61,010 nt of DNA. Origin: a virus. Its lineage: Duplodnaviria > Caudoviricetes. Position numbers and translations under genes: made by a program. Shown one piece after another: positions 1 to 61,010 of this stretch. How positions within the stretch are numbered: position 1 is the stretch's first letter; each line of letters begins with the position of its first letter. The DNA is taken from positions 1 to 61,010 of the IMG/VR virus record IMGVR_UViG_3300032111_000012; one strand, given 5' to 3'. A model generated the notes under the pieces. It was not told the DNA's origin and made no database searches. It saw nothing but the letters and a program-made list of their open reading frames with translations.

Positions 1-1023
1 ATGCCTGCTGTCCGTAATCGCATTCCCGGTGTCCGTGCAAAAAAACTCCCCATCAATGGCCCGAATGTCACCACCATTACTCTTTCCCCTGGTGGAGAGT
101 CTTGGGAGACCGCAATAAACCGTTTCAAGCAAGGGCGTGGCAAGAAGATCCGGGAAACAACCCTCAAATGGTATCTATCCAACCTGCGTAGCTTTGTCCG
201 CTACCTCAATGACTTGGATCTGCAAGACATCACCCCATTAAACATGACCTATGACGACGTACAAGACTTTCTCGAGTACTGCGCCGAAGATCTGGAGATG
301 CAGCCCCGGACGATCAATGCTCGAATTGTGAGCCTCAAAGCTCTCTATGCTTTCCTGCTTGACCGTAAAATGGCCGTCAACAATCCAATGGATGAGATCT
401 TGGAGTTACCGGAGGATGAGCCAGAAATCCAGACCTTTTCCCCCGATCAACTGCGCAAGCTCCTTGATCAGCCCGACCGATCCACCTTCAAAGGCTTCCG
501 GGATTATGTGCTTATGCGCTGTTTACTCGACCTGGGCAGCAGGATCGGAGAGACGCTGAAAATCAAGATCTCCCGCATTGAATTTGTCAATGAGATTCCC
601 CAGACTGTCTGGCTGCAAGAGACAAAGAACCACGAACCCCGGCGATTGGCGTTGCCGGAAAAGCTCCAGGAAACAATCACCCAATGGCTCCGTATGCGTA
701 AAGAAGTTTTTGGCATAGATCCCCTGGTCGTAGATTGGCTGATCATCAATCAGGACTGCAACCCACTCCACCCCCGTAACTTCCAAAGATGGATGAGGGA
801 GTACGCCGACCGAGCCAAGATCACCGGCGTCCGGCCAACCCCGCACACCCTGCGACATACCTTCGCCAAACTATACATCGAAGGCGGCGGTGACATTGTC
901 TCCCTGAAAGACATCCTGGGCCACAAAGATATGAGGATGGTCTACCGCTATGCACGGTTCTTCGGCAAAGAACTAATAGAACGCCACCGGCAGTTTGCCC
1001 CCTCTGCCACCTTGAACATATAA
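1..1023 (+). CDS. int: Tyrosine recombinase/integrase
   Basis: SAM-like N-domain; catalytic R (GSRIGE), HTLRH, LGH and Y (MVYRY). Confidence 0.95.
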   Translation: MPAVRNRIPGVRAKKLPINGPNVTTITLSPGGESWETAINRFKQGRGKKIRETTLKWYLSNLRSFVRYLNDLDLQDITPLNMTYDDVQDFLEYCAEDLEMQPRTINARIVSLKALYAFLLDRKMAVNNPMDEILELPEDEPEIQTFSPDQLRKLLDQPDRSTFKGFRDYVLMRCLLDLGSRIGETLKIKISRIEFVNEIPQTVWLQETKNHEPRRLALPEKLQETITQWLRMRKEVFGIDPLVVDWLIINQDCNPLHPRNFQRWMREYADRAKITGVRPTPHTLRHTFAKLYIEGGGDIVSLKDILGHKDMRMVYRYARFFGKELIERHRQFAPSATLNI

Positions 1024-1161
1024 AAATAAAACCAGAAGCCCCGCCCTGACGATCAGGCGGGACCTCTGGCGAGAGAAATGCAGATGCGGGAACGGCTGGA
1101 CAATTTGATGATAAATCGGGCACCCAAATCCGGCAAGCGTACCCGTTACCTTTTCATAAAC

Positions 1162-1205
1162 GGGACACCCCTCTGCCTGCTGCCGCTTCAAGAGAGGGGT
1201 GTCCC
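1162..1205 (-). terminator. 13-bp perfect inverted repeat between convergent int and left-arm operon
   Basis: GGGACACCCCTCT (1162-1174) / AGAGGGGTGTCCC (1193-1205); weak U-tract. Confidence 0.5.
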
Positions 1206-1289
1206 TTGCTTAGGAGGTTTATGTCAATGCCCACTTCCGCTTTTATCATAAGACCAATGGCCCCACCTGTTAAGAATGCCCGTTACTTT

Positions 1290-1781
1290 TTACCCTCTGA
1301 TGCCCAACACCTGCTCCAATAGCTCTCTGGCTCTTTGGACGGTCTTGGATCTGAACGCCTGTTGTGAAGCCCGCAGAAGCTCCACAGCCTCAGCAACCTT
1401 ACCCAAGCCCCTGGACTGCTCCGACAAAAGGCCCTGCTCCAACATATAACAAGCAGCCATCACCTTCTGCTCCCGTGACATTGCATCCCCGACAAGTTCC
1501 CACCATTCGCAAACCCTGGCCGGTGTCCCGCTAATACTCCCCAGCAGAAGCCAGTTCTCCTGGTATAAAGCTTCAACCATCATTGCAAACCTGACAAATT
1601 CCTGCGGCCCCAACTCCAGCCCAAATCCTGCATATCTCCGATAAGCATAGATATAAGCCCACACTCGAACCCACTCCGACCCAACCTCGGACTGCGCCAT
1701 ATTGATCTCATCAGGAGACACATCAGCCAACCCAAAGAAGTCTCTAAACTCCTGGCAACGAGCCACCGAACCGCTGTTCAT
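1290..1781 (-). CDS. Hypothetical protein
   Basis: 163-aa ORF co-oriented with the operon. Confidence 0.65.
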   Translation of the reverse strand: MNSGSVARCQEFRDFFGLADVSPDEINMAQSEVGSEWVRVWAYIYAYRRYAGFGLELGPQEFVRFAMMVEALYQENWLLLGSISGTPARVCEWWELVGDAMSREQKVMAACYMLEQGLLSEQSRGLGKVAEAVELLRASQQAFRSKTVQRARELLEQVLGIRG

Positions 1782-1972
1782 ATGCCCTCATCTTCCCCTC
1801 ATAATATTCTTCAATATCTGCAAACCAGCGGGCAAACGCCTTGGCAGCACCATTCTCCCCGGAAATCTCATCGCTAACGGCCTGCCCGACAACAGCGTCA
1901 TATAGAGCATCCAACCGGCACCCAGATATCCACCTGCTCCGGCAATCGCGTATTATACACGATCCGCTTAGC

Positions 1973-2203
1973 TCAACCAGTCATATCGTGCTTCAATAAG
2001 ATGCTCCAAACAAGGTTGAACTTTTGTTCCTTTTCGGCGTCCTGGGCGATCCCCGGCCACCACCCGACACCCTCAAAATGGAATGACCGGGGCGGGACAT
2101 CCTTCCCGAAACATAGGTTGGCCCCGACCCCCACCGGCACTACCATATCCGTTGCAGATGGAAATACAGGGCGGCTGGACGCCGCCCCTTCCTTCCCGCT
2201 CAC
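1973..2203 (-). CDS. Hypothetical protein
   Basis: GTG start abuts the stop of the VWA gene (translational coupling). Confidence 0.45.
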   Translation of the reverse strand: MSGKEGAASSRPVFPSATDMVVPVGVGANLCFGKDVPPRSFHFEGVGWWPGIAQDAEKEQKFNLVWSILLKHDMTG

Positions 2204-3552
2204 TAAGCCACTCCTTCCAGCCTAACCGTCTGCCCCCAAGGAGCCTCGACATTTGTGGTGATCACCCACAGCACCGGGAACCCCGGATCAACTTCTGGGA
2301 ATCTCCCATATCCGTCCGTGATGTAAGCCAAAGCACTCGGAGTAATTGCCCGCTTCCTGATCTCCTCGAACACGGGCCGGAAGTCAGTACCCCCGCCACC
2401 CTTCGGCTTTGCCCTCTCCGGCCACGGATCTTGACTGTTCACCTCATAGATCCCGTGGAGCTTGGCATCGCAAAAGGCCAGGAATCCCTTAACCTGCGGA
2501 TAGCTTGCCATAATCCCCCGCACCTCTGCCAAGAAAGCTGCAAGTTCCTTGTCGCCGACGCTACCCGACGTATCGACCACGATCCAGATATCCTCCACCG
2601 CTTCATCGCCGAAGTCCGGCATAATAATGTCCCCATATTCACCATTACAAAACCGGCGATCAGGAGGACTCCAAGTGTAGTCCACCTTACTCGGCTGCAA
2701 GAAGTAAGCCAAGACCCTGCGCCAATCGACCTTCGGCTCCAACATCTCTCTGACAAGCCTCTCCATCCCCGCTGGGACATTGTCCCGCATTTTGGCCCCT
2801 TCCATCGCCTGAACCAAACGCTTCTTCCACTCAGCAGCCTGTCTCTCGATCTCTGCCGATGTCGTGTTCTCCTGGGCCTGCCTCCAGATACTATGGTCAC
2901 CCCACGGTTGGCCCTGCATCGGCTCGCCATTATCGCCTGCTTCTTTCTGCAAGCCGCCTGCCCCCCCCTGTGTGTGGGCTTTCTGCTGACCTTTGCCCTG
3001 TCCGTTACGCTGGCCTTTCTGGCTACCCTGACCGCCGTCCTGCCCTTGCTGATCCTGTCCACCCTGACCCCTGTTCTGATCCTGCCCCTGGCCCTGGCCG
3101 CCATTCCCACAATGCTGAGACATCTTCGGCGGCTTCTCCTTCTGGAGCTTGGCATAGATTTCATCTGCCGACAGACCCCGGTACTTCTCATTGATCAAAA
3201 CGCCCTTCGGCAGTTCCAGCTTGGCGTCCTTAAGGATGATGTTGATAGCGTAGTCCGTAGCATAGTTCCAGTATGTCTGATCCCGGCTCCCGCACCGCAG
3301 GATATGATCCAAAGCACAGTGCAAGACTTCATGGGACACAGCTCCCTTGATGACCTCGAACCCTTCGACCTTATGCACCTTCTCCACCCAGGTCGGGTTA
3401 TAGACCAACCGCTTTCCATCCGTAGCCATCGTACTTGTAATCTGGGCATTCTCCTCAACTTGGAGATATAAAGCCAGAGTGCCGAAAAACGGTTGATCCA
3501 ATACCAGCTTTGTCCTGGCCCGCTTCATGATCATCTCGGCATTGAACTCCAC
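2203..3552 (-). CDS. DUF2201-type putative metallopeptidase + VWA-like domain protein
   Basis: TMATDG, HEVLH zincin motif, WNYATDYAIN, G/Q-rich linker, MIDAS DTSGS, GGGGTDF, YITDG. Confidence 0.9.
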   Translation of the reverse strand: MEFNAEMIMKRARTKLVLDQPFFGTLALYLQVEENAQITSTMATDGKRLVYNPTWVEKVHKVEGFEVIKGAVSHEVLHCALDHILRCGSRDQTYWNYATDYAINIILKDAKLELPKGVLINEKYRGLSADEIYAKLQKEKPPKMSQHCGNGGQGQGQDQNRGQGGQDQQGQDGGQGSQKGQRNGQGKGQQKAHTQGGAGGLQKEAGDNGEPMQGQPWGDHSIWRQAQENTTSAEIERQAAEWKKRLVQAMEGAKMRDNVPAGMERLVREMLEPKVDWRRVLAYFLQPSKVDYTWSPPDRRFCNGEYGDIIMPDFGDEAVEDIWIVVDTSGSVGDKELAAFLAEVRGIMASYPQVKGFLAFCDAKLHGIYEVNSQDPWPERAKPKGGGGTDFRPVFEEIRKRAITPSALAYITDGYGRFPEVDPGFPVLWVITTNVEAPWGQTVRLEGVA

Positions 3553-3597
3553 CGCTGCATCCCCCTCATTTAAGATCTGTCTAGTAAGCCTACTGTA

Positions 3598-3611
3598 TCA
3601 CCATTTGGTGA
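3598..3611. promoter_or_regulatory. Operator TCACC-N4-GGTGA in spacer of leftward promoter for VWA gene
   Basis: Minus strand TTTACT-17bp containing site-TACAGT. Confidence 0.7.
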
Positions 3612-3672
3612 CAGAGTAAAGACGGTTCTTTCAGAATTTCCAAGGGCCGGAGAGAACCCCCGGCCCTATCTG

Positions 3673-3930
3673 CTATACCCATATCTCGTCCAACTTGTCA
3701 GCGACCAGGAGCGTTGCCACCTCTTCCAACGGGGCCTGGCAGAGCCTCAACTGCTCGTCATCATCCATCTTCCGAAACTGGGCCAAAGCACCCTTAGCAA
3801 ACTCGTGACTACATTCGAGGTTCTGTAGGTGCTCCATAAACCTGCTTGCCCGATGCTCTTTTTGCGGCACAATCACTGGATAGGGGTGGCCGTCCTTCTC
3901 GCGTGGGAACATAAAAACATAATTCGACAT
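3673..3930 (-). CDS. Hypothetical protein
   Basis: 85-aa ORF with SD between AAA and VWA genes. Confidence 0.6.
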   Translation of the reverse strand: MSNYVFMFPREKDGHPYPVIVPQKEHRASRFMEHLQNLECSHEFAKGALAQFRKMDDDEQLRLCQAPLEEVATLLVADKLDEIWV

Positions 3931-3946
3931 CCCCGCCGCACCCCCC

Positions 3947-4969
3947 TTACAGGATCAGGTTCTTGTTAGCCATCGCCCACTTCTGAAACTCCGGCACCTT
4001 GGTCAAGGCATCCTTGAAACCGGCCTTGAACACGTCCCGCAAAGTAAGCACCTGAAACTCCATCGGGATTTTCGCCAAGAACCGCATCAAATTGGTCAAC
4101 CGCTTCGGCGTTCCATTCGCCTTGACCTTCCCGACGATGGCACCAGCCAAGGCATACAGAATATCAGGCTGGTTGACCACATCAACATCGGCCCCGTCCA
4201 GGATGGCATCCACATCCGGCAGCTTGGTCATCATCCTAATGAACTGCCCCAACTCCACCGCAGGCCCCTCACCGATAGCCGCTACAACTGCCGGATACGC
4301 CGCATCAAAGTCTCCGAAGGTATCCAGCAAGCTGCTGACAAACTCCCACGTCCGGGGAGTGGGGAAGGCCCTGATTTCTTCCGAGCCCTGCGGGAACTTG
4401 TAAAGGAGTTCATTTCTGAAGTTGAGGAAAGCGATCACTTCTGGGCGAATCCCTGCCGGGTAAGCCCAAGCCTTCCAATCATCGAGTTCCGGCTCGATCT
4501 CAAAATGCAGCATCCTGTTTGCCAGAGGAGCAGGCATCCTGTTGACGACGCCTTTATCCGTCACCCGGTTACCGGCCAGGACGATCTTCCAGCCCGCCGG
4601 GAGTCTGTAATCACCCACGGCCTTGTCCAAGGTCAACTGATAAGCAGCCGCCTGGACGGTCGGCGGGGCGGCAGTGATCTCATCCAAAAGCAAGACACCC
4701 TTCTCACCATCCCGATCCGCGAAAGGCAAGAACCCTGCGGCCAGCCAATCAGCCCGCTTCTCTTCCTTGTTCGGCACCGGCACCCCACGAAGATCCACCG
4801 GGTTGCAGAGCAGGAGACGCACATCCTTCATTCCCCACCCAAGCTCCCGGCAGATCTCCTTAACCATCTGGGATTTGCCGATCCCAGGTGCCCCCCAGAA
4901 CATCACAGCCGGGGTATCCTTCATCGCAAAGAGCTTCTTCAACAATTCCTTGGCCTCGTTCACACGCAT
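3947..4969 (-). CDS. MoxR-like AAA+ ATPase
   Basis: Walker A GAPGIGKS, Walker B LLLDE, AGNR sensor, PTPRTW; start moved to ATG 4969 by SD GAAGGGAG. Confidence 0.9.
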   Translation of the reverse strand: MRVNEAKELLKKLFAMKDTPAVMFWGAPGIGKSQMVKEICRELGWGMKDVRLLLCNPVDLRGVPVPNKEEKRADWLAAGFLPFADRDGEKGVLLLDEITAAPPTVQAAAYQLTLDKAVGDYRLPAGWKIVLAGNRVTDKGVVNRMPAPLANRMLHFEIEPELDDWKAWAYPAGIRPEVIAFLNFRNELLYKFPQGSEEIRAFPTPRTWEFVSSLLDTFGDFDAAYPAVVAAIGEGPAVELGQFIRMMTKLPDVDAILDGADVDVVNQPDILYALAGAIVGKVKANGTPKRLTNLMRFLAKIPMEFQVLTLRDVFKAGFKDALTKVPEFQKWAMANKNLIL

Positions 4970-5056
4970 ATTCCACATTCTCCCTTCGAGTCCGGGCGAC
5001 TGCCTGCGCTTCCTTGGCCGCCCCCGGCTCATCAATATTTTGCTGCGCCAATCGTA

Positions 5057-5103
5057 TCACCATATGGTGATTATTGCAAGCGTATTTTATCACCTTTTGG
5101 AGA
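5057..5103. promoter_or_regulatory. Operator pair (5057-5070, 5090-5103) with leftward promoter for AAA gene
   Basis: Minus strand TTGCAA-TAATCACCATATGGTGA-TACGAT; second site 33 bp away. Confidence 0.75.
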
Positions 5104-5117
5104 ATTTCTTTTGAGGC

Positions 5118-5362
5118 CAGGCAAACAACTGAGCCGCCTGCCGTGACTACTCCATAAGAACACCATCGGTTACTGCCCCATAAACCAAGACACCATCCCT
5201 TCTTTTCTTCGGGATAGTGTCCTGGTTTACCGACGCACATTTTTCATTGGGGCTCCGGGGCGCCCATCCCCTTCACCCCATTTGACAAGATGCAGGTAGC
5301 TCTACATCCTGCCGATCCTGACAGACCCCGCCCAAAGGGCCTGCCCGATCCTTCCACGTTCC
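5118..5362 (-). ncRNA. Candidate structured small RNA downstream of an operator-controlled promoter (site 5376-5389)
   Basis: No convincing ORF; 19-bp stem 5181-5229 and stem 5120-5142 whose plus-strand A-C mismatches are G-U pairs on the minus strand. Confidence 0.45.
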
Positions 5363-5425
5363 CCATTATACATTATCTCCCCCTGGTGACAAGGGAAGGG
5401 TTACTTTTTGATCCCGGCACCCCAG

Positions 5426-5683
5426 CTAATGAACGACCATTCCGTACTTGCGACCGATCTCCCGAATCTCAGCTAGATCCCTCTCCAACTGCTGCCGGTT
5501 CTTGCTCTTGGCAAAAAGAGCAGTACGGATCTTTTTCTCAACCTTGATCCGATCCTCATCGGTCTGCTCCAAAGTGACAACATCCATCTGGCCCATCATC
5601 GCCTCGACAAGCACAGGACCGATCGCCCGGAGAACCAACGACCCCTCTTCCACAACCTTCTGCACCACCTGCGCTTTTCGCAC
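5426..5683 (-). CDS. Hypothetical protein
   Basis: 85-aa ORF with SD downstream of operator pair 5705/5738. Confidence 0.7.
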   Translation of the reverse strand: MRKAQVVQKVVEEGSLVLRAIGPVLVEAMMGQMDVVTLEQTDEDRIKVEKKIRTALFAKSKNRQQLERDLAEIREIGRKYGMVVH

Positions 5684-5704
5684 AATTGCGTGCCCCCTTG
5701 CTTA

Positions 5705-5751
5705 TCCCCTATTGGTGATCTACTCCTTTTCATCTTATCACCCATTGGTGA
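5705..5751. promoter_or_regulatory. Operator pair (5705-5718, 5738-5751) with leftward promoter
   Basis: Minus strand TTTACT-ATGTCACCAATGGGTGA-TAAGAT. Confidence 0.75.
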
Positions 5752-6103
5752 CATAGTAAATCGTCAATCTTCCAGGCAGCCAATCAGACATCCCCAATCC
5801 GCAATCTCCCGGATTTTCTGGATAGCATCCCCCACCGGGATCTCCCCAGCCTCGGCCTGCTCCATCAACTCCCTGGCCCGGTTACGCCATCTCTGTGCCC
5901 GCCTGATCCAAAGCGTCCGTTATCTTTCGATAATCAATCAACAGGCGAACGGCCCGCCCCCGTACCCACCACTCAGCACTTCTATACTGCCAAGACTCCT
6001 TGCCCCAAACCAAAAGCATTCTGGCACTTATATCCAAATCATCAGCGATCCGCTCCAACCGACGCACAGCTTCCAATACGGGGATCTCTCCCCTATCTGC
6101 CAT

Positions 6104-6320
6104 GTGAATCCTCCCTCCACTGAAGTGGAGGGCATCCATCCATAGGCACGGGCGAAGTCTCGGCATTCGGCAGCGGGGCTGCCACCCAGGCTTGCCTGAC
6201 CCCTTAGGCTGGACGGGTTCCTGGATTCCCGGACGCCAACCGGAAACGTCGTCCCGGCGACGACCCCTCCCTTTCGGGAGTCGCAGGCTTTCGCAAAATG
6301 GTTAAGCTGTTTTTTGTTGC
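6104..6320 (-). ncRNA. TnpB omega/reRNA scaffold; predicted guide ATGGCAGATAGGGGAGAGAT (6103-6084)
   Basis: ~200 nt multi-hairpin region between tnpB stop and right end; 5' boundary approximate. Confidence 0.75.
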
Positions 6321-7693
6321 AACCGCCTTTCCTCCCGAATGAACCAGGCCATGCCGATGTTGATGGCGGCGTTAACATGGCTGTTGTGAACGGTACTGCA
6401 GTTCCTGCACTTCAAGATGTTGCCGTCTCTCGAAGTATCCAGCGAGCCGCACAGCGAACACCGATTGCTGGTGTCTTTCGGGGGGATAAGGGCAACCAGT
6501 ATGCCATGTGCTTTCGCTTTGTACGTGGTATACCTGATCACCCTCCGGTGCAGCCAGTAGCCCATCCTCTGGCGCATCCTGGCCGAACCGTGCTTGTTCC
6601 TGTCCGGCCTGAAGCGTTTCAGGTTCTCGAAAACGATGACCTTCGCGCCCCACTCCACGGCAAGGTCAACCAGTCGTTTGCTTAAATGGTGGGCGTAGTT
6701 GTCGTTCACTGCATGGATCTTGCGCCAAAGCTTCTTGCATGGCCGGTGGCCTTTCGGGATTATCCCCAGGCCGCTCACGTTCCGGGCGATGAGCCCCAGC
6801 AGGCGGTGGACATCCGTCGTGTTACACGCAGCCAGGCTGATGTGCCTGACTTTGTGAACCGTACCGTCCTTGCCCACCAGGGCGCACACCGCCCGGTTCC
6901 TGCGGCCCAGGTTCAGGTCCACGGCAAACACCTTCGGGTTCTTGGACAGGTAGTAGTCGGCGAACTTGATGACATTGGACTTCTTCTCGAAGGCGGTCAC
7001 CAGGTAGAAAATACCTTCTCTTTCGTAAATAGAGGGTACGGTCATTTCCCATGAATCGTCCAAGTGAAGCTTTCTGGAGTGGCTGGTGGGTCCCACCTCC
7101 ACAGTGATGAACCGCCAGTCGCTACCGTCCCAGACTTTCAGCTGAATGGTGTTGGTTTTCAGCGAAAGGTTTTTAAAGTCACCCTTGTAGAAGGTTATGC
7201 CGACGTTCCCCGCTGTAGGATACTTGGGCGGGTGCTCGTCGAAAGGTACCGGCTTTTTGCCGGCAGCGACCCTTCGCTGGTTTCGCTCTTCTATGCGGGC
7301 CTTTTTCCTGAGCCACCGCTGGTAGTTGGAATACCAGCTCTTCGCCATCCCGATAGCCCTGGCGATGATCGCCCGGCGCAAATACGCGGGGAACTTGGGC
7401 CAAACGGTGTCTATCGGGTAAGGCGGGTTGGGGTTGCCGCCGAACTTTTCCCCGGTTTTCCTGTTCGTGCGGGGTTCGGTCCTGACGGTCAGTTTTTCCA
7501 GTGCCCTTGTGCCGGTATTCCTGTTCCATTTGGGCAGCTTGTCGAGGTTGTCGTGAATGACGTTCAGGTAAAAACCCAAGACTGCCCGGTAGATTTCTTC
7601 CGTCTGCCGGATCATCGCCGGGGTGCCGGTGATAAATCTCTTAATACGTTGTCTGCTTGAAATTATGTTTTTGAGCACGGGCATTTTCTTCAC
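6302..7693 (-). CDS. tnpB: RNA-guided endonuclease TnpB, RuvC-III Asp replaced by His
   Basis: RuvC-I VDLN, RuvC-II VFENL, TSNRCSLCG / CRNC zinc finger, RuvC-III reads NSHVNAAINI. Confidence 0.93.
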   Translation of the reverse strand: MKKMPVLKNIISSRQRIKRFITGTPAMIRQTEEIYRAVLGFYLNVIHDNLDKLPKWNRNTGTRALEKLTVRTEPRTNRKTGEKFGGNPNPPYPIDTVWPKFPAYLRRAIIARAIGMAKSWYSNYQRWLRKKARIEERNQRRVAAGKKPVPFDEHPPKYPTAGNVGITFYKGDFKNLSLKTNTIQLKVWDGSDWRFITVEVGPTSHSRKLHLDDSWEMTVPSIYEREGIFYLVTAFEKKSNVIKFADYYLSKNPKVFAVDLNLGRRNRAVCALVGKDGTVHKVRHISLAACNTTDVHRLLGLIARNVSGLGIIPKGHRPCKKLWRKIHAVNDNYAHHLSKRLVDLAVEWGAKVIVFENLKRFRPDRNKHGSARMRQRMGYWLHRRVIRYTTYKAKAHGILVALIPPKDTSNRCSLCGSLDTSRDGNILKCRNCSTVHNSHVNAAINIGMAWFIREERRLQQKTA

Positions 7694-8011
7694 CTGCTAC
7701 GGTTTATTGTACCATGGCAAGAATTACAAAACAAGTGTTTTTAGAAATCTGGCCGCCTTGACTCCCCATTAAAATGGGAAGGATGCGGCGGCTTCTTTCT
7801 CAACTATTTGGCATGCCTCATCCTGACCTTCCTCTGGCCGCTCATAACGTAGCACCGATCTCAACTCCCAAGCACTTTAGCGATATAACGACCAAGATCA
7901 ATGGCAACTACAACCTCGCCCGGCGATATGCCCAGTTCGCCCGATTCACAGCCTCGACACGGAACCAAAGAGATATCCGTTTTAACTTTTCACACGCTTC
8001 GTCGGCTGGCG

Positions 8012-8296
8012 TCATCTCTTCGTCTTTCCTCCTGCTGCCGCAACAGACTTGTCCTTCTCAATCTTGACTCGACACCCCTGAGCCAATAACTCCTGGACAC
8101 GGGCCATCGTCCGCCGCTGCATCGCTGCCTGCGTCCGGCCCTGAAACCCCTCAATCTCATATCTTCCATCCGGGTGCCAAATCTTAACGATCACCCCGAA
8201 CACTGAAGGTCTCCCCTTTTGATAAGGTTTAGGGCCACCTGGATTACCATAACTCGAATAACCTTTAGATGAGGCACTAAAGCTCACCCGCCTCAA
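8012..8296 (-). CDS. Hypothetical protein
   Basis: 94-aa ORF overlapping upstream gene. Confidence 0.55.
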   Translation of the reverse strand: MRRVSFSASSKGYSSYGNPGGPKPYQKGRPSVFGVIVKIWHPDGRYEIEGFQGRTQAAMQRRTMARVQELLAQGCRVKIEKDKSVAAAGGKTKR

Positions 8297-8687
8297 TCAT
8301 TCGACGAGCCACCTTGATGACCTCAACCTGAATAGCCCGGTGGGGCGTAGGGACAAGTCTGCTTATAGATCCACTGTCCCATACAACCGCTCCCCAGGCC
8401 CTCGCATAGACAACCCGCCAATGTTGGAGCTCTCCTGGTTCCATCTCCAAGATCGCAGCGACAACCTGAGCATCAGTCATAGCCGCAAGCATATCTCGAA
8501 TCGGTACTGCTGCCAAGAAAGCTAGGACAGCCCTTTCCCCAAAGATTTGTCTCCGATTACTCCTGTACCATTCATCAATCAATTGCTCCGAAAGGGCCAT
8601 TACCCGGTAGAACACGCCATCCGGCAACTCCTGAATGACCGGCCACCCGTGCGCCACCTGCTCATCGAAAACACCTGCGAAATCCAC
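8277..8687 (-). CDS. Hypothetical protein
   Basis: 136-aa ORF, coupled start/stop. Confidence 0.7.
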   Translation of the reverse strand: MDFAGVFDEQVAHGWPVIQELPDGVFYRVMALSEQLIDEWYRSNRRQIFGERAVLAFLAAVPIRDMLAAMTDAQVVAAILEMEPGELQHWRVVYARAWGAVVWDSGSISRLVPTPHRAIQVEVIKVARRMIEAGEL

Positions 8688-9166
8688 TACGCCACCCCTG
8701 TCAACTCCCTGGCTACCAGGAAGGCAACCAGAGCAGGATCGTCCTGGGTAATCTCTACCGGCGGGATGCTTATCAACGTCTCATCCAGGTTGATCGCCTC
8801 CACAAAGAACAACTGAACTGCCCTGCAGCCCCCAACAATGAACTCGTACTCCCTCACCAACCGGCCATCCGGCAAGTCATGGATAAAAGTCTTGACCACA
8901 TCCCAACCCGGAATAACCCTGACCTGTCGTCCCATATCTCTAGCAACCGCAATAATCATCTCTTTAACTAGACCCTCATCGATACGACCGGAGAGATCTC
9001 CGTAAAGTGCAATAGACCCATCCGGCAGCCGGTAGGCAACCATTACCCCAAAATGGAATAAAACAACAGTGCTATACCACAGAGCCCCTGCTTTACGCTT
9101 ATCTACCGGCCAGGTAGTCTCACCCCGAAGAAAAGCCTTAATCAGATTCACCATTGCCTCATCCAC
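8687..9166 (-). CDS. Hypothetical protein, paralog of 9167..9652
   Basis: Shared motifs GxLW, AxRLxDGS, EIxxxD..L...L..(R/K)E. Confidence 0.75.
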   Translation of the reverse strand: MDEAMVNLIKAFLRGETTWPVDKRKAGALWYSTVVLFHFGVMVAYRLPDGSIALYGDLSGRIDEGLVKEMIIAVARDMGRQVRVIPGWDVVKTFIHDLPDGRLVREYEFIVGGCRAVQLFFVEAINLDETLISIPPVEITQDDPALVAFLVARELTGVA

Positions 9167-9652
9167 CTAGACTCCACCAACCTCTTTGACGATCAAAGCG
9201 TAAGTCAAATGCTCATCCTCTTCTGGCTTGATCTCTCGCCACCGCCAACCATCACTTTTAATGAAATAGATTTGCTCGACCGGTTTCCCACCCGGCCTAT
9301 CCAAGAACATTACTTCCCGAAAGACGGGGGTCTTGTCATTTGTATAGATATCTTTCTCTTGAACAACCAAAGCCATAGCCTTAATCTCCCGAACCACAAG
9401 GGGCTTATACCAATTCCGAGCTTCCCTCTTGGCCCACTTCCACCGCCAATGGTGCTTGCCCATTTCCCTATAAAAGCTCGGCCCGCTCCTGGTGAACGCA
9501 ACCGACCCATCCACCAATCTAACAGCAATCGGGTATCCATCATCATAGAGACACATCCCATCGCTCCATAAGCCCCCGACCCTCTGCTTACTGGTGTGCT
9601 GCCCCAGGAAAAACCGATGGATGATAAGCGTATTCTGGATCTTCTTTGCCAT
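9167..9652 (-). CDS. Hypothetical protein, paralog of 8687..9166
   Basis: Same shared motifs; abuts next gene. Confidence 0.75.
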   Translation of the reverse strand: MAKKIQNTLIIHRFFLGQHTSKQRVGGLWSDGMCLYDDGYPIAVRLVDGSVAFTRSGPSFYREMGKHHWRWKWAKREARNWYKPLVVREIKAMALVVQEKDIYTNDKTPVFREVMFLDRPGGKPVEQIYFIKSDGWRWREIKPEEDEHLTYALIVKEVGGV

Positions 9653-9667
9653 CTCTCTCGCCGTCCC

Positions 9668-10000
9668 CTAAGCCCCTATCGACTCAGACAAAGCTTTGTT
9701 GACATCCAATACATAATAAGGGAGAACCCGACCACTTAAGCACTCCTTGACCTTGCCACGAAAGCCCAACCAATATTCCTCGAAGGCTTCCACATCGATC
9801 CCGCCAAAGATGTAGCAGGTGTGCCACCTGAAGAAAGCCACGATCTGCGGAAGCGTCCAATCATTCTGCCGTACCCACTTGCCGAACGGAACCCTATCCG
9901 GCCTGTTGGCGCACAAGATCTCCATCCCACGGTAATCCGTATTCGCAGCTTCATCCTGCACTAAAACCAAGAACTGCCCCTTGAGACTCTTATCTGTCAT
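9668..10000 (-). CDS. Hypothetical protein
   Basis: ORF with SD directly downstream of operator pair 10020/10053. Confidence 0.7.
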   Translation of the reverse strand: MTDKSLKGQFLVLVQDEAANTDYRGMEILCANRPDRVPFGKWVRQNDWTLPQIVAFFRWHTCYIFGGIDVEAFEEYWLGFRGKVKECLSGRVLPYYVLDVNKALSESIGA

Positions 10001-10019
10001 TTCTCTGCATCCCCTCACA

Positions 10020-10066
10020 TCACCATTTGGTGATTTCTCTGAGCTAATCTTATCACCATTAGGCGA
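10020..10066. promoter_or_regulatory. Operator pair (10020-10033, 10053-10066) with leftward promoter
   Basis: Minus strand TTTACA-ATATCGCCTAATGGTGA-TAAGAT. Confidence 0.75.
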
Positions 10067-10156
10067 TATTGTAAATCGTTTTATCGCAGAGAAGACGTAG
10101 GCTTTACTGGCCCATAAGCCAGACTAAAAGCATCCCTACCCCCGATCTCCTCACTC

Positions 10157-10426
10157 CTAATCTACAAGTCCCAGCGCATACGCCGGGCAGTCCGGTTCAT
10201 GCCGAAGCCTGCCCGTGTATCGTTCCCGCCCGGCACAGGTGATCTTGCAACGCTCAATAAGATAATCGCACACTACAAACCCCTGGACGATTTGTTGGAC
10301 GGTTGCCGCATCGGGACAGTAAGCGACAGTCGAGCCGTCGTCTTTGGCAATCCGATACCAACCGCACAGCTGGTTTTCTCGCTCGGCCAGAGACAGACGC
10401 GATTTCTTAACCCGCTCAATCCTCAT
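10157..10426 (-). CDS. Hypothetical Cys-rich protein
   Basis: 89-aa ORF, CKITC...HEPDC. Confidence 0.65.
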   Translation of the reverse strand: MRIERVKKSRLSLAERENQLCGWYRIAKDDGSTVAYCPDAATVQQIVQGFVVCDYLIERCKITCAGRERYTGRLRHEPDCPAYALGLVD

Positions 10427-10958
10427 AACGTTCTTCCTTCCGATCTTCTTCTTTCGGTTGCGGCGCGTGAGCCAAGGCCGCGATTGCCAATCTGGCGTCG
10501 GTCAGCAAGTTCTGAAGGCATTCTCCCACATGTTCGTCACACCACGCGCAGGATGCACAGTAATCAACGGCTCCTCTGGTGTGAGTGCATACCTGGCGGG
10601 TTCGGATAAAGTTCTGCGCCTTTTGTATGGCCTGGATGCACTTCGCCAAACGCGCCCGCAGTTCAGCGATTTCGTCTTTCGGCTGCGACACAGGTCTCCC
10701 CAGCTTAACCATTGCTGACAACCATGCTTTCTTTGCGTCTTCCAGGTTCCGCAAGGCTTCTTCAGGAATTTCGCCATCGCTGGCGCACCCCGGCCAGCCT
10801 GGGATCTCGGCCAGCCAGCCGCCGCCTTCGTCTTCCGTCAAGGGGCGCAGGCGAATTGGGTGCCGCTGGTTAAGATGAAATTCTATCTGCTTTTCCTGTT
10901 CGTCCTGGATATGCAGTTCGGGTTCCCCAGAATTACCTGGTTTGGTCACGCGAAACAC
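10416..10958 (-). CDS. HicB-like antitoxin domain fused to coiled-coil/Cys-rich phage domain
   Basis: EDEGGGWLAEIPGWPGCASDGEIPEEALRNLEDAKKAWL matches HicB N-terminal consensus. Confidence 0.75.
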   Translation of the reverse strand: MFRVTKPGNSGEPELHIQDEQEKQIEFHLNQRHPIRLRPLTEDEGGGWLAEIPGWPGCASDGEIPEEALRNLEDAKKAWLSAMVKLGRPVSQPKDEIAELRARLAKCIQAIQKAQNFIRTRQVCTHTRGAVDYCASCAWCDEHVGECLQNLLTDARLAIAALAHAPQPKEEDRKEERYED

Positions 10959-11095
10959 CCCCTGAAAAACTCAAAGCCTGGTACGCGCGTACCCGGCTTC
11001 GTTCTGGATTCTCGCCACATCTGGGCCCCGGCATTCTGCCACCATCATCCTCTCCTACCTGTTGCCGTGCGGTGAACTCTCTACACCGAATCATA

Positions 11096-11109
11096 TCACC
11101 ATACGGTGA
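11096..11109. promoter_or_regulatory. Operator in leftward promoter upstream of HicB-like gene
   Basis: Minus strand TTGCCG-ATTCACCGTATGGTGA-TATGAT; degenerate partner at 11062-11075. Confidence 0.7.
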
Positions 11110-11245
11110 ATCGGCAACCGGCCCGGTTACTTTTCGAATAAAACAAGACGCAAAGAGAAGCCGATCACTCGGCCCCTCAAATCTTGATTTCCCCGTAAGG
11201 TAGTTATACTTCTATAAAATCTACTTAAGTGTATATACTTCTTTG

Positions 11246-11311
11246 AACATATCAAATATGATACGTTAACATATCATTTTTGATACCTTAACGTATCATA
11301 TTTGATACGTT
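11246..11311. repeat. Three tandem 22-bp palindromic iteron-like repeats next to AT-rich tract (candidate origin)
   Basis: AACATATCAAATATGATACGTT / AACATATCATTTTTGATACCTT / AACGTATCATATTTGATACGTT. Confidence 0.85.
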
Positions 11312-11345
11312 GACCCCTATTCCAACTTAACCCTCTCAGAGACAA

Positions 11346-11379
11346 CAAAAGATCCCCCAGCCTTCCGGCCAGGGGATCT
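11346..11379 (-). terminator. Intrinsic terminator
   Basis: Minus strand AGATCCCCTGGCC-GGAA-GGCTGGGGGATCT-TTTGTT. Confidence 0.75.
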
Positions 11380-11438
11380 CTCATCAATCAACAGCGGCGC
11401 AGAGACCCCCGGCTTTAGCCGTGGGGAGGAGCGCCGCT

Positions 11439-12452
11439 TTACCTCCTTTCTTTTGGTATCCACACGCGCCAAGAACATGGAACGAGTACAACGATGTCTT
11501 CGCGGCGGACGTTTTGCGTGAGCCGTGTCCCGTCCCGCATCGCGTGCAAGCTTAGCCGATTTCTCATATGCCCACCAACGTAGCAGAAGCCAAACTTCGG
11601 ATGAATCACCTGCGTTCCGCGTCGCAGGCCGAGGCTGACCGTCCCGCCGTGCCGCCTTCTTGCGCCGCCTTTGCCCGGATTTTGCAAGTGCAGGCTCCGG
11701 CGGCGAAATCGCAAAGGCGCCATCCTGACAATCCGCGTGTAGTCCGGTTGTGTTCCACCAACCTCAGAAGCGGCCAAGACCCATGCGTCTACTGCGTGCG
11801 CAAAAAACGTATCGGCAGATTTCCGGCTCGTCTTGTGCAGCCCGAACGTCTCCCGGAACTGTTTTGTTCCCCAGCCGGTTCGCGTAACGACAAGCGCAAT
11901 CCGGGCAAGTTCTGCATAGAGCCATTGCTTGCCGACTTCCAGCGGGCTAAACGACACGTTCCAACGTCGTTTTCCTTTTCGGGTTTCGGCTTTGACATCC
12001 TCGACGACAAAGGTCGTGATGGGATACAGCTCCGCGAGGAATGCAGCAATCCTGAGTTTCCATCCCCAACGGGCTTTCGTGGACGGCGGGATTGAACCGC
12101 GGGAACGGTTAAACCGCGGTTTCCGGTTCGGCGTCTTTCGATAACGCCGGGTCCGCCGCAACGCCCGTCGGGTTTCCATTGCCTTCTTTACGTGAATGAT
12201 GGCGTCGGCATGGATATTCAAGTACGTGTGTTTTGGACCGACGACGCTGAAGCCTTCCCACTTCGAGCCGGGATCAATCCCGCAGGCGACGGGCTGCACC
12301 GCGCCGTCCGTGCGGTCCAGAAGCCGGATGTAGAAGAATCCCTTCCGGAACCGCCGTACCGCCCGGCCTTTGCGGACGAGCTCCCTCGCTCTTGCTGGAT
12401 GACACGGCATGAGAGGCTTTCCATCAGCAGACAGGACGGGAACATACTGCAT
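11439..12452 (-). CDS. isrB: OMEGA nickase IsrB (337 aa)
   Basis: PLMP motif, RuvC-I GIDPG, Arg-rich bridge helix RRxRR, RuvC-II VVED, RuvC-III HAVDA, no HNH. Confidence 0.92.
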   Translation of the reverse strand: MQYVPVLSADGKPLMPCHPARARELVRKGRAVRRFRKGFFYIRLLDRTDGAVQPVACGIDPGSKWEGFSVVGPKHTYLNIHADAIIHVKKAMETRRALRRTRRYRKTPNRKPRFNRSRGSIPPSTKARWGWKLRIAAFLAELYPITTFVVEDVKAETRKGKRRWNVSFSPLEVGKQWLYAELARIALVVTRTGWGTKQFRETFGLHKTSRKSADTFFAHAVDAWVLAASEVGGTQPDYTRIVRMAPLRFRRRSLHLQNPGKGGARRRHGGTVSLGLRRGTQVIHPKFGFCYVGGHMRNRLSLHAMRDGTRLTQNVRREDIVVLVPCSWRVWIPKERR

Positions 12453-12459
12453 GGAGGTT

Positions 12460-12724
12460 ACCCTCCCTCTCGCCCTTTCGGGCGGCAATTTCTCCCCTTC
12501 GCCGCTGGCCGCCGGAGAGGCCGGGGACTAGGGGAGCATCCCCGGCATCCTTTCCCCGCCACGAGCGGGCGGCTCAGCCCCCTTCAAACGCCCCCGGAAT
12601 CCCGTCGCCGGGTCCGGTGGCTTGGGCAGGCTAGTCTTTCACAGTCGGTGACTGCCTCACGGTTTCGCAGCTGGCAAGACCGCTACTCGCGCAAGCCCCC
12701 GCCTTTAGGCGTGGGGTACTTGAC
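12460..12724 (-). ncRNA. IsrB omegaRNA scaffold; predicted guide CAAATTTTCAATTGGTCAAA (12744-12725)
   Basis: ~265 nt GC-rich multi-stem region upstream of isrB with HEARO/omegaRNA-like GACTAGCCT and ATGCTCCCCTAGTCCC segments. Confidence 0.85.
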
Positions 12725-12859
12725 TTTGACCAATTGAAAATTTGCCGGATCGACGGCGATGCTTTAGCGGGCTCCAACCATCGATCCGGCTAGGAAACAG
12801 CAGGACAATTCGCACTTTAAAGGTTTGCCACCCCAATTGGCGAATGCCCAGCCATTTGA

Positions 12860-13225
12860 CTACACTTCTGTTTTCGGCTTGCGAACCCGACGAGGTTTTC
12901 TGGATTCAGGTGGATCACCATAAACCCGGTGCATCGCAGCCCTGGTCACTAGCCACACCGTTCCGCTCTGCCGAACCTCACCGGGCAGGAAGCGTTCCTG
13001 GCGAATGGCGTGCCGGATGGCAGACCTATGTAAGTTCCACAGTCTCGAGGCTTCCACCACCGTCATAACCTCTTCCAAAGACTTGGCTGCCTTCTTATCG
13101 ATCTTGACCACTGTGCCCATAGTATGCCACCACCTTCTCACTCCTGCCTCTATGATAACACCATCCGGCGAAAAGGCAAGCACCCGTTCCATTTTCTCCT
13201 GGGCTTTATTTTGTGTAGCGGGCAT
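12860..13225 (-). CDS. Helix-turn-helix DNA-binding protein
   Basis: VMTVVEASRLWNLHRSAIRHAI...RQSGTVWLVTRAAMHRVYG. Confidence 0.75.
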   Translation of the reverse strand: MPATQNKAQEKMERVLAFSPDGVIIEAGVRRWWHTMGTVVKIDKKAAKSLEEVMTVVEASRLWNLHRSAIRHAIRQERFLPGEVRQSGTVWLVTRAAMHRVYGDPPESRKPRRVRKPKTEV

Positions 13226-13276
13226 ACCTTATCCTTACCTTCAACCTTAAGGCCGTACAGAGAGACAAGCAGCGGC

Positions 13277-13687
13277 CTAGAAGGCCGCTTTATGGTGTCC
13301 CCATTCCCGCCCGAACTCATTACGGAGATCCATTAGCGCATCGTGGATCAACCCGTCAAGGTCATCTGGATCAATGTCCAATCCGTACTGACAAAACCTC
13401 TCCGACAGCCACTGGAAAGCCTGCCGATATTTCTCCGGCCCTTTCAAATTGCGGAACTTTTCTTCCGCATACTGAACCGCTCCAATAGCAAGTTCCTTTT
13501 TGAGCTTGATCAAAGCAAAGGCCTTTTCCCCTTCCTTGGTCTTAGCCAGCCGGTCAAGAAACCTGCCCGCCATCACTGCCACAAACGAGACGATTGCCGA
13601 CAAGACAACCGCCAGGATTTCTAATACTGCCTGGGACAATACATCCTGCACACAACGACCCCCTAAACAGAAACAGAATTTGGTCAA
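13277..13687 (-). CDS. Holin, LL-H-like family
   Basis: N-terminal TM helix, AVQYAEE...GPEKYRQA; follows endolysin. Confidence 0.75.
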   Translation of the reverse strand: MTKFCFCLGGRCVQDVLSQAVLEILAVVLSAIVSFVAVMAGRFLDRLAKTKEGEKAFALIKLKKELAIGAVQYAEEKFRNLKGPEKYRQAFQWLSERFCQYGLDIDPDDLDGLIHDALMDLRNEFGREWGHHKAAF

Positions 13688-13694
13688 CTCAACT

Positions 13695-14342
13695 CTAGAT
13701 GGCGATCATCACGGACTGCGTAGCCTTGTCATAATTGACCTTGCCGCCAAGCGACTCGGCCACCAGCCGGGCGGGGATCTCTACCCCATCATCAAAGACG
13801 ATCAACGTCCGGCCATCGACCACTTTGACCTCCCGATCCAACACACGACCATTAACAACCAGCCGCATCTTTGCCGCCGGGGCGCTAATCCCCTGGATAA
13901 ACTCATCCCACGGGAACATTGGCCCTGGACAGACAGTAGCCATCCAATCCTTATGCCTGCTCGGCTGCAACCCCGGAAACTGCCCCTCCAGCCACCGATA
14001 TAAAGCAATCAGTGTTTTCATCTGGGCCGTCGTAGGGCGGTTGGTACGGAAATCACCAGCTAAACATACTCCGATGCTCGAAGGGTTACCTTTCGGGCCA
14101 GCATGGGAACCGATAGCCCAAAGCGGTCGGCCCTGCTCCACATTGCCATCGGCCCTAATTACAAAATGGTACCCAATTCCGATCCATCCCTCATTGAGGT
14201 GCCACTTGTGAATATCGACAGCCGAGACATCCCTGGACATTGAGTGGTGAACGATCAGATATTTAGTCGTTCTGCGTTTGGTCATCTGCTTTAACTGCTG
14301 ATCCGCCCACGGGAACGGCTTAATAGCGAATGATGCGCTCAC
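13695..14342 (-). CDS. Endolysin, N-acetylmuramoyl-L-alanine amidase (Amidase_2) with small C-terminal domain
   Basis: LIVHHS, IGYHF, GSHA, SIGVCLAG, RH..ATVCPG zinc ligands. Confidence 0.92.
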   Translation of the reverse strand: MSASFAIKPFPWADQQLKQMTKRRTTKYLIVHHSMSRDVSAVDIHKWHLNEGWIGIGYHFVIRADGNVEQGRPLWAIGSHAGPKGNPSSIGVCLAGDFRTNRPTTAQMKTLIALYRWLEGQFPGLQPSRHKDWMATVCPGPMFPWDEFIQGISAPAAKMRLVVNGRVLDREVKVVDGRTLIVFDDGVEIPARLVAESLGGKVNYDKATQSVMIAI

Positions 14343-14685
14343 TCTCCCCACCCTCTTCCTCATATGTTTGCGGCCCCAGATCTTGCGGGACTTCGGAAAT
14401 CATTTGTTGCGATGACACCGACGCCCCTCTCCTGCGGGACGGGAACGCGGATAACAGATTGAACCCCTGGCCCGACAACGCCCGACCGCCCAGAACAGCT
14501 ACAAACACAGCCCCCTGGTTCCACCCGACAATTTCCATTAGGGTCTCGGCCCATCCCGGCACCTCGACCCCAATGATCAACAGCGCCCCGCCACCAGCCA
14601 ACATCAACCCATAGAGAATAGAATGATAAAGTGCCAAGAACTCGGGTAGTTCTAGGCCCCCCTCATCGTTGATAAATGTCTTCAC
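14320..14685 (-). CDS. Membrane protein, possible holin/lysis accessory
   Basis: Two hydrophobic segments, lysis cassette. Confidence 0.6.
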   Translation of the reverse strand: MKTFINDEGGLELPEFLALYHSILYGLMLAGGGALLIIGVEVPGWAETLMEIVGWNQGAVFVAVLGGRALSGQGFNLLSAFPSRRRGASVSSQQMISEVPQDLGPQTYEEEGGESERIIRY

Positions 14686-14687
14686 CC

Positions 14688-15143
14688 TTACTGCCCCCCA
14701 TTCCCCCCTGTGCTCTGAACTAAGCTGAGTATCAACCCACCGAACCATTTCAAGAACTCCCAAGCCGGTACAGCAATAATGACCGCTGCCGTGCTGATCT
14801 TGGCGATCTGTTTATTCTCCCGGTCACTCAACTTGGCGGCTTCTTGTTCCCTCTCCTGGGCGTGGGCGATCCATTCCTTTTCCCGATCCTCATCACGTTT
14901 AGCGCGAATCGATGCACACTCCGCATTGGTCACCAATAGAGAGGTCTGCTGCGTCGCCGTGACCTTAATCACTGCTAACTCCGTATTAAGCTCATTTATC
15001 CTTCGGAACAATTCATCAAAAAGCTTGTCGGTTCGCTGTGCCCTGTCGCGGTTTTCCTGTCGAAGGGCTTTGATATGCTCTTCCCAAGCTGTCAAACGCT
15101 GCAATACGGCCTGAAACTCAAGGCCCGGCGGGCTCTGGCTCAT
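14688..15143 (-). CDS. Coiled-coil protein with C-terminal TM helix (lysis cassette)
   Basis: Architecture and position upstream of endolysin. Confidence 0.65.
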   Translation of the reverse strand: MSQSPPGLEFQAVLQRLTAWEEHIKALRQENRDRAQRTDKLFDELFRRINELNTELAVIKVTATQQTSLLVTNAECASIRAKRDEDREKEWIAHAQEREQEAAKLSDRENKQIAKISTAAVIIAVPAWEFLKWFGGLILSLVQSTGGNGGQ

Positions 15144-15257
15144 CTTCCCACCCCTCTCCAAGGACTAGAGGCCGGAACTTGTCCGGCCTCTAGGGGTTAA
15201 TAACCTCGACGTTGCAGAGCAACATCGAGGGGCTAATACTTAAGTCTGCACATTTTC

Positions 15258-15470
15258 CTACTGCGCAGCAAGCTGCTTCAAAATCTCTTCCAGCATCTCG
15301 ATAATGATCGCCTGCTGCTCCAGCAGGAGATCCAGCTTCTCTTGCTGCGTTATGCCCGCTTTCCTGCTCCGCGCGGCGAGGGCGGCGAGTTTGCTTTGAC
15401 GTTGTTTCTGCTTCTCCTGTTTCTCGTCGGCAAATACCGCCTTATTCCCCTGCGCTTCTTTAAGTTGCAT
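15258..15470 (-). CDS. Hypothetical coiled-coil protein
   Basis: 70 aa, overlaps upstream stop. Confidence 0.65.
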   Translation of the reverse strand: MQLKEAQGNKAVFADEKQEKQKQRQSKLAALAARSRKAGITQQEKLDLLLEQQAIIIEMLEEILKQLAAQ

Positions 15471-15798
15471 TGATTACCACCTCGTTCAGCCGCGTTATCG
15501 TAGGTTCCCCCGCCCTGATGCGGATTACCCCCGGCGTTGTGGCCGTCACCTGGAGGGTTGCCGTGTGGGTAGCGGGGTCAATCGGCACAGTAGCGATGGC
15601 CTCGCCCGTGTCGGCATGGTAGAAGGTTATTTCGGTCAAGTCAGGATGGACTTCGGCGGTGACGGTGGCGATGTCGAGACCGTCGGCGGCGATGTGGGTT
15701 TTTTCCACTGTTAGAATAGCGAGTATAGTTTCATAAAGCCACTCACCCTCAGGCTCAACACAAATTACATCGAAACCATTTCGCCTAAGTTCAGCCAT
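15460..15798 (-). CDS. Tail-fibre-associated protein, Ig-like
   Basis: IAADGLDIATVTA / ATTPGVIRI beta-rich motifs. Confidence 0.6.
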   Translation of the reverse strand: MAELRRNGFDVICVEPEGEWLYETILAILTVEKTHIAADGLDIATVTAEVHPDLTEITFYHADTGEAIATVPIDPATHTATLQVTATTPGVIRIRAGEPTITRLNEVVINAT

Positions 15799-15800
15799 TA

Positions 15801-16754
15801 TTATATCACCACCTTTAAAACTATCCCATTGCCTCCTGCGCCTCCATTACCAGCTGCGCCATAACTGGCCTTCATACCAGTTCCACCATCGCCCTTTTGT
15901 GCGGAAATTATTCCTGATATAACCATTTTGTTCCCTATTATTATGGCCGTTCCACCACCGCCGCCGCCACCGCCACCAGCACCACCATAACTTCCTGATC
16001 CCACTACACCTGAAGCATTACCTCCGTTAATACCATCAGCTCTTACTGCCCCGGAAGAAGTTACTTCTATCTGCGGCGCACACAATAAGATAGCCCCGCC
16101 ACCAGCACCGCCGTTTCCAGCAGTTCCTCCCGCTTGCGTAGAAATTCCGCCGCCTCCACCGCCAGCACCTATACCAAATGTATTTATTAATTGTCTGAGT
16201 ACATAGTAATCTTTATCATTGGGTGATAAGCCTTCTCCGCCACTACCACCATAAGTAGATCCGCCTGCCCCACCGCTTCCAGTGGATGTATTTCCTCCAG
16301 CTCCTCCTGGCTGGTCTGTAAGACCTGCATAGTCATCTGCTCCTCCGCCTCCACCACCCGTTCCACCGTAACCACTACCATTACTTCCTGGATTGCCAGG
16401 ATTAGAATTTGGTGCGCCAGCCGCACCACCATTACCACCTCTACCACTCACAGTTAACAAGCCAGCAATAGTAATTTTTTGTTTCGCCAAAATCACAAGA
16501 TGATTTCCTGAACTTAATGACACTGTTACACCAAAAGGAATATTCACAGTACCATAACGATAAACCCCCGCAGATAGCGAAGTGTTTGACGTTGGAGAAA
16601 AGTCACCGTCGCTACCATCACCAAATAACGGAAAAGGACTTAATGCTAGCGGGTTGAGAGCTGTCACCTTCGCATGCAGACTTCCAGTCGAACTCGCCGC
16701 ATCCGTGCGAAAGCCCAAATGGTAAAGGAGTTGCTGCAATCTTCCTTCGCTCAC
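15801..16754 (-). CDS. Glycine-rich tail fibre / receptor-binding protein
   Basis: FGDGSDG motif, poly-Gly repeats, AT-richer DNA than neighbours. Confidence 0.75.
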   Translation of the reverse strand: MSEGRLQQLLYHLGFRTDAASSTGSLHAKVTALNPLALSPFPLFGDGSDGDFSPTSNTSLSAGVYRYGTVNIPFGVTVSLSSGNHLVILAKQKITIAGLLTVSGRGGNGGAAGAPNSNPGNPGSNGSGYGGTGGGGGGADDYAGLTDQPGGAGGNTSTGSGGAGGSTYGGSGGEGLSPNDKDYYVLRQLINTFGIGAGGGGGGISTQAGGTAGNGGAGGGAILLCAPQIEVTSSGAVRADGINGGNASGVVGSGSYGGAGGGGGGGGGTAIIIGNKMVISGIISAQKGDGGTGMKASYGAAGNGGAGGNGIVLKVVI

Positions 16755-17096
16755 TTAACTCACCGTCCTTGTTTCACTGGTGATCTTACCACCTGAGATG
16801 GTATAAGTCTTGGTCACCGTTCGGGCGTAAGGAGCCGTGACCTGTAATTGTTCCTGGGTGAGGTCATCGCCCGTGTAGGTGTAAGTCACGGTAGCCGTGA
16901 TGCCCCCTGTGATGCTGATACTGGTCAACTTGTCTCCCGTGTAGTTATATGTTTTACTGATATTACGACAAGTAGCCTCAATCATCTCCAAGAAATCCAT
17001 ATCCTTCAGGGCTTCATCATATTGGGTTTGGATGAGGTTACCCCAAGAGGAAGTGATCACATCGCCCGGCCCAACTGTCTGCTTGGTGTAGGCCAT
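16755..17096 (-). CDS. Minor tail protein
   Basis: MAYTKQT..GDVITS N-terminus, YD-like TYTYTG repeats. Confidence 0.65.
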   Translation of the reverse strand: MAYTKQTVGPGDVITSSWGNLIQTQYDEALKDMDFLEMIEATCRNISKTYNYTGDKLTSISITGGITATVTYTYTGDDLTQEQLQVTAPYARTVTKTYTISGGKITSETRTVS

Positions 17097-17450
17097 TTAT
17101 CCTTCACCCCCTGGATAAGTACCCAACAGGTACTCCAAGAGAAACACTTCGCAGATGATCTTCTTTTCTACTTCAGTTACTTGGGAGAGGTTTGCTGAAT
17201 ACCGGGCATCCCACAACTCGGGAGAGATCTTCCTGCAAAGCGTAGTCAGTCTGGACTTAAGAACCCTGTCCGGCTTATCGGCGTACTGCTCCAACACTCG
17301 CTTGCGCCAAATCTGAAACTCAATCGCCTCAGTCCAATGACCCATCTTCAATCCCTGGACAGCCCTGATCTCCTTGGCCCCCACCAAGGCTTCAATCTGC
17401 TTCTCAATATCAGCGATTTTGAGTTGGGCCTTTTCCTGTCTGGTTATCAT
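17097..17450 (-). CDS. Hypothetical protein
   Basis: 117 aa, coupled in tail operon. Confidence 0.65.
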   Translation of the reverse strand: MITRQEKAQLKIADIEKQIEALVGAKEIRAVQGLKMGHWTEAIEFQIWRKRVLEQYADKPDRVLKSRLTTLCRKISPELWDARYSANLSQVTEVEKKIICEVFLLEYLLGTYPGGEG

Positions 17451-17908
17451 GCATTGCTCACCCCCAACTCCCAGGTCACCACTGCCGAATCATACTCCGT
17501 CTTGTTTACATCAGCAGACACCCTGGCAATTAAAATGCCGGTGTCCTTGTCATCCGAACCACCGGCAACCAGCCCGATCTCTGTCCAGTTGAAGTTGGCC
17601 TCATTCATAGCGAAGTATGTTTCTACCACCACCAGCCCTGGTTCCCGCCAGATGTTCGTAAACTCTTTGCGAAACTGCTCCACTCCAAGCCGCGTGTCTC
17701 CCAAAGCCGGAGGCGCGGTTCCTGTACCAACCGCGAAGTATTCTATGGCCGGCACACTCCGCCTGGCCATAAAGTCCATAATCCAATTCAACCCTGCCGT
17801 CGTAACGATGTTCGAGAATCGGTATTCCCGGTTCCCGATCCTCACCCTCACATTAGCAATTGCCTCGAGCTTAGGCGAACTCGGAATAGCCAAACCGGGC
17901 TGCATCAA
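17447..17908 (-). CDS. Minor tail/baseplate protein, paralog of 20193..20702
   Basis: NIVTTAG...AVGTGT...GDTRL...EIGL. Confidence 0.75.
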   Translation of the reverse strand: MMQPGLAIPSSPKLEAIANVRVRIGNREYRFSNIVTTAGLNWIMDFMARRSVPAIEYFAVGTGTAPPALGDTRLGVEQFRKEFTNIWREPGLVVVETYFAMNEANFNWTEIGLVAGGSDDKDTGILIARVSADVNKTEYDSAVVTWELGVSNA

Positions 17909-20174
17909 AATTCCACACCCCCGTTTCAGCCTGCTTGGCAGCCGTCACCATCTCTGTAATCCTGGTGTCTTCGACATATCTGGCCACTCTCATAAGCTCC
18001 TTGTCCTCTCTCATCTCTCGCTGCTCAAGCTCAGCCAACCGCCCCATTATCTCCCGAAATCTTTCCGCAATCAGGGCATTGGGATCATCCGTCAAGCCTA
18101 AGGTAACGCTGCGCTTAATCTTCGACCCTACAATCCGACGCTCGATCTCCTTGATCTCGTAATACCCAGCGGCGTTGTACTCAGGGAGATCGACGTAGAC
18201 GAAATCACCCGCCCGCACACTTGACTCCAAAATCTCCATTGAGCCGAACCCAACAGGAAAGGCCCGCTCCATAATGGTCTGACGGGCCAACTCTCTCGCC
18301 AAGGTGGGATCTTGGATTTTGGTGTCTACGATCCTGTACTCCACCCGGCCATATCGCCGAATGCTGGCCGCATCTTCATATAGCGCCATCACCGGCCTCT
18401 CATACTTAAACCCCCAAAGAAGAGAAGCCCCGTTAGCAGGTTTGTTATCCTCTCTCCAGATCACAGCAGCCCCATCTTCATCCAAGAGGCAATCAAAACT
18501 CCACTCATCATCCTGGTAGAGCTTGCCCATCGTCTGCAAGACCCCATTGACCTTAACGGAGATGGCTTTCCAGCTTTTCGGGATCTGATATGTCCTTCTG
18601 ATGCCATCAGCCGCCCAGGTTTCACTCCTGGCCTCAGAGAGCATCATTCCTCCAAACACCCGGACGACATTGGCGATCCGGGAATCCTGACCAAATCTGG
18701 CCGTCCCGGCCACCACGTTCTTGTTCGCCCTGGAGAAAGTCACGTCCTTGATGTTGGCCGACGGCGGGAAGAAGCGCAAGATGTACTCTGCACCGTTCCA
18801 CTCCACAAACCAACTCCAGCCACCTAACAGTTTAGCGATCTTCTCCGTAGACTCGAATAAAGACTCATATTTAAAGACAACCTTGGGGATGGTACGGTCA
18901 CCATCGACCACGACATAAGAGAGGTTGATCGGATACGGGTAATACTTAATCCACAATGTTTTCAAGATCTCGATGAGGGACTTGTTGGGCGTGATCAACT
19001 GACCCTGTTCGTCCCTCTCTTCTTCAAAAACCTCAACCACCTCGACATCATTGGCGGCATCGGACATATCCAAGACAGTGACATCCAACTGCCTGCCAAT
19101 GGTTGACTTCGCCCGGATCGGATTGCCCTTGATCCGGCCCGCGAAATACTCCGAATGCTGACCATCAACAAGGTACACCCTGACCTCTGCTCTCTGCACG
19201 GCCAGGGCCATCACCTCTGCCGATGGGTTAAGGATAGAGAACCGACACTCACTCGTTCGATCCCCCGAAGCATGGATGATGTGCAAGCCGGTAACCGGAA
19301 TGTTCACCCCATTTATCCAGACTTGAGACAGCACTTGCACCACCCTCCAATACACCGTATCAAACGCTCCAACATAATCACCAAGCCCCAGAACCGCCCT
19401 AAGCCTGGATTCATCCAAAATCCCGACCGCATCATCCGGTAACTGTCTGCCCAACCGACGATCCCCGATGGTATCATAAAGGTCCACAGCCTCATCAACT
19501 GCCGCCCTCATTCCTTTTGCGACCGAATCATCCAAAACCAGAGCCTCATCGATCACCTGCGCGATCTTCTTAGAGAGGTCATCCAAGAGATCCACCAGAT
19601 CTCCCGCCTGCCTTACCAGAACCAGGGATGTAATCAATTGATCAATCAAAGCAACTGGATCATCGATTAACTTACCGAACCGAGCTTGTAACACGTCCAA
19701 TAAGGCCGCTGCTTCCTCCTGTAAGGTGCCTATACGCATAGCGGTGGACTCAGATACCAAAGTGTCATCTGCAAGGGCTTTGAAGAAAGCCGCCATTACA
19801 TCATCCGATGTGGACAGCATTTCACCCAAAACCCTGGCGGCCTTGGCACGAACCTCATCACTAATCGTTGCGGCATCCTCGGCAAGCATCCCAACCCTAA
19901 GTTGGGTTAAGATGTCCACCACATCCAAAGCATCATCAACTTGATGAAGCAAGCCGATCCGCGTCACCAATTCATCGGTCAAAGACACCAGATCCGCTGT
20001 CTCTATTCCCACCTGCGCTTTAATGGCATCGATAAGGCTTACAACCTCGGCCTGCGCTCCTTTAACGGCAGAAGCCAAGAGATCACTGAGGTTTACGGTG
20101 TCGGCAGCAGATTGGGCATACTCAGTAACATCGAACTTGCCCTGATCGAAATAACTAACATCGAACTGCGCCAC
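17871..20174 (-). CDS. Minor tail (hub-like) protein with N-terminal acidic repeats
   Basis: Repeating DxVxLxD units, IANVVRVFGG, SIRRYG; downstream of TMP. Confidence 0.75.
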   Translation of the reverse strand: MAQFDVSYFDQGKFDVTEYAQSAADTVNLSDLLASAVKGAQAEVVSLIDAIKAQVGIETADLVSLTDELVTRIGLLHQVDDALDVVDILTQLRVGMLAEDAATISDEVRAKAARVLGEMLSTSDDVMAAFFKALADDTLVSESTAMRIGTLQEEAAALLDVLQARFGKLIDDPVALIDQLITSLVLVRQAGDLVDLLDDLSKKIAQVIDEALVLDDSVAKGMRAAVDEAVDLYDTIGDRRLGRQLPDDAVGILDESRLRAVLGLGDYVGAFDTVYWRVVQVLSQVWINGVNIPVTGLHIIHASGDRTSECRFSILNPSAEVMALAVQRAEVRVYLVDGQHSEYFAGRIKGNPIRAKSTIGRQLDVTVLDMSDAANDVEVVEVFEEERDEQGQLITPNKSLIEILKTLWIKYYPYPINLSYVVVDGDRTIPKVVFKYESLFESTEKIAKLLGGWSWFVEWNGAEYILRFFPPSANIKDVTFSRANKNVVAGTARFGQDSRIANVVRVFGGMMLSEARSETWAADGIRRTYQIPKSWKAISVKVNGVLQTMGKLYQDDEWSFDCLLDEDGAAVIWREDNKPANGASLLWGFKYERPVMALYEDAASIRRYGRVEYRIVDTKIQDPTLARELARQTIMERAFPVGFGSMEILESSVRAGDFVYVDLPEYNAAGYYEIKEIERRIVGSKIKRSVTLGLTDDPNALIAERFREIMGRLAELEQREMREDKELMRVARYVEDTRITEMVTAAKQAETGVWNFDAARFGYSEFA

Positions 20175-20192
20175 ACCACCACCCCCGACCTA

Positions 20193-20702
20193 CTAACCAA
20201 TCGTATACGTCCAAGTAAGCTCCAGCGTGTCATTGGCCCCTTTGTTGATCGCCGCAAAGGTAACCCTGCTATACAAGCTGCCCCCCGAAGAAGCATTGAG
20301 AATGCCCGCCTCAGTGATGGCACCGGTACCGTTCCCGGCCCCGAATGACCCGATCATCGTGACCACGTTGTTGCTCCTGGTCTTGCTTGAGAAGGCAACG
20401 CGAGTGCCGACCTCGGCCTGAAGGGCCGTATCCCCGACTACCGGAGTCGTGGTACCGGTTCCAATTGCCATATGTGACGGTTTGGCGATTGAAGGAGTAG
20501 CCAAAAGCTGATCCGCAATCCCATACTTGCCATTGTCAACGACTAGATTAGCAACCGCCCTGAGCTGCTTTTTGACTCTGCCCTTCTTATCCCGGAGAAC
20601 AATGTCAACGACTCCCCGGACGAAGCTCTCTGACGCAAACATCTCCTGGGCCACAAACACTCTCTCCCTTCTTGCCGGAAATGAGAAGGCCCGCCGGTTC
20701 AT
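20193..20702 (-). CDS. Minor tail protein
   Basis: NLVVDNG...AIGTGTT...DTAL...ITEAGI...INK; start may be ~20642. Confidence 0.75.
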   Translation of the reverse strand: MNRRAFSFPARRERVFVAQEMFASESFVRGVVDIVLRDKKGRVKKQLRAVANLVVDNGKYGIADQLLATPSIAKPSHMAIGTGTTTPVVGDTALQAEVGTRVAFSSKTRSNNVVTMIGSFGAGNGTGAITEAGILNASSGGSLYSRVTFAAINKGANDTLELTWTYTIG

Positions 20703-20782
20703 CCGGTCGGGCCTGATCTCCTCTTATGAGTCTGATTCTTACGCTGCTCGTGATTCGCATCTTGTCATTGACCGCCCCCATA

Positions 20783-23700
20783 TCACTTGCCGAACCTCCT
20801 CAACACTCTGAGGATTTTGTTTCCCGCCTCGGTGCCATCCTGGAAGATGTTATCATGGACATCCACCTGGACAATGGTGCCCGACACCTGAGAACCTGTA
20901 GCTAAAGCAGGTACGGCAAACTGACCGGTCGGCACCATCGCCTCGCCAACAATGCGGGCTATCCTCTCCAAATCCGGCAAACTGGACTCGATCCCCTTGA
21001 TGAAAGAAGCCATCATGTTCGGCCCCCAATCCTCGACGAACCGACCCGGCCCTTTCTCGGTCGGAGACTCAAACCCAAGATAGGCATCAATGGCAGCGGC
21101 AATGTCTTGTAAAGCGTCAATTAAAGCCCCATACTTGCTTTCGATGCCTGCGATGAATGAGGACATCAAATTACGACCCCAGCTATAAGCCGACGCCTGC
21201 TGATCCTCAAAGGTCTGCTTGACTGCGTTAAGGTGCCCTTGGACAGTGGTTCTGATCACTGACCATTGTGTGGAAGTAACCGCCTGCAAGATCCCTAACT
21301 GCGTTTTGGTCTGTCCGACAATGTTCGTCAATGTGGCCTGGTTACTGGTCTGCATCTGCGCCCCGGTCTGCTTTTGGGTGGTCGCTATCATGGTCATCGC
21401 CCCGGTAGCATCCATTTGAACACTACCCCAGACCTCTTGGTTTTTCTTTTTCAACTCTTCTTCAAGCTCGGTGATCCGCCTCGTCAACTGCTCAATCTCC
21501 GCGCTTGCCCTTTCCCGGATCTCTGCCGAATTTCTTTCCCATTCAGCTTTATACTCCTGGAGTTTGGCGGCAGTCTGATCCTTTAGCGCCTGGATCTGGG
21601 CTTCCACTTCCGGCCAGAGGTAAGCCATCTGATCCGCAGCCGTCTGATTGGCAAGTTGCCACTTCTGCTCCCAAAGAGCCTGGAACTCAGCCAGCTCCTC
21701 GTCCGTCATTTGTGTTAAGGATAAAATCTGCCCTGCGGCGGCAGGTCCCATCTCTTCAAGCTCTCGCAGAAGTTTCTCACTGATGCCCCGGCCAGCCAAC
21801 TCTTCCAAACCATCTCTCCACTGCTGGAGAGCATTAACCTGGCCCTGCAACTGGCCGATCAATTGCTTGCTGCTCATCGCTATCATTTCAGGGACAGTCT
21901 CAAACAGGCCGACCCAGTCGTAAATGGCTGCTGCCCGATCATCGACCTGCCGTTTGTATTCGTCCGTCAGCCGCTTCTCTTCGTCGGCAAGCTCCTGATT
22001 GATGTCTCGAACTTGATCTAGGTAGTCTTTACGGGCCTGAGCCAAATCAAAAGCCATCTGCTCCTCGACATCCCGAAGCTGATCCTTGTAATCATCAAGC
22101 TCGGCCTTGATTTCCTTGATGGCTTTCTTCTGCTCCTCGAAAGACCTGTTTGCCTCATCGACCTCGGCAGCCAATTCAGCCAAGGCTTTCTCTTCCTGCC
22201 TGAGAGTAACGAGGTAATCCTGGGCCTCAGCCGATGTTTCGCCATAGACCCTGACCGCAGCCTCATAAGCCCTTGTGGCCTTACTTACCCTGGATGCCTG
22301 CTCGACCTGGGCCGCAGCCAGATAAGCCATCTTGCGCTGGTATCTCTCAACTTCACTTCCAGCAACATCAAGAACAGCCATATCCCTTTCAAACTCGGCT
22401 CGAAGGACATCCATCCCCTTGCCGAAATCCGTCATCGCCTGTCCGGCTTGCTCGAACTCCTTGCCCAACTCAACTAGGGCTTTCTTTTCCTGGAGCAACT
22501 GCAACTCCAAAGCCCTGGATTCCTCAGCGTTCACTCCCTTTGCCGCCACCATCTGCTGGTAGGCTTCCGTAACCTTGGCGATCCTGGCCTCAAGCTCGGC
22601 CTTTGCCGCAGTCAAGTATTCAGCCTGGACTGCGGCCTTTTGTTCAGCTGTAGCATTTTCGCCTAACTGTGCCAGCGCCAATTCATACTTGGCCCTGATC
22701 ACATCCAAGCCATGCCCCAGATCCACCAAAGCGTCATTTGCGGCCTTGGCCTGTTTGCCAGTATCTCCGAATAAGCTGGACATGTCGCCGTCCTCGAACT
22801 CGTCCAACTCATCCCCCAAATTGCTCAGCGTCCCCGCCAGAGCCGTCATTTGCTCCGATGCCCCTTCTTTGAAATGCAAGGATTCCTGGAGCTTCCTGAT
22901 CTCGGCATTAAACTTAGCAATCTCAGCCTGTCGCTCCTTGCCATACAACTCTTCCAGGAGTTGTTCATTGCGGCGTAGCTGTTCTTCCATGTCAGCAACC
23001 AAGCTCTCGTCACCGATGGCCCTTCCAAACTTCAATAACCCCCTCTGAAAAGCCATCACGCCACGAGTCATCTTCTCAAAGAACTTGCCCTGGATTGAAT
23101 AAGCCTTGGACTCTGACTCAATAGCCTTAATCCGTTGCCTCGTCTGCTCGATCTTGTGCAGCGTCATTTCATCCTCGGCCTTGATGCTTGCTTCCAACGC
23201 CGCCTGCTCTGCTTGGAGCTTGATCTGGAGACTGTCAACCTCAACTCCTATTGCTTTCCGGGTGTCCTTGGCATTCCTGATCCGAGCCACGGCTTCTTCC
23301 CCGATAGCTCCGGCCAGGATCTTTTCAATCTCGGTTATTCTCATCTTGACCTTCTCGGATTCGACCGCCGAAAACCTCTCATCTCTCATCCGGTCTTTGA
23401 GGACAGCATACTCTTCACCCAGTTGCTCCAACGCCCCGATCCCGGTCTGGTAAGTATCGATCTGGGCTTCGTGGGCATCTTTCTCGGCTTTCAACTGCGC
23501 AATCCGGGCCGCCGTGGAATCCGCAGCCTCTTCCTGGGCCTGCTTGTACTTCTGCCACGCTGGAATCCCAACTGCCAAAGCCGCCGACAATGCCAACAGC
23601 GCCCACCCCACCGGCCCAATGGAAGCAGCCGTGGTCTGAAAGGCAGTACGCACAGCGATCAAAGCCACTCTCATCTGGGCCATCCCGGCCACGATATTCG

Positions 23701-24979
23701 GGATGTACCCAATAACCAACAGCAACGGCCCCGCCAAAAGCAAAAGGCCGGTGCCCAATGCGGCAGTAACGGCCACAATCTTCTGTGTCTCGGTGCTCAA
23801 GCTGTTATACCAAGACAGTAGCTTGGTCAACTGATCAGCGAACCACCGGATGGTCGGCTCCAGCTTTTCCCCAAAAGCAATCGCAACGCCTTCTGCGGCA
23901 GATGACAACTGCACCATCGTCCCCTTGAGGTTGTCCAACTGCTGTTTAGCGATCCTTTCAGCCGTACCTCCGGATAATTCCATCATCTTCGCCATCCGAC
24001 CGAAAGCCTCTGACCCACCCTCAACCAAGGCCATCATTCCGGTCACGGCCTCAATGCCGAAGATCTTGGAGAAAGACGCCGCCTTTTGAGCCTGCGTCCA
24101 CCCCTCAGTCCCTTCCTGAAGCCGACGAAGGATCTCCACCATCGGGAGCATCTTGCCCTGGGCGTCGATTGTGACCAGGCCCATCTTTTCCATTTCAGCG
24201 CGGGCCATCCTGGGCGGTTTCACAAGCCGCAGCAACGCCATTCGGAGCGTAGTACCCGCCTGGCTGCCTTTGATGCCCGCATTGCCCATCAAGCCAACAG
24301 CCGCCGCCGTCTCTTCCAAGGAGATCCCCAACGTCCGGGCCACAGGAGCAACATACTTCATCGACTCCCCGAGATCCATTAAAGCCACGTTGGTCGATAC
24401 CTGGGCCTGGGTAAGAACGTCAGCCACCCTCCCGGATTCCTTTGCCGCCAATCCAAACCCCATCAGCACGCTGGATACGATGTCGGCAGTGTTCGCCAAA
24501 TCCTCGGCTCCTGCGGCTGCGGCATCCAAAAGCCCCGGCATCGCAGCAATGATCTCGCTGGTCTTAAACCCCGACTGCGCCAAGAACTGCATAGCGTCAG
24601 AAGCTTGTTTGGCTGAATAAACGGTGGTAGCCCCCAGCCTCTTAGCCTCATCCCTCAACTTTTTCAATTCGACCTGGGTGGCCTGGGCCAGCGACCCGAC
24701 ACGGCTGACCGAATAGCCGAAATCCATCGCCACTTTGGTCATATACCCCAAACCAGCACCCGCTACAACACCAGCCGCAGTCATTTTCATCCCGACTGCC
24801 CGAAGAGACTCGGATACCTGCGTAAATGCCTTGGTAGCCGACTTCGATGCTTCTTCAGTGAGCTTCTGAACTGAGGCGGCTCCTCTTCTCAACTCAGCCT
24901 CTGCCGCCGCCACATCAGTTTTTAGCTTAGCAAGACTAATCCTGAACTCGGAATAAATGCTCCCCAACTTCTCAGACAT
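20783..24979 (-). CDS. Tail tape measure protein (TP901-type)
   Basis: LGATT.YSA.QA..AMQFLAQSG, GIKGSQAGTTLR core, TM segments, long coiled coils; start MSEKLG. Confidence 0.95.
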   Translation of the reverse strand: MSEKLGSIYSEFRISLAKLKTDVAAAEAELRRGAASVQKLTEEASKSATKAFTQVSESLRAVGMKMTAAGVVAGAGLGYMTKVAMDFGYSVSRVGSLAQATQVELKKLRDEAKRLGATTVYSAKQASDAMQFLAQSGFKTSEIIAAMPGLLDAAAAGAEDLANTADIVSSVLMGFGLAAKESGRVADVLTQAQVSTNVALMDLGESMKYVAPVARTLGISLEETAAAVGLMGNAGIKGSQAGTTLRMALLRLVKPPRMARAEMEKMGLVTIDAQGKMLPMVEILRRLQEGTEGWTQAQKAASFSKIFGIEAVTGMMALVEGGSEAFGRMAKMMELSGGTAERIAKQQLDNLKGTMVQLSSAAEGVAIAFGEKLEPTIRWFADQLTKLLSWYNSLSTETQKIVAVTAALGTGLLLLAGPLLLVIGYIPNIVAGMAQMRVALIAVRTAFQTTAASIGPVGWALLALSAALAVGIPAWQKYKQAQEEAADSTAARIAQLKAEKDAHEAQIDTYQTGIGALEQLGEEYAVLKDRMRDERFSAVESEKVKMRITEIEKILAGAIGEEAVARIRNAKDTRKAIGVEVDSLQIKLQAEQAALEASIKAEDEMTLHKIEQTRQRIKAIESESKAYSIQGKFFEKMTRGVMAFQRGLLKFGRAIGDESLVADMEEQLRRNEQLLEELYGKERQAEIAKFNAEIRKLQESLHFKEGASEQMTALAGTLSNLGDELDEFEDGDMSSLFGDTGKQAKAANDALVDLGHGLDVIRAKYELALAQLGENATAEQKAAVQAEYLTAAKAELEARIAKVTEAYQQMVAAKGVNAEESRALELQLLQEKKALVELGKEFEQAGQAMTDFGKGMDVLRAEFERDMAVLDVAGSEVERYQRKMAYLAAAQVEQASRVSKATRAYEAAVRVYGETSAEAQDYLVTLRQEEKALAELAAEVDEANRSFEEQKKAIKEIKAELDDYKDQLRDVEEQMAFDLAQARKDYLDQVRDINQELADEEKRLTDEYKRQVDDRAAAIYDWVGLFETVPEMIAMSSKQLIGQLQGQVNALQQWRDGLEELAGRGISEKLLRELEEMGPAAAGQILSLTQMTDEELAEFQALWEQKWQLANQTAADQMAYLWPEVEAQIQALKDQTAAKLQEYKAEWERNSAEIRERASAEIEQLTRRITELEEELKKKNQEVWGSVQMDATGAMTMIATTQKQTGAQMQTSNQATLTNIVGQTKTQLGILQAVTSTQWSVIRTTVQGHLNAVKQTFEDQQASAYSWGRNLMSSFIAGIESKYGALIDALQDIAAAIDAYLGFESPTEKGPGRFVEDWGPNMMASFIKGIESSLPDLERIARIVGEAMVPTGQFAVPALATGSQVSGTIVQVDVHDNIFQDGTEAGNKILRVLRRFGK

Positions 24980-25084
24980 CCGACCACCCCCAGACAACAA
25001 ACAGACAACAAAAAAGGGAACTTCCGCTCCCCTGGCAATCGTGGTATAATTTCCCCTCAAACAGCACGCTAAGGAGGTGACAAT

Positions 25085-25498
25085 ATGCGACTATGGATCA
25101 TCCTCTTGATCCTGCTTCTAGGGGTTAGCAGCGGCCTTCTAGGGTGCTCTTCCGGGCCTGCCTCAACCCCCACAAGCACGACCACCCCGACCCAGATAAA
25201 AGGATCGGACTGCGCCAGATACCTCAAAGTGATCGAACTGCGGAAAGAAGAAGGTACAAATAACCTCTATGGCCGAGTGCAAAACATCTCCACGCAACGC
25301 ATTGACGGCGGCTTCCTGATTGTCTACCTGCTGGATGCCAATAATCAACCAATCGCCGACACCATCTTCCCGATCCCCGAACTGGAGCCGAACTACATCA
25401 AAGAATACACAATGCCGACCACTTGCGGCTCACCGCCCGAATGGACGGGTGAGGTGGGCTGGGAGTGGGACTATCTTGATTTGCCAGCATCCCAATAG
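25085..25498 (+). CDS. Secreted lipoprotein moron (FxLYD-like domain)
   Basis: Signal peptide with LLGC lipobox, TGGTATAAT promoter and AAGGAGGTGA SD upstream, opposite strand to tail operon. Confidence 0.8.
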   Translation: MRLWIILLILLLGVSSGLLGCSSGPASTPTSTTTPTQIKGSDCARYLKVIELRKEEGTNNLYGRVQNISTQRIDGGFLIVYLLDANNQPIADTIFPIPELEPNYIKEYTMPTTCGSPPEWTGEVGWEWDYLDLPASQ

Positions 25499-25500
25499 AC

Positions 25501-25530
25501 AAAAAGAGGCGCAATTGCTGCGCCTCTTTT
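25501..25530. terminator. Bidirectional intrinsic terminator
   Basis: AAAAAGAGGCGCA-ATTGC-TGCGCCTCTTTTT. Confidence 0.8.
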
Positions 25531-25756
25531 ATTGTCTTGGCGGTCTAGGCGGGAGAGGCAACGTCCACTCCTGCCCCTTGCCTTGGCCCTGTCCTCCATC
25601 CCGATCTGCCTCTTGTTTAATCTGCGAATACTTGACAGCAGCAGCGATATCCAGAGCATAAGCCGTGGTATCCTCAATCCCTGGCAAAAAATCACTAGGA
25701 CGACAACCCCACGTCTTTGCTGCCAGAATCAGTCCCAGAAACCCCGGCCCCCGCAC
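25529..25756 (-). CDS. Tail assembly chaperone, frameshift extension (gpT-like)
   Basis: +1 frame relative to 25695..26156; WGCRPSDFL...AYALDIAAA motif. Confidence 0.7.
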   Translation of the reverse strand: MRGPGFLGLILAAKTWGCRPSDFLPGIEDTTAYALDIAAAVKYSQIKQEADRDGGQGQGKGQEWTLPLPPRPPRQ

Positions 25757-26156
25757 GAAAGGGCAGCAACTCTCTCTGCTCCCCCATTGCCCAATTAAAA
25801 ATCTCCATTTTTTGCTGAAAGGTCATTGGGAGAACCTTCTGGATGTCCTTGAAAGCAGGCTCAATAAGGGATGCCTCGGCCACCGCATCCAGCACCCTCT
25901 CCATCGACTCCCACCCGCCGTCCTCGGCTTGCCCCACTGTTTCCTTAACCTTTGCCTCAACCTTTTGCTTATCATCGATAACCCCCATAAACTCGTTGGG
26001 AGCAAAACCGACCTTCTTCAATAAAGCAATCAGATCCGGCCTTCTCACCCTGACCTTAATCTTGCCCCCCGGCTCCCAATCCGGGATATCGATAACCGTG
26101 CCGGAAGCCCGCTGCTTAATCTCCTGAATGGTGATCACCTTATCAGCCACGTCCAA
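25695..26156 (-). CDS. Tail assembly chaperone (gpG-like)
   Basis: Between tail tube genes and TMP; ends LLPFR. Confidence 0.8.
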   Translation of the reverse strand: MDVADKVITIQEIKQRASGTVIDIPDWEPGGKIKVRVRRPDLIALLKKVGFAPNEFMGVIDDKQKVEAKVKETVGQAEDGGWESMERVLDAVAEASLIEPAFKDIQKVLPMTFQQKMEIFNWAMGEQRELLPFRAGAGVSGTDSGSKDVGLSS

Positions 26157-26169
26157 TTCTATACCCCCA

Positions 26170-26775
26170 TTATCCTGCCGATGCTGGCAGGGAATTTACG
26201 AACTCAGTGTTATACGGCCCATCCGATCCCCCAGGATGGTTCCGGGCCTTAATGGTGTATGACAGATCCACGAATTTCCCTTGCGCCACGCCAATGTCTC
26301 CTGGGATGGCACGGCAAAAAGGGAAGGTAAATCGAATATAACCCTCTTGCTGCCCTGTGCCATTAAAATGCCGGACAAACAACTGAAGCCGGAAAAACTT
26401 CTGCTGTGTTATCTGGGTACCCAAAGTTGGTGACCGCCATCCGATAGCATCTGCCCCAGACTCTGTACTCTGGGTGATCAAATTGCCTTTCAGCATGATG
26501 TCCTGGGCCGGGAGATCCAGGCGGGCATTTTTAAGCTCCAAATCCACTCCCAAAAGCGTGTCATCTTCCTCCTCGAAAGCAATCACGCCGCCCCCGTCAA
26601 CCTTTGTGACTTCTTCCTCTCCTTGCTCGATGAGCATCTTGATCCCAATCTCCTGCGGGACATCGATCCAATACTCCTCAGCCCCGATAATAGGGTTTCC
26701 CTGAGCATCCAAAGGCAGGATGACGGCCCCCCGGCACCCAAACAAGATCCCTTTCTTGGTCTGAATGATCGGCAT
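26170..26775 (-). CDS. Tail tube protein paralog 2
   Basis: Aligns along its length with 26812..27399. Confidence 0.7.
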   Translation of the reverse strand: MPIIQTKKGILFGCRGAVILPLDAQGNPIIGAEEYWIDVPQEIGIKMLIEQGEEEVTKVDGGGVIAFEEEDDTLLGVDLELKNARLDLPAQDIMLKGNLITQSTESGADAIGWRSPTLGTQITQQKFFRLQLFVRHFNGTGQQEGYIRFTFPFCRAIPGDIGVAQGKFVDLSYTIKARNHPGGSDGPYNTEFVNSLPASAG

Positions 26776-26811
26776 AGGGCCGTCACCTCTCCTTCCTTGA
26801 CAATTAGCAAC

Positions 26812-27399
26812 TTAGCCTGTCGCTTCGGGCGGCAGGGTAGACACGAACTGCGGCACCCAAGCCGGGCCAACAACACTTGGATTTTCCCGACCTTTAATGA
26901 CTACGCCCGGAGTGGCAAAGCTCTGGTCAGCATGCTCAAAATCACCCATCGACGCTTTACAGAACCCCAAAGTGTGCTTGATGTACCCGTCCAGCGTGCC
27001 GGTTGCGTCATAATTCTGGGCATACAATTCAACCTTGAACCTCGGACTGCTGGTTTGCTGCTCAGCGACCGTGGGCGGTGTCCATCCCACCGTATCACCG
27101 CCATCAGTAATCAGAGAGCCCCCCAGCATTAGCTGCTGCGCCTCGAAATTGAACCGGGCATCGGTAAAGTCCAGATCCATCCCGATAACAACATCCGGCT
27201 CTTCAATCTTGCAGAGAACCCTGTCGCCACCCCGATGAGTTGCACTCTCACCCTCTTCAACCGACGCCGAAAAACCCACCTTGGTCGGCGTGTTCACCCA
27301 GATTTTCGTCGGAACGGCAGGTGTAGTGCCATCGGCATTGAGTTGAGTGATCAGCATCCCTAGCACGCCATAGATATAACCCTTCTTGGCCTGGGCCAT
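26812..27399 (-). CDS. Major tail tube protein paralog 1
   Basis: Position, size and beta-rich composition. Confidence 0.75.
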   Translation of the reverse strand: MAQAKKGYIYGVLGMLITQLNADGTTPAVPTKIWVNTPTKVGFSASVEEGESATHRGGDRVLCKIEEPDVVIGMDLDFTDARFNFEAQQLMLGGSLITDGGDTVGWTPPTVAEQQTSSPRFKVELYAQNYDATGTLDGYIKHTLGFCKASMGDFEHADQSFATPGVVIKGRENPSVVGPAWVPQFVSTLPPEATG

Positions 27400-27431
27400 G
27401 GATTATCCCCCCTTATTCCTGATTACCCGCC

Positions 27432-27758
27432 TTACGCCCTGATGGCGGCCACTGTGACGCTGGTAACGTCGCTGTAAGCGACCGCTACCTTGCCATCGGC
27501 ATCATTGAAACGGGCCTTTTCAAACGGGCCGATCATCTTCTCCGATCCGGCAGCAACCGTGACCTGGATATTATGATCGAAACCCTGATTGCACTGCACC
27601 CTGGAGTCAATCGTGACAATGATGGACGCGCCCCCGCCGTTCTTGATGTACAGCATAGTGCGCCCATCATTCGAGAACTTGTCACCGCCAGCCGATGCAG
27701 CCGAAAAGGCCGGGGCCAAACCAGCCATGGTAACAGGCTGGATGTTGAGGTCGGCCAT
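27432..27758 (-). CDS. Virion structural protein
   Basis: GDKFSNDG...LYIKNG...IGPF motif; tail operon. Confidence 0.65.
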   Translation of the reverse strand: MADLNIQPVTMAGLAPAFSAASAGGDKFSNDGRTMLYIKNGGGASIIVTIDSRVQCNQGFDHNIQVTVAAGSEKMIGPFEKARFNDADGKVAVAYSDVTSVTVAAIRA

Positions 27759-27770
27759 CCTCTTCCCCCC

Positions 27771-28184
27771 CTATGCGATATTAGGACGCTCCATAATCCG
27801 AACCGCCTGGAACCTGACGAGTTTCCCGATCAAATTCTTCTGCGGATCATTGAAATCCCCGAACCCTGGTAACCACCTAAGCTGATAGACCCTGCCGGTT
27901 TGAGGATCGGCTATTGGAACGCCCTGGAGAGCTTGAATGACTTGCCCTTCAAGCTCATCCAGAGAAACGAACGATAGGGGCTTGCCATACAGACGAACCT
28001 CGACTGCCGGGAACCCGATCCAAGGAATATTGACATCTCCCCTCTCGTCCCCGACCTTCACGGTTACATAAGGTGCTACGGCATCAACAGGTGCTAAGAA
28101 CGCCTGATAGACCCTGCCCCCGACAGACGGCAAAGCCGCCTTGATTCTCTCAATGGCTGCCCTGCGTAAAGACAAGATTATCAC
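27771..28184 (-). CDS. Tail terminator/completion protein
   Basis: GGRVY...APYVTV; position. Confidence 0.7.
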   Translation of the reverse strand: MIILSLRRAAIERIKAALPSVGGRVYQAFLAPVDAVAPYVTVKVGDERGDVNIPWIGFPAVEVRLYGKPLSFVSLDELEGQVIQALQGVPIADPQTGRVYQLRWLPGFGDFNDPQKNLIGKLVRFQAVRIMERPNIA

Positions 28185-28187
28185 CCC

Positions 28188-28544
28188 TTAAATCTTGGTG
28201 CCCATCCCGGCGAACAGGGCCTTCATCTCAGCGAAGATCTGCGGAGAATAATGTTTTACCAGTGGATCAACCACAGCATACTTCCCATCATTAGCCAACT
28301 CTAAGAAGATGCCATAATCGACCGAATGGGCCAGGATGATCACCAGATCATCACCCTGGATGAAGCACCTGCCGAACAGCCCCTGCCGGGCGTGACCGGT
28401 GCGATCATCCCAAAGAGCCTGATCTTTTGCCGCCTGTTCCATCTTCCCCGACCACGCTTCGCCTACCGCTTGGGCCGCCGCCACTCTCCGGGTCGCCCAT
28501 TCCTTGAAGTTTGTGACAACCTTGTTTACGTCCTGGTCAGCCAT
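28188..28544 (-). CDS. HK97 gp10-like neck protein
   Basis: WDDRTGHARQGL, VDYGIFLEL. Confidence 0.75.
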   Translation of the reverse strand: MADQDVNKVVTNFKEWATRRVAAAQAVGEAWSGKMEQAAKDQALWDDRTGHARQGLFGRCFIQGDDLVIILAHSVDYGIFLELANDGKYAVVDPLVKHYSPQIFAEMKALFAGMGTKI

Positions 28545-28934
28545 CTAACTCACTCCCGATAACACCACGGATAACTCGGCCTGGACACTGACCACCGTGG
28601 TTGGGCTTGGCGAAGGGATCACCTCTTGCACGACAAACAGCATATCCCCGACATCAAAGGTGTCTCCCCTTTTGAGATCCAGTGTGTGGTCCCCAATCAA
28701 CCCCCAGCGATGAACTTGACCCCTGGCCCCCTCATCACTGATATCCCGGCTGCTCGGCTTCAGCTGAAACAGTCGGACAGTCTGCGGAGCCAACTGCCTG
28801 GATGGTTGCTCAATCCACCCCCCGGCCCCATCGCTTACAAAATCAGTCCGCGTTACGGTGATCTGGGTAGGGTTGCCCTGGATCAACTCCTTAGCCCTGG
28901 CCCTCATCAGATCCAGATTGACCAACTGCCCCAC
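28545..28934 (-). CDS. Head closure/stopper protein
   Basis: DGAGGW, DLKRGDTF; position. Confidence 0.65.
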   Translation of the reverse strand: MGQLVNLDLMRARAKELIQGNPTQITVTRTDFVSDGAGGWIEQPSRQLAPQTVRLFQLKPSSRDISDEGARGQVHRWGLIGDHTLDLKRGDTFDVGDMLFVVQEVIPSPSPTTVVSVQAELSVVLSGVS

Positions 28935-29208
28935 CGCCTTCCAAGCCTAGATCAAGGCCCCTGATGACTAGCGACAGCTTGACAGCAGGGCACTGGCCCT
29001 GCACCTCTGCCACATACATCTCCACGACCTCGACCTTAAGACAAGGCAGGGACTCCAAAGCCCGCCGGATGTGACCAGCATAGTTGATTTTGGAGATGTC
29101 CACCTGCTCCAAAGACGAAGCGGCCTGCCCCCCGAACGGAGGAGCAGGCGGCATCATACCTTTTGGTAATTTATCAGGCGGGATGGTGAAATCACTCATC
29201 GTCATCAA
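28891..29208 (-). CDS. Hypothetical protein
   Basis: Fills gap between head-tail genes. Confidence 0.5.
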   Translation of the reverse strand: MMTMSDFTIPPDKLPKGMMPPAPPFGGQAASSLEQVDISKINYAGHIRRALESLPCLKVEVVEMYVAEVQGQCPAVKLSLVIRGLDLGLEGGGAVGQSGSDEGQG

Positions 29209-29566
29209 TCACCACCGGGACGGCAACCTTCACAATGGCACTCCCTCGCTTGTTGGAAGAGAGCTTAGCGTAATGCTGCGCCATACTAAGGCACATCTCC
29301 ACCTCTTCCTTGAGCTTGGTGAGGTCATACCTCTCGTTGCCGATACTGTACCCCTGAGTAGCAGGAGCCTCATTCATTTTGCGCTGCAACATCCCAGCCT
29401 TCATCAGCCATCCGTCCGATGCAGCCGCATACTTGTCCTTGGCATCCGATAACAGCGAATCGATTTCCGCAGGGGTGAACCGGGTATCAGCGTCCGATCC
29501 ACCCTGCGGAATCTTTTCATTTAACGCTGCCCGGAGCCAAGTCCTCAGATCATCCGTTGGGGTCAA
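29192..29566 (-). CDS. Head-tail adaptor protein
   Basis: FTPAEIDSLL...AASDGWLMKA; follows MCP. Confidence 0.7.
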   Translation of the reverse strand: MTPTDDLRTWLRAALNEKIPQGGSDADTRFTPAEIDSLLSDAKDKYAAASDGWLMKAGMLQRKMNEAPATQGYSIGNERYDLTKLKEEVEMCLSMAQHYAKLSSNKRGSAIVKVAVPVVIDDDE

Positions 29567-29582
29567 TTACCCCACCCCCAAC

Positions 29583-30629
29583 TTAACTGGTCGGCAGCGT
29601 GATCTCCTGGACATTCTGGGCAATCGCCGCATAAACGCCCCGGTAAGCCCGACCAACGAGTTGCGCCGTCACGAGACGGGACAGGTCGCCGTCGTTGGCA
29701 TCGACCAACAGGTCTTGTTTGATTAATTCTTTGAAACCCTTCTTGGGACGGATCAGGTAAGCCTTGTTATCGGCGACACCAGGGTAGCTGTAGGACTTCT
29801 TCCCGACCTGGATGTCCCAGCCGTCATAGTAGATGACAGTCTGGATCTCACCGATGGCCGCGTAATTGGTGCCAGCCACGGTCATCTCCTTAAGGGCCGG
29901 TTCGATGTCCACCTTGCGGGCGCTGCTCGCCAGGAGAACGCTGCCGGGCCGCTTAGCCTTGGCCGCGTCGGCCACAGCCTTCTGGAGCGTTTTCTTGACC
30001 TTCAAGGTCAAAGGATCGCCAGCATCGCCCTGCGCTGCGGTCTGGTTGCCAGCCGCATAAGTAGCAGTGATGATCGGCCCAAGGTGCAGATGGTTGAGCA
30101 AAGCATTGTAGGCTTCGCCGAATGCCTTGTTGAGGATGGTGATGTTGAAGCTCTCGTTGAACTTCTCCATTTCTTCGGTGTACTCAAACCCTGCGGCATA
30201 GGTAGCAATCCGGGCGGTCGGCCCCTGCTCGGCCCGCAGAGTGCCGAACTTGACTTCATTACCTTCCTTGATCTCAGCGAATACGACCACGCCGTACTGC
30301 ACCCACGGGGCATCAAACACCTTCGGGAAGTTGGGATCACTGAGTTGGTCATAGATTGAGCCGTACAGGAGAGGAACTTCCTCGCGGCCCATCTCGACGT
30401 CCAAGACGACTTTCTTGAGTAACTCCTTGCGCCCCTGGTCGCTTGTGAGCATTTCACCAAGGGGTGCGGTGATGTCCAGGACTTCCATCTCGCCGTTGAC
30501 AATAACGCGCTCGAAAGTGTGGAGTTTGCCCTGGTACAGGAACCCCACAGGGATCTTAACAGTCTTACCCATCAGGTCAGCCCTGCGCTGAGCCAACAGG
30601 GTTTCAACCGAAACAATCTGCTGCGCCAT
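29583..30629 (-). CDS. Major capsid protein
   Basis: 348 aa, EG.EVKFG / YAAGFEYT HK97-fold-like segments, strong SD GGAGGAGG. Confidence 0.85.
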   Translation of the reverse strand: MAQQIVSVETLLAQRRADLMGKTVKIPVGFLYQGKLHTFERVIVNGEMEVLDITAPLGEMLTSDQGRKELLKKVVLDVEMGREEVPLLYGSIYDQLSDPNFPKVFDAPWVQYGVVVFAEIKEGNEVKFGTLRAEQGPTARIATYAAGFEYTEEMEKFNESFNITILNKAFGEAYNALLNHLHLGPIITATYAAGNQTAAQGDAGDPLTLKVKKTLQKAVADAAKAKRPGSVLLASSARKVDIEPALKEMTVAGTNYAAIGEIQTVIYYDGWDIQVGKKSYSYPGVADNKAYLIRPKKGFKELIKQDLLVDANDGDLSRLVTAQLVGRAYRGVYAAIAQNVQEITLPTS

Positions 30630-30724
30630 CGTAGACCGATACCTCCTCCATCGAATTTAAATGCAAAGAGCCACCCCTAACAGAGATGGCTCCTCACGCC
30701 ATACAGAATTACCGATGCTTCAGA

Positions 30725-31138
30725 TTAGACAGCAGGCACGTTGGCCACAGGCTGCGGCCCAAGGATGAACCAGATGACATTGTTGGCGTCCTTGGCGACG
30801 GTCACCCTACCGGCAGGACGGTTACCGGCGGCGGTGGTGGTGAAACGATTGTTGGCCGCATCCCAATAGATCAGATCGCCCTTGGCGAAAGCATCTCCAG
30901 TATTGATCTGATCGGTTTCGTACTCAGCCTGCTCAATATTGAGGGCCACTTCGCCGGTTTCACCCGCGCCGGTGGTCAGACTCGACATCGCTGCCCCCAA
31001 AAAACCGTCCAGCAAATAGATCTTCCCGGTTTCAATAGTCGTACCCTGCGGGACGGTCACCTGCACGGACTTACCATCACTGACCTTAGCCCGGTAAGCG
31101 TTGTAAACTGTAGTCGGGACATACGGAGTATTTCCCAT
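30725..31138 (-). CDS. DUF2190-like capsid decoration/cement protein
   Basis: FAKGDLIYWD...GNRPAG. Confidence 0.8.
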   Translation of the reverse strand: MGNTPYVPTTVYNAYRAKVSDGKSVQVTVPQGTTIETGKIYLLDGFLGAAMSSLTTGAGETGEVALNIEQAEYETDQINTGDAFAKGDLIYWDAANNRFTTTAAGNRPAGRVTVAKDANNVIWFILGPQPVANVPAV

Positions 31139-31185
31139 CTGTCCTGTGCCTCCTTAATCAGAATTATAGCGGCTTGATGCAGCCC

Positions 31186-32763
31186 TTAGATGGCCTGCCG
31201 CCTGGTTCTGGTGAACTGCGGCTCGTTGTTGCCCTTGTTATTCTGCTTCGGGTCGGGAATCCTTCCGTCCTTAAACATCCGGGCAAGGACACCCTTGACT
31301 TCATCCGAAGCCAGGATCTCGCCAACAGCCTTCTCGACATCTGCCTTATTGGCCCCAACCTGGACATTCAGCATCCTGGAAACAAGAGGCCGGATCTCGC
31401 CCGCCACCTTCTCTTCCAAGACGCCCTTAACCAGAGCATCGTGGGCCGCTTTCTTATAATCACCCTCGGTGGTGATCAGAGCCTTGACCCTTTCCAATGC
31501 TTTGTCTGCTTTGTCCTGCTGGACACCCAGAACAGTGCAGATCTCACCGAATGCCTTGGCAGCCTTGCTGTCAGCCTCAATAGCCTGCGCGAAGCCAGGA
31601 TCAATTTCCCCAACTACCTGCGGGCCTTTCCAGCCCAGGACAGCAGCCAGTTGGGAGATCTTGATCTCGCCCTTCGCCATTGCTTCCTTAAGCTGAGTCA
31701 GAAGATCCATTCCACCTGTGCCCCCTTTGTAATTTGTATGGACAGCACCCGCAGGTGCAAATTCCCCGCCAATGGCGTCCATCTCCCCGATTGCTGCGAT
31801 CCAAGTCGGCATCCCTGGCCTGTCCAACGGCGTCCAATCGATAGACAAAGGACGGTAGCCAGTGACGTGGGTTTCCCCATTCACCGACTGCAACCTCGGG
31901 AACCCGAATATGGATACCTGCTTAATGCGGTTGGTTCTGATCCACCGCTTGAGATCCGGGGCCACCCGATCCACAACACCACGGAAGAAAGCCACGCCCT
32001 TACCGACGACCTCTCCCTTTTCGTTCTTGACCTCTCGGTCGGGATCAAACTTGGCACCCACCCAATGCGTGACCGGATCGCGGAACTCAGTATTGATGTC
32101 TTCCGCCTTTTGGTGCCCCCTAAACCCTGACAGCGTGTGAGTCATCACATGCTGAACGATGTCCTTTAAGGCTTCAGCCCGATAATACCACCCGCGCTTG
32201 GACATCCCGACCGGGACGCCCACGACCACCTCCAGCGGATCACTGTCGCCCGCCTTTAAGGCGGCCACATCAACACCAGGAGCCAAAGGCACATCATTGA
32301 CGCTCATCTCCCCTGTCAGATTGGCAAGCAAAAAGACGCCTTTATTGGCGTCCCGCATCTCACCGGCTGCATCCAACAAGCTCTCCGGTGGTTCCTTCTC
32401 CAACTCCCGGTAATGCCGGAGAAGATGCTTGGCTGCGCTCATCTTCTGCTCACCCGACAGGCTCGGCTCACTCCTGGCCCCTGCCAAGGCTGCGGCTGCC
32501 GCTTCCAAGCCGGATACATTGAGAACGACAGTTCCATCTTCCTGAATCTCATGGTGCGGCCCCCAACAATCCCCCTGCGTCAAATCGGCAGCACTCTCCA
32601 CCTTCAGGACAGCATAGACCTCGCGGGCCACCGATAAAGCATTTTCAGCTTTCTCCTCGATGGCGGCCTTGATTTTCCCCCAGATGACCCCCTTGTCCAC
32701 ATCGCCCCACGCTTTACTGCTCTTTCCCTTCCCGATCTTCAACGCTGGCACTCTGACCACCAC
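31186..32763 (-). CDS. Prohead protease/scaffold protein
   Basis: SKRGWYY, GFRGH, VSIFG, SIDWT; helical C-terminal scaffold. Confidence 0.7.
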   Translation of the reverse strand: MVVRVPALKIGKGKSSKAWGDVDKGVIWGKIKAAIEEKAENALSVAREVYAVLKVESAADLTQGDCWGPHHEIQEDGTVVLNVSGLEAAAAALAGARSEPSLSGEQKMSAAKHLLRHYRELEKEPPESLLDAAGEMRDANKGVFLLANLTGEMSVNDVPLAPGVDVAALKAGDSDPLEVVVGVPVGMSKRGWYYRAEALKDIVQHVMTHTLSGFRGHQKAEDINTEFRDPVTHWVGAKFDPDREVKNEKGEVVGKGVAFFRGVVDRVAPDLKRWIRTNRIKQVSIFGFPRLQSVNGETHVTGYRPLSIDWTPLDRPGMPTWIAAIGEMDAIGGEFAPAGAVHTNYKGGTGGMDLLTQLKEAMAKGEIKISQLAAVLGWKGPQVVGEIDPGFAQAIEADSKAAKAFGEICTVLGVQQDKADKALERVKALITTEGDYKKAAHDALVKGVLEEKVAGEIRPLVSRMLNVQVGANKADVEKAVGEILASDEVKGVLARMFKDGRIPDPKQNNKGNNEPQFTRTRRQAI

Positions 32764-33082
32764 CTCCCTTAGACATTGGGGTGAATTCCTGCTTAAGCTG
32801 CTTCTGTAGCTCCTCTATCTCAGCCAGGATCTTTTCCCTTTCCCTGGCCTCGACTACCACATCACCCTTGGCACTGATCCGCTCGTTATACGTCTTTTGC
32901 AGCTTCCAGATCTGCCGCCGAATCCCCCGGCCCCTTTCGGTGAACTGGCCGACCGGGCACTCCTCGAAACACTGTGGACAGTTGAACCAGATGTACCCCT
33001 TACGCTCCCTAAGCTCCGGGGTAAACACTGCCTGACAACTTGGCTTTTCACACTTAATGAGAAGCGGCTCCTGTTGCGCCAA
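32714..33082 (-). CDS. Zinc-ribbon/coiled-coil protein
   Basis: CEKPSC...CPQC. Confidence 0.65.
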   Translation of the reverse strand: MAQQEPLLIKCEKPSCQAVFTPELRERKGYIWFNCPQCFEECPVGQFTERGRGIRRQIWKLQKTYNERISAKGDVVVEAREREKILAEIEELQKQLKQEFTPMSKGGGGQSASVEDREGKEQ

Positions 33083-33145
33083 CCGTTTGCACCTTCTCCC
33101 TTAAAAGTAAAGGCGGCTGCTACTACGGCAACCGCCCTGCTCCCC

Positions 33146-33301
33146 TTATCTGCATCTGCTTGGCCGATACTGGCCCGTGGCCTTGTCCCTGGCGACCAAC
33201 TTTCCGTGACTCCGATTGATCTCCAATCTGGCCCCCGCAAGGCCCCTGCTTGTCCCTGCAACAGGCTTCTGCGCCTGCTCTTGAGTGTTACCCTTAGCCA
33301 T
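33146..33301 (-). CDS. Small basic protein (51 aa, below ORF-track cut-off)
   Basis: SD AGGTGAG, MAKGNTQEQ...RPSRCR, followed by terminator-like hairpin ~33104-33136. Confidence 0.5.
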   Translation of the reverse strand: MAKGNTQEQAQKPVAGTSRGLAGARLEINRSHGKLVARDKATGQYRPSRCR

Positions 33302-33314
33302 CACTCTCACCTGC

Positions 33315-33686
33315 CTAGTACGGGCCTCTCTGGAAAGATTGGGTCAAGCACTCAACCGCCGTGGCATTGTCAATCACCCAATCAGGCCTGGGCGTAATAA
33401 ACCAGCTAGACCACCTTTTAACCACCTGATCATCCGGCACCTTCTTAAAGATCAGCCTGCGCCACCGGTTCACCGGTTCCGACTTGCTCTCTTCCTGCCA
33501 CACAAATCCATCAGCAGTCTCGTAGAGCATCCGGCCCTCGACGATATGGCCCCGGCTGCCATCGTGCCAAGCTACCTGCACCCAGCGATCAACCAGATGA
33601 GCGGCCTCTGTAATCTTCACCCCGACTGCCGGGATTCCATACTCAATAGCCCCTTCCACCTCATACAGGACATTAGGGTCTACCAC
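33315..33686 (-). CDS. Hypothetical protein, candidate immunity/partner of MuF effector
   Basis: Start overlaps the MuF stop (GTGGTAG); Trp-rich 123 aa. Confidence 0.7.
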   Translation of the reverse strand: MVDPNVLYEVEGAIEYGIPAVGVKITEAAHLVDRWVQVAWHDGSRGHIVEGRMLYETADGFVWQEESKSEPVNRWRRLIFKKVPDDQVVKRWSSWFITPRPDWVIDNATAVECLTQSFQRGPY

Positions 33687-36600
33687 TTCCGTTTCACCAC
33701 CACAAACTTCTCAACCGGAATGCCATTAATCCGGTGCATTCCTGCGGCCTTGAAAGCGTTGATCAGATTGTCCTTCATAAACGATGAATCACAGGTGATC
33801 CGCTTCACCGCCCGTAGAGGCACCCCGCCCCTGAACATTATCTCATTGCTTTCCCTGGGGTTGTCAAGCTCACTGGCTACGTAATCCTCAACGGAAGGCC
33901 GATCATCCCAAAACGGCCCCCTGGTACGCCCAAACCTGTCGCCATTGTATGCAAACCAATCCGTTCTGTCCAGTTGTTCCAGGTCTACCATCAGCCGGTA
34001 GCCCGAACCGGCATAGGAATCACTATAGGCCAAACCTTTGCCCTTCCTGGTTGTGAGCCGGAAGAAGATGTAGTCAGCCCCGCCATCAAACATGTCTTGA
34101 TGAGTGCTATGTCCCTTATTAAAATCCCACCCATGCATAATACGCTCACTCAGCGAAAGGCCGTTCCCCGTCTGGAAGATTCGGACTACACCCTCGGCAT
34201 CACCGCCAACACCCGAGAAGAGCTCTATTGCTCCTTTCTCCTGCCATTCCTTATGCCGTCCAGGGATCACCCAAGTACGATGGCCGGGGATGATCTCCAT
34301 CTCCACCATCGACTCAATAACCTTCATATCCTGGACGCTCAGGTTGCTGGACAGCTTAGCCCAGGAAAGCTCTTTATGGGTTGTGGCAATTCGCTCAGCC
34401 TTCCGTGGATCTGCCTGCCACAGATAACGCATTGCCTTATGGATCATCTCGGCCTCGGTCGGTACCGGAGCAAGCAAGATTTTGTCGAACTCCAACTCCC
34501 GGAGAGCTTCCTGGAACCACTCGGCGGCATCCCTGATATCATCGGTCTTGATGACAAGCTCCATCTGGCCCCTGAGCACCTGAAACTCAGTGCCCGTGGA
34601 CGCCCTCAACTCCCACCGGCCTTTGGGGTCTGCAATTACCACATTGCGATGGTGGGCCGCATAAGAATAACTGCCAGGGCCGCCCCCTGTCTGTAATTCA
34701 ACAATGGTTCGGTATTGCCCAGGGCCGACTGGCTGCGCCCTGACATTACCGAACCAGAACCGCCATTGGCTGTAGACCCTGCCCCTGGCCTCAAGACCCG
34801 CCTTCATCTCCTGGATGTACTTATCCCTTATCTTGAAGGTAACCCTGAATCCTGGCTTACCTCCAAAGGTACCATAATGGATACGCCATTCCTGACCCTC
34901 AAGGATCTGCTCGTCGCCCCTGAACGCCTTACCCATATGGTTGCGCTGAAACTTTATCTCCTTTAACTCATCCTCGATCCGATCTAAATCCAGATGGCCC
35001 CCGATATCTGCCGGAGACGGGATCGGCTCAGGAGCATCTACGCCCTTGGCTTTGGTTGTCTTCTTGGTCGCCCTGGACTCTTTGGCCTTAGCATATGCCC
35101 TGGCCTTGACCTTCTCCAGAATCTCCTTCCGGGCCGCATCATTGCAGATGGCCTCAACTAGTTCGTCCTTGGACATCTCCTTGAGCATCCACTTCGGGAT
35201 CTGCCCCTGATAGACGGCCAACTCCTTCAACTGCTTGACGGTCATATCCTCAATGGCCCATCGCTGCCCGAACTCCAACTCTGTCTCATCGGCGAACTTA
35301 AACAAGAGAGAGGCATTGTGCCCCTCTCTCTCCCTAATCAACTGCCGATAGAACTTGCGGTATTCTTCTCGCAAATTCCCTAAGCGGTTCTGGATAGCCC
35401 CTATTAACTCATTAGCGTCAACCCCAGGCATTTGCTTGGCTAAGGCTTTGGCATAAGGCATAAAGAGAGCTTCAACTTCTTCGGCCCCCAACTGCTCCAT
35501 CCTCTTCAACGGCTTGAGGATGGCCTGGAGATCTAGATCGATCTCTCCCTTAGCATAGGCACGGTAAATGGTGTTGTAAATCGGCTCCCATTCCCCATAA
35601 GTGGCATTGGGGTGATAGGTGTAACTCATCCTATGACTGCCCGGATCTTTGATGTAACGGAACGCCTGTTCCTTATCGACACCGATGATCCGGCCATCCG
35701 ACATTTTCAGGAAGTTCCCGGCGTGACTGTCGAAATTCCCGACCGACCAATCCAAGACATGTTCCCTGAGAATCTGATCCAAGTCGTCCTTAGTTAACTT
35801 ACTGATGATCTCATCCGGGTACCTGCCCAAGCTCTTAAGATCATACTGGACACCCTTGACCAAAGGTTGCAGGGTGCCCACCCTGCCCTCAAGCTCCACC
35901 ACCTTGACCGGGATGAACTGATCCTCATCAAAGATGATGTTCGCCAGCCTGCTGGCCGCCTCTTGGATCTCCGCCCGAAACGGTTCGGCCTTGGCCGGGT
36001 ACCCCTTCGAGACAGCAGGCTTAAAGATGTACTGCTGACCATCTGCCCCCTGGTAGATCGTTTTCTGCCCCGCCCCGCCCAGGTATGAGCCATCCCCGAT
36101 CAACTTCAATTCCTCGGCAGGGGGCATAATCGGTGCCCTGACCTGCTGCCCTGGTACAGGCGGGATAACCGACGCCGCATTAGCCACCACAGCCACCGGC
36201 TTTAACTCCAAAGTGTCCGGGAGCTTGCTGACCCATTTCTGCGTCTCCGGTAACTTCGAAAAATACCCCTGGTACCACTCTTCCAACTTGCTATTGGACG
36301 ATGGATCTTCCAACCACTTCTCCACACTGGCCCGAAACTCAGCAGGCCGATAAATCGGCACCAAATGGCAAATACAATTGGGGTGTGCCGGAAAAGCCGG
36401 GATCTCATACCATTGATAGACCCCTTCGCCATCCCCCCCCATCGCATAATCATTGCAGATGTCCGGTCTGGGGTGTGTGGTACCCAGCGTCCACTTTAAC
36501 CCCTCACAAGCCGGACTGAACTTGGCCCCCGAGACTGTACCCTCTCCAAACGCCGCCGCCATCTCCGTCCGTGCCAACCTTAAAGCCTCATAGCAGGTGC

Positions 36601-37771
36601 CACCCTTAAGCCTGCCCGCCATCCTCATCATCATATTGGGGTATTGGCGGGCGAAGGTCTTAGATCCACCCAACACATAGGTTTCCAAAGCATTAGCGGT
36701 CTTGACTGCATCCATCCCCAAAGCAATCCCGACGCCCACGATCTCCTTCATTGCTGCTCTGGTTTCTGCTGCAATCTGCCAGATCCGGTCAGAAACGTAT
36801 AAGCCATCCTTCCCGACCCTGGCCCAATACGCCTCCACCGCCTGCCGGTTAATAACTCCGAAAGCGGCCTGCACCTTGACAGGCGGCAGCAAATCCTTTG
36901 CCTCGTCCGGGAGTGTATGCCAGATGTCCTCAAAAATCTCCTGGTGAACCTTAAGACCCAACCCAACCGAATCCTTAGCATAAACCCCGAAGGTCTGCTC
37001 CAGATCCACCCCCAGGTACACCATCTCGTCCAAGAGCATCTGGAACCGGTTGGTAAATACCTCATACTGCTTTGGATGTACCTTCGTCGTTTGCATCATC
37101 TCTAAAAGAATGCTCTTGGCCTGCTTGTAAGCACTGATGTATATGTCCCTTATGGACTGATCGGCCCGAAGCCTAAGAGCCAAAAACTCATTGCGGGCCG
37201 CCAAAATCCTCTGCCTGAACTCTCCCGCCGCCTGGACGATCTTCTTTGTCTGTTCCTCAGCCGCAGTCAACTGCGCCAACTCATTGGCGATCTTAGTAGC
37301 CTCGGCCTGAGCCTGGTGCGCCACGACCGCCTTAGCCTTATCCCCTGCCTCTGCCAAAGCGTGTTGGAACTGTTGAGACAACTGTAGCATCTTCTGATTG
37401 TACGTCTCCAGCATCTCGTCCTTGAGCTTGAAATACTGCTTGCTGGTGATCTGCTTACTATTCAGAGCCGCGACAATGGCCTGCTCCTTCTCGAGCTTCC
37501 AATCCCGGAGGAGCTTGACCTTTTCCTCAAACTCGGTCTGCGTCATCTGCGGCAAGAGTCCTGCTGCCTTAGCCTTGGCATCCAACGCAGCTAAGGCAGC
37601 AGCTTTCTCTTCTTTGGCCTTGGCCCACTGGTTGTAATACCTTTCGATGTCAGCCCATTCCGTGGCGTTATCGCAAAGGTCAGCGACCCTCTTTAGCTTG
37701 GCATCCCATTGGGTTTCAAGCTCGGCTTTCTCCTTCTGGTACTGTTCCCACGTCCAAGCCAAGCCCCTCAC
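33680..37771 (-). CDS. MuF-family minor head protein fused to HipA/PI3K-like kinase, HeH-like motif and ART-like C-terminal domain
   Basis: After portal; RLARTE, DIC, PAHPNCIC (MuF); YIFKP, GNFDSHAGN, VDKE (kinase); GGADYIFFR...NEIMFRGG tip. Confidence 0.85.
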   Translation of the reverse strand: MRGLAWTWEQYQKEKAELETQWDAKLKRVADLCDNATEWADIERYYNQWAKAKEEKAAALAALDAKAKAAGLLPQMTQTEFEEKVKLLRDWKLEKEQAIVAALNSKQITSKQYFKLKDEMLETYNQKMLQLSQQFQHALAEAGDKAKAVVAHQAQAEATKIANELAQLTAAEEQTKKIVQAAGEFRQRILAARNEFLALRLRADQSIRDIYISAYKQAKSILLEMMQTTKVHPKQYEVFTNRFQMLLDEMVYLGVDLEQTFGVYAKDSVGLGLKVHQEIFEDIWHTLPDEAKDLLPPVKVQAAFGVINRQAVEAYWARVGKDGLYVSDRIWQIAAETRAAMKEIVGVGIALGMDAVKTANALETYVLGGSKTFARQYPNMMMRMAGRLKGGTCYEALRLARTEMAAAFGEGTVSGAKFSPACEGLKWTLGTTHPRPDICNDYAMGGDGEGVYQWYEIPAFPAHPNCICHLVPIYRPAEFRASVEKWLEDPSSNSKLEEWYQGYFSKLPETQKWVSKLPDTLELKPVAVVANAASVIPPVPGQQVRAPIMPPAEELKLIGDGSYLGGAGQKTIYQGADGQQYIFKPAVSKGYPAKAEPFRAEIQEAASRLANIIFDEDQFIPVKVVELEGRVGTLQPLVKGVQYDLKSLGRYPDEIISKLTKDDLDQILREHVLDWSVGNFDSHAGNFLKMSDGRIIGVDKEQAFRYIKDPGSHRMSYTYHPNATYGEWEPIYNTIYRAYAKGEIDLDLQAILKPLKRMEQLGAEEVEALFMPYAKALAKQMPGVDANELIGAIQNRLGNLREEYRKFYRQLIREREGHNASLLFKFADETELEFGQRWAIEDMTVKQLKELAVYQGQIPKWMLKEMSKDELVEAICNDAARKEILEKVKARAYAKAKESRATKKTTKAKGVDAPEPIPSPADIGGHLDLDRIEDELKEIKFQRNHMGKAFRGDEQILEGQEWRIHYGTFGGKPGFRVTFKIRDKYIQEMKAGLEARGRVYSQWRFWFGNVRAQPVGPGQYRTIVELQTGGGPGSYSYAAHHRNVVIADPKGRWELRASTGTEFQVLRGQMELVIKTDDIRDAAEWFQEALRELEFDKILLAPVPTEAEMIHKAMRYLWQADPRKAERIATTHKELSWAKLSSNLSVQDMKVIESMVEMEIIPGHRTWVIPGRHKEWQEKGAIELFSGVGGDAEGVVRIFQTGNGLSLSERIMHGWDFNKGHSTHQDMFDGGADYIFFRLTTRKGKGLAYSDSYAGSGYRLMVDLEQLDRTDWFAYNGDRFGRTRGPFWDDRPSVEDYVASELDNPRESNEIMFRGGVPLRAVKRITCDSSFMKDNLINAFKAAGMHRINGIPVEKFVVVKRKW

Positions 37772-37778
37772 CCCTCAA

Positions 37779-39323
37779 CTAAGCCACCTGCTTCCCGCCC
37801 AGTGCCTTCCCCATTGCCTTCTCAATCTCAACCTTGAAGGCATCACTTAAATCCTCAGCATCGCCCAGCCTAGCTGCCAGAACAGCATCCCGGATAATCC
37901 TCTCTCGCTCTCCTGGCTCCTCTTCATCCTCTCCCGCCCACCGCATCATCGTAGGAACGAAATCAACAAGGTAGCTGGCCGCTGCTTCCAGCGACATTAA
38001 GCGAGTTTCGACGGCCTTGGCGAATGCGTTAACCAGCTTCTCGATGACGGTAGCGATCTTCTCCTCATCCTTGGGTACGATCTCTTCCCAATCCAGCCAA
38101 GTGTTGTAGGTCTGGATGGTATTGCGCCCATTGGCCTTCTCCCACATTGCCAGCAGCATCCGGGCCATCATCAGGTATGACTCCTCGAACATCGACCGCT
38201 TCCGCTTGATCTTCCTGATCAGGGGAATCATCTGCTCAGACACGCTGGCCTTACTGCTACTGACTGCCGTGCCGAATACGAACTCAGGCGTGCCCGACAC
38301 ATCCACAATGCACCAGTAGATGAACTTCAACAAGACATCGGCCCCGCCCAAAGGAGAGGACACCGACAGGTACTCCACATCCTCATCGTCATGAACAAAG
38401 ATCACGTCCCGATTATCGAAAGAGATCTTGACCTCTTCCCCTGGGGCGATAGCATCAATGTCCACTCCGAAGTTACGGAGAATGAAGTCCTTGTAGTCCG
38501 ACACCTTGAACTTGACCTTGGGCGTGCTGTGCATCTTGCTGCCGGAAATCGCCTGGAGAAGGACATCATGATACGCCTTCATCAGCGGCTCAACCGGCTC
38601 CAGATCCGAACGGCCCCAGACCTCATTATCCTCAGCCTCATTCTTGAAATGGATGATCGGGATAAAGCCCCACTTGTTCGGCTCTTCGATGTTCTTCAGG
38701 CCTAAATCAGGCGGCAGATCACCCGCATATGTCTTGATGATCTTGTCCTTCTCGATCTTCTCAGTAATCGTGTACTTGTTCCTGTCATTCTCGCCCCAAG
38801 TACAGGTGTACTGGAGAAGATACGCCTGCACACGCCCTGTCTCTGGATCTGTCTCGATCCTCTTCACTCTCTCCGGCGGGATCGGAATCAGGTCAATACC
38901 GAACCCTTTTTCCTTGTTCTTATAGAGGACGTCATCCTCATCCCTGACCGCCAACCGGAAGAACTGGTCACCATCCCGAAAAGCGTTGCGATGTCCCCTC
39001 ACTAAGACACTGCTCCACCTGTCGAAATGCTCATCCAATACAGGCTGCGCTTCCCTGTCTGCCGACTTGACTGAAGGCACCCCCATAAACCCGACGCAAG
39101 TATCAATAACCGGGCGGGCGAAGTGCGCCCCCAGCTTGTAATCCTTGTGAATGTTCCGGTAGATCTTCCGGGCCAACTCATAATCCATCCGGTCTGTTGA
39201 ATTGAGGGCGTAAACATTGTTACTTGAGCCAATACTGACCCCGGTTTTAGCCACCAACTTTGATATTTCTCCAATGGCTCTGCTGGCTCTGCGAACCCAA
39301 TAGCCTACTGATCTGCGTTGCAT
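37779..39323 (-). CDS. Portal protein (SPP1 gp6-like)
   Basis: WGFIPIIHFKN...GRSDLE; follows TerL. Confidence 0.9.
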   Translation of the reverse strand: MQRRSVGYWVRRASRAIGEISKLVAKTGVSIGSSNNVYALNSTDRMDYELARKIYRNIHKDYKLGAHFARPVIDTCVGFMGVPSVKSADREAQPVLDEHFDRWSSVLVRGHRNAFRDGDQFFRLAVRDEDDVLYKNKEKGFGIDLIPIPPERVKRIETDPETGRVQAYLLQYTCTWGENDRNKYTITEKIEKDKIIKTYAGDLPPDLGLKNIEEPNKWGFIPIIHFKNEAEDNEVWGRSDLEPVEPLMKAYHDVLLQAISGSKMHSTPKVKFKVSDYKDFILRNFGVDIDAIAPGEEVKISFDNRDVIFVHDDEDVEYLSVSSPLGGADVLLKFIYWCIVDVSGTPEFVFGTAVSSSKASVSEQMIPLIRKIKRKRSMFEESYLMMARMLLAMWEKANGRNTIQTYNTWLDWEEIVPKDEEKIATVIEKLVNAFAKAVETRLMSLEAAASYLVDFVPTMMRWAGEDEEEPGERERIIRDAVLAARLGDAEDLSDAFKVEIEKAMGKALGGKQVA

Positions 39324-39352
39324 TCATGATCACACCCCTCACCCAACGGAAC

Positions 39353-39490
39353 TCAACGGAAGAATCGCTTGGCAGGATAGATCTGAAAAATGAAGACTTC
39401 CCCGATCTTGATGGTCAGCCCGTGCCAGGCAATGACCCCGATCACTAACGCTTTGACCACCCACTCTGTTAACTCTCGCCACTCCACCAT
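39353..39490 (-). CDS. Small membrane peptide (45 aa)
   Basis: MVEWRELTEWVVKALVIGVIAWHG...; fills the TerL-portal gap. Confidence 0.45.
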   Translation of the reverse strand: MVEWRELTEWVVKALVIGVIAWHGLTIKIGEVFIFQIYPAKRFFR

Positions 39491-39510
39491 ACTCCACCAT
39501 CCCTGGCCCA

Positions 39511-40872
39511 CTAATAAAACCTGACGCCCGACAGCACCCTGGCCGTCTGCTTAGTCACTCTCTCCACCGCAAGCAGGTTAACCACCAGATGCCGTAAAGC
39601 ATCCATCGAATGGTCAAACTTCTTGATCGGCTTCTCTGCCGGGTTGGTCTTGTCCCGGCCCTCCGGGTACCGGTACGAATTGAACTCCATAATGGTATTC
39701 CGGCACCTGCGCCTATCAACAAGAAGGCCAGGGCTGCCATCATCCCTGACCTTCAACACTCTACGCACCTGCTCCAAGCCATCTGTTACTTCGTGCGGCT
39801 TGGCCTTGGTCGGGATACCGACCAGGGCCAGATCCTTCCTCTCTCCCGGCCCCTCTGGATCAGCAAAAGCATCGGTGATCCTGCCGTATCCCCTCTCCTT
39901 GTGGTAAGCGGCCACAGCCTCAGCGTTCTCCTTCGATGTTCGGCCCGTCTCATAATACTCATCAATGATATGCACCCGATCCATCGGATCAATCTGCACC
40001 CAGAGACACACATAAGGATTCGTGAAGCCGAAGTCGAAGCAACAATACAAAGGCCAGTTGGGATTATACTCCAAGAAGTCAGTGTGCGACTCTTCCAAAA
40101 AGTCCCCATACACACGTCCGCTGAAGGTCTGGAACCTGGCCTCATACTCCTGGAGGAAGTATTCCCTGGAATACCTTGACCGGGCCTTCTCAATCTCTTT
40201 CTCAGGCGTGATCCCTGCATACTTGGTCGTGTAATGGATCACCGCAAACTCTGGATCACCCTGCAGAGCTGCTTGATAGACATCATCATGAAGCCAGTTC
40301 ATTCCCTTAGGTGTCCCGGTCATCCACCCGATACCACCCAAACGTCTGGCACGTGCCTCAAGGTTAATGTAAGACTCCCTCTTCAGCAATGCAGGCTCAT
40401 CCAGCCAAAACCAATGGATATTACCCGCCCGAAGGCTGTCGGGATCACTGGCGGACTTGAACTCGATCAGGCTGCCCCCTGGGAGATGTAGCTCCTTTTG
40501 GGTTTCCTTCCACGATAGCTTAAGCTGAGGCGGCAGCCACTTGAAGAACTCCCACATTGCCGTCTTAAGCAATGGGTAATCCCTTGCCACGATCCAGCCG
40601 TGGTTCGGCCACGGGATCCCAAACCTGGCACACCACGTTGGATCGGTTGCCATCCATATCGCTTCATTGGCTCCTGCCCCTGTTTTGCCAGAGCCGATTC
40701 CAGCCAAAGCCAGCCGGAACTTGGCACGCGATAAATGGAAATGATACTGGCCTGGGTTAGGGTTATATTCAATGCGATGGACGCTCCGGCCCGGCTTCCC
40801 CTGCCCCGCCCAAAATTGTAACGTTCCCGGTTTGACGTTGACCTTCCTGAACCTGACTAGCGGTGCAACCAT
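39511..40872 (-). CDS. terL: Terminase large subunit
   Basis: GIGSGKT, WLDE, TGTPKG, DFGFTNP, DHSMDALR. Confidence 0.95.
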   Translation of the reverse strand: MVAPLVRFRKVNVKPGTLQFWAGQGKPGRSVHRIEYNPNPGQYHFHLSRAKFRLALAGIGSGKTGAGANEAIWMATDPTWCARFGIPWPNHGWIVARDYPLLKTAMWEFFKWLPPQLKLSWKETQKELHLPGGSLIEFKSASDPDSLRAGNIHWFWLDEPALLKRESYINLEARARRLGGIGWMTGTPKGMNWLHDDVYQAALQGDPEFAVIHYTTKYAGITPEKEIEKARSRYSREYFLQEYEARFQTFSGRVYGDFLEESHTDFLEYNPNWPLYCCFDFGFTNPYVCLWVQIDPMDRVHIIDEYYETGRTSKENAEAVAAYHKERGYGRITDAFADPEGPGERKDLALVGIPTKAKPHEVTDGLEQVRRVLKVRDDGSPGLLVDRRRCRNTIMEFNSYRYPEGRDKTNPAEKPIKKFDHSMDALRHLVVNLLAVERVTKQTARVLSGVRFY

Positions 40873-41335
40873 CCTGCGGATGCCACCTCTCAATGACGAT
40901 ACGCTCAGACGGGTTGCCCTGGTCAGCCACCGGCAGGAATCCCAGAGACTGAATCACTGCCACCCAAGCACTCCTGGCCTGTACCCTGGCCTTCAATGCC
41001 CCCAGCTTGATGTTGGGGTGATTGTTGCTATTGATAAGGGCCGACAACTCCCGGATATCTTCGTCGTACCCCGCTGCGATCTCAGCAAGCAGAGTCTCCG
41101 GGCCTGCGCTCATCATCTCCTTCCCTTGCCTCTTGGCAACGGACTTGAGAATGTCGCGGATCTGCCTCTCCGAAAGACCATACGCTACAGCCAAATCCGG
41201 AATGGCATACCCTTTTGCCCGGAGGCGCTGGATCTCTCGGTCGCGTGCATCACGTTCATCCCGAGACATCCCAGGCACCGGCCCCCTTCTCCCCTGCCCC
41301 GCCTGCTGCTTACTGCTTTTGCCCACTCGAATCAC
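40769..41335 (-). CDS. terS: Terminase small subunit (HTH)
   Basis: N-terminal HTH (LAVAYGLSERQIRD); directly upstream of TerL. Confidence 0.7.
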   Translation of the reverse strand: MIRVGKSSKQQAGQGRRGPVPGMSRDERDARDREIQRLRAKGYAIPDLAVAYGLSERQIRDILKSVAKRQGKEMMSAGPETLLAEIAAGYDEDIRELSALINSNNHPNIKLGALKARVQARSAWVAVIQSLGFLPVADQGNPSERIVIERWHPQDGCTASQVQEGQRQTGNVTILGGAGEAGPERPSH

Positions 41336-41374
41336 CTTTACCTCTTGCTTATCGACTCCCCCAGTTAGAGAAGT

Positions 41375-42139
41375 CTAATTCTCAACACTCTCTGGCGGCA
41401 GCGAACGCAAAGCCACACGTTCCAAGGCTTCTGCTAGGTTCTTGTCCGGCAAATCATCAGCCTCACTGACAAGCCAATCTCTTACCGTCTGCACTTGCTT
41501 CGGGAACAGGATCACCATCTCTTTGCCCGTCTCCCGATCCAGAATGATGAAATACCCTCTCTGGATGGAACCGTTACCCTCGATCAGAGCCGCCCGGAGC
41601 AGCTTGTTGACCTTCTCCTGAAGCCGCATCTCCTGGGCCAGTTCCTTCTTCTCCTGCTCGGCCTGGGCGGTCTCGCCAGCAACACTCTTCACCGCCGCAT
41701 CGATCCGCTTATCCAAGCCCCCGATCTCGGCCACCAACGCTTCCCGATCCCTAGCCTGCATAATCTCCGCCACATTCTCCTTCAACCGATCCAGATCCCA
41801 ATCACCCTTCAATGAATTCATCAACAGGGTAAGTTCGATCATCTGGTGTTTCGGGAGATCCTGCTGGATGACCACTGCCGGGATCTCTGTCAACGAAGCG
41901 TCCTTGGCGGCCATCACCCGATGCTCACCGTCAATACACAGAAAACGGCTCCCCTGCTCACGCAAGAGAACCGCTGACAGCATCCCTTTCTTCTTGATCT
42001 GCTCCACCAGCCGCCTATATCTGGCGGCAGGCATCTTGTTAGCATTCCACTGATTGTAATCGATCAAGTCCACCGGCACCATCTGGATCTTCACCGGTAC
42101 CGGCGACGAGGCCGCTGCTTGCCCCTGCTTGCCCATCAT
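41375..42139 (-). CDS. ParB/Srx N-terminal domain protein
   Basis: WNANKM, IDGEHRV, MNSLKG. Confidence 0.85.
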   Translation of the reverse strand: MMGKQGQAAASSPVPVKIQMVPVDLIDYNQWNANKMPAARYRRLVEQIKKKGMLSAVLLREQGSRFLCIDGEHRVMAAKDASLTEIPAVVIQQDLPKHQMIELTLLMNSLKGDWDLDRLKENVAEIMQARDREALVAEIGGLDKRIDAAVKSVAGETAQAEQEKKELAQEMRLQEKVNKLLRAALIEGNGSIQRGYFIILDRETGKEMVILFPKQVQTVRDWLVSEADDLPDKNLAEALERVALRSLPPESVEN

Positions 42140-43544
42140 ATCCCCCCGGACTATATGTTGCCTCATCCCTGGTGTAGTCGTCCTTCCAGCCGCCTTTCAG
42201 CAAGGCCTGCCTCGTCTTAACCGGATGCCCCTGCGGTGGATCACTCAAGCCGTGACCATAAAGCCTTTTGACCTCCCTTTCCAGGTCAACCTTGGTAAAC
42301 GGCCCGATTTTCTCATAGAGGTACTTGGCGACCTCCAAGATCTTATGCTCCCGATCCGGGCTTGGCCTGCACCTGAGCCAATTCCGCTGCACCAAGCCCT
42401 CAGTCTTGGCCCGCCAGATCCCGGCGATCACCGGGAGATCAAACCTCTCCGACACATACTGCCGCAGCCTGCGCCCGACAACCCTGGCCTCATCCCGATG
42501 CTCCATAAAATGCTTCAGGTACGCAAGGCACTGGTCGTTATCCTCGAAATGCCACTCATAATCCGGCCCGACCATAAAAGGAAACACGAGTTCCTTCCGA
42601 CACAAGAACGGCATCTCCAACATCATACAGTCCAAATACGACCGTCCGAACGCATCCCACCGAGAATGGCTTACCAAGACGTGGCAGCGACTGAGATCCC
42701 GAAGGTACTGCTCCCGCGACACCCCGCCCTTATTTACGGCATAAGGCCGCCCCCCAACCCTGTACCCCCTGCCTGACGTATCCCAGATCCAGACCTCGAA
42801 CTCATACCCCAGCATCCAAAGCCGGTCGTAAACCTCGAACGTTTCTCGGACACCCTTCTGTTCAATCAGCTTATGGTTGAGGGCGATGGTAAACTTTTCA
42901 TTCTTCTCAATGGGGAACGCATATTCCTCAACCATAATGGGCTGTCCGGTCGGCATGCTCTTTCTCTGAATCTCCCCCAAAGCCTTCTGATTCAAAATGG
43001 TGGAGAAGATAGCAAGGGAATGTTCCATAATCCACGGACACTCCCACAAGATCTCATCACTGGCGAAGAACCCGATAGCTTGTCCCAACACCGTGGTCGG
43101 GATAAAATCATTCTTGTGTCTCTCTTCCCTCAGCCCATTGAAACATGTCGTAACCACCGGAGCCAACCCCTGGCCCCCGGAGACATCTGGATACCCGTGC
43201 CGCAACAAAGCCTTCCACGCTGGAACCAACTCCGGGACAAAGAACCATGCACAATCGACATCGACCGACCGCAAGCAAGGCCGAAACCGGTCCAAGCCCT
43301 CGAAATCAAGCTGCCAATTGTTGAGGTTCCGGTTGGTGCCATAATACCTTTGCGGCACCACCGTCACATTCGGCATCTCCTGGAGAACCTTCAAAGCTCT
43401 CTCCAGCCTGGGCCACTCAATCGGCATTCCAAAATAAAACCGCCAATCCGGGAAAGCCCGCATCAGGCTCACAGGAATAGTAAACCCGGAATCCCCTGCG
43501 AGGTTCCGGGTGTTCGAAAGCATCGGGTGAACGTAAATTCTCAT
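42039..43544 (-). CDS. GT-B fold glycosyltransferase (GT4-like)
   Basis: NHKLIEQKG, SREQYLRDL, SHSRWDAFGRSYLDCM, ERFD. Confidence 0.85.
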   Translation of the reverse strand: MRIYVHPMLSNTRNLAGDSGFTIPVSLMRAFPDWRFYFGMPIEWPRLERALKVLQEMPNVTVVPQRYYGTNRNLNNWQLDFEGLDRFRPCLRSVDVDCAWFFVPELVPAWKALLRHGYPDVSGGQGLAPVVTTCFNGLREERHKNDFIPTTVLGQAIGFFASDEILWECPWIMEHSLAIFSTILNQKALGEIQRKSMPTGQPIMVEEYAFPIEKNEKFTIALNHKLIEQKGVRETFEVYDRLWMLGYEFEVWIWDTSGRGYRVGGRPYAVNKGGVSREQYLRDLSRCHVLVSHSRWDAFGRSYLDCMMLEMPFLCRKELVFPFMVGPDYEWHFEDNDQCLAYLKHFMEHRDEARVVGRRLRQYVSERFDLPVIAGIWRAKTEGLVQRNWLRCRPSPDREHKILEVAKYLYEKIGPFTKVDLEREVKRLYGHGLSDPPQGHPVKTRQALLKGGWKDDYTRDEATYSPGGYDGQAGASSGLVAGTGEDPDGAGGLDRLQSVEC

Positions 43545-43568
43545 CTGGGACTCTCACCCCACAGTAAT

Positions 43569-43612
43569 ATTATACCACTACAAAAACCCCGTTTTGTGCA
43601 GTCTTTGTGCAG
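43569..43612 (-). promoter_or_regulatory. Late promoter: extended -10 plus 2x CTGCACAAA direct repeat (candidate RinA/ArpU-type activator site)
   Basis: TGGTATAAT at 43577-43569; repeats 43593-43601 and 43604-43612 (11-bp period) replace a -35. Confidence 0.7.
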
Positions 43613-43615
43613 GTT

Positions 43616-43906
43616 TTACTGTTTGCTGCCAGAGATCCTGGTTACATCTTTACCTAACAATCGGTCGAGGGCAGCTCGAAGCTTTTCAAGCGGCTCAAGC
43701 CATTCTCCGAAACGCCCACCTGCAAGTAAATCCGACCACGGCGCAAGATCACCGTTTAGGTGTAGCCCGTAGACACCCTGAGAATTGGCAATCAACTCGT
43801 CAACACTGGTGAGGACTTCTTGTGCCGCCACCACCACTCGTTCCAGAACACAATACCCACTCCCGCTCTCATTTTGGGTTACGGGTTTCTGTTTGTACTT
43901 TTCCAT
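43616..43906 (-). CDS. Hypothetical phage protein
   Basis: SQGVYGLHLNGDLAPWSDL; SD present. Confidence 0.7.
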   Translation of the reverse strand: MEKYKQKPVTQNESGSGYCVLERVVVAAQEVLTSVDELIANSQGVYGLHLNGDLAPWSDLLAGGRFGEWLEPLEKLRAALDRLLGKDVTRISGSKQ

Positions 43907-43934
43907 CAGGGTGCCCCTCCTTAAAAGTTAATCA

Positions 43935-44056
43935 GGCTGGGGGCCGGATTCGAACCGGCTTCCTGCAGGTGCGCCTCTGTGATTGTGCCTGCAGGCGGAG
44001 CTTCCATGTGCGCTTGTTCCCGCACCTCCCGCGTGTCCCACCACGCCGCCCCAGCC
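43935..44056 (-). ncRNA. tRNA-like RNA with non-canonical anticodon and long variable arms
   Basis: Acceptor GCTGGGG/CCCCAGC, D-arm GCGT-GGTGGGAC-ACGC, T-arm GCCGG-TTCGAAT-CCGGC. Confidence 0.7.
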
Positions 44057-44086
44057 CCATACTTACTATCACGCTACCGTTCAGTC

Positions 44087-44380
44087 CTATCTCAAACTTT
44101 TCTTTGTAGGGCACCACCTGCGATTGGGATGTCTAACCACATTGGTCATACCATCAGTCCGCGATCCCTTCTTCCCCATGCGACGCAGTACTTGCTCGTG
44201 CTTTGCATCGGCCATTTTGGTGCTAATTGCGTTTGTAACTTGCGCCCACAGCTTTCGTGTCTCACCTATTGGCAACTGGCAGGCAACTTCATCCGGCGGC
44301 AACGTATTTCTTAGTGCCTGCAATTCTTCCAGGGTAAGCAAGAGCAGCGCCTCATATTTGGTTAACGCCATGTTTATCAT
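44087..44380 (-). CDS. Hypothetical protein
   Basis: 97 aa with SD. Confidence 0.55.
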   Translation of the reverse strand: MINMALTKYEALLLLTLEELQALRNTLPPDEVACQLPIGETRKLWAQVTNAISTKMADAKHEQVLRRMGKKGSRTDGMTNVVRHPNRRWCPTKKSLR

Positions 44381-44414
44381 TCCCTATCCGTACCTCCTCG
44401 ATGGTCATATAAAT

Positions 44415-44489
44415 TGGTGGGGGCGGTTTAGGGCCTGCACTTAGCCCAAGCGCCCATATGGTGCACGTGCCGCACGCGCCTCCGCCCCC
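44415..44489 (-). ncRNA. 75-nt degenerate tRNA-like element ending ACCA
   Basis: GGGGGCGG...CCGCCCCC-ACCA with internal hairpins. Confidence 0.45.
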
Positions 44490-44497
44490 ACATTTAC

Positions 44498-44591
44498 TGC
44501 TGCGCCGCCGATAAGCCCCGCCGGCGGGTCCAGCGGGGCCACCTCGCCGACATTCTAGACAGCCCGCCCTTCCATCCCGCGCGGCGCAGCA
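44498..44591 (-). ncRNA. Structured element closed by 11-bp stem
   Basis: TGCTGCGCCGC/GCGGCGCAGCA plus internal GCCCCGC/GCGGGGC. Confidence 0.35.
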
Positions 44592-44613
44592 TTATTACTT
44601 TTAACCCACTTGC

Positions 44614-45102
44614 TCACCCTTGCTCACCCGTCCAGTAATTGACCCGGCTAGGGAACACGTCTACGTGGCAGCTCATTGCGCCAGCGAGACCACGTCCGCC
44701 GTTCCCGCTAATTTTCGCCCATGCCGGGCGTAGTACGGTTTCAAGCTTATAGCCCCTTTTGGCCAGGGTTTTCTCCGAAACGTAAGGGTTAACCCATTCC
44801 TCTGTTCCGTCCGGGCGCTTTACCAGGTACCTGGAGCCGTACCGGGTGAAAACCAGCCTGGCATTTGTAGGCGTGCCGTCGAGGTAAACCAGTTCGTCAA
44901 ACTCGGCTACTCCCCCGTTCCGGAGGATTTCGACCTTAGTCTCCAGCAGTTGCTGGCTAAGCCCTCCGGCCCATGTGCTAACGAAACAATCGCTCAACTC
45001 TACGTCGCCATTGACCACCCGGTTGAACCGGTCGTCGTTCCGCGCCTTTAGCTCCTGGAGTTCCTGTTCCAGGGCCACCAATAGCTCCTGGCCATACTTC
45101 AT
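44614..45102 (-). CDS. Hypothetical protein
   Basis: 162 aa, SD GAGGAGAGG, first gene after operator pair 45172/45204. Confidence 0.8.
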   Translation of the reverse strand: MKYGQELLVALEQELQELKARNDDRFNRVVNGDVELSDCFVSTWAGGLSQQLLETKVEILRNGGVAEFDELVYLDGTPTNARLVFTRYGSRYLVKRPDGTEEWVNPYVSEKTLAKRGYKLETVLRPAWAKISGNGGRGLAGAMSCHVDVFPSRVNYWTGEQG

Positions 45103-45171
45103 AGCTACCTCTCCTCTCCGTCCGTATTGCCTTTAAATATCGCTTCCGGTTTCATCCCTACATCTACGTTA

Positions 45172-45217
45172 TCACCATATGGTGAATTAGTAAAGCGTTA
45201 AATTCACCTATTGGTGA
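45172..45217. promoter_or_regulatory. Operator pair (45172-45185, 45204-45217) with leftward promoter
   Basis: Minus strand TTTACT-AATTCACCATATGGTGA-TAACGT. Confidence 0.75.
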
Positions 45218-45439
45218 TTATTCTCCAACTGCTGCGCTACGGTTCGATGCAGGCAGCGTTGCCTGGATTCCCTGCTGCTCTCTCTCCCATTTGATCAATC
45301 TCTGGAACATCCCCAGAAACAAATCCCGAATATCAGCGAATGGCAAGCACGGGCAGATCCGAACCTCATCCGTGGGTGGGAAAGGCTGCCGCCACTCTTT
45401 GCCATTAACCTTGATCTCCCTGGCCTCTGTAGCCCGCAT
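45218..45439 (-). CDS. Hypothetical protein
   Basis: ATG 2 nt after galE stop. Confidence 0.5.
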   Translation of the reverse strand: MRATEAREIKVNGKEWRQPFPPTDEVRICPCLPFADIRDLFLGMFQRLIKWEREQQGIQATLPASNRSAAVGE

Positions 45440-45441
45440 TG

Positions 45442-46440
45442 TCAGAATTCCCCGTACCCCTCCAGGTGGCGCACATGCCATTCCCAGGCCGTGCGGATGA
45501 TGGTCTCCAGGTCCCCGTAGCGCGGCGCCCAGCCCAGTTGCCGCTGGATCTTATGCGAACCGGCGACCAGCGCGGTCGGATCGCCCTCTCTCCGAAAACC
45601 TGTTTCTACCGGTATGTCGCAGCCGGTCACTCTCCGGGCCGTATCGATTACCTCCCGTACCGAGTGCCCCCGCTCGTTGCCCAGGTTATATGCCCCCGAA
45701 GGATGACCGCCATCCAGGGCACGCAGGGCCAGAACATGCGCCTCGGCCAGATCCGAGACGTGAACGTAATCCCGGATACAGGTTCCGTCCGGCGTGGGGT
45801 AGTCCGTACCAAAAATGGTGATCCCCGGTTGCAATCCCAAGGCTGCCTGCAACACCAGGGGGATGAGATGGGTTTCCGGCCTGTGGTCCTCGCCGAGATC
45901 CCCTGCCGGATCGGCACCGGCGGCATTGAAATACCGGAGCGCGATGTACTTCAGGCCGTAAGCGGCGCCATACCAGCGCAGCGCCTCTTCAAAGGCCAGC
46001 TTGGTCGCCCCGTATGGGTTGGTGGGGGTAAGGGGATGGTCTTCCTCGATAGGTACCCGCACCGGCTCGCCGTAAACTGCGGCGGTCGAAGAAAAGATAA
46101 AATACGGGACACCCGCTTCCTGCACCGCTTCCAGCAGCGCCAGCCCCTTTACCACGTTGTTCCGGTAATAAAGCGCCGGGTCAGCCACCGACTCTCCCAC
46201 CAGGCTCAACGCCGCAAAGTGGAGTACTGCCCGGACGCCGCAGGAGCGCAGTAGCCCGCCTACCAGCTCCCGATCCGCAATGTCTCCCCAGACAAACTCT
46301 GCCCCCTCAAGCACCTGCGCTACTCCCCGGTGCCCCCGGGAGAGGTTGTCCAGCACCGTCACCTTATAACCCGCCTGAAGGAGTTCTTTCACAGTGTGAC
46401 TGCCGATATAGCCCGCCCCGCCGGTAACAAAAACGTGCAT
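45442..46440 (-). CDS. galE: UDP-glucose 4-epimerase
   Basis: GGAGYIG, HFAA, SSTAAVYG, YGATK, LRYFN, DGTCIRDYVHV all intact. Confidence 0.97.
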   Translation of the reverse strand: MHVFVTGGAGYIGSHTVKELLQAGYKVTVLDNLSRGHRGVAQVLEGAEFVWGDIADRELVGGLLRSCGVRAVLHFAALSLVGESVADPALYYRNNVVKGLALLEAVQEAGVPYFIFSSTAAVYGEPVRVPIEEDHPLTPTNPYGATKLAFEEALRWYGAAYGLKYIALRYFNAAGADPAGDLGEDHRPETHLIPLVLQAALGLQPGITIFGTDYPTPDGTCIRDYVHVSDLAEAHVLALRALDGGHPSGAYNLGNERGHSVREVIDTARRVTGCDIPVETGFRREGDPTALVAGSHKIQRQLGWAPRYGDLETIIRTAWEWHVRHLEGYGEF

Positions 46441-46454
46441 AAAAAGCCTCCTCT

Positions 46455-46680
46455 ACGCCTGCAGGTTTTTGCTTTTTAGAAAAGAAAAAGGCCAAAACCA
46501 CAAACCCCGCCAAATCCACCAGTACATCCACCGCCCGGCCTGTGCGACCAGAAACAGATGCCTGGTGCCACTCATCCAGGGCCCACGAGAACCAGCAGCA
46601 TCGTGCAAGAGAGTCAGAAGTTCAATCCTTGGCCCCAGGTTCCGTCTCCGAGCTAATAAGGCACACAGGATGGAATGTTG
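46455..46680 (-). pseudogene. VanZ-like membrane protein fragment
   Basis: Frame reading ALDEWHQASVSGRTGRAVDVLVDLAG; lacks N-terminus, frameshifted. Confidence 0.7.
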
Positions 46681-46682
46681 GC

Positions 46683-46877
46683 CGATAAGAGAGCGTTCGG
46701 GACCCACAGGTAAAGGTGACTTTGCTCACGAGCAATTGATTGAACCGGTAAGGCCATAATCTCATCAAAAGTCATTGTTTGATATCGATAAAGCCGTTGA
46801 TGCTCCGGGGCGACCTTCCCAGTTCAATTGTTAAACTGCCACGAAGGATCAGCCAGAATCGTCGAATACTTTTTCAC
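46683..46877 (-). pseudogene. MT-A70-family adenine methyltransferase N-terminal remnant
   Basis: KKYSTILADPSWQFNN*TGKVAPEHQRLYRYQTMTFDEIMALPV...HLYLWVPNALL; DPPW altered to DPSW, TGA at 46826-46824, truncated. Confidence 0.8.
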
Positions 46878-47036
46878 CCACAGAATCCAAGAAAATCACG
46901 ACCTCACCCCCAGACTAAAGCGCAAGGCATCTGGAAACCAGATGCCCGATCGCTACCCCACCCGCAAACCAGGCCACATAGCTCCAGATCCTACGCGCTT
47001 TCTGCCTTCTCCGTCTTTCCGCCTGGATCTCCCTTT

Positions 47037-47381
47037 CTAACGCACAAAACACTTCGCCCGATCCCCCTTCCGGTACTGCGGCCCCTTCCACATCGGGGCC
47101 ACAGCCCTCTCTTCCTTATCCAGCTTCATCCCATATCTCCGCAACATCTTTGGTGTCCTGGGATCACCGTGATCTGGCATCCGTACAACATCACCCCAGC
47201 TTGTCCTGACCCTTACCGAAGGGAACGGATATTCCGTATCCGGCTCGTGCCATCCCAGCACCTCACAATCCTGGGGAAGACCTAATATTTCCTTGACCGC
47301 CGACACCAGAGGATCATCATCGCTTAATAACCCTGACGATCTCAGGATCACTCTTTGGATCTCCGACCACAGGCTTAACAA
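47037..47381 (-). CDS. Hypothetical protein (start uncertain)
   Basis: ORF in operon direction. Confidence 0.45.
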   Translation of the reverse strand: MLSLWSEIQRVILRSSGLLSDDDPLVSAVKEILGLPQDCEVLGWHEPDTEYPFPSVRVRTSWGDVVRMPDHGDPRTPKMLRRYGMKLDKEERAVAPMWKGPQYRKGDRAKCFVR

Positions 47382-47526
47382 TAACCTGGCCCTCAGCTAA
47401 TGCTATTTTTACCATCCCATTTTTAGCTATGTACTGAGCCGCTGGCCCGTTAAATAAAACCCCGGACGCACATAGCGTCATCTGCATCTTTGGCGCATCC
47501 TTCGACTCGTCCCTGAACCATTCCAC
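47317..47526 (-). CDS. Hypothetical protein
   Basis: 69 aa with SD AGGGGG. Confidence 0.6.
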   Translation of the reverse strand: MEWFRDESKDAPKMQMTLCASGVLFNGPAAQYIAKNGMVKIALAEGQVIVKPVVGDPKSDPEIVRVIKR

Positions 47527-47604
47527 GCTTATTCCCCCTGAATAAAACTTGCTGAGACGAAGCTGCGAACCCTATCCTGCTTGCACCTTTCTGACTTTCT
47601 CTCT

Positions 47605-48234
47605 CTAATGTGTGACCTGCTCCCGGCATAGATCATCCTTAACCAGCTGTACCCGCAAACGGCCCAACATTGCAGATAGAGTGACCACCATCTCCCAGAT
47701 GATCTCCGGGGTGATCTTTCTGACCTTAAGGAGATCCTCGCCCGACATCTGCAACAATTCCCCAAACGTGCGGATATCCCAAGCCATCAATGGCCTGCGG
47801 CAGCTTCTAGGGATCTCCCACACCAAACCGATTTCAAAGCTGTCAATGCGGAGATCTTTGAGATTCCCGCACTCAACATAAGGAATAAGCTCGACCCGGA
47901 GGCGATCCCACACGTCCCCGATTCCGACAAGCTCCCCTTTCGGGGCCACTATCTCCGGCTTTTCAACGTATTTATGCTTCTTTACCCTGGCATTAAAGAA
48001 ATCAACAATCCAAGATCTCGGTGCCCTGGTGCCCATCATCACGTAAGCGAACTCCTGGGCGCACTCCCGAAGGTACTCCTGGAACTCGCGGTGCCAGAAT
48101 AGCTGATCCGTCCGAAACGCCCGTATCATCTGTCGCTTCTTCTTCTCATAGCGTCTCTTTCTCTCAGCCAGATCCAAACCCAACACCCGCACCCCCTTCC
48201 TATTAACCACCAAAAGCTCTAATCTCTTCGTCAT
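47605..48234 (-). CDS. Protein with C-terminal RNA polymerase alpha-CTD-like domain
   Basis: PRSCRRPLMAWDIRTFGELLQMSGEDLLKVRKITPEIIWEM resembles the RpoA CTD pattern. Confidence 0.7.
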   Translation of the reverse strand: MTKRLELLVVNRKGVRVLGLDLAERKRRYEKKKRQMIRAFRTDQLFWHREFQEYLRECAQEFAYVMMGTRAPRSWIVDFFNARVKKHKYVEKPEIVAPKGELVGIGDVWDRLRVELIPYVECGNLKDLRIDSFEIGLVWEIPRSCRRPLMAWDIRTFGELLQMSGEDLLKVRKITPEIIWEMVVTLSAMLGRLRVQLVKDDLCREQVTH

Positions 48235-49023
48235 TCAAGATCCCGAACATCTTGCGCTCTCCTTCTCCCGAATCGTCCTCCCGCCATAGTAGGAAACACC
48301 GTATTCCAGATCCCCCTCAAACCGGCCCACATAAACCGGCTTGCCCGGATAAACATATACAGCCTGGACTCCCGAGAAGAACGCCCCGCAATCGATCCCG
48401 ACCTTGTTCCCTTCCTGCCACACCCTGGCCCGACCATGGATCAATGGTGTAGGCGTATGCCCAAATACGACTGTCTTATCCGTGATTACCTCTGAATTGA
48501 TGAATGCCTCCCGAATGTGCAAGAGTATTCCGGGCCTCTGCTCGGCCATTACCACCGGCACTCCCGGCTCCACCCCTGCGTGACAATAGATGTGCTTCTC
48601 CGTTTCCCGGTAAAGAGGCAGGCTCTCAATCCACCGTAGCACCTCTTTGGGGATATACCTGTTGACGGACTCCGGTTCCCAGACCTTATTCCAGGGGCAA
48701 CCGTAGCTCATCAATGTCGCGCCTCCGCCGTTGTAGATCCACAACTCAAACCGATCTAAATCCCCCAAAGCCGCCATCAAAAGGTCGTCATCATGATTGC
48801 CCCGCAATGCCTGAACTCCACTGATCTTGGATAGCTCCATCACCAGTTCGTAGACCCCCTTGGTGTTCGGGCCGCGATCCCCATAATCACCAAGGAAGGT
48901 CAACCAATCAACCCCCGGTCTAAACCGGGCCTTCCTCAACCCCGCGACCAGGTTGTCCAAATCCCCGTGAATGTCTGTCATTGCCAGTTCCCTGCGATCC
49001 ATCTCTCCCGATACTCCTCTCAT
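48235..49023 (-). CDS. Calcineurin-like Ser/Thr protein phosphatase (lambda NinI/PrpA-like)
   Basis: DIHG, GDYGDRG, LRGNHD, NGG, HAG, GHTP, IDCG. Confidence 0.92.
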   Translation of the reverse strand: MRGVSGEMDRRELAMTDIHGDLDNLVAGLRKARFRPGVDWLTFLGDYGDRGPNTKGVYELVMELSKISGVQALRGNHDDDLLMAALGDLDRFELWIYNGGGATLMSYGCPWNKVWEPESVNRYIPKEVLRWIESLPLYRETEKHIYCHAGVEPGVPVVMAEQRPGILLHIREAFINSEVITDKTVVFGHTPTPLIHGRARVWQEGNKVGIDCGAFFSGVQAVYVYPGKPVYVGRFEGDLEYGVSYYGGRTIREKESARCSGS

Positions 49024-49502
49024 TTAACCGATGGCGGTATCTTTGAGTTACCTAAATCCACCGCCCCGTCCGCAAAAGCCATCACAGCATCTCCCCGCCT
49101 CAAAGCAACAATGGCTTCACCGATGGCCGTGCAAGCCTGTTCTTCGGCATCCTCAAACAAAGACCCAATGGTACGCCGCGCCTCGTCCGACATCCCATTT
49201 GTGACCTGCTTGACGATCTCCCACATCGGAGCGATATGCAGGTGCAACAACTCGTGAACGATTATGTACTCCATATCCATCTCGCCCCGGCGACTCTCGC
49301 CCACCTCATTGGGATCAACCGGCCTCAGCCTTACTTTGCGGCTAGGCGTCCGGTACCAAATGTCCCCATTGGATTCCCGATTATCCTGATTCCGTGGGCG
49401 AACCATATCAATAACAATCTGCCATCCCCCCAGCCTGAGAAGGGACTGGTAGAACATTGTCACCCCAATAGCCTGCTCCCTGGTAAGGTTTCTCGTATCC
49501 AT
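49020..49502 (-). CDS. Zincin-like metallopeptidase
   Basis: IIVHELLH with downstream EE. Confidence 0.65.
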   Translation of the reverse strand: MDTRNLTREQAIGVTMFYQSLLRLGGWQIVIDMVRPRNQDNRESNGDIWYRTPSRKVRLRPVDPNEVGESRRGEMDMEYIIVHELLHLHIAPMWEIVKQVTNGMSDEARRTIGSLFEDAEEQACTAIGEAIVALRRGDAVMAFADGAVDLGNSKIPPSVK

Positions 49503-50113
49503 TACGCCGTCTTGCCCCCTTGCTGGATGTACTGGATCGTCCCGACTACGGCAGCCACCCTGTCCTCAATCGGGCCAGACACCCTAACGTGCGGCACATA
49601 GAGCAGGTTATCCTCAATCAATTCGGCAATCCGACCCCGACACACCGGGCAACAATCACGGAACCCATCTTCCTCGGCTTCAAATTCAATGGGCAGATAG
49701 ACCACCAGATCATAATGGGTCTTGGCCTTACCGATAGCCAGATCCCGATAGCGGGCGTGATCCTTAGATCCTAATGGAGCTACCCGGTAAAGCTCGAAAT
49801 AAGCCAGATAATCCAGGGTTGCCCGATCCGAAACAAACCCGGCTTGCTGCAACATGTCCTCCGCAGCAATCTGCATCGCCAAGGCTTTCCACTGAAACCT
49901 CATTGCGCATTCCCGATCCCTTACCACCTGAGCCACATTCTCAATTCCCAAAACCTTAGCCGCTTGTCGAGCCTGCTCCACAATCAGGGCCAAGCCAAGC
50001 TCTTCAGCCAACCGATTAGCCAAGGTTGTCTTGCCTGTGCAATGGGTTCCCGCGATAGCTATCCTGGGCGGCCTCACACAACCTGGCGCAACAGCTGCAT
50101 GTTGAGTCTCCAA
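49502..50113 (-). CDS. P-loop nucleotide kinase-like protein (AAA_28/NadR-like)
   Basis: AGTHCTGKTT, VSDRATLDY, EEDGFR. Confidence 0.8.
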   Translation of the reverse strand: METQHAAVAPGCVRPPRIAIAGTHCTGKTTLANRLAEELGLALIVEQARQAAKVLGIENVAQVVRDRECAMRFQWKALAMQIAAEDMLQQAGFVSDRATLDYLAYFELYRVAPLGSKDHARYRDLAIGKAKTHYDLVVYLPIEFEAEEDGFRDCCPVCRGRIAELIEDNLLYVPHVRVSGPIEDRVAAVVGTIQYIQQGGKTA

Positions 50114-50505
50114 AATCTCTTCACCTCTTCCAAATAACCGCTAAACTTGGCGTCAAGCGCATCCTCGCGCATTCCCAAAGCAGCCGCCGTCATAAACCAC
50201 AATCGATCCTGGAAATAGATCACTACCGACAACGAATCGATCTCTTGTAGCTGCTGAATCGCTCTCTTGATTTTGAGCCGGAAATCATTGAGCCTTGCCA
50301 TATCGCCAGCCATCCAGGCTCTATCCATTTTCTGTTCCCAATCCCTGATCCGCCTAATGATCTTTCTCGAGGCCCTAAGATCGCGCCACGCCTGCAAAGC
50401 GATAGCCGCAGCCAACCGCTTCTCTTCACTCGGCAAGATCCGAAGCTCCAACATTTCACACTCCCTCACTCCAAGATGTAAACCATCACCGGCCTGACTC
50501 CCCAC
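50074..50505 (-). CDS. Hypothetical protein
   Basis: LAAAIALQAWRD motif; start probably ~50454. Confidence 0.65.
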   Translation of the reverse strand: MGSQAGDGLHLGVRECEMLELRILPSEEKRLAAAIALQAWRDLRASRKIIRRIRDWEQKMDRAWMAGDMARLNDFRLKIKRAIQQLQEIDSLSVVIYFQDRLWFMTAAALGMREDALDAKFSGYLEEVKRFWRLNMQLLRQVV

Positions 50506-50993
50506 ATCAACGCCTCATCCCTGGTCTCGAAATACACATCCAAACGGTCTCCTTTGATGTCCCCGCCAGTATCCAGAGCCACCCCATATCCGTACCCCTC
50601 AACATAAAGTGATGTCCCTAACGGAATCACTTTCGGATCTACAGAGATCGTTCCGGGCCTGGGTTCTGTCCCGCACTTCGTCTTAAACCCCGTGTAACAA
50701 TATGCGGTTGCCAACATCGCCCTCTGGTGAACCACGCCACGGTTCGGCAAAGCCACCTGCTGCTCCCTGCAAGCCCGTTCTACCTGTTCCGGCATACCTT
50801 TACCCTTGCTGTCATCTATCCGGCGCTCTGGGGCAATCCTGTCCACGGCCCGGATGTCCCCCACCCCAGTCTGAATTTCTGGAGCTTGAGCCTGTCCGTG
50901 TGCTACCCAGACCACCGTCACAATCACCACGATCAAGCAGAAGGTGTCAAACCTCGTCCACGGTACCGCTGGCCCCCTTGCCCACCTGATCAT
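50466..50993 (-). CDS. 3D-domain cell-wall-associated protein
   Basis: N-terminal TM; ATAY, VDPKVIPLG, DTGGDIKGDRLDVY. Confidence 0.9.
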   Translation of the reverse strand: MIRWARGPAVPWTRFDTFCLIVVIVTVVWVAHGQAQAPEIQTGVGDIRAVDRIAPERRIDDSKGKGMPEQVERACREQQVALPNRGVVHQRAMLATAYCYTGFKTKCGTEPRPGTISVDPKVIPLGTSLYVEGYGYGVALDTGGDIKGDRLDVYFETRDEALMWGVRPVMVYILE

Positions 50994-51472
50994 AGGTCAG
51001 CCTCCACAGCTTCCCGGATCACGATCTCCACTCTGGGTTCTCCAAACCGCTTCCGCACAACAGCATCCACGATCCGGGAATCATTGGTGTACAGGACTTG
51101 CTCTAAGGCATCGGTAACCGCCTTCCCTAAATTGTCCCAATCAGGCTTGGTAAGCGGGAATAACACCCGCTTGGGCAGACTCTTGGGCCGCAGCCGGAAA
51201 AAAGTGGCCTGCAACACCAACGGCCCGTCTAACAGCTTCCCAGCCATCCCCATCTCCTGCCTGATCTGCTGGGCCACCCAATTGATTCTCTCCTGCCAAT
51301 TAACCGTATTGCTCGGAGTGTAATAGATCACCCGACCATTGCGGAGAGTCGCTTTCCTGGCCCTTTCCTGACCAACCGGCTCTCCATAAACAGTGAACCT
51401 GTATTCTCTGTTAGGCCCTAGCTCTCCGATGACGGGCGGGGCCGACCGTTTCCGCGCCGACACACTCTTCAC
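50990..51472 (-). CDS. rusA: RusA-like Holliday junction resolvase
   Basis: KPDWDNLGKAVTDAL, NDSRIV. Confidence 0.9.
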   Translation of the reverse strand: MKSVSARKRSAPPVIGELGPNREYRFTVYGEPVGQERARKATLRNGRVIYYTPSNTVNWQERINWVAQQIRQEMGMAGKLLDGPLVLQATFFRLRPKSLPKRVLFPLTKPDWDNLGKAVTDALEQVLYTNDSRIVDAVVRKRFGEPRVEIVIREAVEADL

Positions 51473-51824
51473 CAAGCTGATCCATCCTTTCCCGGTACTC
51501 TCTGAAGGTGGGCAACAACGATAGATCGAACAACCCCACCTTCTTCGGCTCCTCAGCCCGAGCAACCAGATCCTGTGAGCCTCGGCTCCGCTTTAAGATA
51601 ATGATCTTGGAATCTCCACAGAACCACTCGCCAAGACTCACCGTAAATGCATACCCCTTAGCAGATCGGCAAACGATAAACCTTTTGTTGACAACTTCCA
51701 CCTTGCCCCGCTTGACACGGGGCGAACCAGTACCAAACTCCGGTCGGTGATGCACCTCAACATAATCCCCCACCATCACCGGCGGCCACTGCTTAAGCCG
51801 TTCCTGGCTGTCTATACCGGCCAT
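51411..51824 (-). CDS. Hypothetical protein (SH3-like)
   Basis: VGDYV...GKVEVV. Confidence 0.6.
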   Translation of the reverse strand: MAGIDSQERLKQWPPVMVGDYVEVHHRPEFGTGSPRVKRGKVEVVNKRFIVCRSAKGYAFTVSLGEWFCGDSKIIILKRSRGSQDLVARAEEPKKVGLFDLSLLPTFREYRERMDQLGEECVGAETVGPARHRRARA

Positions 51825-52243
51825 CCCAATCGCCTCGCAATCTCTCTGACAATCTTCGTCCTGTAGTCATAACAAGTGCGTTTCGAGATATGGCACTCCC
51901 TGGCGATATACTCCACATCCCTCTCCAATTTCCAGTACCACAGCTGCACCAACCGAAACTCACTCTCACCCAGCCTTTCCAGAACATACTCCACGGCCTC
52001 AATCCTGCGGGCCGACTCCAGAATTGCCAGCGTCTCCAGCTTGGCAACTCTCTGGAAAGTCGGATCACCCACATCCGTTCCGGTTGGCTCAAGCGAATAC
52101 TTGACCGCGCCGATCCCCCGGATATCATCTTGCAACCACGCCAACTCCCGCTTGATGGCGTGATAGTTATAAAGCAAGGCTTCTACGCAGCGGTAATTCT
52201 GCTCCTCAATAGTCAATTTTTTGCGTTTATGTCCCTGTGGCAA
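51812..52243 (-). CDS. RinA/ArpU-family late transcriptional activator
   Basis: VEALLYNY, GDPT, LVQLWYW, C-terminal HTH IARECHISKRTCY. Confidence 0.85.
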   Translation of the reverse strand: MPQGHKRKKLTIEEQNYRCVEALLYNYHAIKRELAWLQDDIRGIGAVKYSLEPTGTDVGDPTFQRVAKLETLAILESARRIEAVEYVLERLGESEFRLVQLWYWKLERDVEYIARECHISKRTCYDYRTKIVREIARRLGWPV

Positions 52244-52294
52244 CTCAAAGCCCTCCCCTCAGAGGTTGGCCCCGTCACCACTTGCACCGATTAA

Positions 52295-52843
52295 CTAGGC
52301 CGTATCTTTCTCTCTCTCGATGGCCCCTTGCTGCTCCAAGTACTCACCCAAGGCCAGCCACAACCTTTTGGCCTGCTCGACCTGGGCAGCCTTGGCTTGG
52401 ATCTCCTCCTGGATAAACTCACTGACAGTGCGGAACAACCGTTCGCCCCTGGCCCGAATCCTGGCCGCTTCATCCCCCGTGTCTTTGGCCTTAAGGATCT
52501 CTTGTCTCAACTGCCGGACGCTCCACTGGTTGCTAACCGAACGATCCAACCACATCTGCGGAGCCTGTGTCCTGGCACATACCCGGTACAACTCCCACGG
52601 GTAATTGAAATCCCGCAACTCTTCCCCAAAAGTAGCTGCCACTTTCACCAGTTCGTGAATGTACCGGGCCGTATACCCCAACTCAGCCCCCATCGTCCTG
52701 GCAAACCCCTTACCAGGATAATCGGCCTTGGCTTTGATAAGAATGTCGCCCTTGAGCCATCTGGCCTTGCGCTCCGTTTCGTCCAAGTTGAGAATGGCAC
52801 TGATATACTCCTCCAGCGGCTTCCTCTCGGTATCCTCACTCAC
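52295..52843 (-). CDS. Putative DNA-binding protein (LmbU/ParB-HTH-like)
   Basis: WLKGDIL, HTH, WSVRQLR; start set at GTG 52843. Confidence 0.6.
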   Translation of the reverse strand: MSEDTERKPLEEYISAILNLDETERKARWLKGDILIKAKADYPGKGFARTMGAELGYTARYIHELVKVAATFGEELRDFNYPWELYRVCARTQAPQMWLDRSVSNQWSVRQLRQEILKAKDTGDEAARIRARGERLFRTVSEFIQEEIQAKAAQVEQAKRLWLALGEYLEQQGAIEREKDTA

Positions 52844-53110
52844 CCTGCCCAACCTCCTCTGAGAATGCTGCCCGCTGTTCCTGGCTAAGCAAATGCTTGT
52901 ACTTTTTGAAGAACGACCTGCGCCCAATTCGGTGTGCTTCCTTATGATGCTTCCCACACACCGGTAATTTATTGATTGCCACATCCTTTAGATCTGGTCG
53001 CGCCCCCCTGGTATGAATCCAATGATGCTCATCATCCGCAGGCTGGCCGCATATCGCACAATACTGGTCGATGTAGCCATCCAACCACTCCTGGGGAAGC
53101 TCCTGCGGGT
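52836..53110 (-). CDS. HNH-like nuclease (DUF968/Ref-like); start uncertain
   Basis: CAICG...HH...PVCGKHHKEAH..G. Confidence 0.7.
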
Positions 53111-53343
53111 CAACTCTCTTGCGCTTCAATGGCCCAATCAAACTGTGCCCTGACCTTTGCCGCTTCCAAGATCCCCGCAACCAGAACAGTCGGCAGAGGC
53201 GTCTCCTTGCCATTTTCCTTGCAGACAATCACCAGATCCTCAGTCTGATTCGTGGCATCCAAGACATAGCGGATCTTGATCTCATATTCAACCTTCCCGA
53301 CCTGGAAGAGCATCTGCCCTCCCCCTCTCTTCTTAAACTGCAA
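53110..53343 (-). CDS. Hypothetical protein
   Basis: Short ORF with SD GGGGAGG. Confidence 0.55.
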   Translation of the reverse strand: MQFKKRGGGQMLFQVGKVEYEIKIRYVLDATNQTEDLVIVCKENGKETPLPTVLVAGILEAAKVRAQFDWAIEAQES

Positions 53344-53698
53344 ACCGCATCTGGGGTGCGATTCTTGCGACCAACTCCCGGAGTGCCCCGACCGTCAACT
53401 GCTCCAACAACCTCTCATCCCCCGGCGGGACGACCGCCTCTAGTGCTCGTGCCACCTCTGCGACATCAGTTGTCCCGGCCAGCCGGACAGCTTCCTCAAT
53501 GTAGCGCAGCCCGTCACTATGCTCCTTACGGAATCCCCCCTTGAGCCTCTGCTTCTTGACCGCCTGCTGGCCCACGGAACGGCCAAGGATCTGGCTCAAC
53601 TCCTCAGCCATCTGCCGGTCATTCATCTCCAAATAGTGCGCCTCAATGAACGTCCGAACGATCTCCATCTCCCTCTGCTTGGGACTCTTGTCACCCAA
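53333..53698 (-). CDS. HTH-containing protein
   Basis: MNDRQMAEEL...GRSVGQQAVKKQR. Confidence 0.6.
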   Translation of the reverse strand: MGDKSPKQREMEIVRTFIEAHYLEMNDRQMAEELSQILGRSVGQQAVKKQRLKGGFRKEHSDGLRYIEEAVRLAGTTDVAEVARALEAVVPPGDERLLEQLTVGALRELVARIAPQMRFAV

Positions 53699-53713
53699 CC
53701 TCCCACACCCCCT

Positions 53714-55081
53714 TTAGTTAACATCGTGATCGGAAAAGACCATAAACCGCTTATGGAACATCACCGGCACCCGACCGACCGGGCCGTTGCGCTGCTTCGC
53801 AACAATCAACTGCCGGATACCGCACAACTCTTCCGGTGGTACCTCGTCATTAACTCCGACCCCACTGGATTTCTTGGCTGGTGTATGCAGGAAAATCACA
53901 ACATCGGCATCTTGTTCGATTTCTCCAGAATCCCGCAAATCACTAAGAAGAGGGGTTTTGTCTGCCCGCTTCTCAATATCCCTTGACATCTGACAAATAA
54001 CGATCACCGGAACATCCAAATCCCGCGCCAGTGCCTTGAGCCTCTTCGTAACCTGCCCAACGTAATCGTTCTTGCTCCAACCCTTTTCCCAAGTGTCCTG
54101 AATCAACTGGAGATAATCGACCACAATCAGGTCAAGCCTGCCCTCTTTCTTTTTGATCCTCCTGGCCCTGGCACGCATCTGGGCCGTGGAAATCCTGGGA
54201 CTGTCATCAACCCAAACCCGCAACCGCTCCAATTCCCACATTGCTCCATCAATCGAATCCCAATCCTCTGGCTGTAGAATCCCATTGCGTACCCGGCTGC
54301 TCTCCACCTGAGCGTGAGCAATCCCGGCTCTCTCAGCAATCTGCTCCTTGCCCATCTCAATTGAGAAGAACAGCACCACGTTGCCCTGACGGGCTACACG
54401 CTCAATGAGATTCTGAGTGAAAGCACTCTTACCCTGACTCGGGCGGCCCGCCAGGATGATTAGATCACCCCGCTGAAGGCCGCCAAGGATGGCATCCAGC
54501 CTGCCAAACCGCGTTTCCACGCCCGTCCGTTCACCCTTGCGCTGTAAATCTCGCAACTCCATCCAGCGCATCGGGATTAATTCCTTGTACGGCACGGCCT
54601 CAACACCATCGCTACCGATGTCCTGCGCCTGCTGGATTAGGTGCTCGATCTCTCCAATTTGGTTGTCCAAATCCCCATCTTCATCCAAAGCCACCTCAAT
54701 CGTCCGCTTAGCCGCACGGAACAACATCCGGCGCTGATGCTTCTCCCGAATGATGTTGGCGTAATATTCCACATTCGACGTGGTTGCGATAAGGTCAATC
54801 AATGAAGCTACATAAACCGCTCCACCGACCCTTTGCAACACCCCCGCATCAGTGAGGTACTGAGTAACCGTAACCAAATCCACCGGCTTTCCATCAGCAG
54901 TCAGTTGGAGCACGGCATCCCAAATAATCCCGTGGGCAGGGTGATAGAACATATCCGTTGTGATCCGGTCAATAACCATCATTAAAGCCTCGTCATCGAT
55001 CATGCACGCTCCAAGCAAGCACTGTTCGGCATCGATGCTATTAGGTAACGTCCGCCCCCTGTTTGCCACCCCTTTTATCAC
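53714..55081 (-). CDS. dnaB: Replicative DNA helicase, DnaB family
   Basis: AGRPSQGKS, SIEM, VDYLQL, DLRDSGEIEQDAD, KQRNGP. Confidence 0.97.
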   Translation of the reverse strand: MIKGVANRGRTLPNSIDAEQCLLGACMIDDEALMMVIDRITTDMFYHPAHGIIWDAVLQLTADGKPVDLVTVTQYLTDAGVLQRVGGAVYVASLIDLIATTSNVEYYANIIREKHQRRMLFRAAKRTIEVALDEDGDLDNQIGEIEHLIQQAQDIGSDGVEAVPYKELIPMRWMELRDLQRKGERTGVETRFGRLDAILGGLQRGDLIILAGRPSQGKSAFTQNLIERVARQGNVVLFFSIEMGKEQIAERAGIAHAQVESSRVRNGILQPEDWDSIDGAMWELERLRVWVDDSPRISTAQMRARARRIKKKEGRLDLIVVDYLQLIQDTWEKGWSKNDYVGQVTKRLKALARDLDVPVIVICQMSRDIEKRADKTPLLSDLRDSGEIEQDADVVIFLHTPAKKSSGVGVNDEVPPEELCGIRQLIVAKQRNGPVGRVPVMFHKRFMVFSDHDVN

Positions 55082-55105
55082 CTCTCCCCTGACCCCGATT
55101 AACTG

Positions 55106-55993
55106 TTAACGGCGTTGCCGCCTCATATGCTCGATTTCATCAACCTGATCCGACAAATCGGGGTACAACTCCAATGACTGCTGCCCCCCGACCTTTGCAG
55201 CCTGAGCCTGCTCCTCTTGATACAACCGCTCACAAATGGCCCGCACATAACTCAATGGATCAAACGTTTCTCTTTCCGCTTCTGTCAGCTTGGCAATCTT
55301 CCAAGACACGCCCTGAATAGAACGAATAACAATGTCAGCCCCGTACTGGTTATAAAGGGTTCCCACCCGTCCGAAATCGCTTGGCTGTTCTCGCCACCCT
55401 GGGATGGCCCGAAACCGAGTTGTTATCTCGCCGATGATTTTTCCGTTGTCAACAGATAAATTGGCCCCTGTGGAATGTTTGAGTCCTTGCGATGTATTGG
55501 TTTCAGGCTTCTCTTCCCTGACCCGCTTCACGCTCACATCTGAATTCTCCAACGTATCAGATTTGATACGTTGATCCTCTGACATCTTTCTTTCATCCTG
55601 AGAAACGCTGGTCGCAATCTGCCGGTACCAACCCATCGTGATCTTCTTGATCACATAGAGATTGGGAGCCGGTTTGCGGTTGTGGATCTCAATCAGATCT
55701 TTGTCCCGTAACTCATACAGCGCCCGCTTGATAGTAATTAAAGACCAACCCAGCTGGTCAGCCATCGTCTGGCCCCTCGGGAAACATGAGCCGTTCCAAG
55801 CGTAGGTTAACAATAGCCCATAGACCACCTTGGCCTGCGCCGATATGCCAGGATTCTTGATGATGGCGACAGGGATCTGTACAAACCCCATCGCCAACAC
55901 CGCATCATCCCCATCCTCGAACACGACATTCGGGGTTTGATCTTCCTGGCTACCCAAGGCCACCTGCTTGACCTTTTTCACCACCCCGATCAC
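55106..55993 (-). CDS. Replication initiator with N-terminal winged HTH
   Basis: AKVVYGLL..YAW...CFP...MADQLGWS..TIKRAL.EL; upstream of DnaB. Confidence 0.85.
   Translation of the reverse strand: MIGVVKKVKQVALGSQEDQTPNVVFEDGDDAVLAMGFVQIPVAIIKNPGISAQAKVVYGLLLTYAWNGSCFPRGQTMADQLGWSLITIKRALYELRDKDLIEIHNRKPAPNLYVIKKITMGWYRQIATSVSQDERKMSEDQRIKSDTLENSDVSVKRVREEKPETNTSQGLKHSTGANLSVDNGKIIGEITTRFRAIPGWREQPSDFGRVGTLYNQYGADIVIRSIQGVSWKIAKLTEAERETFDPLSYVRAICERLYQEEQAQAAKVGGQQSLELYPDLSDQVDEIEHMRRQRR
55551..55572. repeat. Single 22-bp iteron-like copy inside the initiator gene
   Basis: AACGTATCAGATTTGATACGTT, 21/22 identical to 11290-11311. Confidence 0.8.
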
Positions 55994-56115
55994 CCCGCGA
56001 TCCTAACGAACTGATAAACCAAATAGCTAACATACAACCCGATAATGAGCCAGAAACCCCAATCGGTAAGAGGCCCGCCGATGATTATGCGCTCGACCCT
56101 TTCCCACCATTCCAT
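55990..56115 (-). CDS. Small membrane peptide (41 aa)
   Basis: MEWWERVERIIIGGPLTDWGFWLIIGLYV...; stop overlaps initiator start. Confidence 0.55.
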   Translation of the reverse strand: MEWWERVERIIIGGPLTDWGFWLIIGLYVSYLVYQFVRIAG

Positions 56116-56130
56116 CGGCCTTTCCACGGA

Positions 56131-57201
56131 TTAGACCTCCTTCCGCTTAAGATTCCAACGGTCGTACCCCTGCCCCACCTTCCTAAACGGCTCCAGATCC
56201 TCTGCCGTCACGATCCCGGCCAGGATAGCCGCCTGGATGTCATATGTCACCCGACCAGCAATCGGGGATCTCTGCATAATAAAGCTCGATGTTTCCAATC
56301 GGTTGATCCCCATAGCCTCGCACATCATTCTCAGTTCCCTCTCAATCTCCGACATCCGGCTCTTGCACTCGTCCGCAGCCTTCTCCTGACCCTTGCGGGA
56401 ATCCCGAAGCAACTCCCACTCCAGCAGTAAAGGCTCAATGTCCGGCAACATAGCCGCCTCTACACCCAGATGAGGATTGTCCTTCCAACACAGGTGGTAA
56501 CCGCTGCAAAAGCGGGTATCCATCCCGCCCCGGATCTTGAATGAACACGGGAACGAATCAGCCGTCATTCCCTCGGGGATATCCGGCAGGATGGCCTTCT
56601 CAGCATACTCATTAAGGGAAACAAGCTCATTTTCGATTTCTCGACCGATGGTAGGATTGTAACGAACGAGGTACGGAGGCAAAGGTTGAAAGCGCATCCC
56701 CACCCGAACCGGCACAAGCTCGATCCACTGGAACATGCGCTGCCCCCGCTTATCTGTTTTGAAGTGTAGATAAGCCTGACACTGCCTCAACCATTCCGGC
56801 TTCGGCAACTCCTCTGCCCTAACAAAATCAGATACGCTCTTAAACTCGAAAGGCCGGGGGATAGAATAGACAATAGCGTCTATGTGGCCCGAAGCATTGA
56901 GGTGTGGGATCTTAACTTCGACCTCCCGGCGAACCAACCCGCCCTTGTACTCTTCCCGGAGCCGCTGTGCTCCCCAATCGCCAACTATATGACCACGCTC
57001 ATAAATCTCGACATCCTGCTCCTGATCATCGATGGCAAGCCCCAACACCTTGGCAACCCGGTGTCGTGGACAGTGACCCGACTCAGAAAGACGGAACTGT
57101 GTGGGATCAAACTTGACCTCAGTACCCACTCTATGAAAATAGGCGGCGAACACCTTATCGCTGACAGTATCCGGCGACATTCTCTCGGCAGGCATTGACA
57201 T
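56131..57201 (-). CDS. Cas4-like PD-(D/E)XK exonuclease
   Basis: SESGHCPR, GHIDA, EFKS, QCQAY, C-terminal C..C...C cluster. Confidence 0.8.
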   Translation of the reverse strand: MSMPAERMSPDTVSDKVFAAYFHRVGTEVKFDPTQFRLSESGHCPRHRVAKVLGLAIDDQEQDVEIYERGHIVGDWGAQRLREEYKGGLVRREVEVKIPHLNASGHIDAIVYSIPRPFEFKSVSDFVRAEELPKPEWLRQCQAYLHFKTDKRGQRMFQWIELVPVRVGMRFQPLPPYLVRYNPTIGREIENELVSLNEYAEKAILPDIPEGMTADSFPCSFKIRGGMDTRFCSGYHLCWKDNPHLGVEAAMLPDIEPLLLEWELLRDSRKGQEKAADECKSRMSEIERELRMMCEAMGINRLETSSFIMQRSPIAGRVTYDIQAAILAGIVTAEDLEPFRKVGQGYDRWNLKRKEV

Positions 57202-57242
57202 TAACCTTATACCCCCTATAAACTGAACGTGAGTTCACCACT

Positions 57243-57390
57243 CTCTCCCTCTTGCAGGGAGACGCGCCCCGCCTGCAACGGGGCGCACCCTTCTCTGCCG
57301 TATCTCCCCTGTTCCGATAGGGCCTGCCGGGGTCTGTGCGGTGGTTCCCCTCCCGGATGGATTTAATATTTACCCCGGCTGCCGTATCTG
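57243..57390 (-). ncRNA. Structured intergenic element with 11-bp direct repeat
   Basis: Four GC-rich hairpins; AGATACGGCAG at 57389-57379 and 57305-57295. Confidence 0.35.
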
Positions 57391-57401
57391 GTTACTTTGC
57401 C

Positions 57402-58115
57402 CTAAGCCCCAGCGAAAGCAAAGGTTCCTTGCTTCGCCTTCCCCTTCCCTTTCCTCTCGAACCGCACCCCCTTTGCGCCCTTAGTGCACCAGTAATGAAC
57501 CCTCTGGTACTTGTCGATTTCAGCCTTTGTCAGAATGTCGGCCCCATCGACAAACTTGTAGCCTCTGAATCTCTGATACTTCTTGGATGTCCCGCTGCGG
57601 TAGTTAAAGACTGCATTGTAGTCCAGGGGCTTTTTGAAGAGGATGATCGGCCCGACTACTTCCACGGCTTCCCCGATTTCCTTCGCCTGATCGTACAGCT
57701 TGTCCAGAGCATCCTTGTCCGACACAGCATAAACCCCACCAACTACCCGGTGTCCGCATCCCCTGGCTGGCTCCTTGGCCGCAACCGCTGCCGGTACATA
57801 AGTGACCTTGCCATCATCGGCAAGCTGGCCGATCTGCTTCCGCATCTCTTCTTGGTGTTGCTCGTCCTGAACGATGACCTCAATCCGGCTTATCACAAAG
57901 TAACCAAAGATCCGACCGTGCCCCCGCTTCCCCTCGTCATGAGCCAGAAAGCACTTTGTTTCACCGGGAATGATCCTATCATCCAGTTCCCTGATCATCG
58001 GTAGCCGTCTGCTACACCCCAACCTTGTCGCCTCTTCCACAAACTTAGCAATCGTAGGATAGAACTTCGTGCCCACCCAGATCAAAATGTCCTGCTCCTT
58101 GTGCTCCGCCATCAA
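57402..58115 (-). CDS. Hypothetical phage protein
   Basis: LIWVGTKFYPT..FVEEA.RLGCSRRLP; first gene after operator pair 58153/58186. Confidence 0.8.
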   Translation of the reverse strand: MMAEHKEQDILIWVGTKFYPTIAKFVEEATRLGCSRRLPMIRELDDRIIPGETKCFLAHDEGKRGHGRIFGYFVISRIEVIVQDEQHQEEMRKQIGQLADDGKVTYVPAAVAAKEPARGCGHRVVGGVYAVSDKDALDKLYDQAKEIGEAVEVVGPIILFKKPLDYNAVFNYRSGTSKKYQRFRGYKFVDGADILTKAEIDKYQRVHYWCTKGAKGVRFERKGKGKAKQGTFAFAGA

Positions 58116-58152
58116 TGTAACCCCCCTTGCATTCTCTCTTGAAGCAATCTTA

Positions 58153-58199
58153 TCACCGAATGGTGATTGGGTAAATCGTTTCTTATCACCTTTTGGTGA
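58153..58199. promoter_or_regulatory. Operator pair (58153-58166, 58186-58199) with leftward promoter
   Basis: Minus strand TTTACC-CAATCACCATTCGGTGA-TAAGAT. Confidence 0.75.
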
Positions 58200-58306
58200 T
58201 TATTTTAATCTAATCCGATAGGCTCAAATTGAGGGCGGTTGCTGGCACCCCGCCCCCGCTTTCAACCTACCTGGCTTGACCCTCTGATCCGCACTTCAAA
58301 TTATTC

Positions 58307-58513
58307 TCAGGCATCAGTCAGCACTTCTCGCACTCTCACCTGCTGTAGCCGTTTCCAACCAGGCTTATGCACGTCTTGGTAGAACGTCCGCACCTTAACA
58401 CCCATCGCAGGCTCCCAGCCAGGCAATCCATTACTGGTGGCACACCTTTGACAATTCTTAACACCCGGTTTCGCGCAATTCTCACAACTCGCACCTCTGT
58501 TTTCGGTAAGCAT
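58307..58513 (-). CDS. Small zinc-finger protein
   Basis: CENC...CQRC. Confidence 0.6.
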   Translation of the reverse strand: MLTENRGASCENCAKPGVKNCQRCATSNGLPGWEPAMGVKVRTFYQDVHKPGWKRLQQVRVREVLTDA

Positions 58514-58545
58514 CGCTATTCCTCGCTTTTTGGCCCAGTTTCCAC

Positions 58546-58596
58546 CGAAGCTACGCGGCGTTGGGAACCCCCGGCTTTAGCCGTGGGGTGGCTGAC
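58546..58596 (-). mobile_element. Miniature IS200/IS605 (iscB/isrB-type) fused-end scar
   Basis: 22 nt identical to isrB right-end hairpin (58567-58588 = 11405-11426) but starting GTCA like the isrB left end. Confidence 0.65.
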
Positions 58597-58609
58597 CATA
58601 TCCAGCAGG

Positions 58610-59680
58610 CTACTCCACCGGCTCTCCATCCTGGAGCTTGATCTCCGTCCCTTCGTCGTTGCCCGGAACCTCCTCAGCATCTATCACCTTGCCCTCTCCC
58701 GTTTCAGGGAAAGACATTCCCCCTTGAGAAGCCGGAGCCTGATCCTTAGCCGGTTCCCACTTCTTAATGAACCGAGCCTCAATCTTGTCCAGGAGTTCCT
58801 TACGGGCAGGCCCCTGCATGCCCTTAAGGTTGTCAGATCCGTGAACTTCTGCGATCTGCTCCTTGGTGATCCCCCACTGGCGAATCTTCGCCCAAAAGAC
58901 ATTCCAATTGACCTCTGCCTGGTTGCCCTGGCCCGACTGACCATTGCCCCGCTGACCTACTCCAGAAGCCCCCTGCTGGCCCCCCAAACCGCTGTTCCCG
59001 GCGCGGTTATGCCCACCACCCGCGTCGGGTTCGATCTCTTCTGCCGAAACCTCGCCCCAGCCAACAAGATCCAGGATGCCTCGGTTGATCGCCCTGGTGA
59101 AAGCCGTGGCCGGGATGTCGTGATCACCATTGCTGTATCCCCTGGAAGCATTGAGTGAAGCGGCACCCCAGCCGATCATTGTCCGACCATTGTTGGCCTT
59201 CACGGTGCAGGAACAAGTGGCTTTAACGGTGAGTAGATTATCCCTACGCTGATAGATGGTCAGGGTGTACCCTTCGCCCTGCTCGACTTGAATAATGTAA
59301 TCCCCGACCTCTTGCGTGGAGAGCTTGAAATCCTGTCGTTCAGGAACAGACAGGTTGAAGAATGTGGCGATCTTCCGACACCCGGACTTCTTCTTACGCC
59401 GGATTAGCTGGCCCCCGACGTTGTTCGCAAATTTTTCCGCCTCTGCCTTGTTGACGAACCGGGCCTGCTTGTCATAATCGCCCTGCTTATAAGCAACGAA
59501 ATAGATGTAGTCATCATCTGTCAGGACTGCGTTTTCGAGAGCCTGGTACTGTTGCCAGATTTGAACTGCCTCTTCGATCCCGACGACGGGCTTCACGACC
59601 GATTCCACAGCCCTGTCCACCAAAGGCAACGGTAACACTTCCCCCGTCGCCCGATCTACTGCCGCTTCCTTACCACCCAT
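58610..59680 (-). CDS. Putative recombination/ssDNA-annealing protein
   Basis: KKSGCRKIATFFNLS, ATAFTRAINR; position upstream of exonuclease and initiator. Confidence 0.55.
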   Translation of the reverse strand: MGGKEAAVDRATGEVLPLPLVDRAVESVVKPVVGIEEAVQIWQQYQALENAVLTDDDYIYFVAYKQGDYDKQARFVNKAEAEKFANNVGGQLIRRKKKSGCRKIATFFNLSVPERQDFKLSTQEVGDYIIQVEQGEGYTLTIYQRRDNLLTVKATCSCTVKANNGRTMIGWGAASLNASRGYSNGDHDIPATAFTRAINRGILDLVGWGEVSAEEIEPDAGGGHNRAGNSGLGGQQGASGVGQRGNGQSGQGNQAEVNWNVFWAKIRQWGITKEQIAEVHGSDNLKGMQGPARKELLDKIEARFIKKWEPAKDQAPASQGGMSFPETGEGKVIDAEEVPGNDEGTEIKLQDGEPVE

Positions 59681-59701
59681 TGGTGAAAAATTCCCCCTCT
59701 C

Positions 59702-59820
59702 TTGACACTTTTCGACTCAAACTTCACAATGAAAGAGAAGCCTGAGTTTTGAAGGCTTTGCGAGTCCCCAATCGCTTGCACCTTTCATTGTGAGGCGTTC
59801 TATCCGGGAACGCCTTTTCT
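59702..59820 (+). ncRNA. Candidate antisense RNA with own promoter and terminator
   Basis: TTGACA-17bp-CACAAT (59702-59730); terminator AGGCGTTC/GAACGCCT-TTTCTCTTT (59793-59824). Confidence 0.45.
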
Positions 59821-59828
59821 CTTTGTCC

Positions 59829-60101
59829 TTATCCCGCCTTACGGCGCAACCGGCCACGGGCCACTCTCACCTCCCTACACTCTGAGATGATGAACCGGCA
59901 CGGTGATACCCCAATGGCATCTGCCAACATTAACATTATCGGTAAACTAGGATATGACTTGCCCTGCTCTATCTCATAGATATGATTAGGAGTGCAGCCA
60001 ATCTTAGCAGCCAACTCTTTAACGCTCTTCCCTTGTTCTTTTCTAGCTTGTCTGATCCTGCGCCCAATCTCAATTCTGGCTACAACTGGCATAATTACCA
60101 C
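59829..60101 (-). CDS. Cro-like XRE HTH regulator
   Basis: IGRRIRQAR...ELAAKIG..NHIYEIEQG..PS; divergent from CI. Confidence 0.9.
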   Translation of the reverse strand: MVIMPVVARIEIGRRIRQARKEQGKSVKELAAKIGCTPNHIYEIEQGKSYPSLPIMLMLADAIGVSPCRFIISECREVRVARGRLRRKAG

Positions 60102-60374
60102 CCTCTCCTGGTAACCTTATAGTAAGATACCACTTGGGTTACAGTCAACCGTTAACTAAGATATAATCCGAATTTTCTTTTACAAATGACAGAACGCAAG
60201 TGGGCATCTTCCCATCTCACATCTTCCACAATTACCCTAAAAAGGAGCGACAATCTTGTGTAATCCAAAAAGATGTAGTAAGGTGTGAACAGGATGTACA
60301 CGCTATAGACGTGGCTTATAGCTTATAGGAAGAGGCTGGACAGAGAAAAAAGATAAGCGATTGGGGGCCTCTTT

Positions 60375-61010
60375 GTGGATGGATTAGATGTCTACAGGAA
60401 GAGAATTGGGGGACGACTGAAACAACTCAGAGAAGGTTCAGGCATACCAGCAAAACAGATAGCAGAAAGAGTAGGGTACTCAACCAATCACATCTACGAA
60501 TTAGAGAAAGGAACCGCAACTCCATCTCTGAAGCTACTGATCCAACTCGGAGAAATCTTCGGAGTAAGCCCCGCCTTCTTCATTGAGGAAGAAAAACCAA
60601 CACCCGATCCAATACTCCTTGCTCCGGTCGTCAGTGATCCAAAGCCGGGTGTACCCCTGCATTCCTTTGTAGTAGGGTACCGACCAGTCCCAGAAAAGCT
60701 GGCAACCAAAGGTCGCTTCTTCTATCTTGAATACGGACAGGACATTCATCTCGCTGGCTTTATACCAAAACCCACACTACTCCTGGTAAAGGAAGCACGG
60801 CGGGCGGCACCGAATAGCGTAGTTGTGGCCTTGGTCAAAGGCAAAGCACTAATGCGAGAGATCCTTTACGACCATGACAAAGGGCTTATCATCCTGAGAT
60901 GGTGGTCAATGGATACCCCGCCAATTGTCCTGCATCCTGAAGAGTTACAGCTTCTTGGTATCGTGGTTGCTGTAGAGATCTGGATTGGCGAAGAACCACC
61001 GGCCAGCTGA
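60375..61010 (+). CDS. CI-like repressor, XRE HTH + degenerate S24-like domain
   Basis: N-terminal HTH; C-terminal VVVALV..LLGIVV S24-like fold without GDSM serine. Confidence 0.85.
   Translation: MDGLDVYRKRIGGRLKQLREGSGIPAKQIAERVGYSTNHIYELEKGTATPSLKLLIQLGEIFGVSPAFFIEEEKPTPDPILLAPVVSDPKPGVPLHSFVVGYRPVPEKLATKGRFFYLEYGQDIHLAGFIPKPTLLLVKEARRAAPNSVVVALVKGKALMREILYDHDKGLIILRWWSMDTPPIVLHPEELQLLGIVVAVEIWIGEEPPAS

Follow-up and report, generated by a model that had tools for sequence, protein, structure and literature searches.

The question posed by this locus is what is served by a 1363-aa phage protein that is encoded directly after a portal gene and whose stop codon is overlapped by a 123-aa ORF. 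The window, which is the whole 61,010-nt stretch analysed here, comes from environmental metagenome data, is contained in no RNA run and is the prophage of a temperate siphovirus. An integrase gene (positions 1-1023) and, near 59.8-61 kb, repressor-like genes indicate the temperate lifestyle. We lean, by little more than an even chance, towards a virion-delivered two-enzyme effector built on a MuF head protein and accompanied by a cognate inhibitor. The observations behind this reading are the architecture of the protein, its folds, the conservation of its catalytic residues and the linkage of its genes. The original prediction had proposed a similar system, of which the domain order, the DarT-like tip and the downstream-ORF family withstand analysis but the assignment of a phage phosphatase as off-switch does not.

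The large ORF starts 8 nt past the stop of the portal gene and is followed by scaffold-like, decoration and capsid genes, the gene order of a head module. A portal gene is the upstream ORF in 15/15 related viral loci having any upstream ORF, and these portals fall into three families (Portal_Mu, 12; Phage_portal, 2; SPP1_portal, 1). The directly upstream portal gene, recognized by its phrog_64 match, places the gene at 33680..37771 in the head module. All motifs quoted in the original prediction are present, each within a few bases of its assigned place, and computation bears out the order MuF, kinase, HeH-like motif and ART-like tip (Table 1). The motifs are more than chance resemblances, because the MuF region has a profile match, the kinase and tip are modelled with kinase and ART folds, and catalytic residues are kept in 126 kinase and 225 tip domains. 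Public data hold one 97%-identical 1363-aa protein as well as proteins of ~1140 aa with the same domain order. The module of middle domain and tip has no match at E≤1e-3 among 50,697 deposited phage records, and no cultured system is therefore at hand.

Table 1 Features of the effector locus and of the prophage phosphatase gene.
Feature	Position	Strand	Basis or remark
Partner gene P0002, 123 aa	33315..33686	-	GTG start, 7-nt overlap with the TAG stop of P0001
Whole gene P0001, 1363 aa	33680..37771	-	ORF list and translation; MuF, kinase, HeH-like, middle domain, DarT-like tip
Residues 1-171, A/K/L/E/Q-rich N-terminal extension, presumed helical/coiled coil	37259..37771	-	Composition
Residues 172-505, MuF-type head morphogenesis domain	36257..37258	-	phrog profile matches; PAHPNCIC at its end
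PAHPNCIC	36368-36391		MuF motif
Residues 548-835, atypical protein-kinase-like domain	35267..36130	-	AF2 fold, VIA, Foldseek, conservation
LGGAG	36068-36082		Kinase Gly loop motif
YIFKP	36017-36031		Kinase Lys motif
DSHAGN	35714-35731		Kinase motif
VDKE	35669-35680		Kinase motif
Residues 843-876, HeH/Rho_N-like motif	35144..35245	-	Predicted helices, alignment with Rho_N-positive homologues
MTVKQLKEL	35219-35245		HeH/Rho_N-like motif
SKDELVEAI	35147-35173		HeH/Rho_N-like motif
Residues 945-1095, alpha+beta middle domain, family unassigned	34487..34939	-	AF2 model
Residues 1156-1363, DarT-like ART fold (tip)	33683..34306	-	VIA, Foldseek, hhalign, conservation
GGADYIFFR	34058-34084		Tip motif
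NEIMFRGG	33824-33847		Tip motif
Portal gene, directly upstream of P0001	37779..39323	-	phrog_64 portal, 4.7e-42
NinI-like/calcineurin-like phosphoesterase	48235..49023		phrog_246, 1.5e-48; Metallophos, 2.5e-13

The composition of the N-terminal segment agrees with the coiled coil predicted for it, but its sole relative is one 97%-identical protein: matches were confined to P0001 and P0003 (local phmmer, 157 proteins). The segment is presumed, from its residues, to be a lineage-specific helical extension. The MuF core that follows matches phrog_1657 'head morphogenesis' at 8.2e-78, with further matches to phrog_4728 (3.6e-13) and phrog_115 'minor head protein' (1e-12), and the PAHPNCIC motif is in its expected place. 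Pfam PF04233 has no match in P0001 at E≤1; the Phage_Mu_F cut-off is reached by 15 of 16 sampled viral homologues, the sixteenth matching Phage_min_cap2, and PAHPNCIC aligns with PPAHPRCRC of Phage_Mu_F-positive homologues. On our best reading, P0001 is a head-internal, portal-associated MuF protein whose C-terminal two thirds are enzyme cargo.

The AF2 model of the kinase region (pLDDT 93.5) has a protein-kinase-like fold, with PI4KII-alpha as the top VIA match (Z 15.4, 232 residues aligned, rmsd 3.9) and the best Foldseek match (E 2e-5). Other VIA matches are CtkA (Z 14.1), MavQ and Fam20C (both 12.0), actin-fragmin kinase (11.8) and HipA (10.0-10.7); no Pfam model covers the region. The complete set of kinase motifs claimed earlier is indeed there, comprising a Gly loop (564-568), K584, D681-x-H683-x2-N686 and D699-K-E. 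K584 is assigned as the ATP-binding Lys, D681 as the catalytic Asp and D699 as the metal-binding Asp, and these are conserved in 122, 122 and 121 of 126 non-identical kinase domains, respectively. Judged from model and alignment, the domain is an atypical kinase that looks active. Its fold belongs to the PI4KII/CtkA/actin-fragmin-kinase type, known members of which have lipids or proteins as substrates, and not to the polynucleotide-kinase type.

The HeH/Rho_N-like assignment stands in part: AF2 predicts helix-turn-helix-like helices (845-855, 860-863 and 868-876), and the segment aligns with Rho_N-positive homologues, but Pfam Rho_N has no match in P0001 itself at E≤1. Among 16 viral homologues, the aligned segment matches Rho_N at E≤1e-3 in 10 and lies at or above the cut-off in 8. 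This small motif of DNA/RNA-binding type may tether the protein to nucleic acid; after it come a long helix (878-903) and then a K/A-rich linker. The middle domain, shared by some but not all tip-bearing relatives, contains an insert (~999-1038) modelled with low confidence and gives only generic fold matches (Z 4.6-6.2) to CYTH/TTM-like, TBP-like, START and type III chaperone structures.

The tip had been likened to DarT and OspC on account of a strand and a late Glu, and structural comparison upholds the likeness. The four best VIA matches of 48,161 chains are all DarT entries (8baq, DarT1, Z 11.5 with 164 residues aligned and rmsd 3.4; 7omu, 11.4; 7omv, 10.9; 7yk3, 10.4), the next family being Tpt1 (Z 7.1), with OspC3 and CopC lower still (6.5-6.9). 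Profile-profile comparison with 11 DarT sequences (hhalign probability 85%, E 6e-6) aligns E1310 on the catalytic QAE glutamate of DarT. The family signature is G1220-x-S1222, D1226, G1230-G, F1236-x-R1238, R1269-T-D-W, D1278-x2-G1281 and N1309-E1310. Two scores count against our reading: DarT entries lead the Foldseek results at E 1e-3 to 1e-2 with no match at E≤0.001, and the Pfam DarT score of 14.1 bits is below the 22.5-bit cut-off. No Pfam model covers the tip, though it comprises 862 representative clusters. Taken from the model and the alignments, the tip is an ADP-ribosyltransferase fold of a family related to but separate from DarT, and it would act as a transferase.

That low Pfam score would also suit a tip that has lost transferase activity and merely binds NAD+/ADP-ribose or nucleic acid, leaving the kinase as the only enzyme. 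The beta-1 His of DarT, which binds NAD, is replaced here by Ser1186, and its position varies across the 225 domains (H 60, A 42, S 40, T 27); this too counts against our reading, NAD+ binding by the tip being accordingly putative. However, E1310, R1269, D1278 and G1281 are invariant in 225/225 domains, and the catalytic-position Glu together with a dozen more near-invariant polar residues suggests that the active site has been kept. DarT1 itself departs from the H-Y-E motif (PMC11543638), and many short proteins consist of the tip alone. We therefore regard an inactive tip as very unlikely.

The kinase and the tip are fused in one ORF at 73 of 76 evaluable viral loci and occur together in 28/33 representative tip proteins of ≥1300 aa (19/50 at 800-1300 aa), some with two kinase copies; in actinobacterial plasmids they are adjacent, translationally coupled genes (4/4 inspected). 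The pair is thus fused in phages and split in another lineage. Such joint retention would be explained if both enzymes worked in series on one substrate, with phosphorylation priming or locking an ADP-ribose mark or with the tip ADP-ribosylating a kinase-added phosphate. The model for this is Tpt1-type ARTs, which ADP-ribosylate phosphorylated nucleic-acid ends; Tpt1 is the next-best fold of the tip, and the HeH motif sits between the two enzymes. Against a two-step modification, the kinase fold is of the lipid- or protein-acting type, one viral form (L060) has MuF and tip with no kinase within 4.4 kb upstream, and in polyvalent proteins the effector domains often move as a group with no chemical coupling between them (PMC5512222). 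Moreover, phmmer detects a kinase in 48 of 149 representative tip proteins and none in the other 101; the link is not universal and the two enzymes need not act together, a point that also counts against our main reading. On balance we find coupled chemistry quite unlikely.

A further association is that with the small gene. The 123-aa ORF noted earlier belongs to a family whose members directly follow the tip gene at 79 of 80 viral loci, the eightieth lacking room (79/79 evaluable), across three portal types and including three complete kinase-less forms, and the two genes overlap by 4 nt in at least 29 loci. This strict presence suggests that the large protein is probably enzyme cargo injected with a matching inhibitor, and the small protein may bind and inhibit the tip. 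The P0002 family (103 clusters, all unnamed, none with a Pfam family) matched no known fold or family, which counts against this reading. Adjacency and overlap would equally suit a chaperone, packaging adaptor or cofactor that folds, loads or activates the cargo, its conserved Y8, R-G-H47 and G51 could form a functional site, and orphan copies, some beside an integrase or a replication initiator, could serve other proteins. In the host phylum sample, however, the partner adjoins the tip in 4/4 tip-bearing genomes and occurs without it in 14 further ones (14/18 genomes with the family), and no tip or kinase is near it in 12/12 fetched stretches. A chaperone dedicated to this cargo would hardly be expected to leave such orphans. 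In the plasmid cassettes the corresponding place is taken by a small protein of another family (hhalign probability 0.1%), a pattern typical of immunity or antitoxin genes, although the change of family also counts against our reading. We consider a chaperone role doubtful. In favour of our reading, three Streptomyces linear plasmids have an ADP-ribosylglycohydrolase gene 5-6 kb from the split kinase and tip genes, and one of them also a NUDIX gene, which is an ADP-ribose context.

A cognate inhibitor would also be expected of a classical MuF polymorphic toxin. In that case the tip, alone or along with the kinase, would arrest the growth of non-immune bacteria, as a means by which lysogens and non-lysogens compete with or exclude each other; lysogens would express the 123-aa protein as their immunity, and the phage's own infection would not be helped. 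With a MuF N-terminus, a variable C-terminal enzyme, a small downstream ORF and a temperate phage, the locus fits the definition of MuF toxins (Jamet 2017, PMC5576092), and DarT enzymes are bacteriostatic toxins (PMC11543638). Partner genes without a toxin exist, like orphan immunity genes, and the coding sequence of the tip contains, upstream of the small gene, a promoter-like site (33972-33944, minus strand, 10/12). Yet such sites are no commoner than in shuffles (5 vs 3.3 ± 1.6), and the small gene overlaps a late head gene at its stop codon, which suggests co-expression. The C-terminal module is not polymorphic, one kinase-tip cassette being kept across three portal types, and poisoning a just-entered cell would harm the phage unless tuned. 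This scenario thus appears rather unlikely.

The phosphatase had been proposed as a further or alternative off-switch; in that role it would be dedicated to the kinase. It is encoded by the same prophage, but ~10 kb from the effector gene in the early/replication region, and NinI-type phosphatases are frequent in lambdoid early regions. No phrog_246 homologue is present in any of the 10 related viral records carrying a kinase-tip gene, five of which are at least 90% complete. This role is hardly credible.

Returning to the virion-delivered effector, the MuF part would bring a few copies into the capsid, and the protein would exit together with the DNA at infection. In the new cell, the kinase would phosphorylate and the tip ADP-ribosylate host targets, possibly nucleic acid (cf. 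DarT) or defence or host-takeover proteins (cf. T7 kinase, T4 Alt), and either modification may aid establishment of the incoming genome. The T7 kinase reportedly disarms defences (PMC13645617). The small protein, as cognate neutralizer, would protect the producing cell from the tip, and its orphan copies in host defence islands may blunt an incoming effector. Such copies adjoin PglZ, BrxA and an OLD/GajA-like ATPase (BREX/OLD defence genes) in two genomes and PADLOC candidate defence proteins in two others; this context favours our reading, but at 4/7 annotated orphan loci it is thin. Precedents include ARTs packaged in heads and polyvalent proteins (PMC5512222, PMC9503650) and MuF toxins with small downstream ORFs, whose delivery along with DNA has been hypothesized in Jamet 2017 (PMC5576092). 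The system belongs to this theme of MuF toxins and polyvalent effectors.

The window is occupied nearly throughout by a temperate prophage of siphovirus type read on the minus strand; the host assembly comprises 2.49 Mb in 89 contigs, and the window sequence occurs only in environmental DNA runs, with no RNA run listed for it. The gene for the 1363-aa protein (hereinafter designated P0001) lies directly behind the portal gene and is followed by the gene for a 123-aa product (hereinafter designated P0002, or the partner). Both ORFs of the original prediction were confirmed together with their overlap, all of the motifs that it quoted were recovered to within a few bases, and its domain anatomy of P0001, with a MuF core, a kinase (residues 548-835), an HeH-like motif and a C-terminal tip (residues 1156-1363), proved correct. 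Two neighbouring tail-tube-like paralogues are found at 26170-26775 and 26812-27399 (-), matching phrog_6686 at 5e-20 and 5e-21. Between integrase and lysis genes (2203-12488) the prophage seems to carry a cargo or moron region, with two HNH-like genes, a phrog_1297 ATPase, a transposase (6302-7693) and a HicB-like antitoxin (10416-10958). The early region also encodes an NAD-dependent sugar epimerase/dehydratase (45442-46440, minus strand; Pfam Epimerase 2e-62), which may be a moron or a DNA/sugar-modification gene. Scanning for promoters and terminators returned 5 promoter-like and 4 terminator-like sites, no excess over shuffles. A promoter-like site at 33972-33944 is a lead only, as is a terminator-like hairpin at 33138-33110 (-), with an 11-bp stem and 7 G-C pairs, between the P0002 gene and the next head gene.

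Features of the prophage around the P0001 gene
Feature	Coordinates	Strand	Basis or remark
Integrase	1-1023		PHROG
Holin and amidase	13277-14363		PHROG
Tape measure	20783-25060		PHROG
Capsid protein	29583-30629		Head module, PHROG
Decoration protein	30725-31138		Head module, PHROG
phrog_3219 protein	31186-32763		Head module, PHROG
Partner gene (P0002, 123 aa)	33315..33686	(-)	GTG start overlaps TAG of P0001 gene by 7 nt
P0001 gene (1363 aa)	33680..37771	(-)	Between P0002 gene and portal
Portal	37779-39323		PHROG; P0001 gene begins at 37771, directly after
Large terminase	39511-40893		PHROG
NinI-like phosphatase	48235-49023		Calcineurin-like phosphoesterase
ParB, RusA, DnaB	beyond terminase		PHROG
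Repressor-like genes	~59.8-61 kb		PHROG

Homology and gene position both agree with a minor head protein of the MuF/SPP1 gp7 type, which would be portal-bound in the capsid and leave it with the DNA. Residues 172-505 match phrog_1657 ('head morphogenesis') at 8.2e-78, and the MuF region also matches nine other PHROG families, eight of which are head or pilot families, including phrog_115 ('minor head protein', 1e-12). Pfam Phage_Mu_F (PF04233) has no match in P0001 at E ≤ 1; the PAHPNCIC motif of P0001 aligns with PPAHPRCRC of PF04233-positive homologues, and the Phage_Mu_F cut-off is reached by 15 of 16 sampled viral homologues, the remaining one matching Phage_min_cap2. The upstream gene encodes a portal in all 15 sampled viral loci, and these portals belong to three Pfam families, indicating that the cassette is not confined to one head-module lineage. 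Residues 1-171 form an A/K/L/E/Q-rich extension common only to P0001 and one 97%-identical protein.

The kinase domain was modelled from residues 548-908 with an alignment of 32 homologues (pLDDT 93.5, pTM 0.83). Foldseek returned PI4KII-alpha (E 2e-5) and Helicobacter CtkA as the best solved matches, and VIA-align against 48,161 chains likewise placed PI4KII-alpha (Z 15.4, 232 residues aligned, rmsd 3.9) and CtkA (14.1) above MavQ (12.0), Fam20C (12.0), actin-fragmin kinase (11.8), CotH (10.6) and HipA (10.0-10.7). The domain has the fold and the Lys/Asp/Asn/Asp catalytic set of PI4KII-alpha, CtkA, Physarum actin-fragmin kinase and HipA, and its D-x-H-x2-N catalytic loop resembles the loops of PI3/4K and HipA; unlike them it reaches no Pfam family, and its sequence identity to these kinases is only 12-17%. 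Among 126 non-identical kinase domains the catalytic residues are kept in nearly all (K584 in 122, D681 in 122, H683 in 115, N686 in 113, D699 in 121 and K700 in 125). Taken together with the fold matches, this conservation points to an active-looking atypical kinase, predicted to sit in the PI3/4K-CtkA-HipA neighbourhood and outside every curated family. None of the curated models PI3_PI4_kinase, HipA_C and HipA_2 was reached, HipA_C alone giving a score (14.5 bits vs a 30.5-bit cut-off), and Atlas neighbours carrying HipA_2, PI3_PI4_kinase or LepB_N at 0.92-0.93 are leads only. A HipA toxin, with which the domain has its fold in common, was rejected on three grounds: the sub-cut-off HipA_C score, a fold Z of about 10 that lies below those of PI4KII and CtkA, and the lack of a HipB-like neighbour. 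Whether the substrate is a protein, a lipid or of another class is not readable from the predicted fold.

To the C-terminal side of the kinase, the model shows short helices at 845-855 and 868-876 around a short 860-863 element, followed by a long helix (878-903), with a block-mean pLDDT of 84-95 over residues ~838-877; the two short helices have the predicted layout of a Rho_N/HeH motif, in which an extended linker joins such a pair. Rho_N (PF07498) is found at the aligned segment in 10 of 16 viral homologues at E ≤ 1e-3 (8 of the 16 at or above the cut-off), while P0001 itself gives no match at E ≤ 1, and precomputed PF07498 annotations fall on this segment in 4 of 6 first matches and 6 of 37 representative matches. 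The middle domain (~945-1095) is an alpha+beta unit with a low-confidence insert, whose fold matches (CYTH/TTM, TBP-like, START and type III chaperone folds, Z 4.6-6.2) are too weak and mixed to name it. In a second architecture, the middle domain and tip lie near the N-terminus (about 80-496) of ~1140-1157-aa proteins and are followed by ~650 residues (P0082, P0089, P0103, P0125, P0134, P0140 and P0156); a Pfam scan of P0082 and P0089 found no family.

Residues 940-1363, folded with 31 homologues (pLDDT 84.1, pTM 0.84), gave a model of the tip for which DarT entries (7yk3, 7omy, 7omv, 8baq and 7omu) led the Foldseek results with probability 1.00 and E values of 1e-3 to 1e-2, no match being obtained at E ≤ 0.001. 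VIA-align agreed, with DarT1 8baq at Z 11.5 (164 residues aligned, rmsd 3.4), 7omu at 11.4, 7omv at 10.9 and 7yk3 at 10.4; over the four entries 156-164 residues align at rmsd 3.1-3.7, as befits a DarT-type ADP-ribosyltransferase (ART) fold. The initial guess of an ART fold for the tip is thereby borne out. After a gap come Tpt1 (7.1), OspC3 (6.9), CopC (6.5), a Salmonella ART effector (6.4) and CteC (5.8), all of which are ART folds. Identity with Tpt1/KptA (Z 7.1 and 5.3 vs 10.4-11.5 for DarT) and with OspC/CopC (Z 6.5-6.9, rmsd 5.3-6.0) was rejected. PDB sequence searches gave no relevant match, one of them returning only chance-level ABL1, kinesin and the like, and a BFVD fold search retrieved nothing closer than remote, uncharacterised proteins of viruses (giant viruses, iridoviruses and baculoviruses among them) at E 2.5e-5 and worse.

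Profile comparison places the candidate catalytic glutamate of the tip on that of DarT. The tip family aligned by hhalign with 11 DarT genes carrying PF14487 (probability 85%, E 6e-6, 171 columns), placing E1310 (N-E-I-M-F) on the DarT invariant Q-A-E glutamate and D1278 on the D-x-N-A aspartate. Ser1186 aligns with the DarT beta-1 His (H-x-T, NAD+ site), a position that varies across 225 tip domains (among others H in 60, A in 42, S in 40 and T in 27). In the same 225 domains a near-invariant set is formed by S1222 (222), D1226 (224), G1230 (225), R1238 (212), R1269 (225), D1271 (223), D1278 (225), G1281 (225), N1309 (204) and E1310 (225). The nearest solved folds, DarT1 (8baq) and DarT2 (7omv/7yk3) of the DarTG toxin-antitoxin systems, in which DarT ADP-ribosylates a base of single-stranded DNA, thus have the QAE-position glutamate in common with the tip, whereas the tip has its own invariant motifs (G-x-S, GG-x-D-x2-F-x-R, R-T-D-W and N-E) and a variable beta-1 His. 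DarT1 itself departs from the H-Y-E motif and depends on E152, R35, R52 and D54, according to the part of PMC11543638 that deals with it. Pfam DarT (PF14487) scored 14.1 bits (E 0.04) against P0001, residues 1245-1348 on profile positions 101-193, and 16.7 bits in a six-frame genome search; the P0001 score is below the 22.5-bit cut-off. On the model, the tip is best described as a DarT-related ART fold in which a Glu-centred site appears to be maintained, and not as a member of Pfam DarT. Unlike a stand-alone DarT toxin, it is fused to a virion-type protein, and neither a macrodomain nor a NADAR partner accompanies it; the scanned prophage ORFs are free of macro, NADAR, ARH and Nudix families.

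Relatives of the tip are numerous. A HMMER search with residues 900-1363 against 1.84 billion representatives retrieved 862 proteins at E ≤ 1e-3, of which 448 reach E ≤ 1e-10 and 32 reach E ≤ 1e-30, the part common to relatives being mostly residues ~1149-1363. Among the matches listed, the tip ends at most 40 aa from the C-terminus in 115 of 149 proteins, whose lengths range from 125 to 4180 aa; Pfam places no family over the tip part in 37 representative tip proteins. Searches of other collections gave little: tblastn of middle domain plus tip against 50,697 deposited phage records found no match, and a single-protein scan of genome contigs yielded no more than a weak match of 83 residues, to a Paenibacillus record. 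The tip occurs in 4 of 401 genomes sampled from the host phylum, the genome of the window included, always in ORFs of ~1130-1364 aa.

The kinase recurs with the tip in phages. Scanning viral contigs with the middle-plus-tip alignment confirmed 106 relatives, of which 80 loci were kept; the typical viral relative is ~1120-1150 aa long. A kinase is present in the tip ORF at 73 of the 80 loci, and four more are truncated by contig ends. The complete kinase-less tip ORFs are those of L051, L060 and L065, and only at L060 does the upstream DNA (4.4 kb) suffice to rule out that a kinase is encoded separately. A single viral contig of 75,937 bases carries the kinase-tip gene twice (L043, 580-13410; L068, 57092-69856), which may reflect an assembly of concatemer type or a genuine duplication. 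Among the 149 listed tip proteins a kinase is detectable by phmmer in 48, with two copies in four, and its presence follows protein length (0 of 23 below 400 aa, 1 of 43 at 400-800, 19 of 50 at 800-1300 and 28 of 33 at 1300 aa or more). The abundance of tip proteins without a kinase speaks for the tip also being able to function by itself.

The same two families occur uncoupled from MuF on actinobacterial plasmids, where tblastn found 28 records (26 Streptomyces, one Kitasatospora and one Mycolicibacterium), all annotated as hypothetical. In the four plasmids inspected, three linear ones from Streptomyces (L106, L107 and L109) and one from Mycolicibacterium (L108), the kinase domain stands at the end of a protein of 797-902 aa (domain E 1e-28 to 1e-37), and the tip at the end of the product of the next or next-but-one gene, 556-744 aa in length (domain E 7e-26 to 1e-33). 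Three of the four plasmids have the start and stop codons of the two genes touching or overlapping; the exception, pSCL3 (S. clavuligerus), has a gap of 323 nt. A conserved 146-156-aa gene stands behind the tip gene. The plasmid arrangement resembles P0001 in having kinase and tip families, here adjacent and translationally coupled, with a small gene behind, and differs in being split into two genes, in having no MuF and in its small partner, which is unrelated to P0002: aligning the phage and plasmid small-gene families by hhalign gave a probability of 0.1%. Pfam gave nothing useful on the proteins of the plasmid cassette. That kinase and tip are fused in phages and split in plasmids argues for their working in one process. 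The plasmid cassette, a 131-133-aa gene followed by the kinase gene, the tip gene and the 146-156-aa gene, lies ~35-45 kb from one plasmid end and is flanked by replication-relaxation (relaxase-like), ParB and DUF4417 genes. An ADP-ribosylglycohydrolase gene is found 5-6 kb off in all three Streptomyces plasmids, which are interrelated, so that its proximity amounts to roughly one observation; a NUDIX gene is near in one.

A word-based search with P0002 found only P0002 itself. An iterated local search over all ORFs of the 80 viral loci revealed a P0002-family member immediately behind the tip gene in 79 of them; the 80th locus ends 1 nt past the gene. At least 29 partner genes begin 4 nt before the end of the upstream ORF, and the conserved downstream ORF encodes 111-128 aa. 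In an alignment of 25 sequences identity to P0002 is only 10-25%, and the family keeps Y8, an R-G-H motif (H47), G51 and a C-terminal E-W-Y-R-like motif. Pfam assigned no family at E ≤ 0.1 to these 25 members beyond two stray single matches, a PDB sequence search returned two de novo helices and no relative, and an Atlas search with P0002 scored at most 0.80, giving no lead. A collection of 5.8 billion proteins holds 103 partner clusters (63-138 aa), all without a name.

Partner genes also occur on their own. The family is present in 18 of the 401 host-phylum genomes, including all 4 that bear the tip, where it abuts the tip; 12 stretches (4-10 kb) from the 14 partner-only genomes contain no tip or kinase domain. 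Three orphan matches carry in-frame stops. Seven orphan loci were annotated. At two of them, L111 (G036:C53:71000-80625) and L117 (G296:C1:1300000-1310000), from genomes of different families of the phylum, the orphan partner ends a conserved gene row consisting of PglZ, BrxA, a 356-aa protein without family, an OLD/GajA-like ATPase (PADLOC Old 1.6e-62) and one or two small ORFs. Locus L116 also encodes the 356-aa protein. Another orphan adjoins a PADLOC defence candidate (PDC-M41B, 3e-41) and a further one a protein of the same phrog_2045 family, with an antitoxin-like gene at one of these two loci; of the rest, one lies near an integrase and two are uninformative. Strict coupling to a toxin-like domain in phages, combined with free copies in defence or mobile contexts, would by analogy fit the pattern known for immunity genes, as far as a sample this small can suggest.

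The NinI-like phosphatase had originally been put forward as a further off-switch. A phrog_246 homologue is found in 0 of 10 related kinase-tip viral records, five of which are at least 90% complete, and the same search was positive in 13 of 14 control genomes; the phosphatase was therefore dropped as a dedicated partner. Separated from it by one gene (49020-49502), a P-loop protein is encoded at 49502-50113 (-) with a match to Pfam AAA_28 (3.6e-19), and PHROG connects it weakly with nicotinamide-nucleotide adenylyltransferase (9e-7). This protein may belong to the NAD+-salvage-type kinases; the tip encoded by the same phage has a fold of NAD+-using type.

Several known systems resemble P0001 in part. 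The injected, capsid-borne ART Alt of phage T4 and the kinase Gp0.7 of phage T7 provide a works-like model in which the host is modified at the onset of infection, no sequence or family relation to P0001 being expected. The T7 kinase is expressed early and is not packaged; P0001, unlike T4 Alt and T7 Gp0.7, puts kinase and ART on one MuF polypeptide. MuF polymorphic toxins, as defined in the main text of Jamet 2017 (PMC5576092), are likewise products of temperate phages with an N-terminal MuF encoded after the portal, a C-terminal enzymatic domain and an ORF of less than 150 aa directly behind, and delivery with the DNA has been proposed for them. Within that account, ARTs make up 14% of 191 toxins, small downstream ORFs accompany 89.4%, and the MuF-ART EFV toxin of Enterococcus faecalis V583 is the prototype with activity; the word 'kinase' is absent from the main text, and the supplementary tables may list further domains. 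P0001 differs from these toxins in having two enzymatic domains and two further modules instead of one toxin domain, in a cargo that is conserved across phage lineages rather than polymorphic, and in a DarT-like ART without a Pfam model. The polyvalent proteins of Iyer 2017 (PMC5512222), in the sections of that paper drawn on here, are also large proteins encoded by invasive elements, each uniting several effector domains; they occur in plasmid and phage versions and include MuF, ART and kinase domains in their repertoire. The kinase described in those sections is of the Ser/Thr/Tyr type without a C-lobe, from Verrucomicrobia/Bacteroidetes elements, and the ART is Tox-ART-HYD2 (H-Y-D), T4 Alt being assigned to the R-S-E clade, whereas the kinase of P0001 is PI4KII/CtkA-like and its ART DarT-like. 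No paper found in the library searched describes a MuF protein with such a kinase or DarT-like tip.

P0001 is most likely a capsid-delivered two-enzyme effector with a cognate small inhibitor, a reading in which we infer packaging, activity, targets and inhibition. Judged from sequence, what appears to be new is the pair of enzyme families without names, the repeated association of the two in phages and on actinobacterial plasmids, and a partner family with putative orphan copies in defence islands. A broader proposal, which we regard as rather unlikely, is that kinase and DarT-like ART constitute a conserved 'establishment' cassette of invading DNA, MuF-borne in phages and formed by two coupled genes in plasmids, that is answered by orphan inhibitors near BREX/OLD-type systems. 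Phages would then deliver the two enzymes from the capsid on a MuF carrier, actinobacterial plasmids would encode them as two coupled genes, and bacteria would counter with orphan copies of the effector's own small inhibitor held in defence islands; in addition, both enzymes may act in series on a nucleic-acid substrate. Such a cassette, if real, would represent an undescribed effector/anti-effector layer in the phage-host arms race.

The tip, with 862 representative clusters, and the PI4KII/CtkA-like kinase are without a Pfam model or name in the sources consulted, and both are carried by proteins of a type known to be transported in phage heads. If P0001 acts as the favoured effector reading holds, injection of a kinase and a DarT-like transferase along with the genome would be a trait of many temperate phages infecting uncultured bacteria. 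This would extend the known repertoire of host-modifying enzymes carried in virions past ARTs of the T4 Alt type and amount to a counter-use of the DarT fold, so far known mainly as a bacterial anti-phage toxin. The fused form in phages and the split form in Streptomyces plasmids offer a clean pair for asking whether kinase and transferase cooperate chemically, and the partner family raises the idea of circulating orphan genes, located in defence islands, whose products would inhibit effectors injected by phages.

What the first reader, a model, noticed from the sequence alone, without database searches (positions are those of the whole stretch)
41375..46440. Packaging-coupled glycosylation module: GT-B and ParB-like genes lead the late operon, and a captured galE may feed them
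Seen: the activator-type late promoter (TGGTATAAT + 2x CTGCACAAA, 43569-43612) lies upstream of the glycosyltransferase, not of terS. GT, ParB-like, TerS and TerL follow with overlaps or short gaps, and an intact galE lies 1.9 kb upstream. Established: ParB-like domains accompany phage DNA-modification genes near terminases; phage GTs glycosylate either modified bases or virion proteins; GalE makes UDP-Gal/UDP-GalNAc. I found no hydroxymethylase, TET/JBP dioxygenase or DNA polymerase, so the usual 5hmC acceptor route is missing. Inference: either a galactosyl/GalNAc DNA modification on an unusual acceptor added at packaging, or virion glycosylation.
Basis: partly seen in the sequence, partly recalled or inferred. 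Interest (0 to 1): 0.75.

Follow-up and report, generated by a model that had tools for sequence, protein, structure and literature searches.

The report
Phage glycosyltransferase–ParB module before terminase
A prophage starts its DNA-packaging operon with a sugar-transferring enzyme and a ParB-like partner, a pair that recurs beside terminase genes in many phages and probably decorates phage DNA, though the target is unproven.

Summary
All genes lie on the minus strand in this order: galE, three or four small ORFs, a promoter-like site (TGGTATAAT plus two exact CTGCACAAA copies), then a 501-aa GT-B glycosyltransferase, a ParB-like gene, TerS-like, TerL and portal.

The new result is that GT plus ParB is a conserved module.
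- A ParB-like gene is the immediate neighbour of the GT in 40 of 48 IMG/VR loci that hold distant members of this GT family. TerL follows within 1.5 kb in 34 of 49.
- The same GT-ParB-terminase order occurs in cultured Arthrobacter, Agrobacterium and Stenotrophomonas phages.
- Sugar-nucleotide enzymes recur beside it.

galE is a true recent gain. Sibling phages about 97% identical, in three other metagenomes, carry the GT-to-portal block but lack galE. At that spot they keep 707 more bases where this prophage has only a decayed MT-A70 methylase remnant.

No TET/JBP or thymidylate-synthase homologue was found in the whole host genome, so the known 5hm-pyrimidine acceptor route is missing.

Best reading (about 0.4): ParB-assisted glycosylation of phage DNA around packaging. 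Virion or packaging-protein glycosylation remains a live rival. The target is unproven.

This scan has already noted similar ParB-GT-terminase cassettes on other DNA (48 notes). This is a new variant of a known kind.

The parts
45442..46440 (-). galE, UDP-glucose 4-epimerase, intact (332 aa), with a strong AGGAGG ribosome-binding site
   Evidence: Pfam Epimerase 2.1e-62. TIGR01179 scores 431 bits against a cut-off of 262. GGAGYIG and YGATK motifs are visible in the translation. RBS seen.
45447..46592 (.). Insertion/replacement block carrying galE. It is absent from sibling phages, which have 148 other letters here.
   Evidence: read laying joint 45446->46593 in X3, X4 and X5, one contig each. 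The X4 contig is 49,454 nt and the X5 contig 14,986 nt, and both bridge the site.
46686..46868 (-). Remnant of an MT-A70-type DNA adenine methyltransferase gene. It keeps the DPSW and HLYLWVPN motifs, has an in-frame stop, and lacks its 3' part.
   Evidence: Pfam MT-A70 E 0.004 on the 40-aa ORF at 46653-46775. tblastn with the MT-A70 of locus L018 gives E 0.003 with an in-frame stop. Siblings hold 707 extra letters exactly at 46685/46686.
44614..45102 (-). 162-aa ORF of unknown function, kept by the siblings
   Evidence: phrog_5855 (unknown function) 1.4e-6. No Pfam or NCBIfam match. Covered by sibling contigs over 44517-45446.
43616..43906 (-). 96-aa ORF of unknown function that ends just upstream of the promoter-like site, in the variable region
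   Evidence: No family match. Sibling contigs break or carry insertions at 43664-44517.
43569..43612 (-). Promoter-like site: two exact CTGCACAAA repeats 11 bp apart (43604-43612 and 43593-43601), an extended -10 TGGTATAAT (43569-43577), and no -35
   Evidence: Sequence read. The repeats are the only exact copies in the window. The two-hexamer scan did not list this site.
42039..43544 (-). GT-B (GT4-like) glycosyltransferase, 501 aa. It has D297-x7-D305 in place of the E-x7-E motif, a basic winged-helix-like C-terminal domain (about residues 390-466), and an acidic 35-residue tail that overlaps the ParB start.
41375..42166 (-). ParB/Srx-fold protein (253-263 aa; likely start at 42136 or 42082). 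N-terminal ParB_N domain with GEHR in place of GERR, followed by a helical C-terminal half.
   Evidence: ParB_N 2.5e-9. Matches an HMM of the GT-adjacent ParB-like proteins at 1.3e-23. Model pLDDT 77; best PDB matches are CTP-bound ParB, Noc and KorB.
40769..41335 (-). Small terminase candidate (188 aa) with an N-terminal HTH
   Evidence: It sits directly before TerL and overlaps it. Weak Mor/HTH_23 hits and phrog_836 1.1e-7. A small HTH protein occupies the same position in 36 related loci.
39511..40893 (-). Large terminase (likely ATG at 40872)
   Evidence: Terminase_6N 1.9e-13, Terminase_6C 7e-5. phrog_2 1.3e-43. Start codon read.
37779..39323 (-). Portal protein
   Evidence: SPP1_portal 2.2e-16. 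phrog_64 4.7e-42.

Best explanation
The GT and the ParB-like protein form a conserved two-gene phage module. Here it is probably transcribed together with terS, terL and the portal gene from a promoter-like site just upstream of the GT.

Most likely the GT moves a hexose or N-acetylhexosamine from a UDP-sugar onto the phage's own DNA after replication, around the time of packaging. Its fold and catalytic motif are shown; its donor and acceptor are inferred. The ParB-fold partner lacks a clear DNA-binding domain in most family members. It is inferred to act as activator or loader, as shown in print for ParB-dependent phage thymine dioxygenases. The basic winged-helix-like C-terminal domain of the GT would provide DNA contact (inferred).

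No 5-hydroxymethylpyrimidine route is detectable, so one of two things must be true: the acceptor is unusual, or an unrecognised base-activating enzyme hides among the unannotated ORFs.

galE is a recent, dispensable gain that could supply UDP-Gal or UDP-GalNAc during infection. It is not part of the core module.
For: 1. The GT fold and chemistry are plausible.
- The model matches GT4 retaining GT-B enzymes (best Foldseek E 1.6e-11).
- D297 and D305 are invariant in the 9 close homologues. They align with the E-x7-E glutamates that are invariant in distant members.
- 24 of 37 family members match Pfam Glycos_transf_1.

2. The pairing with ParB is conserved.
- A ParB-like gene is the immediate upstream gene in 40 of 48 IMG/VR loci that have at least 500 nt of upstream DNA. 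One lies somewhere in the locus in 45 of 48.
- Pfam alone names ParB_N in 15 of 27 upstream neighbours.
- The window's ParB matches the HMM of those proteins at 1.3e-23.
- The gene order differs between lineages. It is ParB-GT in most IMG/VR loci and GT-ParB in this window, DanielleIgnace, Kitkat, JP1 and DLP3. Chance adjacency would not survive such rearrangement.
- DanielleIgnace gp97 is a full-length family member: hhalign probability 100, E 2.5e-43, 461 columns.

3. The module is linked to packaging genes.
- TerL lies within 1.5 kb downstream in 34 of 49 loci.
- Sibling phages share one collinear block over 36000-43664.

4. The published precedent points to DNA.
- ParB-like proteins lacking a DNA-binding domain activate phage thymine dioxygenases on dsDNA, in vivo and in vitro (PMC13229309, abstract and passages).
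- Phage DNA GTs that depend on a partner epimerase are described (10.1101/2023.12.21.572611, passages and section 9).
- The idea that ParB directs DNA-modification enzymes during packaging is attributed to Aravind and coworkers in PMC8256090 (passages).
- The best PDB matches of this ParB-like model are M. xanthus and C. crescentus ParB. The paper names the same two as closest to its activators.

5. DNA methyltransferase genes sit in or beside the module.
- They occur in L018, L022, L029, L068 and DanielleIgnace.
- This window has an MT-A70 remnant.

6. The C-terminal ~85 residues are basic in most members.
- 14 of the 20 members computed, the window's included, have a pI of about 8.8 or higher.
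- The Atlas model's nearest structures for residues 390-468 include winged-helix regulators (all under that tool's bar).

7. DLP3 carries a distant member of the GT family in the same GT-small ORF-ParB-TerL arrangement.
- Its DNA resisted 15 of 15 restriction enzymes (PMC7326821, passages).
Against: - No acceptor-making enzyme was found.
  - Tet_JBP and Thymidylat_synt have no match in the whole genome.
  - Neither family was hit among 62 neighbours scanned at E<=1e-3 or among 120 scanned at E<=1e-5.
- No glycosylation of unmodified DNA is known (my own knowledge).
- DLP3's restriction resistance may be due to its own thymidylate-synthase homologue and DNA polymerase. This prophage has neither.
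- The winged-helix reading is weak. None of 29 C-terminal pieces matches any HTH Pfam family, and only 1 of 37 whole proteins gave a weak HTH_24 hit.
- The window's ParB has NANK where most relatives have NPR, so nucleotide binding is uncertain.
- The acceptor-side N-terminal domain of the GT is poorly modelled (pLDDT under 50 for residues 1-23 and 66-147). Nothing can be read from it.
- The IMG/VR contexts come from a distant subgroup (about 20% identity to the window GT).
  - Many of those loci are near-duplicates: 28 of the 50 ParB-like proteins remain after removing those at least 75% identical.
  - No genomic context could be fetched for the window's 8 close homologues.
- No GT-ParB fusion was seen among longer proteins (weak evidence).
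Confidence: 0.4

Rival explanations
1. The GT glycosylates a protein: a virion protein (capsid, portal, tail) or a packaging protein (TerS, or the ParB-like protein itself). The ParB-like protein is an unrelated packaging accessory, or is the substrate or an adaptor.
For: - The module sits at the head of the structural and packaging operon.
- The best PDB fold matches include a protein O-GlcNAc transferase (SdgB) as well as small-molecule and glycan GT4 enzymes. The fold therefore does not point to DNA.
- Virion glycosylation by phage GTs is known in actinobacteriophages (my own knowledge, not checked here). DanielleIgnace carries a further GT inside its structural genes.
- No DNA acceptor route is detectable.
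Against: - The tight and rearrangement-tolerant pairing with a ParB-fold protein, and the nearby DNA methylases, are not explained by this reading.
- In the DLP3 paper, none of the 5 places that mention 'glycosyltransferase' lies in the section on virion structural proteins. An epimerase-like WcaG and a different ParB-like protein (gp2) were detected in the virion (PMC7326821, passages).
- The structural-operon GT of DanielleIgnace (gp21) is a separate gene from the ParB-linked gp97.
Confidence: 0.25
2. The GT, with galE, modifies a host cell-envelope polymer such as teichoic acid, S-layer or polysaccharide. This would be lysogenic conversion or superinfection exclusion. The position next to terminase is incidental.
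For: - GT4 enzymes commonly act on envelope glycans and lipid-linked acceptors (PglA, PimA and others).
- galE lies in a variable, moron-like region.
- The authors of the DLP3 paper proposed LPS modification for gp102 (PMC7326821, passage).
Against: - The GT has no signal peptide or membrane segment evident in the translation (by eye only, not tested with a predictor).
- It heads the conserved late block rather than sitting in the variable region.
- It overlaps the ParB gene and lies close to terS.
- The same position beside ParB and terminase holds in hosts with quite different envelopes: Arthrobacter, Agrobacterium, Stenotrophomonas and a Bacillota-type host.
Confidence: 0.1
3. The pair acts on a small molecule or nucleotide. 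ParB/Srx-fold proteins include kinases such as SerK, SbnI and sulfiredoxin. The ParB-like protein could phosphorylate or activate a metabolite that the GT then glycosylates, for example to block a host defence signal.
For: - The ParB-like protein gives weak matches to the serine kinase SerK (NCBIfam E 1.2e-4) and to SbnI and sulfiredoxin structures.
- Top GT fold matches include small-molecule GT4 enzymes: BshA, MshA, SenB and tetrahydrobiopterin GT.
- One family member weakly matches the Pfam family 'GT4 in conflict systems' (E 0.008).
Against: - The best ParB matches are the CTP-binding DNA clamps (E about 1e-8), not the kinases (E about 1e-4).
- The constant linkage to terminase genes has no obvious reason under this reading.
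- All of these family matches are below their cut-offs.
Confidence: 0.1

Closest known systems
Post-replicative phage DNA hypermodification clusters: C5-MT or T + 5mYOX (TET/JBP-type dioxygenase) + GT, with or without a partner sugar epimerase (subclass II). Sources: Burke et al. 2021, PMC8256090; bioRxiv 10.1101/2023.12.21.572611.
   Same: - A phage GT sits next to a sugar-nucleotide epimerase, DNA methylase genes, a ParB-like gene and terminase.
- GT-B folds occur among those enzymes.
- Dependence of the GT on a partner epimerase was shown there.
   Different: - No 5mYOX and no ThyS homologue is present here or in the related loci scanned.
- This GT family gave no match to T4-type or TET-associated GT families in Pfam.
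- galE here is a recent and dispensable insertion.
ParB-dependent phage thymine dioxygenases (5mYOX176/ParB176; PNAS 2026, PMC13229309)
   Same: - A phage ParB-fold protein is encoded beside a DNA-modifying-type enzyme.
- It has an N-terminal nucleotide-binding domain and a C-terminal helical part, and most family members have no obvious DNA-binding domain.
- Its closest solved structures are M. xanthus and C. crescentus ParB.
   Different: - The partner is a glycosyltransferase, not a dioxygenase.
- Activation has not been shown here.
- The window protein has NANK and GEHR where canonical ParB has box I and GERR (the canonical motifs are recalled).
GT-ParB-terminase cassettes of cultured phages: Arthrobacter phages DanielleIgnace, Kitkat, BeatusComedenti and KellEzio; Agrobacterium phage JP1; Stenotrophomonas phages DLP3 and Summit
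   Same: - They share the same GT family.
  - hhalign probability 100 for DanielleIgnace gp97.
  - tblastn with gp97 finds the others.
  - The best viral fold matches are the GTs of BeatusComedenti and Kitkat.
- They share the same order: GT, 0-2 small ORFs, ParB-like. A small ORF and the terminase follow in JP1 and DLP3. In DanielleIgnace and Kitkat the pair lies near the right end of the linear genome record.
- DLP3 adds PIG-L, WcaG and WecE sugar-tailoring genes.
   Different: - Sequence identity to the window GT is only about 15-25%.
- DLP3 has a thymidylate-synthase homologue and its own DNA polymerase.
- None of these cassettes has been studied experimentally, as far as my three literature searches show.
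T4 alpha- and beta-glucosyltransferases (GT-B fold, acting on 5hmC in DNA)
   Same: GT-B fold with a UDP-sugar donor. They work on phage DNA after replication (my own knowledge).
   Different: - No sequence-family match.
- The acceptor 5hmC needs a dCMP hydroxymethylase and a phage polymerase, and both are absent here.
- T4 GTs have no ParB partner and no C-terminal extra domain (my own knowledge).

Membership tests
GT-B fold, GT4-like retaining glycosyltransferases (Pfam Glycos_transf_1 clan) | Two Rossmann-like domains with the donor site in the C-terminal one | tested here: met
   The AlphaFold model (pLDDT 62, best in the C-terminal domain) matches GT4 structures over 400-430 columns, with E 1.6e-11 to 1e-8.
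GT-B fold, GT4-like retaining glycosyltransferases (Pfam Glycos_transf_1 clan) | E-x7-E motif and a basic residue that binds the donor phosphate | tested here: met
   The motif is present as D297-x7-D305, invariant in the 9 close homologues. It aligns to invariant E-x7-E in distant members. K225 and K230 are invariant in the close set. The roles of these residues are recalled, not tested.
GT-B fold, GT4-like retaining glycosyltransferases (Pfam Glycos_transf_1 clan) | Score above the Pfam gathering cut-off | tested here: not met
   17.9 bits against a cut-off of 26.4 for the window protein. 24 of 37 family members match at E<=0.01.
Phage DNA sugar-hypermodification cluster (5mYOX/ThyS + GT) | An enzyme that makes 5-hydroxymethylpyrimidine (TET/JBP-type 5mYOX or a thymidylate-synthase homologue) | tested here: not met
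   No Tet_JBP match over the cut-off and no Thymidylat_synt match in the whole genome. No match in 62 and 120 neighbour proteins of related loci. Divergent 5mYOX that Pfam misses cannot be excluded; the authors of PMC13229309 say such proteins exist.
Phage DNA sugar-hypermodification cluster (5mYOX/ThyS + GT) | A glycosylated base in virion DNA | not testable with these tools
   This needs nucleoside LC-MS or single-molecule kinetics.
Phage DNA sugar-hypermodification cluster (5mYOX/ThyS + GT) | A GT with a partner sugar-nucleotide enzyme, and a ParB-like gene or terminase in the neighbourhood | tested here: met
   - galE lies 1.9 kb upstream.
- An epimerase, a UDP-glucose dehydrogenase, aminotransferases or a nucleotidyltransferase lie next to relatives in L020, L022, L029 and L072 and in DLP3.
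- ParB and TerL adjacency was counted.
ParB/Srx superfamily, CTP-dependent ParB clamps | ParB_N fold with the GxxR (GERR) arginine motif | tested here: met
   ParB_N 2.5e-9, 37.5 bits against a cut-off of 26.3. G70 is invariant and R73 nearly invariant in 26 GT-linked ParB-like proteins; the window has GEHR. The best PDB matches are CTP- or CDP-bound ParB.
ParB/Srx superfamily, CTP-dependent ParB clamps | Box I (NPR-type) nucleotide-binding motif | tested here: not met
   The window protein has NANK where most GT-linked relatives have NPR.
ParB/Srx superfamily, CTP-dependent ParB clamps | A central HTH domain that binds parS, and CTP binding and hydrolysis | tested here: inconclusive
   Helices follow the N-terminal domain in the model, but no HTH family matched. 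Most relatives are only 175-195 aa, too short for a full DNA-binding domain. Nucleotide binding cannot be tested here.
UDP-glucose 4-epimerase GalE | Equivalog-level family score, NAD-binding GxxGxxG and catalytic YxxxK | tested here: met
   TIGR01179 scores 431 bits against a cut-off of 262. GGAGYIG and YGATK are present in the translation. Preference for UDP-Glc or UDP-GlcNAc was not tested.
Winged-helix DNA-binding domain (C-terminus of the GT) | Three helices plus a beta-hairpin wing, and a match to a wHTH family | tested here: inconclusive
   - The topology H396-413, H418-429, H441-450, E453-455, E463-466 fits.
- The Atlas structure neighbours include Penicillinase_R and HTH_33-type proteins at TM 0.44-0.61, all under the tool's bar.
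- None of 29 C-terminal pieces matches an HTH Pfam family.

The most novel reading that the evidence does not exclude
The GT-ParB pair glycosylates DNA that carries no hydroxymethylpyrimidine. This would be a new acceptor chemistry, for example a canonical or methylated base, or the DNA ends made by terminase. It would be loaded or switched on by a ParB-fold partner as the genome is packaged. It would be a previously unrecognised and widespread class of phage DNA modification that needs only two genes.
Probability: 0.2. Interest if true: 0.9.

Novelty: new variant of a known kind. Interest (0 to 1): 0.6.

Why it matters
Phage DNA glycosylation is known only on 5-hydroxymethylated pyrimidines. 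Here a glycosyltransferase travels with a ParB-fold partner and the terminase across phages of at least four bacterial phyla or classes. In this prophage the whole host genome shows no known way to make the usual acceptor.

If the target is DNA, this is new nucleic-acid chemistry and a new job for ParB-fold proteins. It would also be a likely anti-restriction or anti-CRISPR device, and a tool for labelling DNA. If the target is a protein, it is an unrecognised step in head assembly or packaging.

The case is experimentally accessible:
- Cultured, non-pathogen-host phages carry the module (Arthrobacter phages DanielleIgnace and Kitkat).
- This prophage is a minimal version with natural sibling variants that lack galE.

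The scan has met similar cassettes many times, so the value of this instance lies in three things: the defined GT family, the quantified linkage to ParB and TerL, and the galE natural experiment.

Tried and rejected
- **Complex prediction, GT (1-470, alignment A1) with ParB (11-263).** No verdict: score 0.00 against a mark of 0.32. This is neither for nor against binding.
- **The look-up of sequencing runs.** No RNA holder was listed, so nothing can be said on expression or on where transcription starts.
- **Context of the window's 8 close GT homologues.**
  - The search for related loci with A1 found none in viral, genome or metagenome contigs.
  - The genome search found only the window's own copy among the 3 family genomes, and only weak generic GT1 matches in 401 genomes of the phylum.
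- **The search for related loci with A2 and A3.** Both failed for lack of a conserved stretch. P0019 alone found nothing. The narrower alignment A4 worked.
- **megablast of 41000-46600 against phage records.** No match.
- **tblastn of P0001 and P0017 against phage records.** One weak hit and none, respectively.
- **Mycobacteriophage GodPhather.** Its ParB-like gp73 is the best tblastn hit of the window's ParB. The gene before it, gp72, is not a member of the GT family (hhalign probability 0.5).
- **PDB sequence search with the GT.** Nothing below E 0.2.
- **HTH families in 29 C-terminal pieces.** None.
- **GT-ParB fusions among longer proteins.** 3 long GT hits, none with ParB_N.
- **Neighbours of the closest galE homologues in other genomes.** No window phage gene lies beside them. 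They are not the same prophage.
- **The 188-aa protein as a Mor-type late activator rather than TerS.** I rejected this as the main reading because of its position overlapping TerL and the equivalent small HTH ORF in 36 related loci. It is not excluded.
- **The terminator-like hairpins inside the ParB and GT genes.** I treated these as chance: 12 were found against 8.2 expected.

Full report
**1. What is there**

The window is a prophage with nearly all genes on the minus strand.
- Immunity and replication genes lie at 53-61 kb: HTH repressors, a DnaD-like initiator and a DnaB helicase.
- Next come RusA, a 3D-domain peptidase, an AAA_28 kinase-like protein and a NinI-like phosphatase at 48-52 kb.
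- After the region under study come portal, head, tail and lysis genes down to about 13 kb.

In the finding's span the genes are as follows.

| Coordinates | Gene | Main evidence |
|---|---|---|
| 45442-46440 | galE | Pfam Epimerase 2.1e-62; TIGR01179 431 bits, cut-off 262 |
| 45218-45439, 44614-45102, 44087-44380, 43616-43906 | small ORFs without informative matches | |
| 42039-43544 | glycosyltransferase, 501 aa | |
| 41375-42166 | ParB-like protein | ParB_N 2.5e-9 |
| 40769-41335 | 188-aa HTH protein in the TerS position | |
| 39511-40893 | TerL | |
| 37779-39323 | portal | |

The intergenic 71 nt before the GT read, on the minus strand, CTGCACAAA-GA-CTGCACAAA, then 15 nt, TGGTATAAT, 25 nt and the ATG. 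The two 9-mers are the only exact copies in 61 kb. Near-copies occur at the chance rate (15 against 15.0 expected).

The genes are tightly packed:
- The GT overlaps the ParB start by 44-128 nt.
- 39 nt separate ParB and TerS.
- TerS overlaps TerL.

That the site is an activator-dependent late promoter remains an inference.

**2. The glycosyltransferase**

By sequence it barely touches Pfam Glycos_transf_1 (17.9 bits, cut-off 26.4), and it has no PDB relative below E 0.2.

The word-indexed search found only 8 relatives at 45-57% identity. A profile search of 1.84 billion representatives found 150 at E<=1e-10. Most are 440-500 aa, and many match over the full length.

The AlphaFold model has mean pLDDT 62. 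It is good in the C-terminal Rossmann domain and poor for residues 1-23 and 66-147. It matches GT4-type GT-B enzymes such as a mannosyltransferase, PglA, SenB, BshA, MshA, PimA and SdgB at E 1.6e-11 to 1e-8.

The catalytic E-x7-E motif appears as D297-x7-D305. It is invariant among the close homologues and aligns with invariant glutamates in the distant ones.

After the GT-B core comes an extra domain of about 80 residues (390-466).
- Its topology is helix-helix-helix-hairpin.
- It is basic here (pI 9.3) and in most relatives.
- The nearest Atlas structures include winged-helix regulators, but all lie under that tool's bar.
- None of 29 such pieces matches an HTH family in Pfam.
- I call it winged-helix-like. 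DNA binding is not shown.

The acidic tail of 35 residues is unique to the window protein and overlaps the ParB start.

**3. The pair is a conserved module**

tblastn with a distant family member hit Arthrobacter phage DanielleIgnace gp97. This is a full-length member (hhalign probability 100, E 2.5e-43, 461 columns). It is followed at once by gp98 'ParB-like nuclease', and then by a methyltransferase at the genome end. gp98 is homologous to the window's ParB-like protein (28% identity over 119 aa, E 6e-5).

An alignment of 16 distant members retrieved 62 IMG/VR loci.

Pfam scans of a de-duplicated subset of the flanking ORFs:

| Neighbour | Family | Count |
|---|---|---|
| upstream (27 scanned) | ParB_N | 15 |
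| downstream (35 scanned) | TerL | 13 |
| downstream | small HTH or Sf6-terminase-like proteins | 4 |
| downstream | NAD-dependent sugar epimerases | 2 |
| downstream | UDP-glucose dehydrogenase | 1 |
| downstream | second GT1 | 2 |
| downstream | MT-A70 | 1 |
| downstream | AAA_33 kinase | 1 |

An HMM iterated on the upstream neighbours gave fuller counts.
- A ParB-like gene is the immediate upstream gene in 40 of 48 loci that have at least 500 nt upstream. One lies somewhere in the locus in 45 of 48.
- The window's ParB matches that HMM at 1.3e-23.
- TerL lies within 1.5 kb downstream on the same strand in 34 of 49 loci that have at least 1.8 kb downstream.

Caveats on these counts:
- Many loci are near-duplicates. 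28 of the 50 ParB-like proteins remain after removing those at least 75% identical.
- The loci come from a subgroup only about 20% identical to the window GT.
- No context could be fetched for the window's own close subgroup.

Cultured phages show the window's own gene order:
- Agrobacterium phage JP1: GT, two small ORFs, ParB-like, small ORF, terminase.
- Arthrobacter phage Kitkat: gp93 GT, gp94, gp95 ParB-like. Its relatives BeatusComedenti and KellEzio also carry the GT; their gene order was not inspected.
- Stenotrophomonas phage DLP3: PIG-L, WcaG, WecE, methyltransferase, two small ORFs, gp102 GT, small ORF, gp104 ParBc, small ORF, TerL.

The best matches of the GT model among predicted viral structures are the GTs of BeatusComedenti and Kitkat, over the full length. 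The pair survives a swap in gene order (ParB-GT against GT-ParB), which argues for a functional link. No fused form was found (weak evidence).

**4. The ParB-like protein**

The model (pLDDT 77) has a confident ParB_N domain, then helices, a long helix and a small, poorly modelled C-terminal part. Its best PDB matches are CTP- or CDP-bound ParB of M. xanthus, C. crescentus and B. subtilis, then Noc and KorB. Sulfiredoxin and the serine kinases match much more weakly.

In 26 GT-linked relatives the GxxR glycine is invariant and the arginine nearly so. Most relatives have NPR in box I, whereas the window protein has NANK. Most are only 175-195 aa, too short for a full parS-binding domain.

This is the architecture described for the ParB-like activators of phage thymine dioxygenases. 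[quoted passage not shown]

**5. The missing acceptor**

- Six-frame searches of the whole 2.49-Mb genome (95.8% complete) found no Tet_JBP match over the cut-off (best E 0.18) and no Thymidylat_synt match.
- Neither family appeared among 62 neighbours (E<=1e-3) or 120 neighbours (E<=1e-5) in the related loci.
- The prophage has no DNA polymerase among the ORFs scanned.
- Several ORFs stay unannotated (for example 52295-52984, 57402-58115 and 58610-59680). The authors of PMC13229309 note that many phage 5mYOX escape the Pfam model. A hidden hydroxylase therefore cannot be excluded.

**6. galE**

Laying contigs of four other metagenomes on 36000-52000 showed a sibling phage about 97% identical, for example 228 differences over 7.7 kb on a 49,454-nt contig. 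It is collinear over 36000-43664, which covers portal, TerL, TerS, ParB, GT and the promoter-like site.

- In three of three runs with bridging contigs (X3, X4, X5), 45447-46592 is replaced by 148 other letters. That span is galE plus 152 nt of its 5' flank.
- At 46685/46686 the siblings hold 707 extra letters.
  - That point is the 3' edge of a decayed MT-A70 gene in the window: DPSW and HLYLWVPN motifs, an in-frame stop, and the rest missing.
- One sibling also has 2,160 extra letters at 43664-43667, and all differ around 43.8-44.5 kb.

So 43.66-47.3 kb is a variable region, and the conserved late block starts just upstream of the promoter-like site.

The phage GalE is 82, 78 and 77% identical to GalE of three genomes from other families of the same order. 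It is only 68-69% identical to the GalE of its own host, genus and family. None of the window's phage genes lies next to those closest homologues.

It is also dispensable for the module. Whether it feeds the GT is open. The recurrence of epimerases and other sugar-nucleotide enzymes beside relatives of this GT (L020, L022, L029, L072, DLP3) makes this plausible, and epimerase-dependent phage DNA GTs are documented (10.1101/2023.12.21.572611, passages).

**7. Mechanism and rivals**

*Shown:*
- the fold and motif of the GT;
- conserved linkage of GT, ParB and terminase;
- the ParB architecture;
- the gain of galE;
- no detectable 5hm-pyrimidine route.

*Inferred:*
- co-transcription from the promoter-like site;
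- the UDP-sugar donor;
- DNA as the acceptor;
- ParB as activator or loader;
- timing at packaging.

I put DNA glycosylation at about 0.4. The reasons are the ParB precedent, the nearby DNA methylases, the basic extra domain and the resistance of DLP3 DNA to 15 of 15 restriction enzymes (PMC7326821, passages). That last point is weakened because DLP3 has a ThyS homologue and its own polymerase.

The rivals are protein glycosylation of virion or packaging proteins (0.25), envelope modification (0.1) and a small-molecule role (0.1). The rest is unassigned.

**8. Comparison with what is known, and novelty**

The closest described systems are the 5mYOX/ThyS-based phage DNA hypermodification clusters and the ParB-dependent thymine dioxygenases. 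This module shares their GT, ParB, epimerase, methylase and terminase neighbourhood but fails their defining feature, a base-hydroxymethylating enzyme.

- The GT survey paper notes in bulk that GTs lie near ParB-like, terminase and epimerase genes.
- It also notes that about 65% of GT contigs lack 5mYOX or ThyS, and regards these as less obviously DNA-directed (section 9).
- The idea that ParB directs modification enzymes during packaging is credited to Aravind and coworkers in PMC8256090 (passage).
- My three full-text searches found no paper that studies a GT-ParB pair without a dioxygenase. Supplements of the bioRxiv papers were closed and could hold relevant lists.

Earlier notes of this scan describe similar ParB-GT-terminase cassettes on other DNA: 48 notes in at least 47 genomes. 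None matches this GT by sequence. They reach the same open conclusion.

I therefore class this as a new variant of a known kind. It is of moderate to high interest because the module is widespread, unstudied and testable in cultured phages.

Noticed in passing
window 46686-46868 (minus strand), with decayed sequence down to about 46441: Pseudogene of an MT-A70-type DNA adenine methyltransferase with DPSW and HLYLWVPN motifs, an in-frame stop and a missing 3' part. Sibling phages in three other metagenomes have 707 more letters exactly at its 3' edge.
   Followed up: partly
window 43664-47321: Hypervariable region between sibling phages, just upstream of the late block. Differences include a 2,160-letter insertion at 43664/43667 in one sibling, a skipped 44051-44517, the galE replacement, and 1,090 extra letters at 47321/47324 in two siblings.
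   Followed up: partly
window about 46465-46474 and 43606-43615 (minus strand): The 10-mer AAAACCTGCA occurs both in the 5' flank of galE, about 25 nt before its ATG, and across the distal CTGCACAAA repeat of the promoter-like site. This may be chance (about 0.1 expected) or a shared half-site.
   Followed up: no
window 33680-37771 (minus strand): A 1,363-aa protein. Residues 172-505 match SPP1 gp7-type minor head / head morphogenesis families (phrog_1657, 8e-78). The remaining ~850 C-terminal residues match nothing. It may be a large head-internal or ejected protein.
   Followed up: no
window 49502-50113 and 48235-49023 (minus strand): An AAA_28 / NadR-like or thymidylate-kinase-like P-loop protein (Pfam 3.6e-19) lies next to a NinI-like metallophosphatase. 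A P-loop kinase near a DNA-modification candidate could matter, since kinases act in thymidine hypermodification. This was not examined.
   Followed up: no
window 1-12500: Beyond the lysis genes there is cargo: a tyrosine integrase (1-1023), a DUF2201 metallopeptidase/VWA protein with an AAA ATPase (2203-5035), a TnpB/Cas12f-like gene (6302-7693), a HicB-like antitoxin (10416-10958) and an RRXRR protein (11439-12488).
   Followed up: no
G000 contig C6, about 85605-85841 (locus L013), and genomes G446 and G417: Truncated galE fragments occur in the host genome (N-terminal 40 aa and C-terminal 49 aa pieces) and in two genomes of another family (residues about 121-331 and 138-331, 78-80% identical to the phage GalE). 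galE pieces seem to be mobile or decaying in this order.
   Followed up: partly
locus L029 (IMG/VR) 5407-12431: The richest relative of the module. Its gene order is ParB-like, GT, UDP-glucose dehydrogenase, GT2, DegT aminotransferase, GT2, DegT aminotransferase. This suggests that some members attach a tailored amino-sugar oligosaccharide.
   Followed up: partly
locus L072 (IMG/VR) 9-12371: Here the module sits with anaerobic ribonucleotide reductase, dUTPase, a DUF1599 'nucleotide modification associated' domain, two tandem ParB-like genes, an AAA_33 kinase and a sugar-phosphate nucleotidyltransferase, all before TerL.
   Followed up: no
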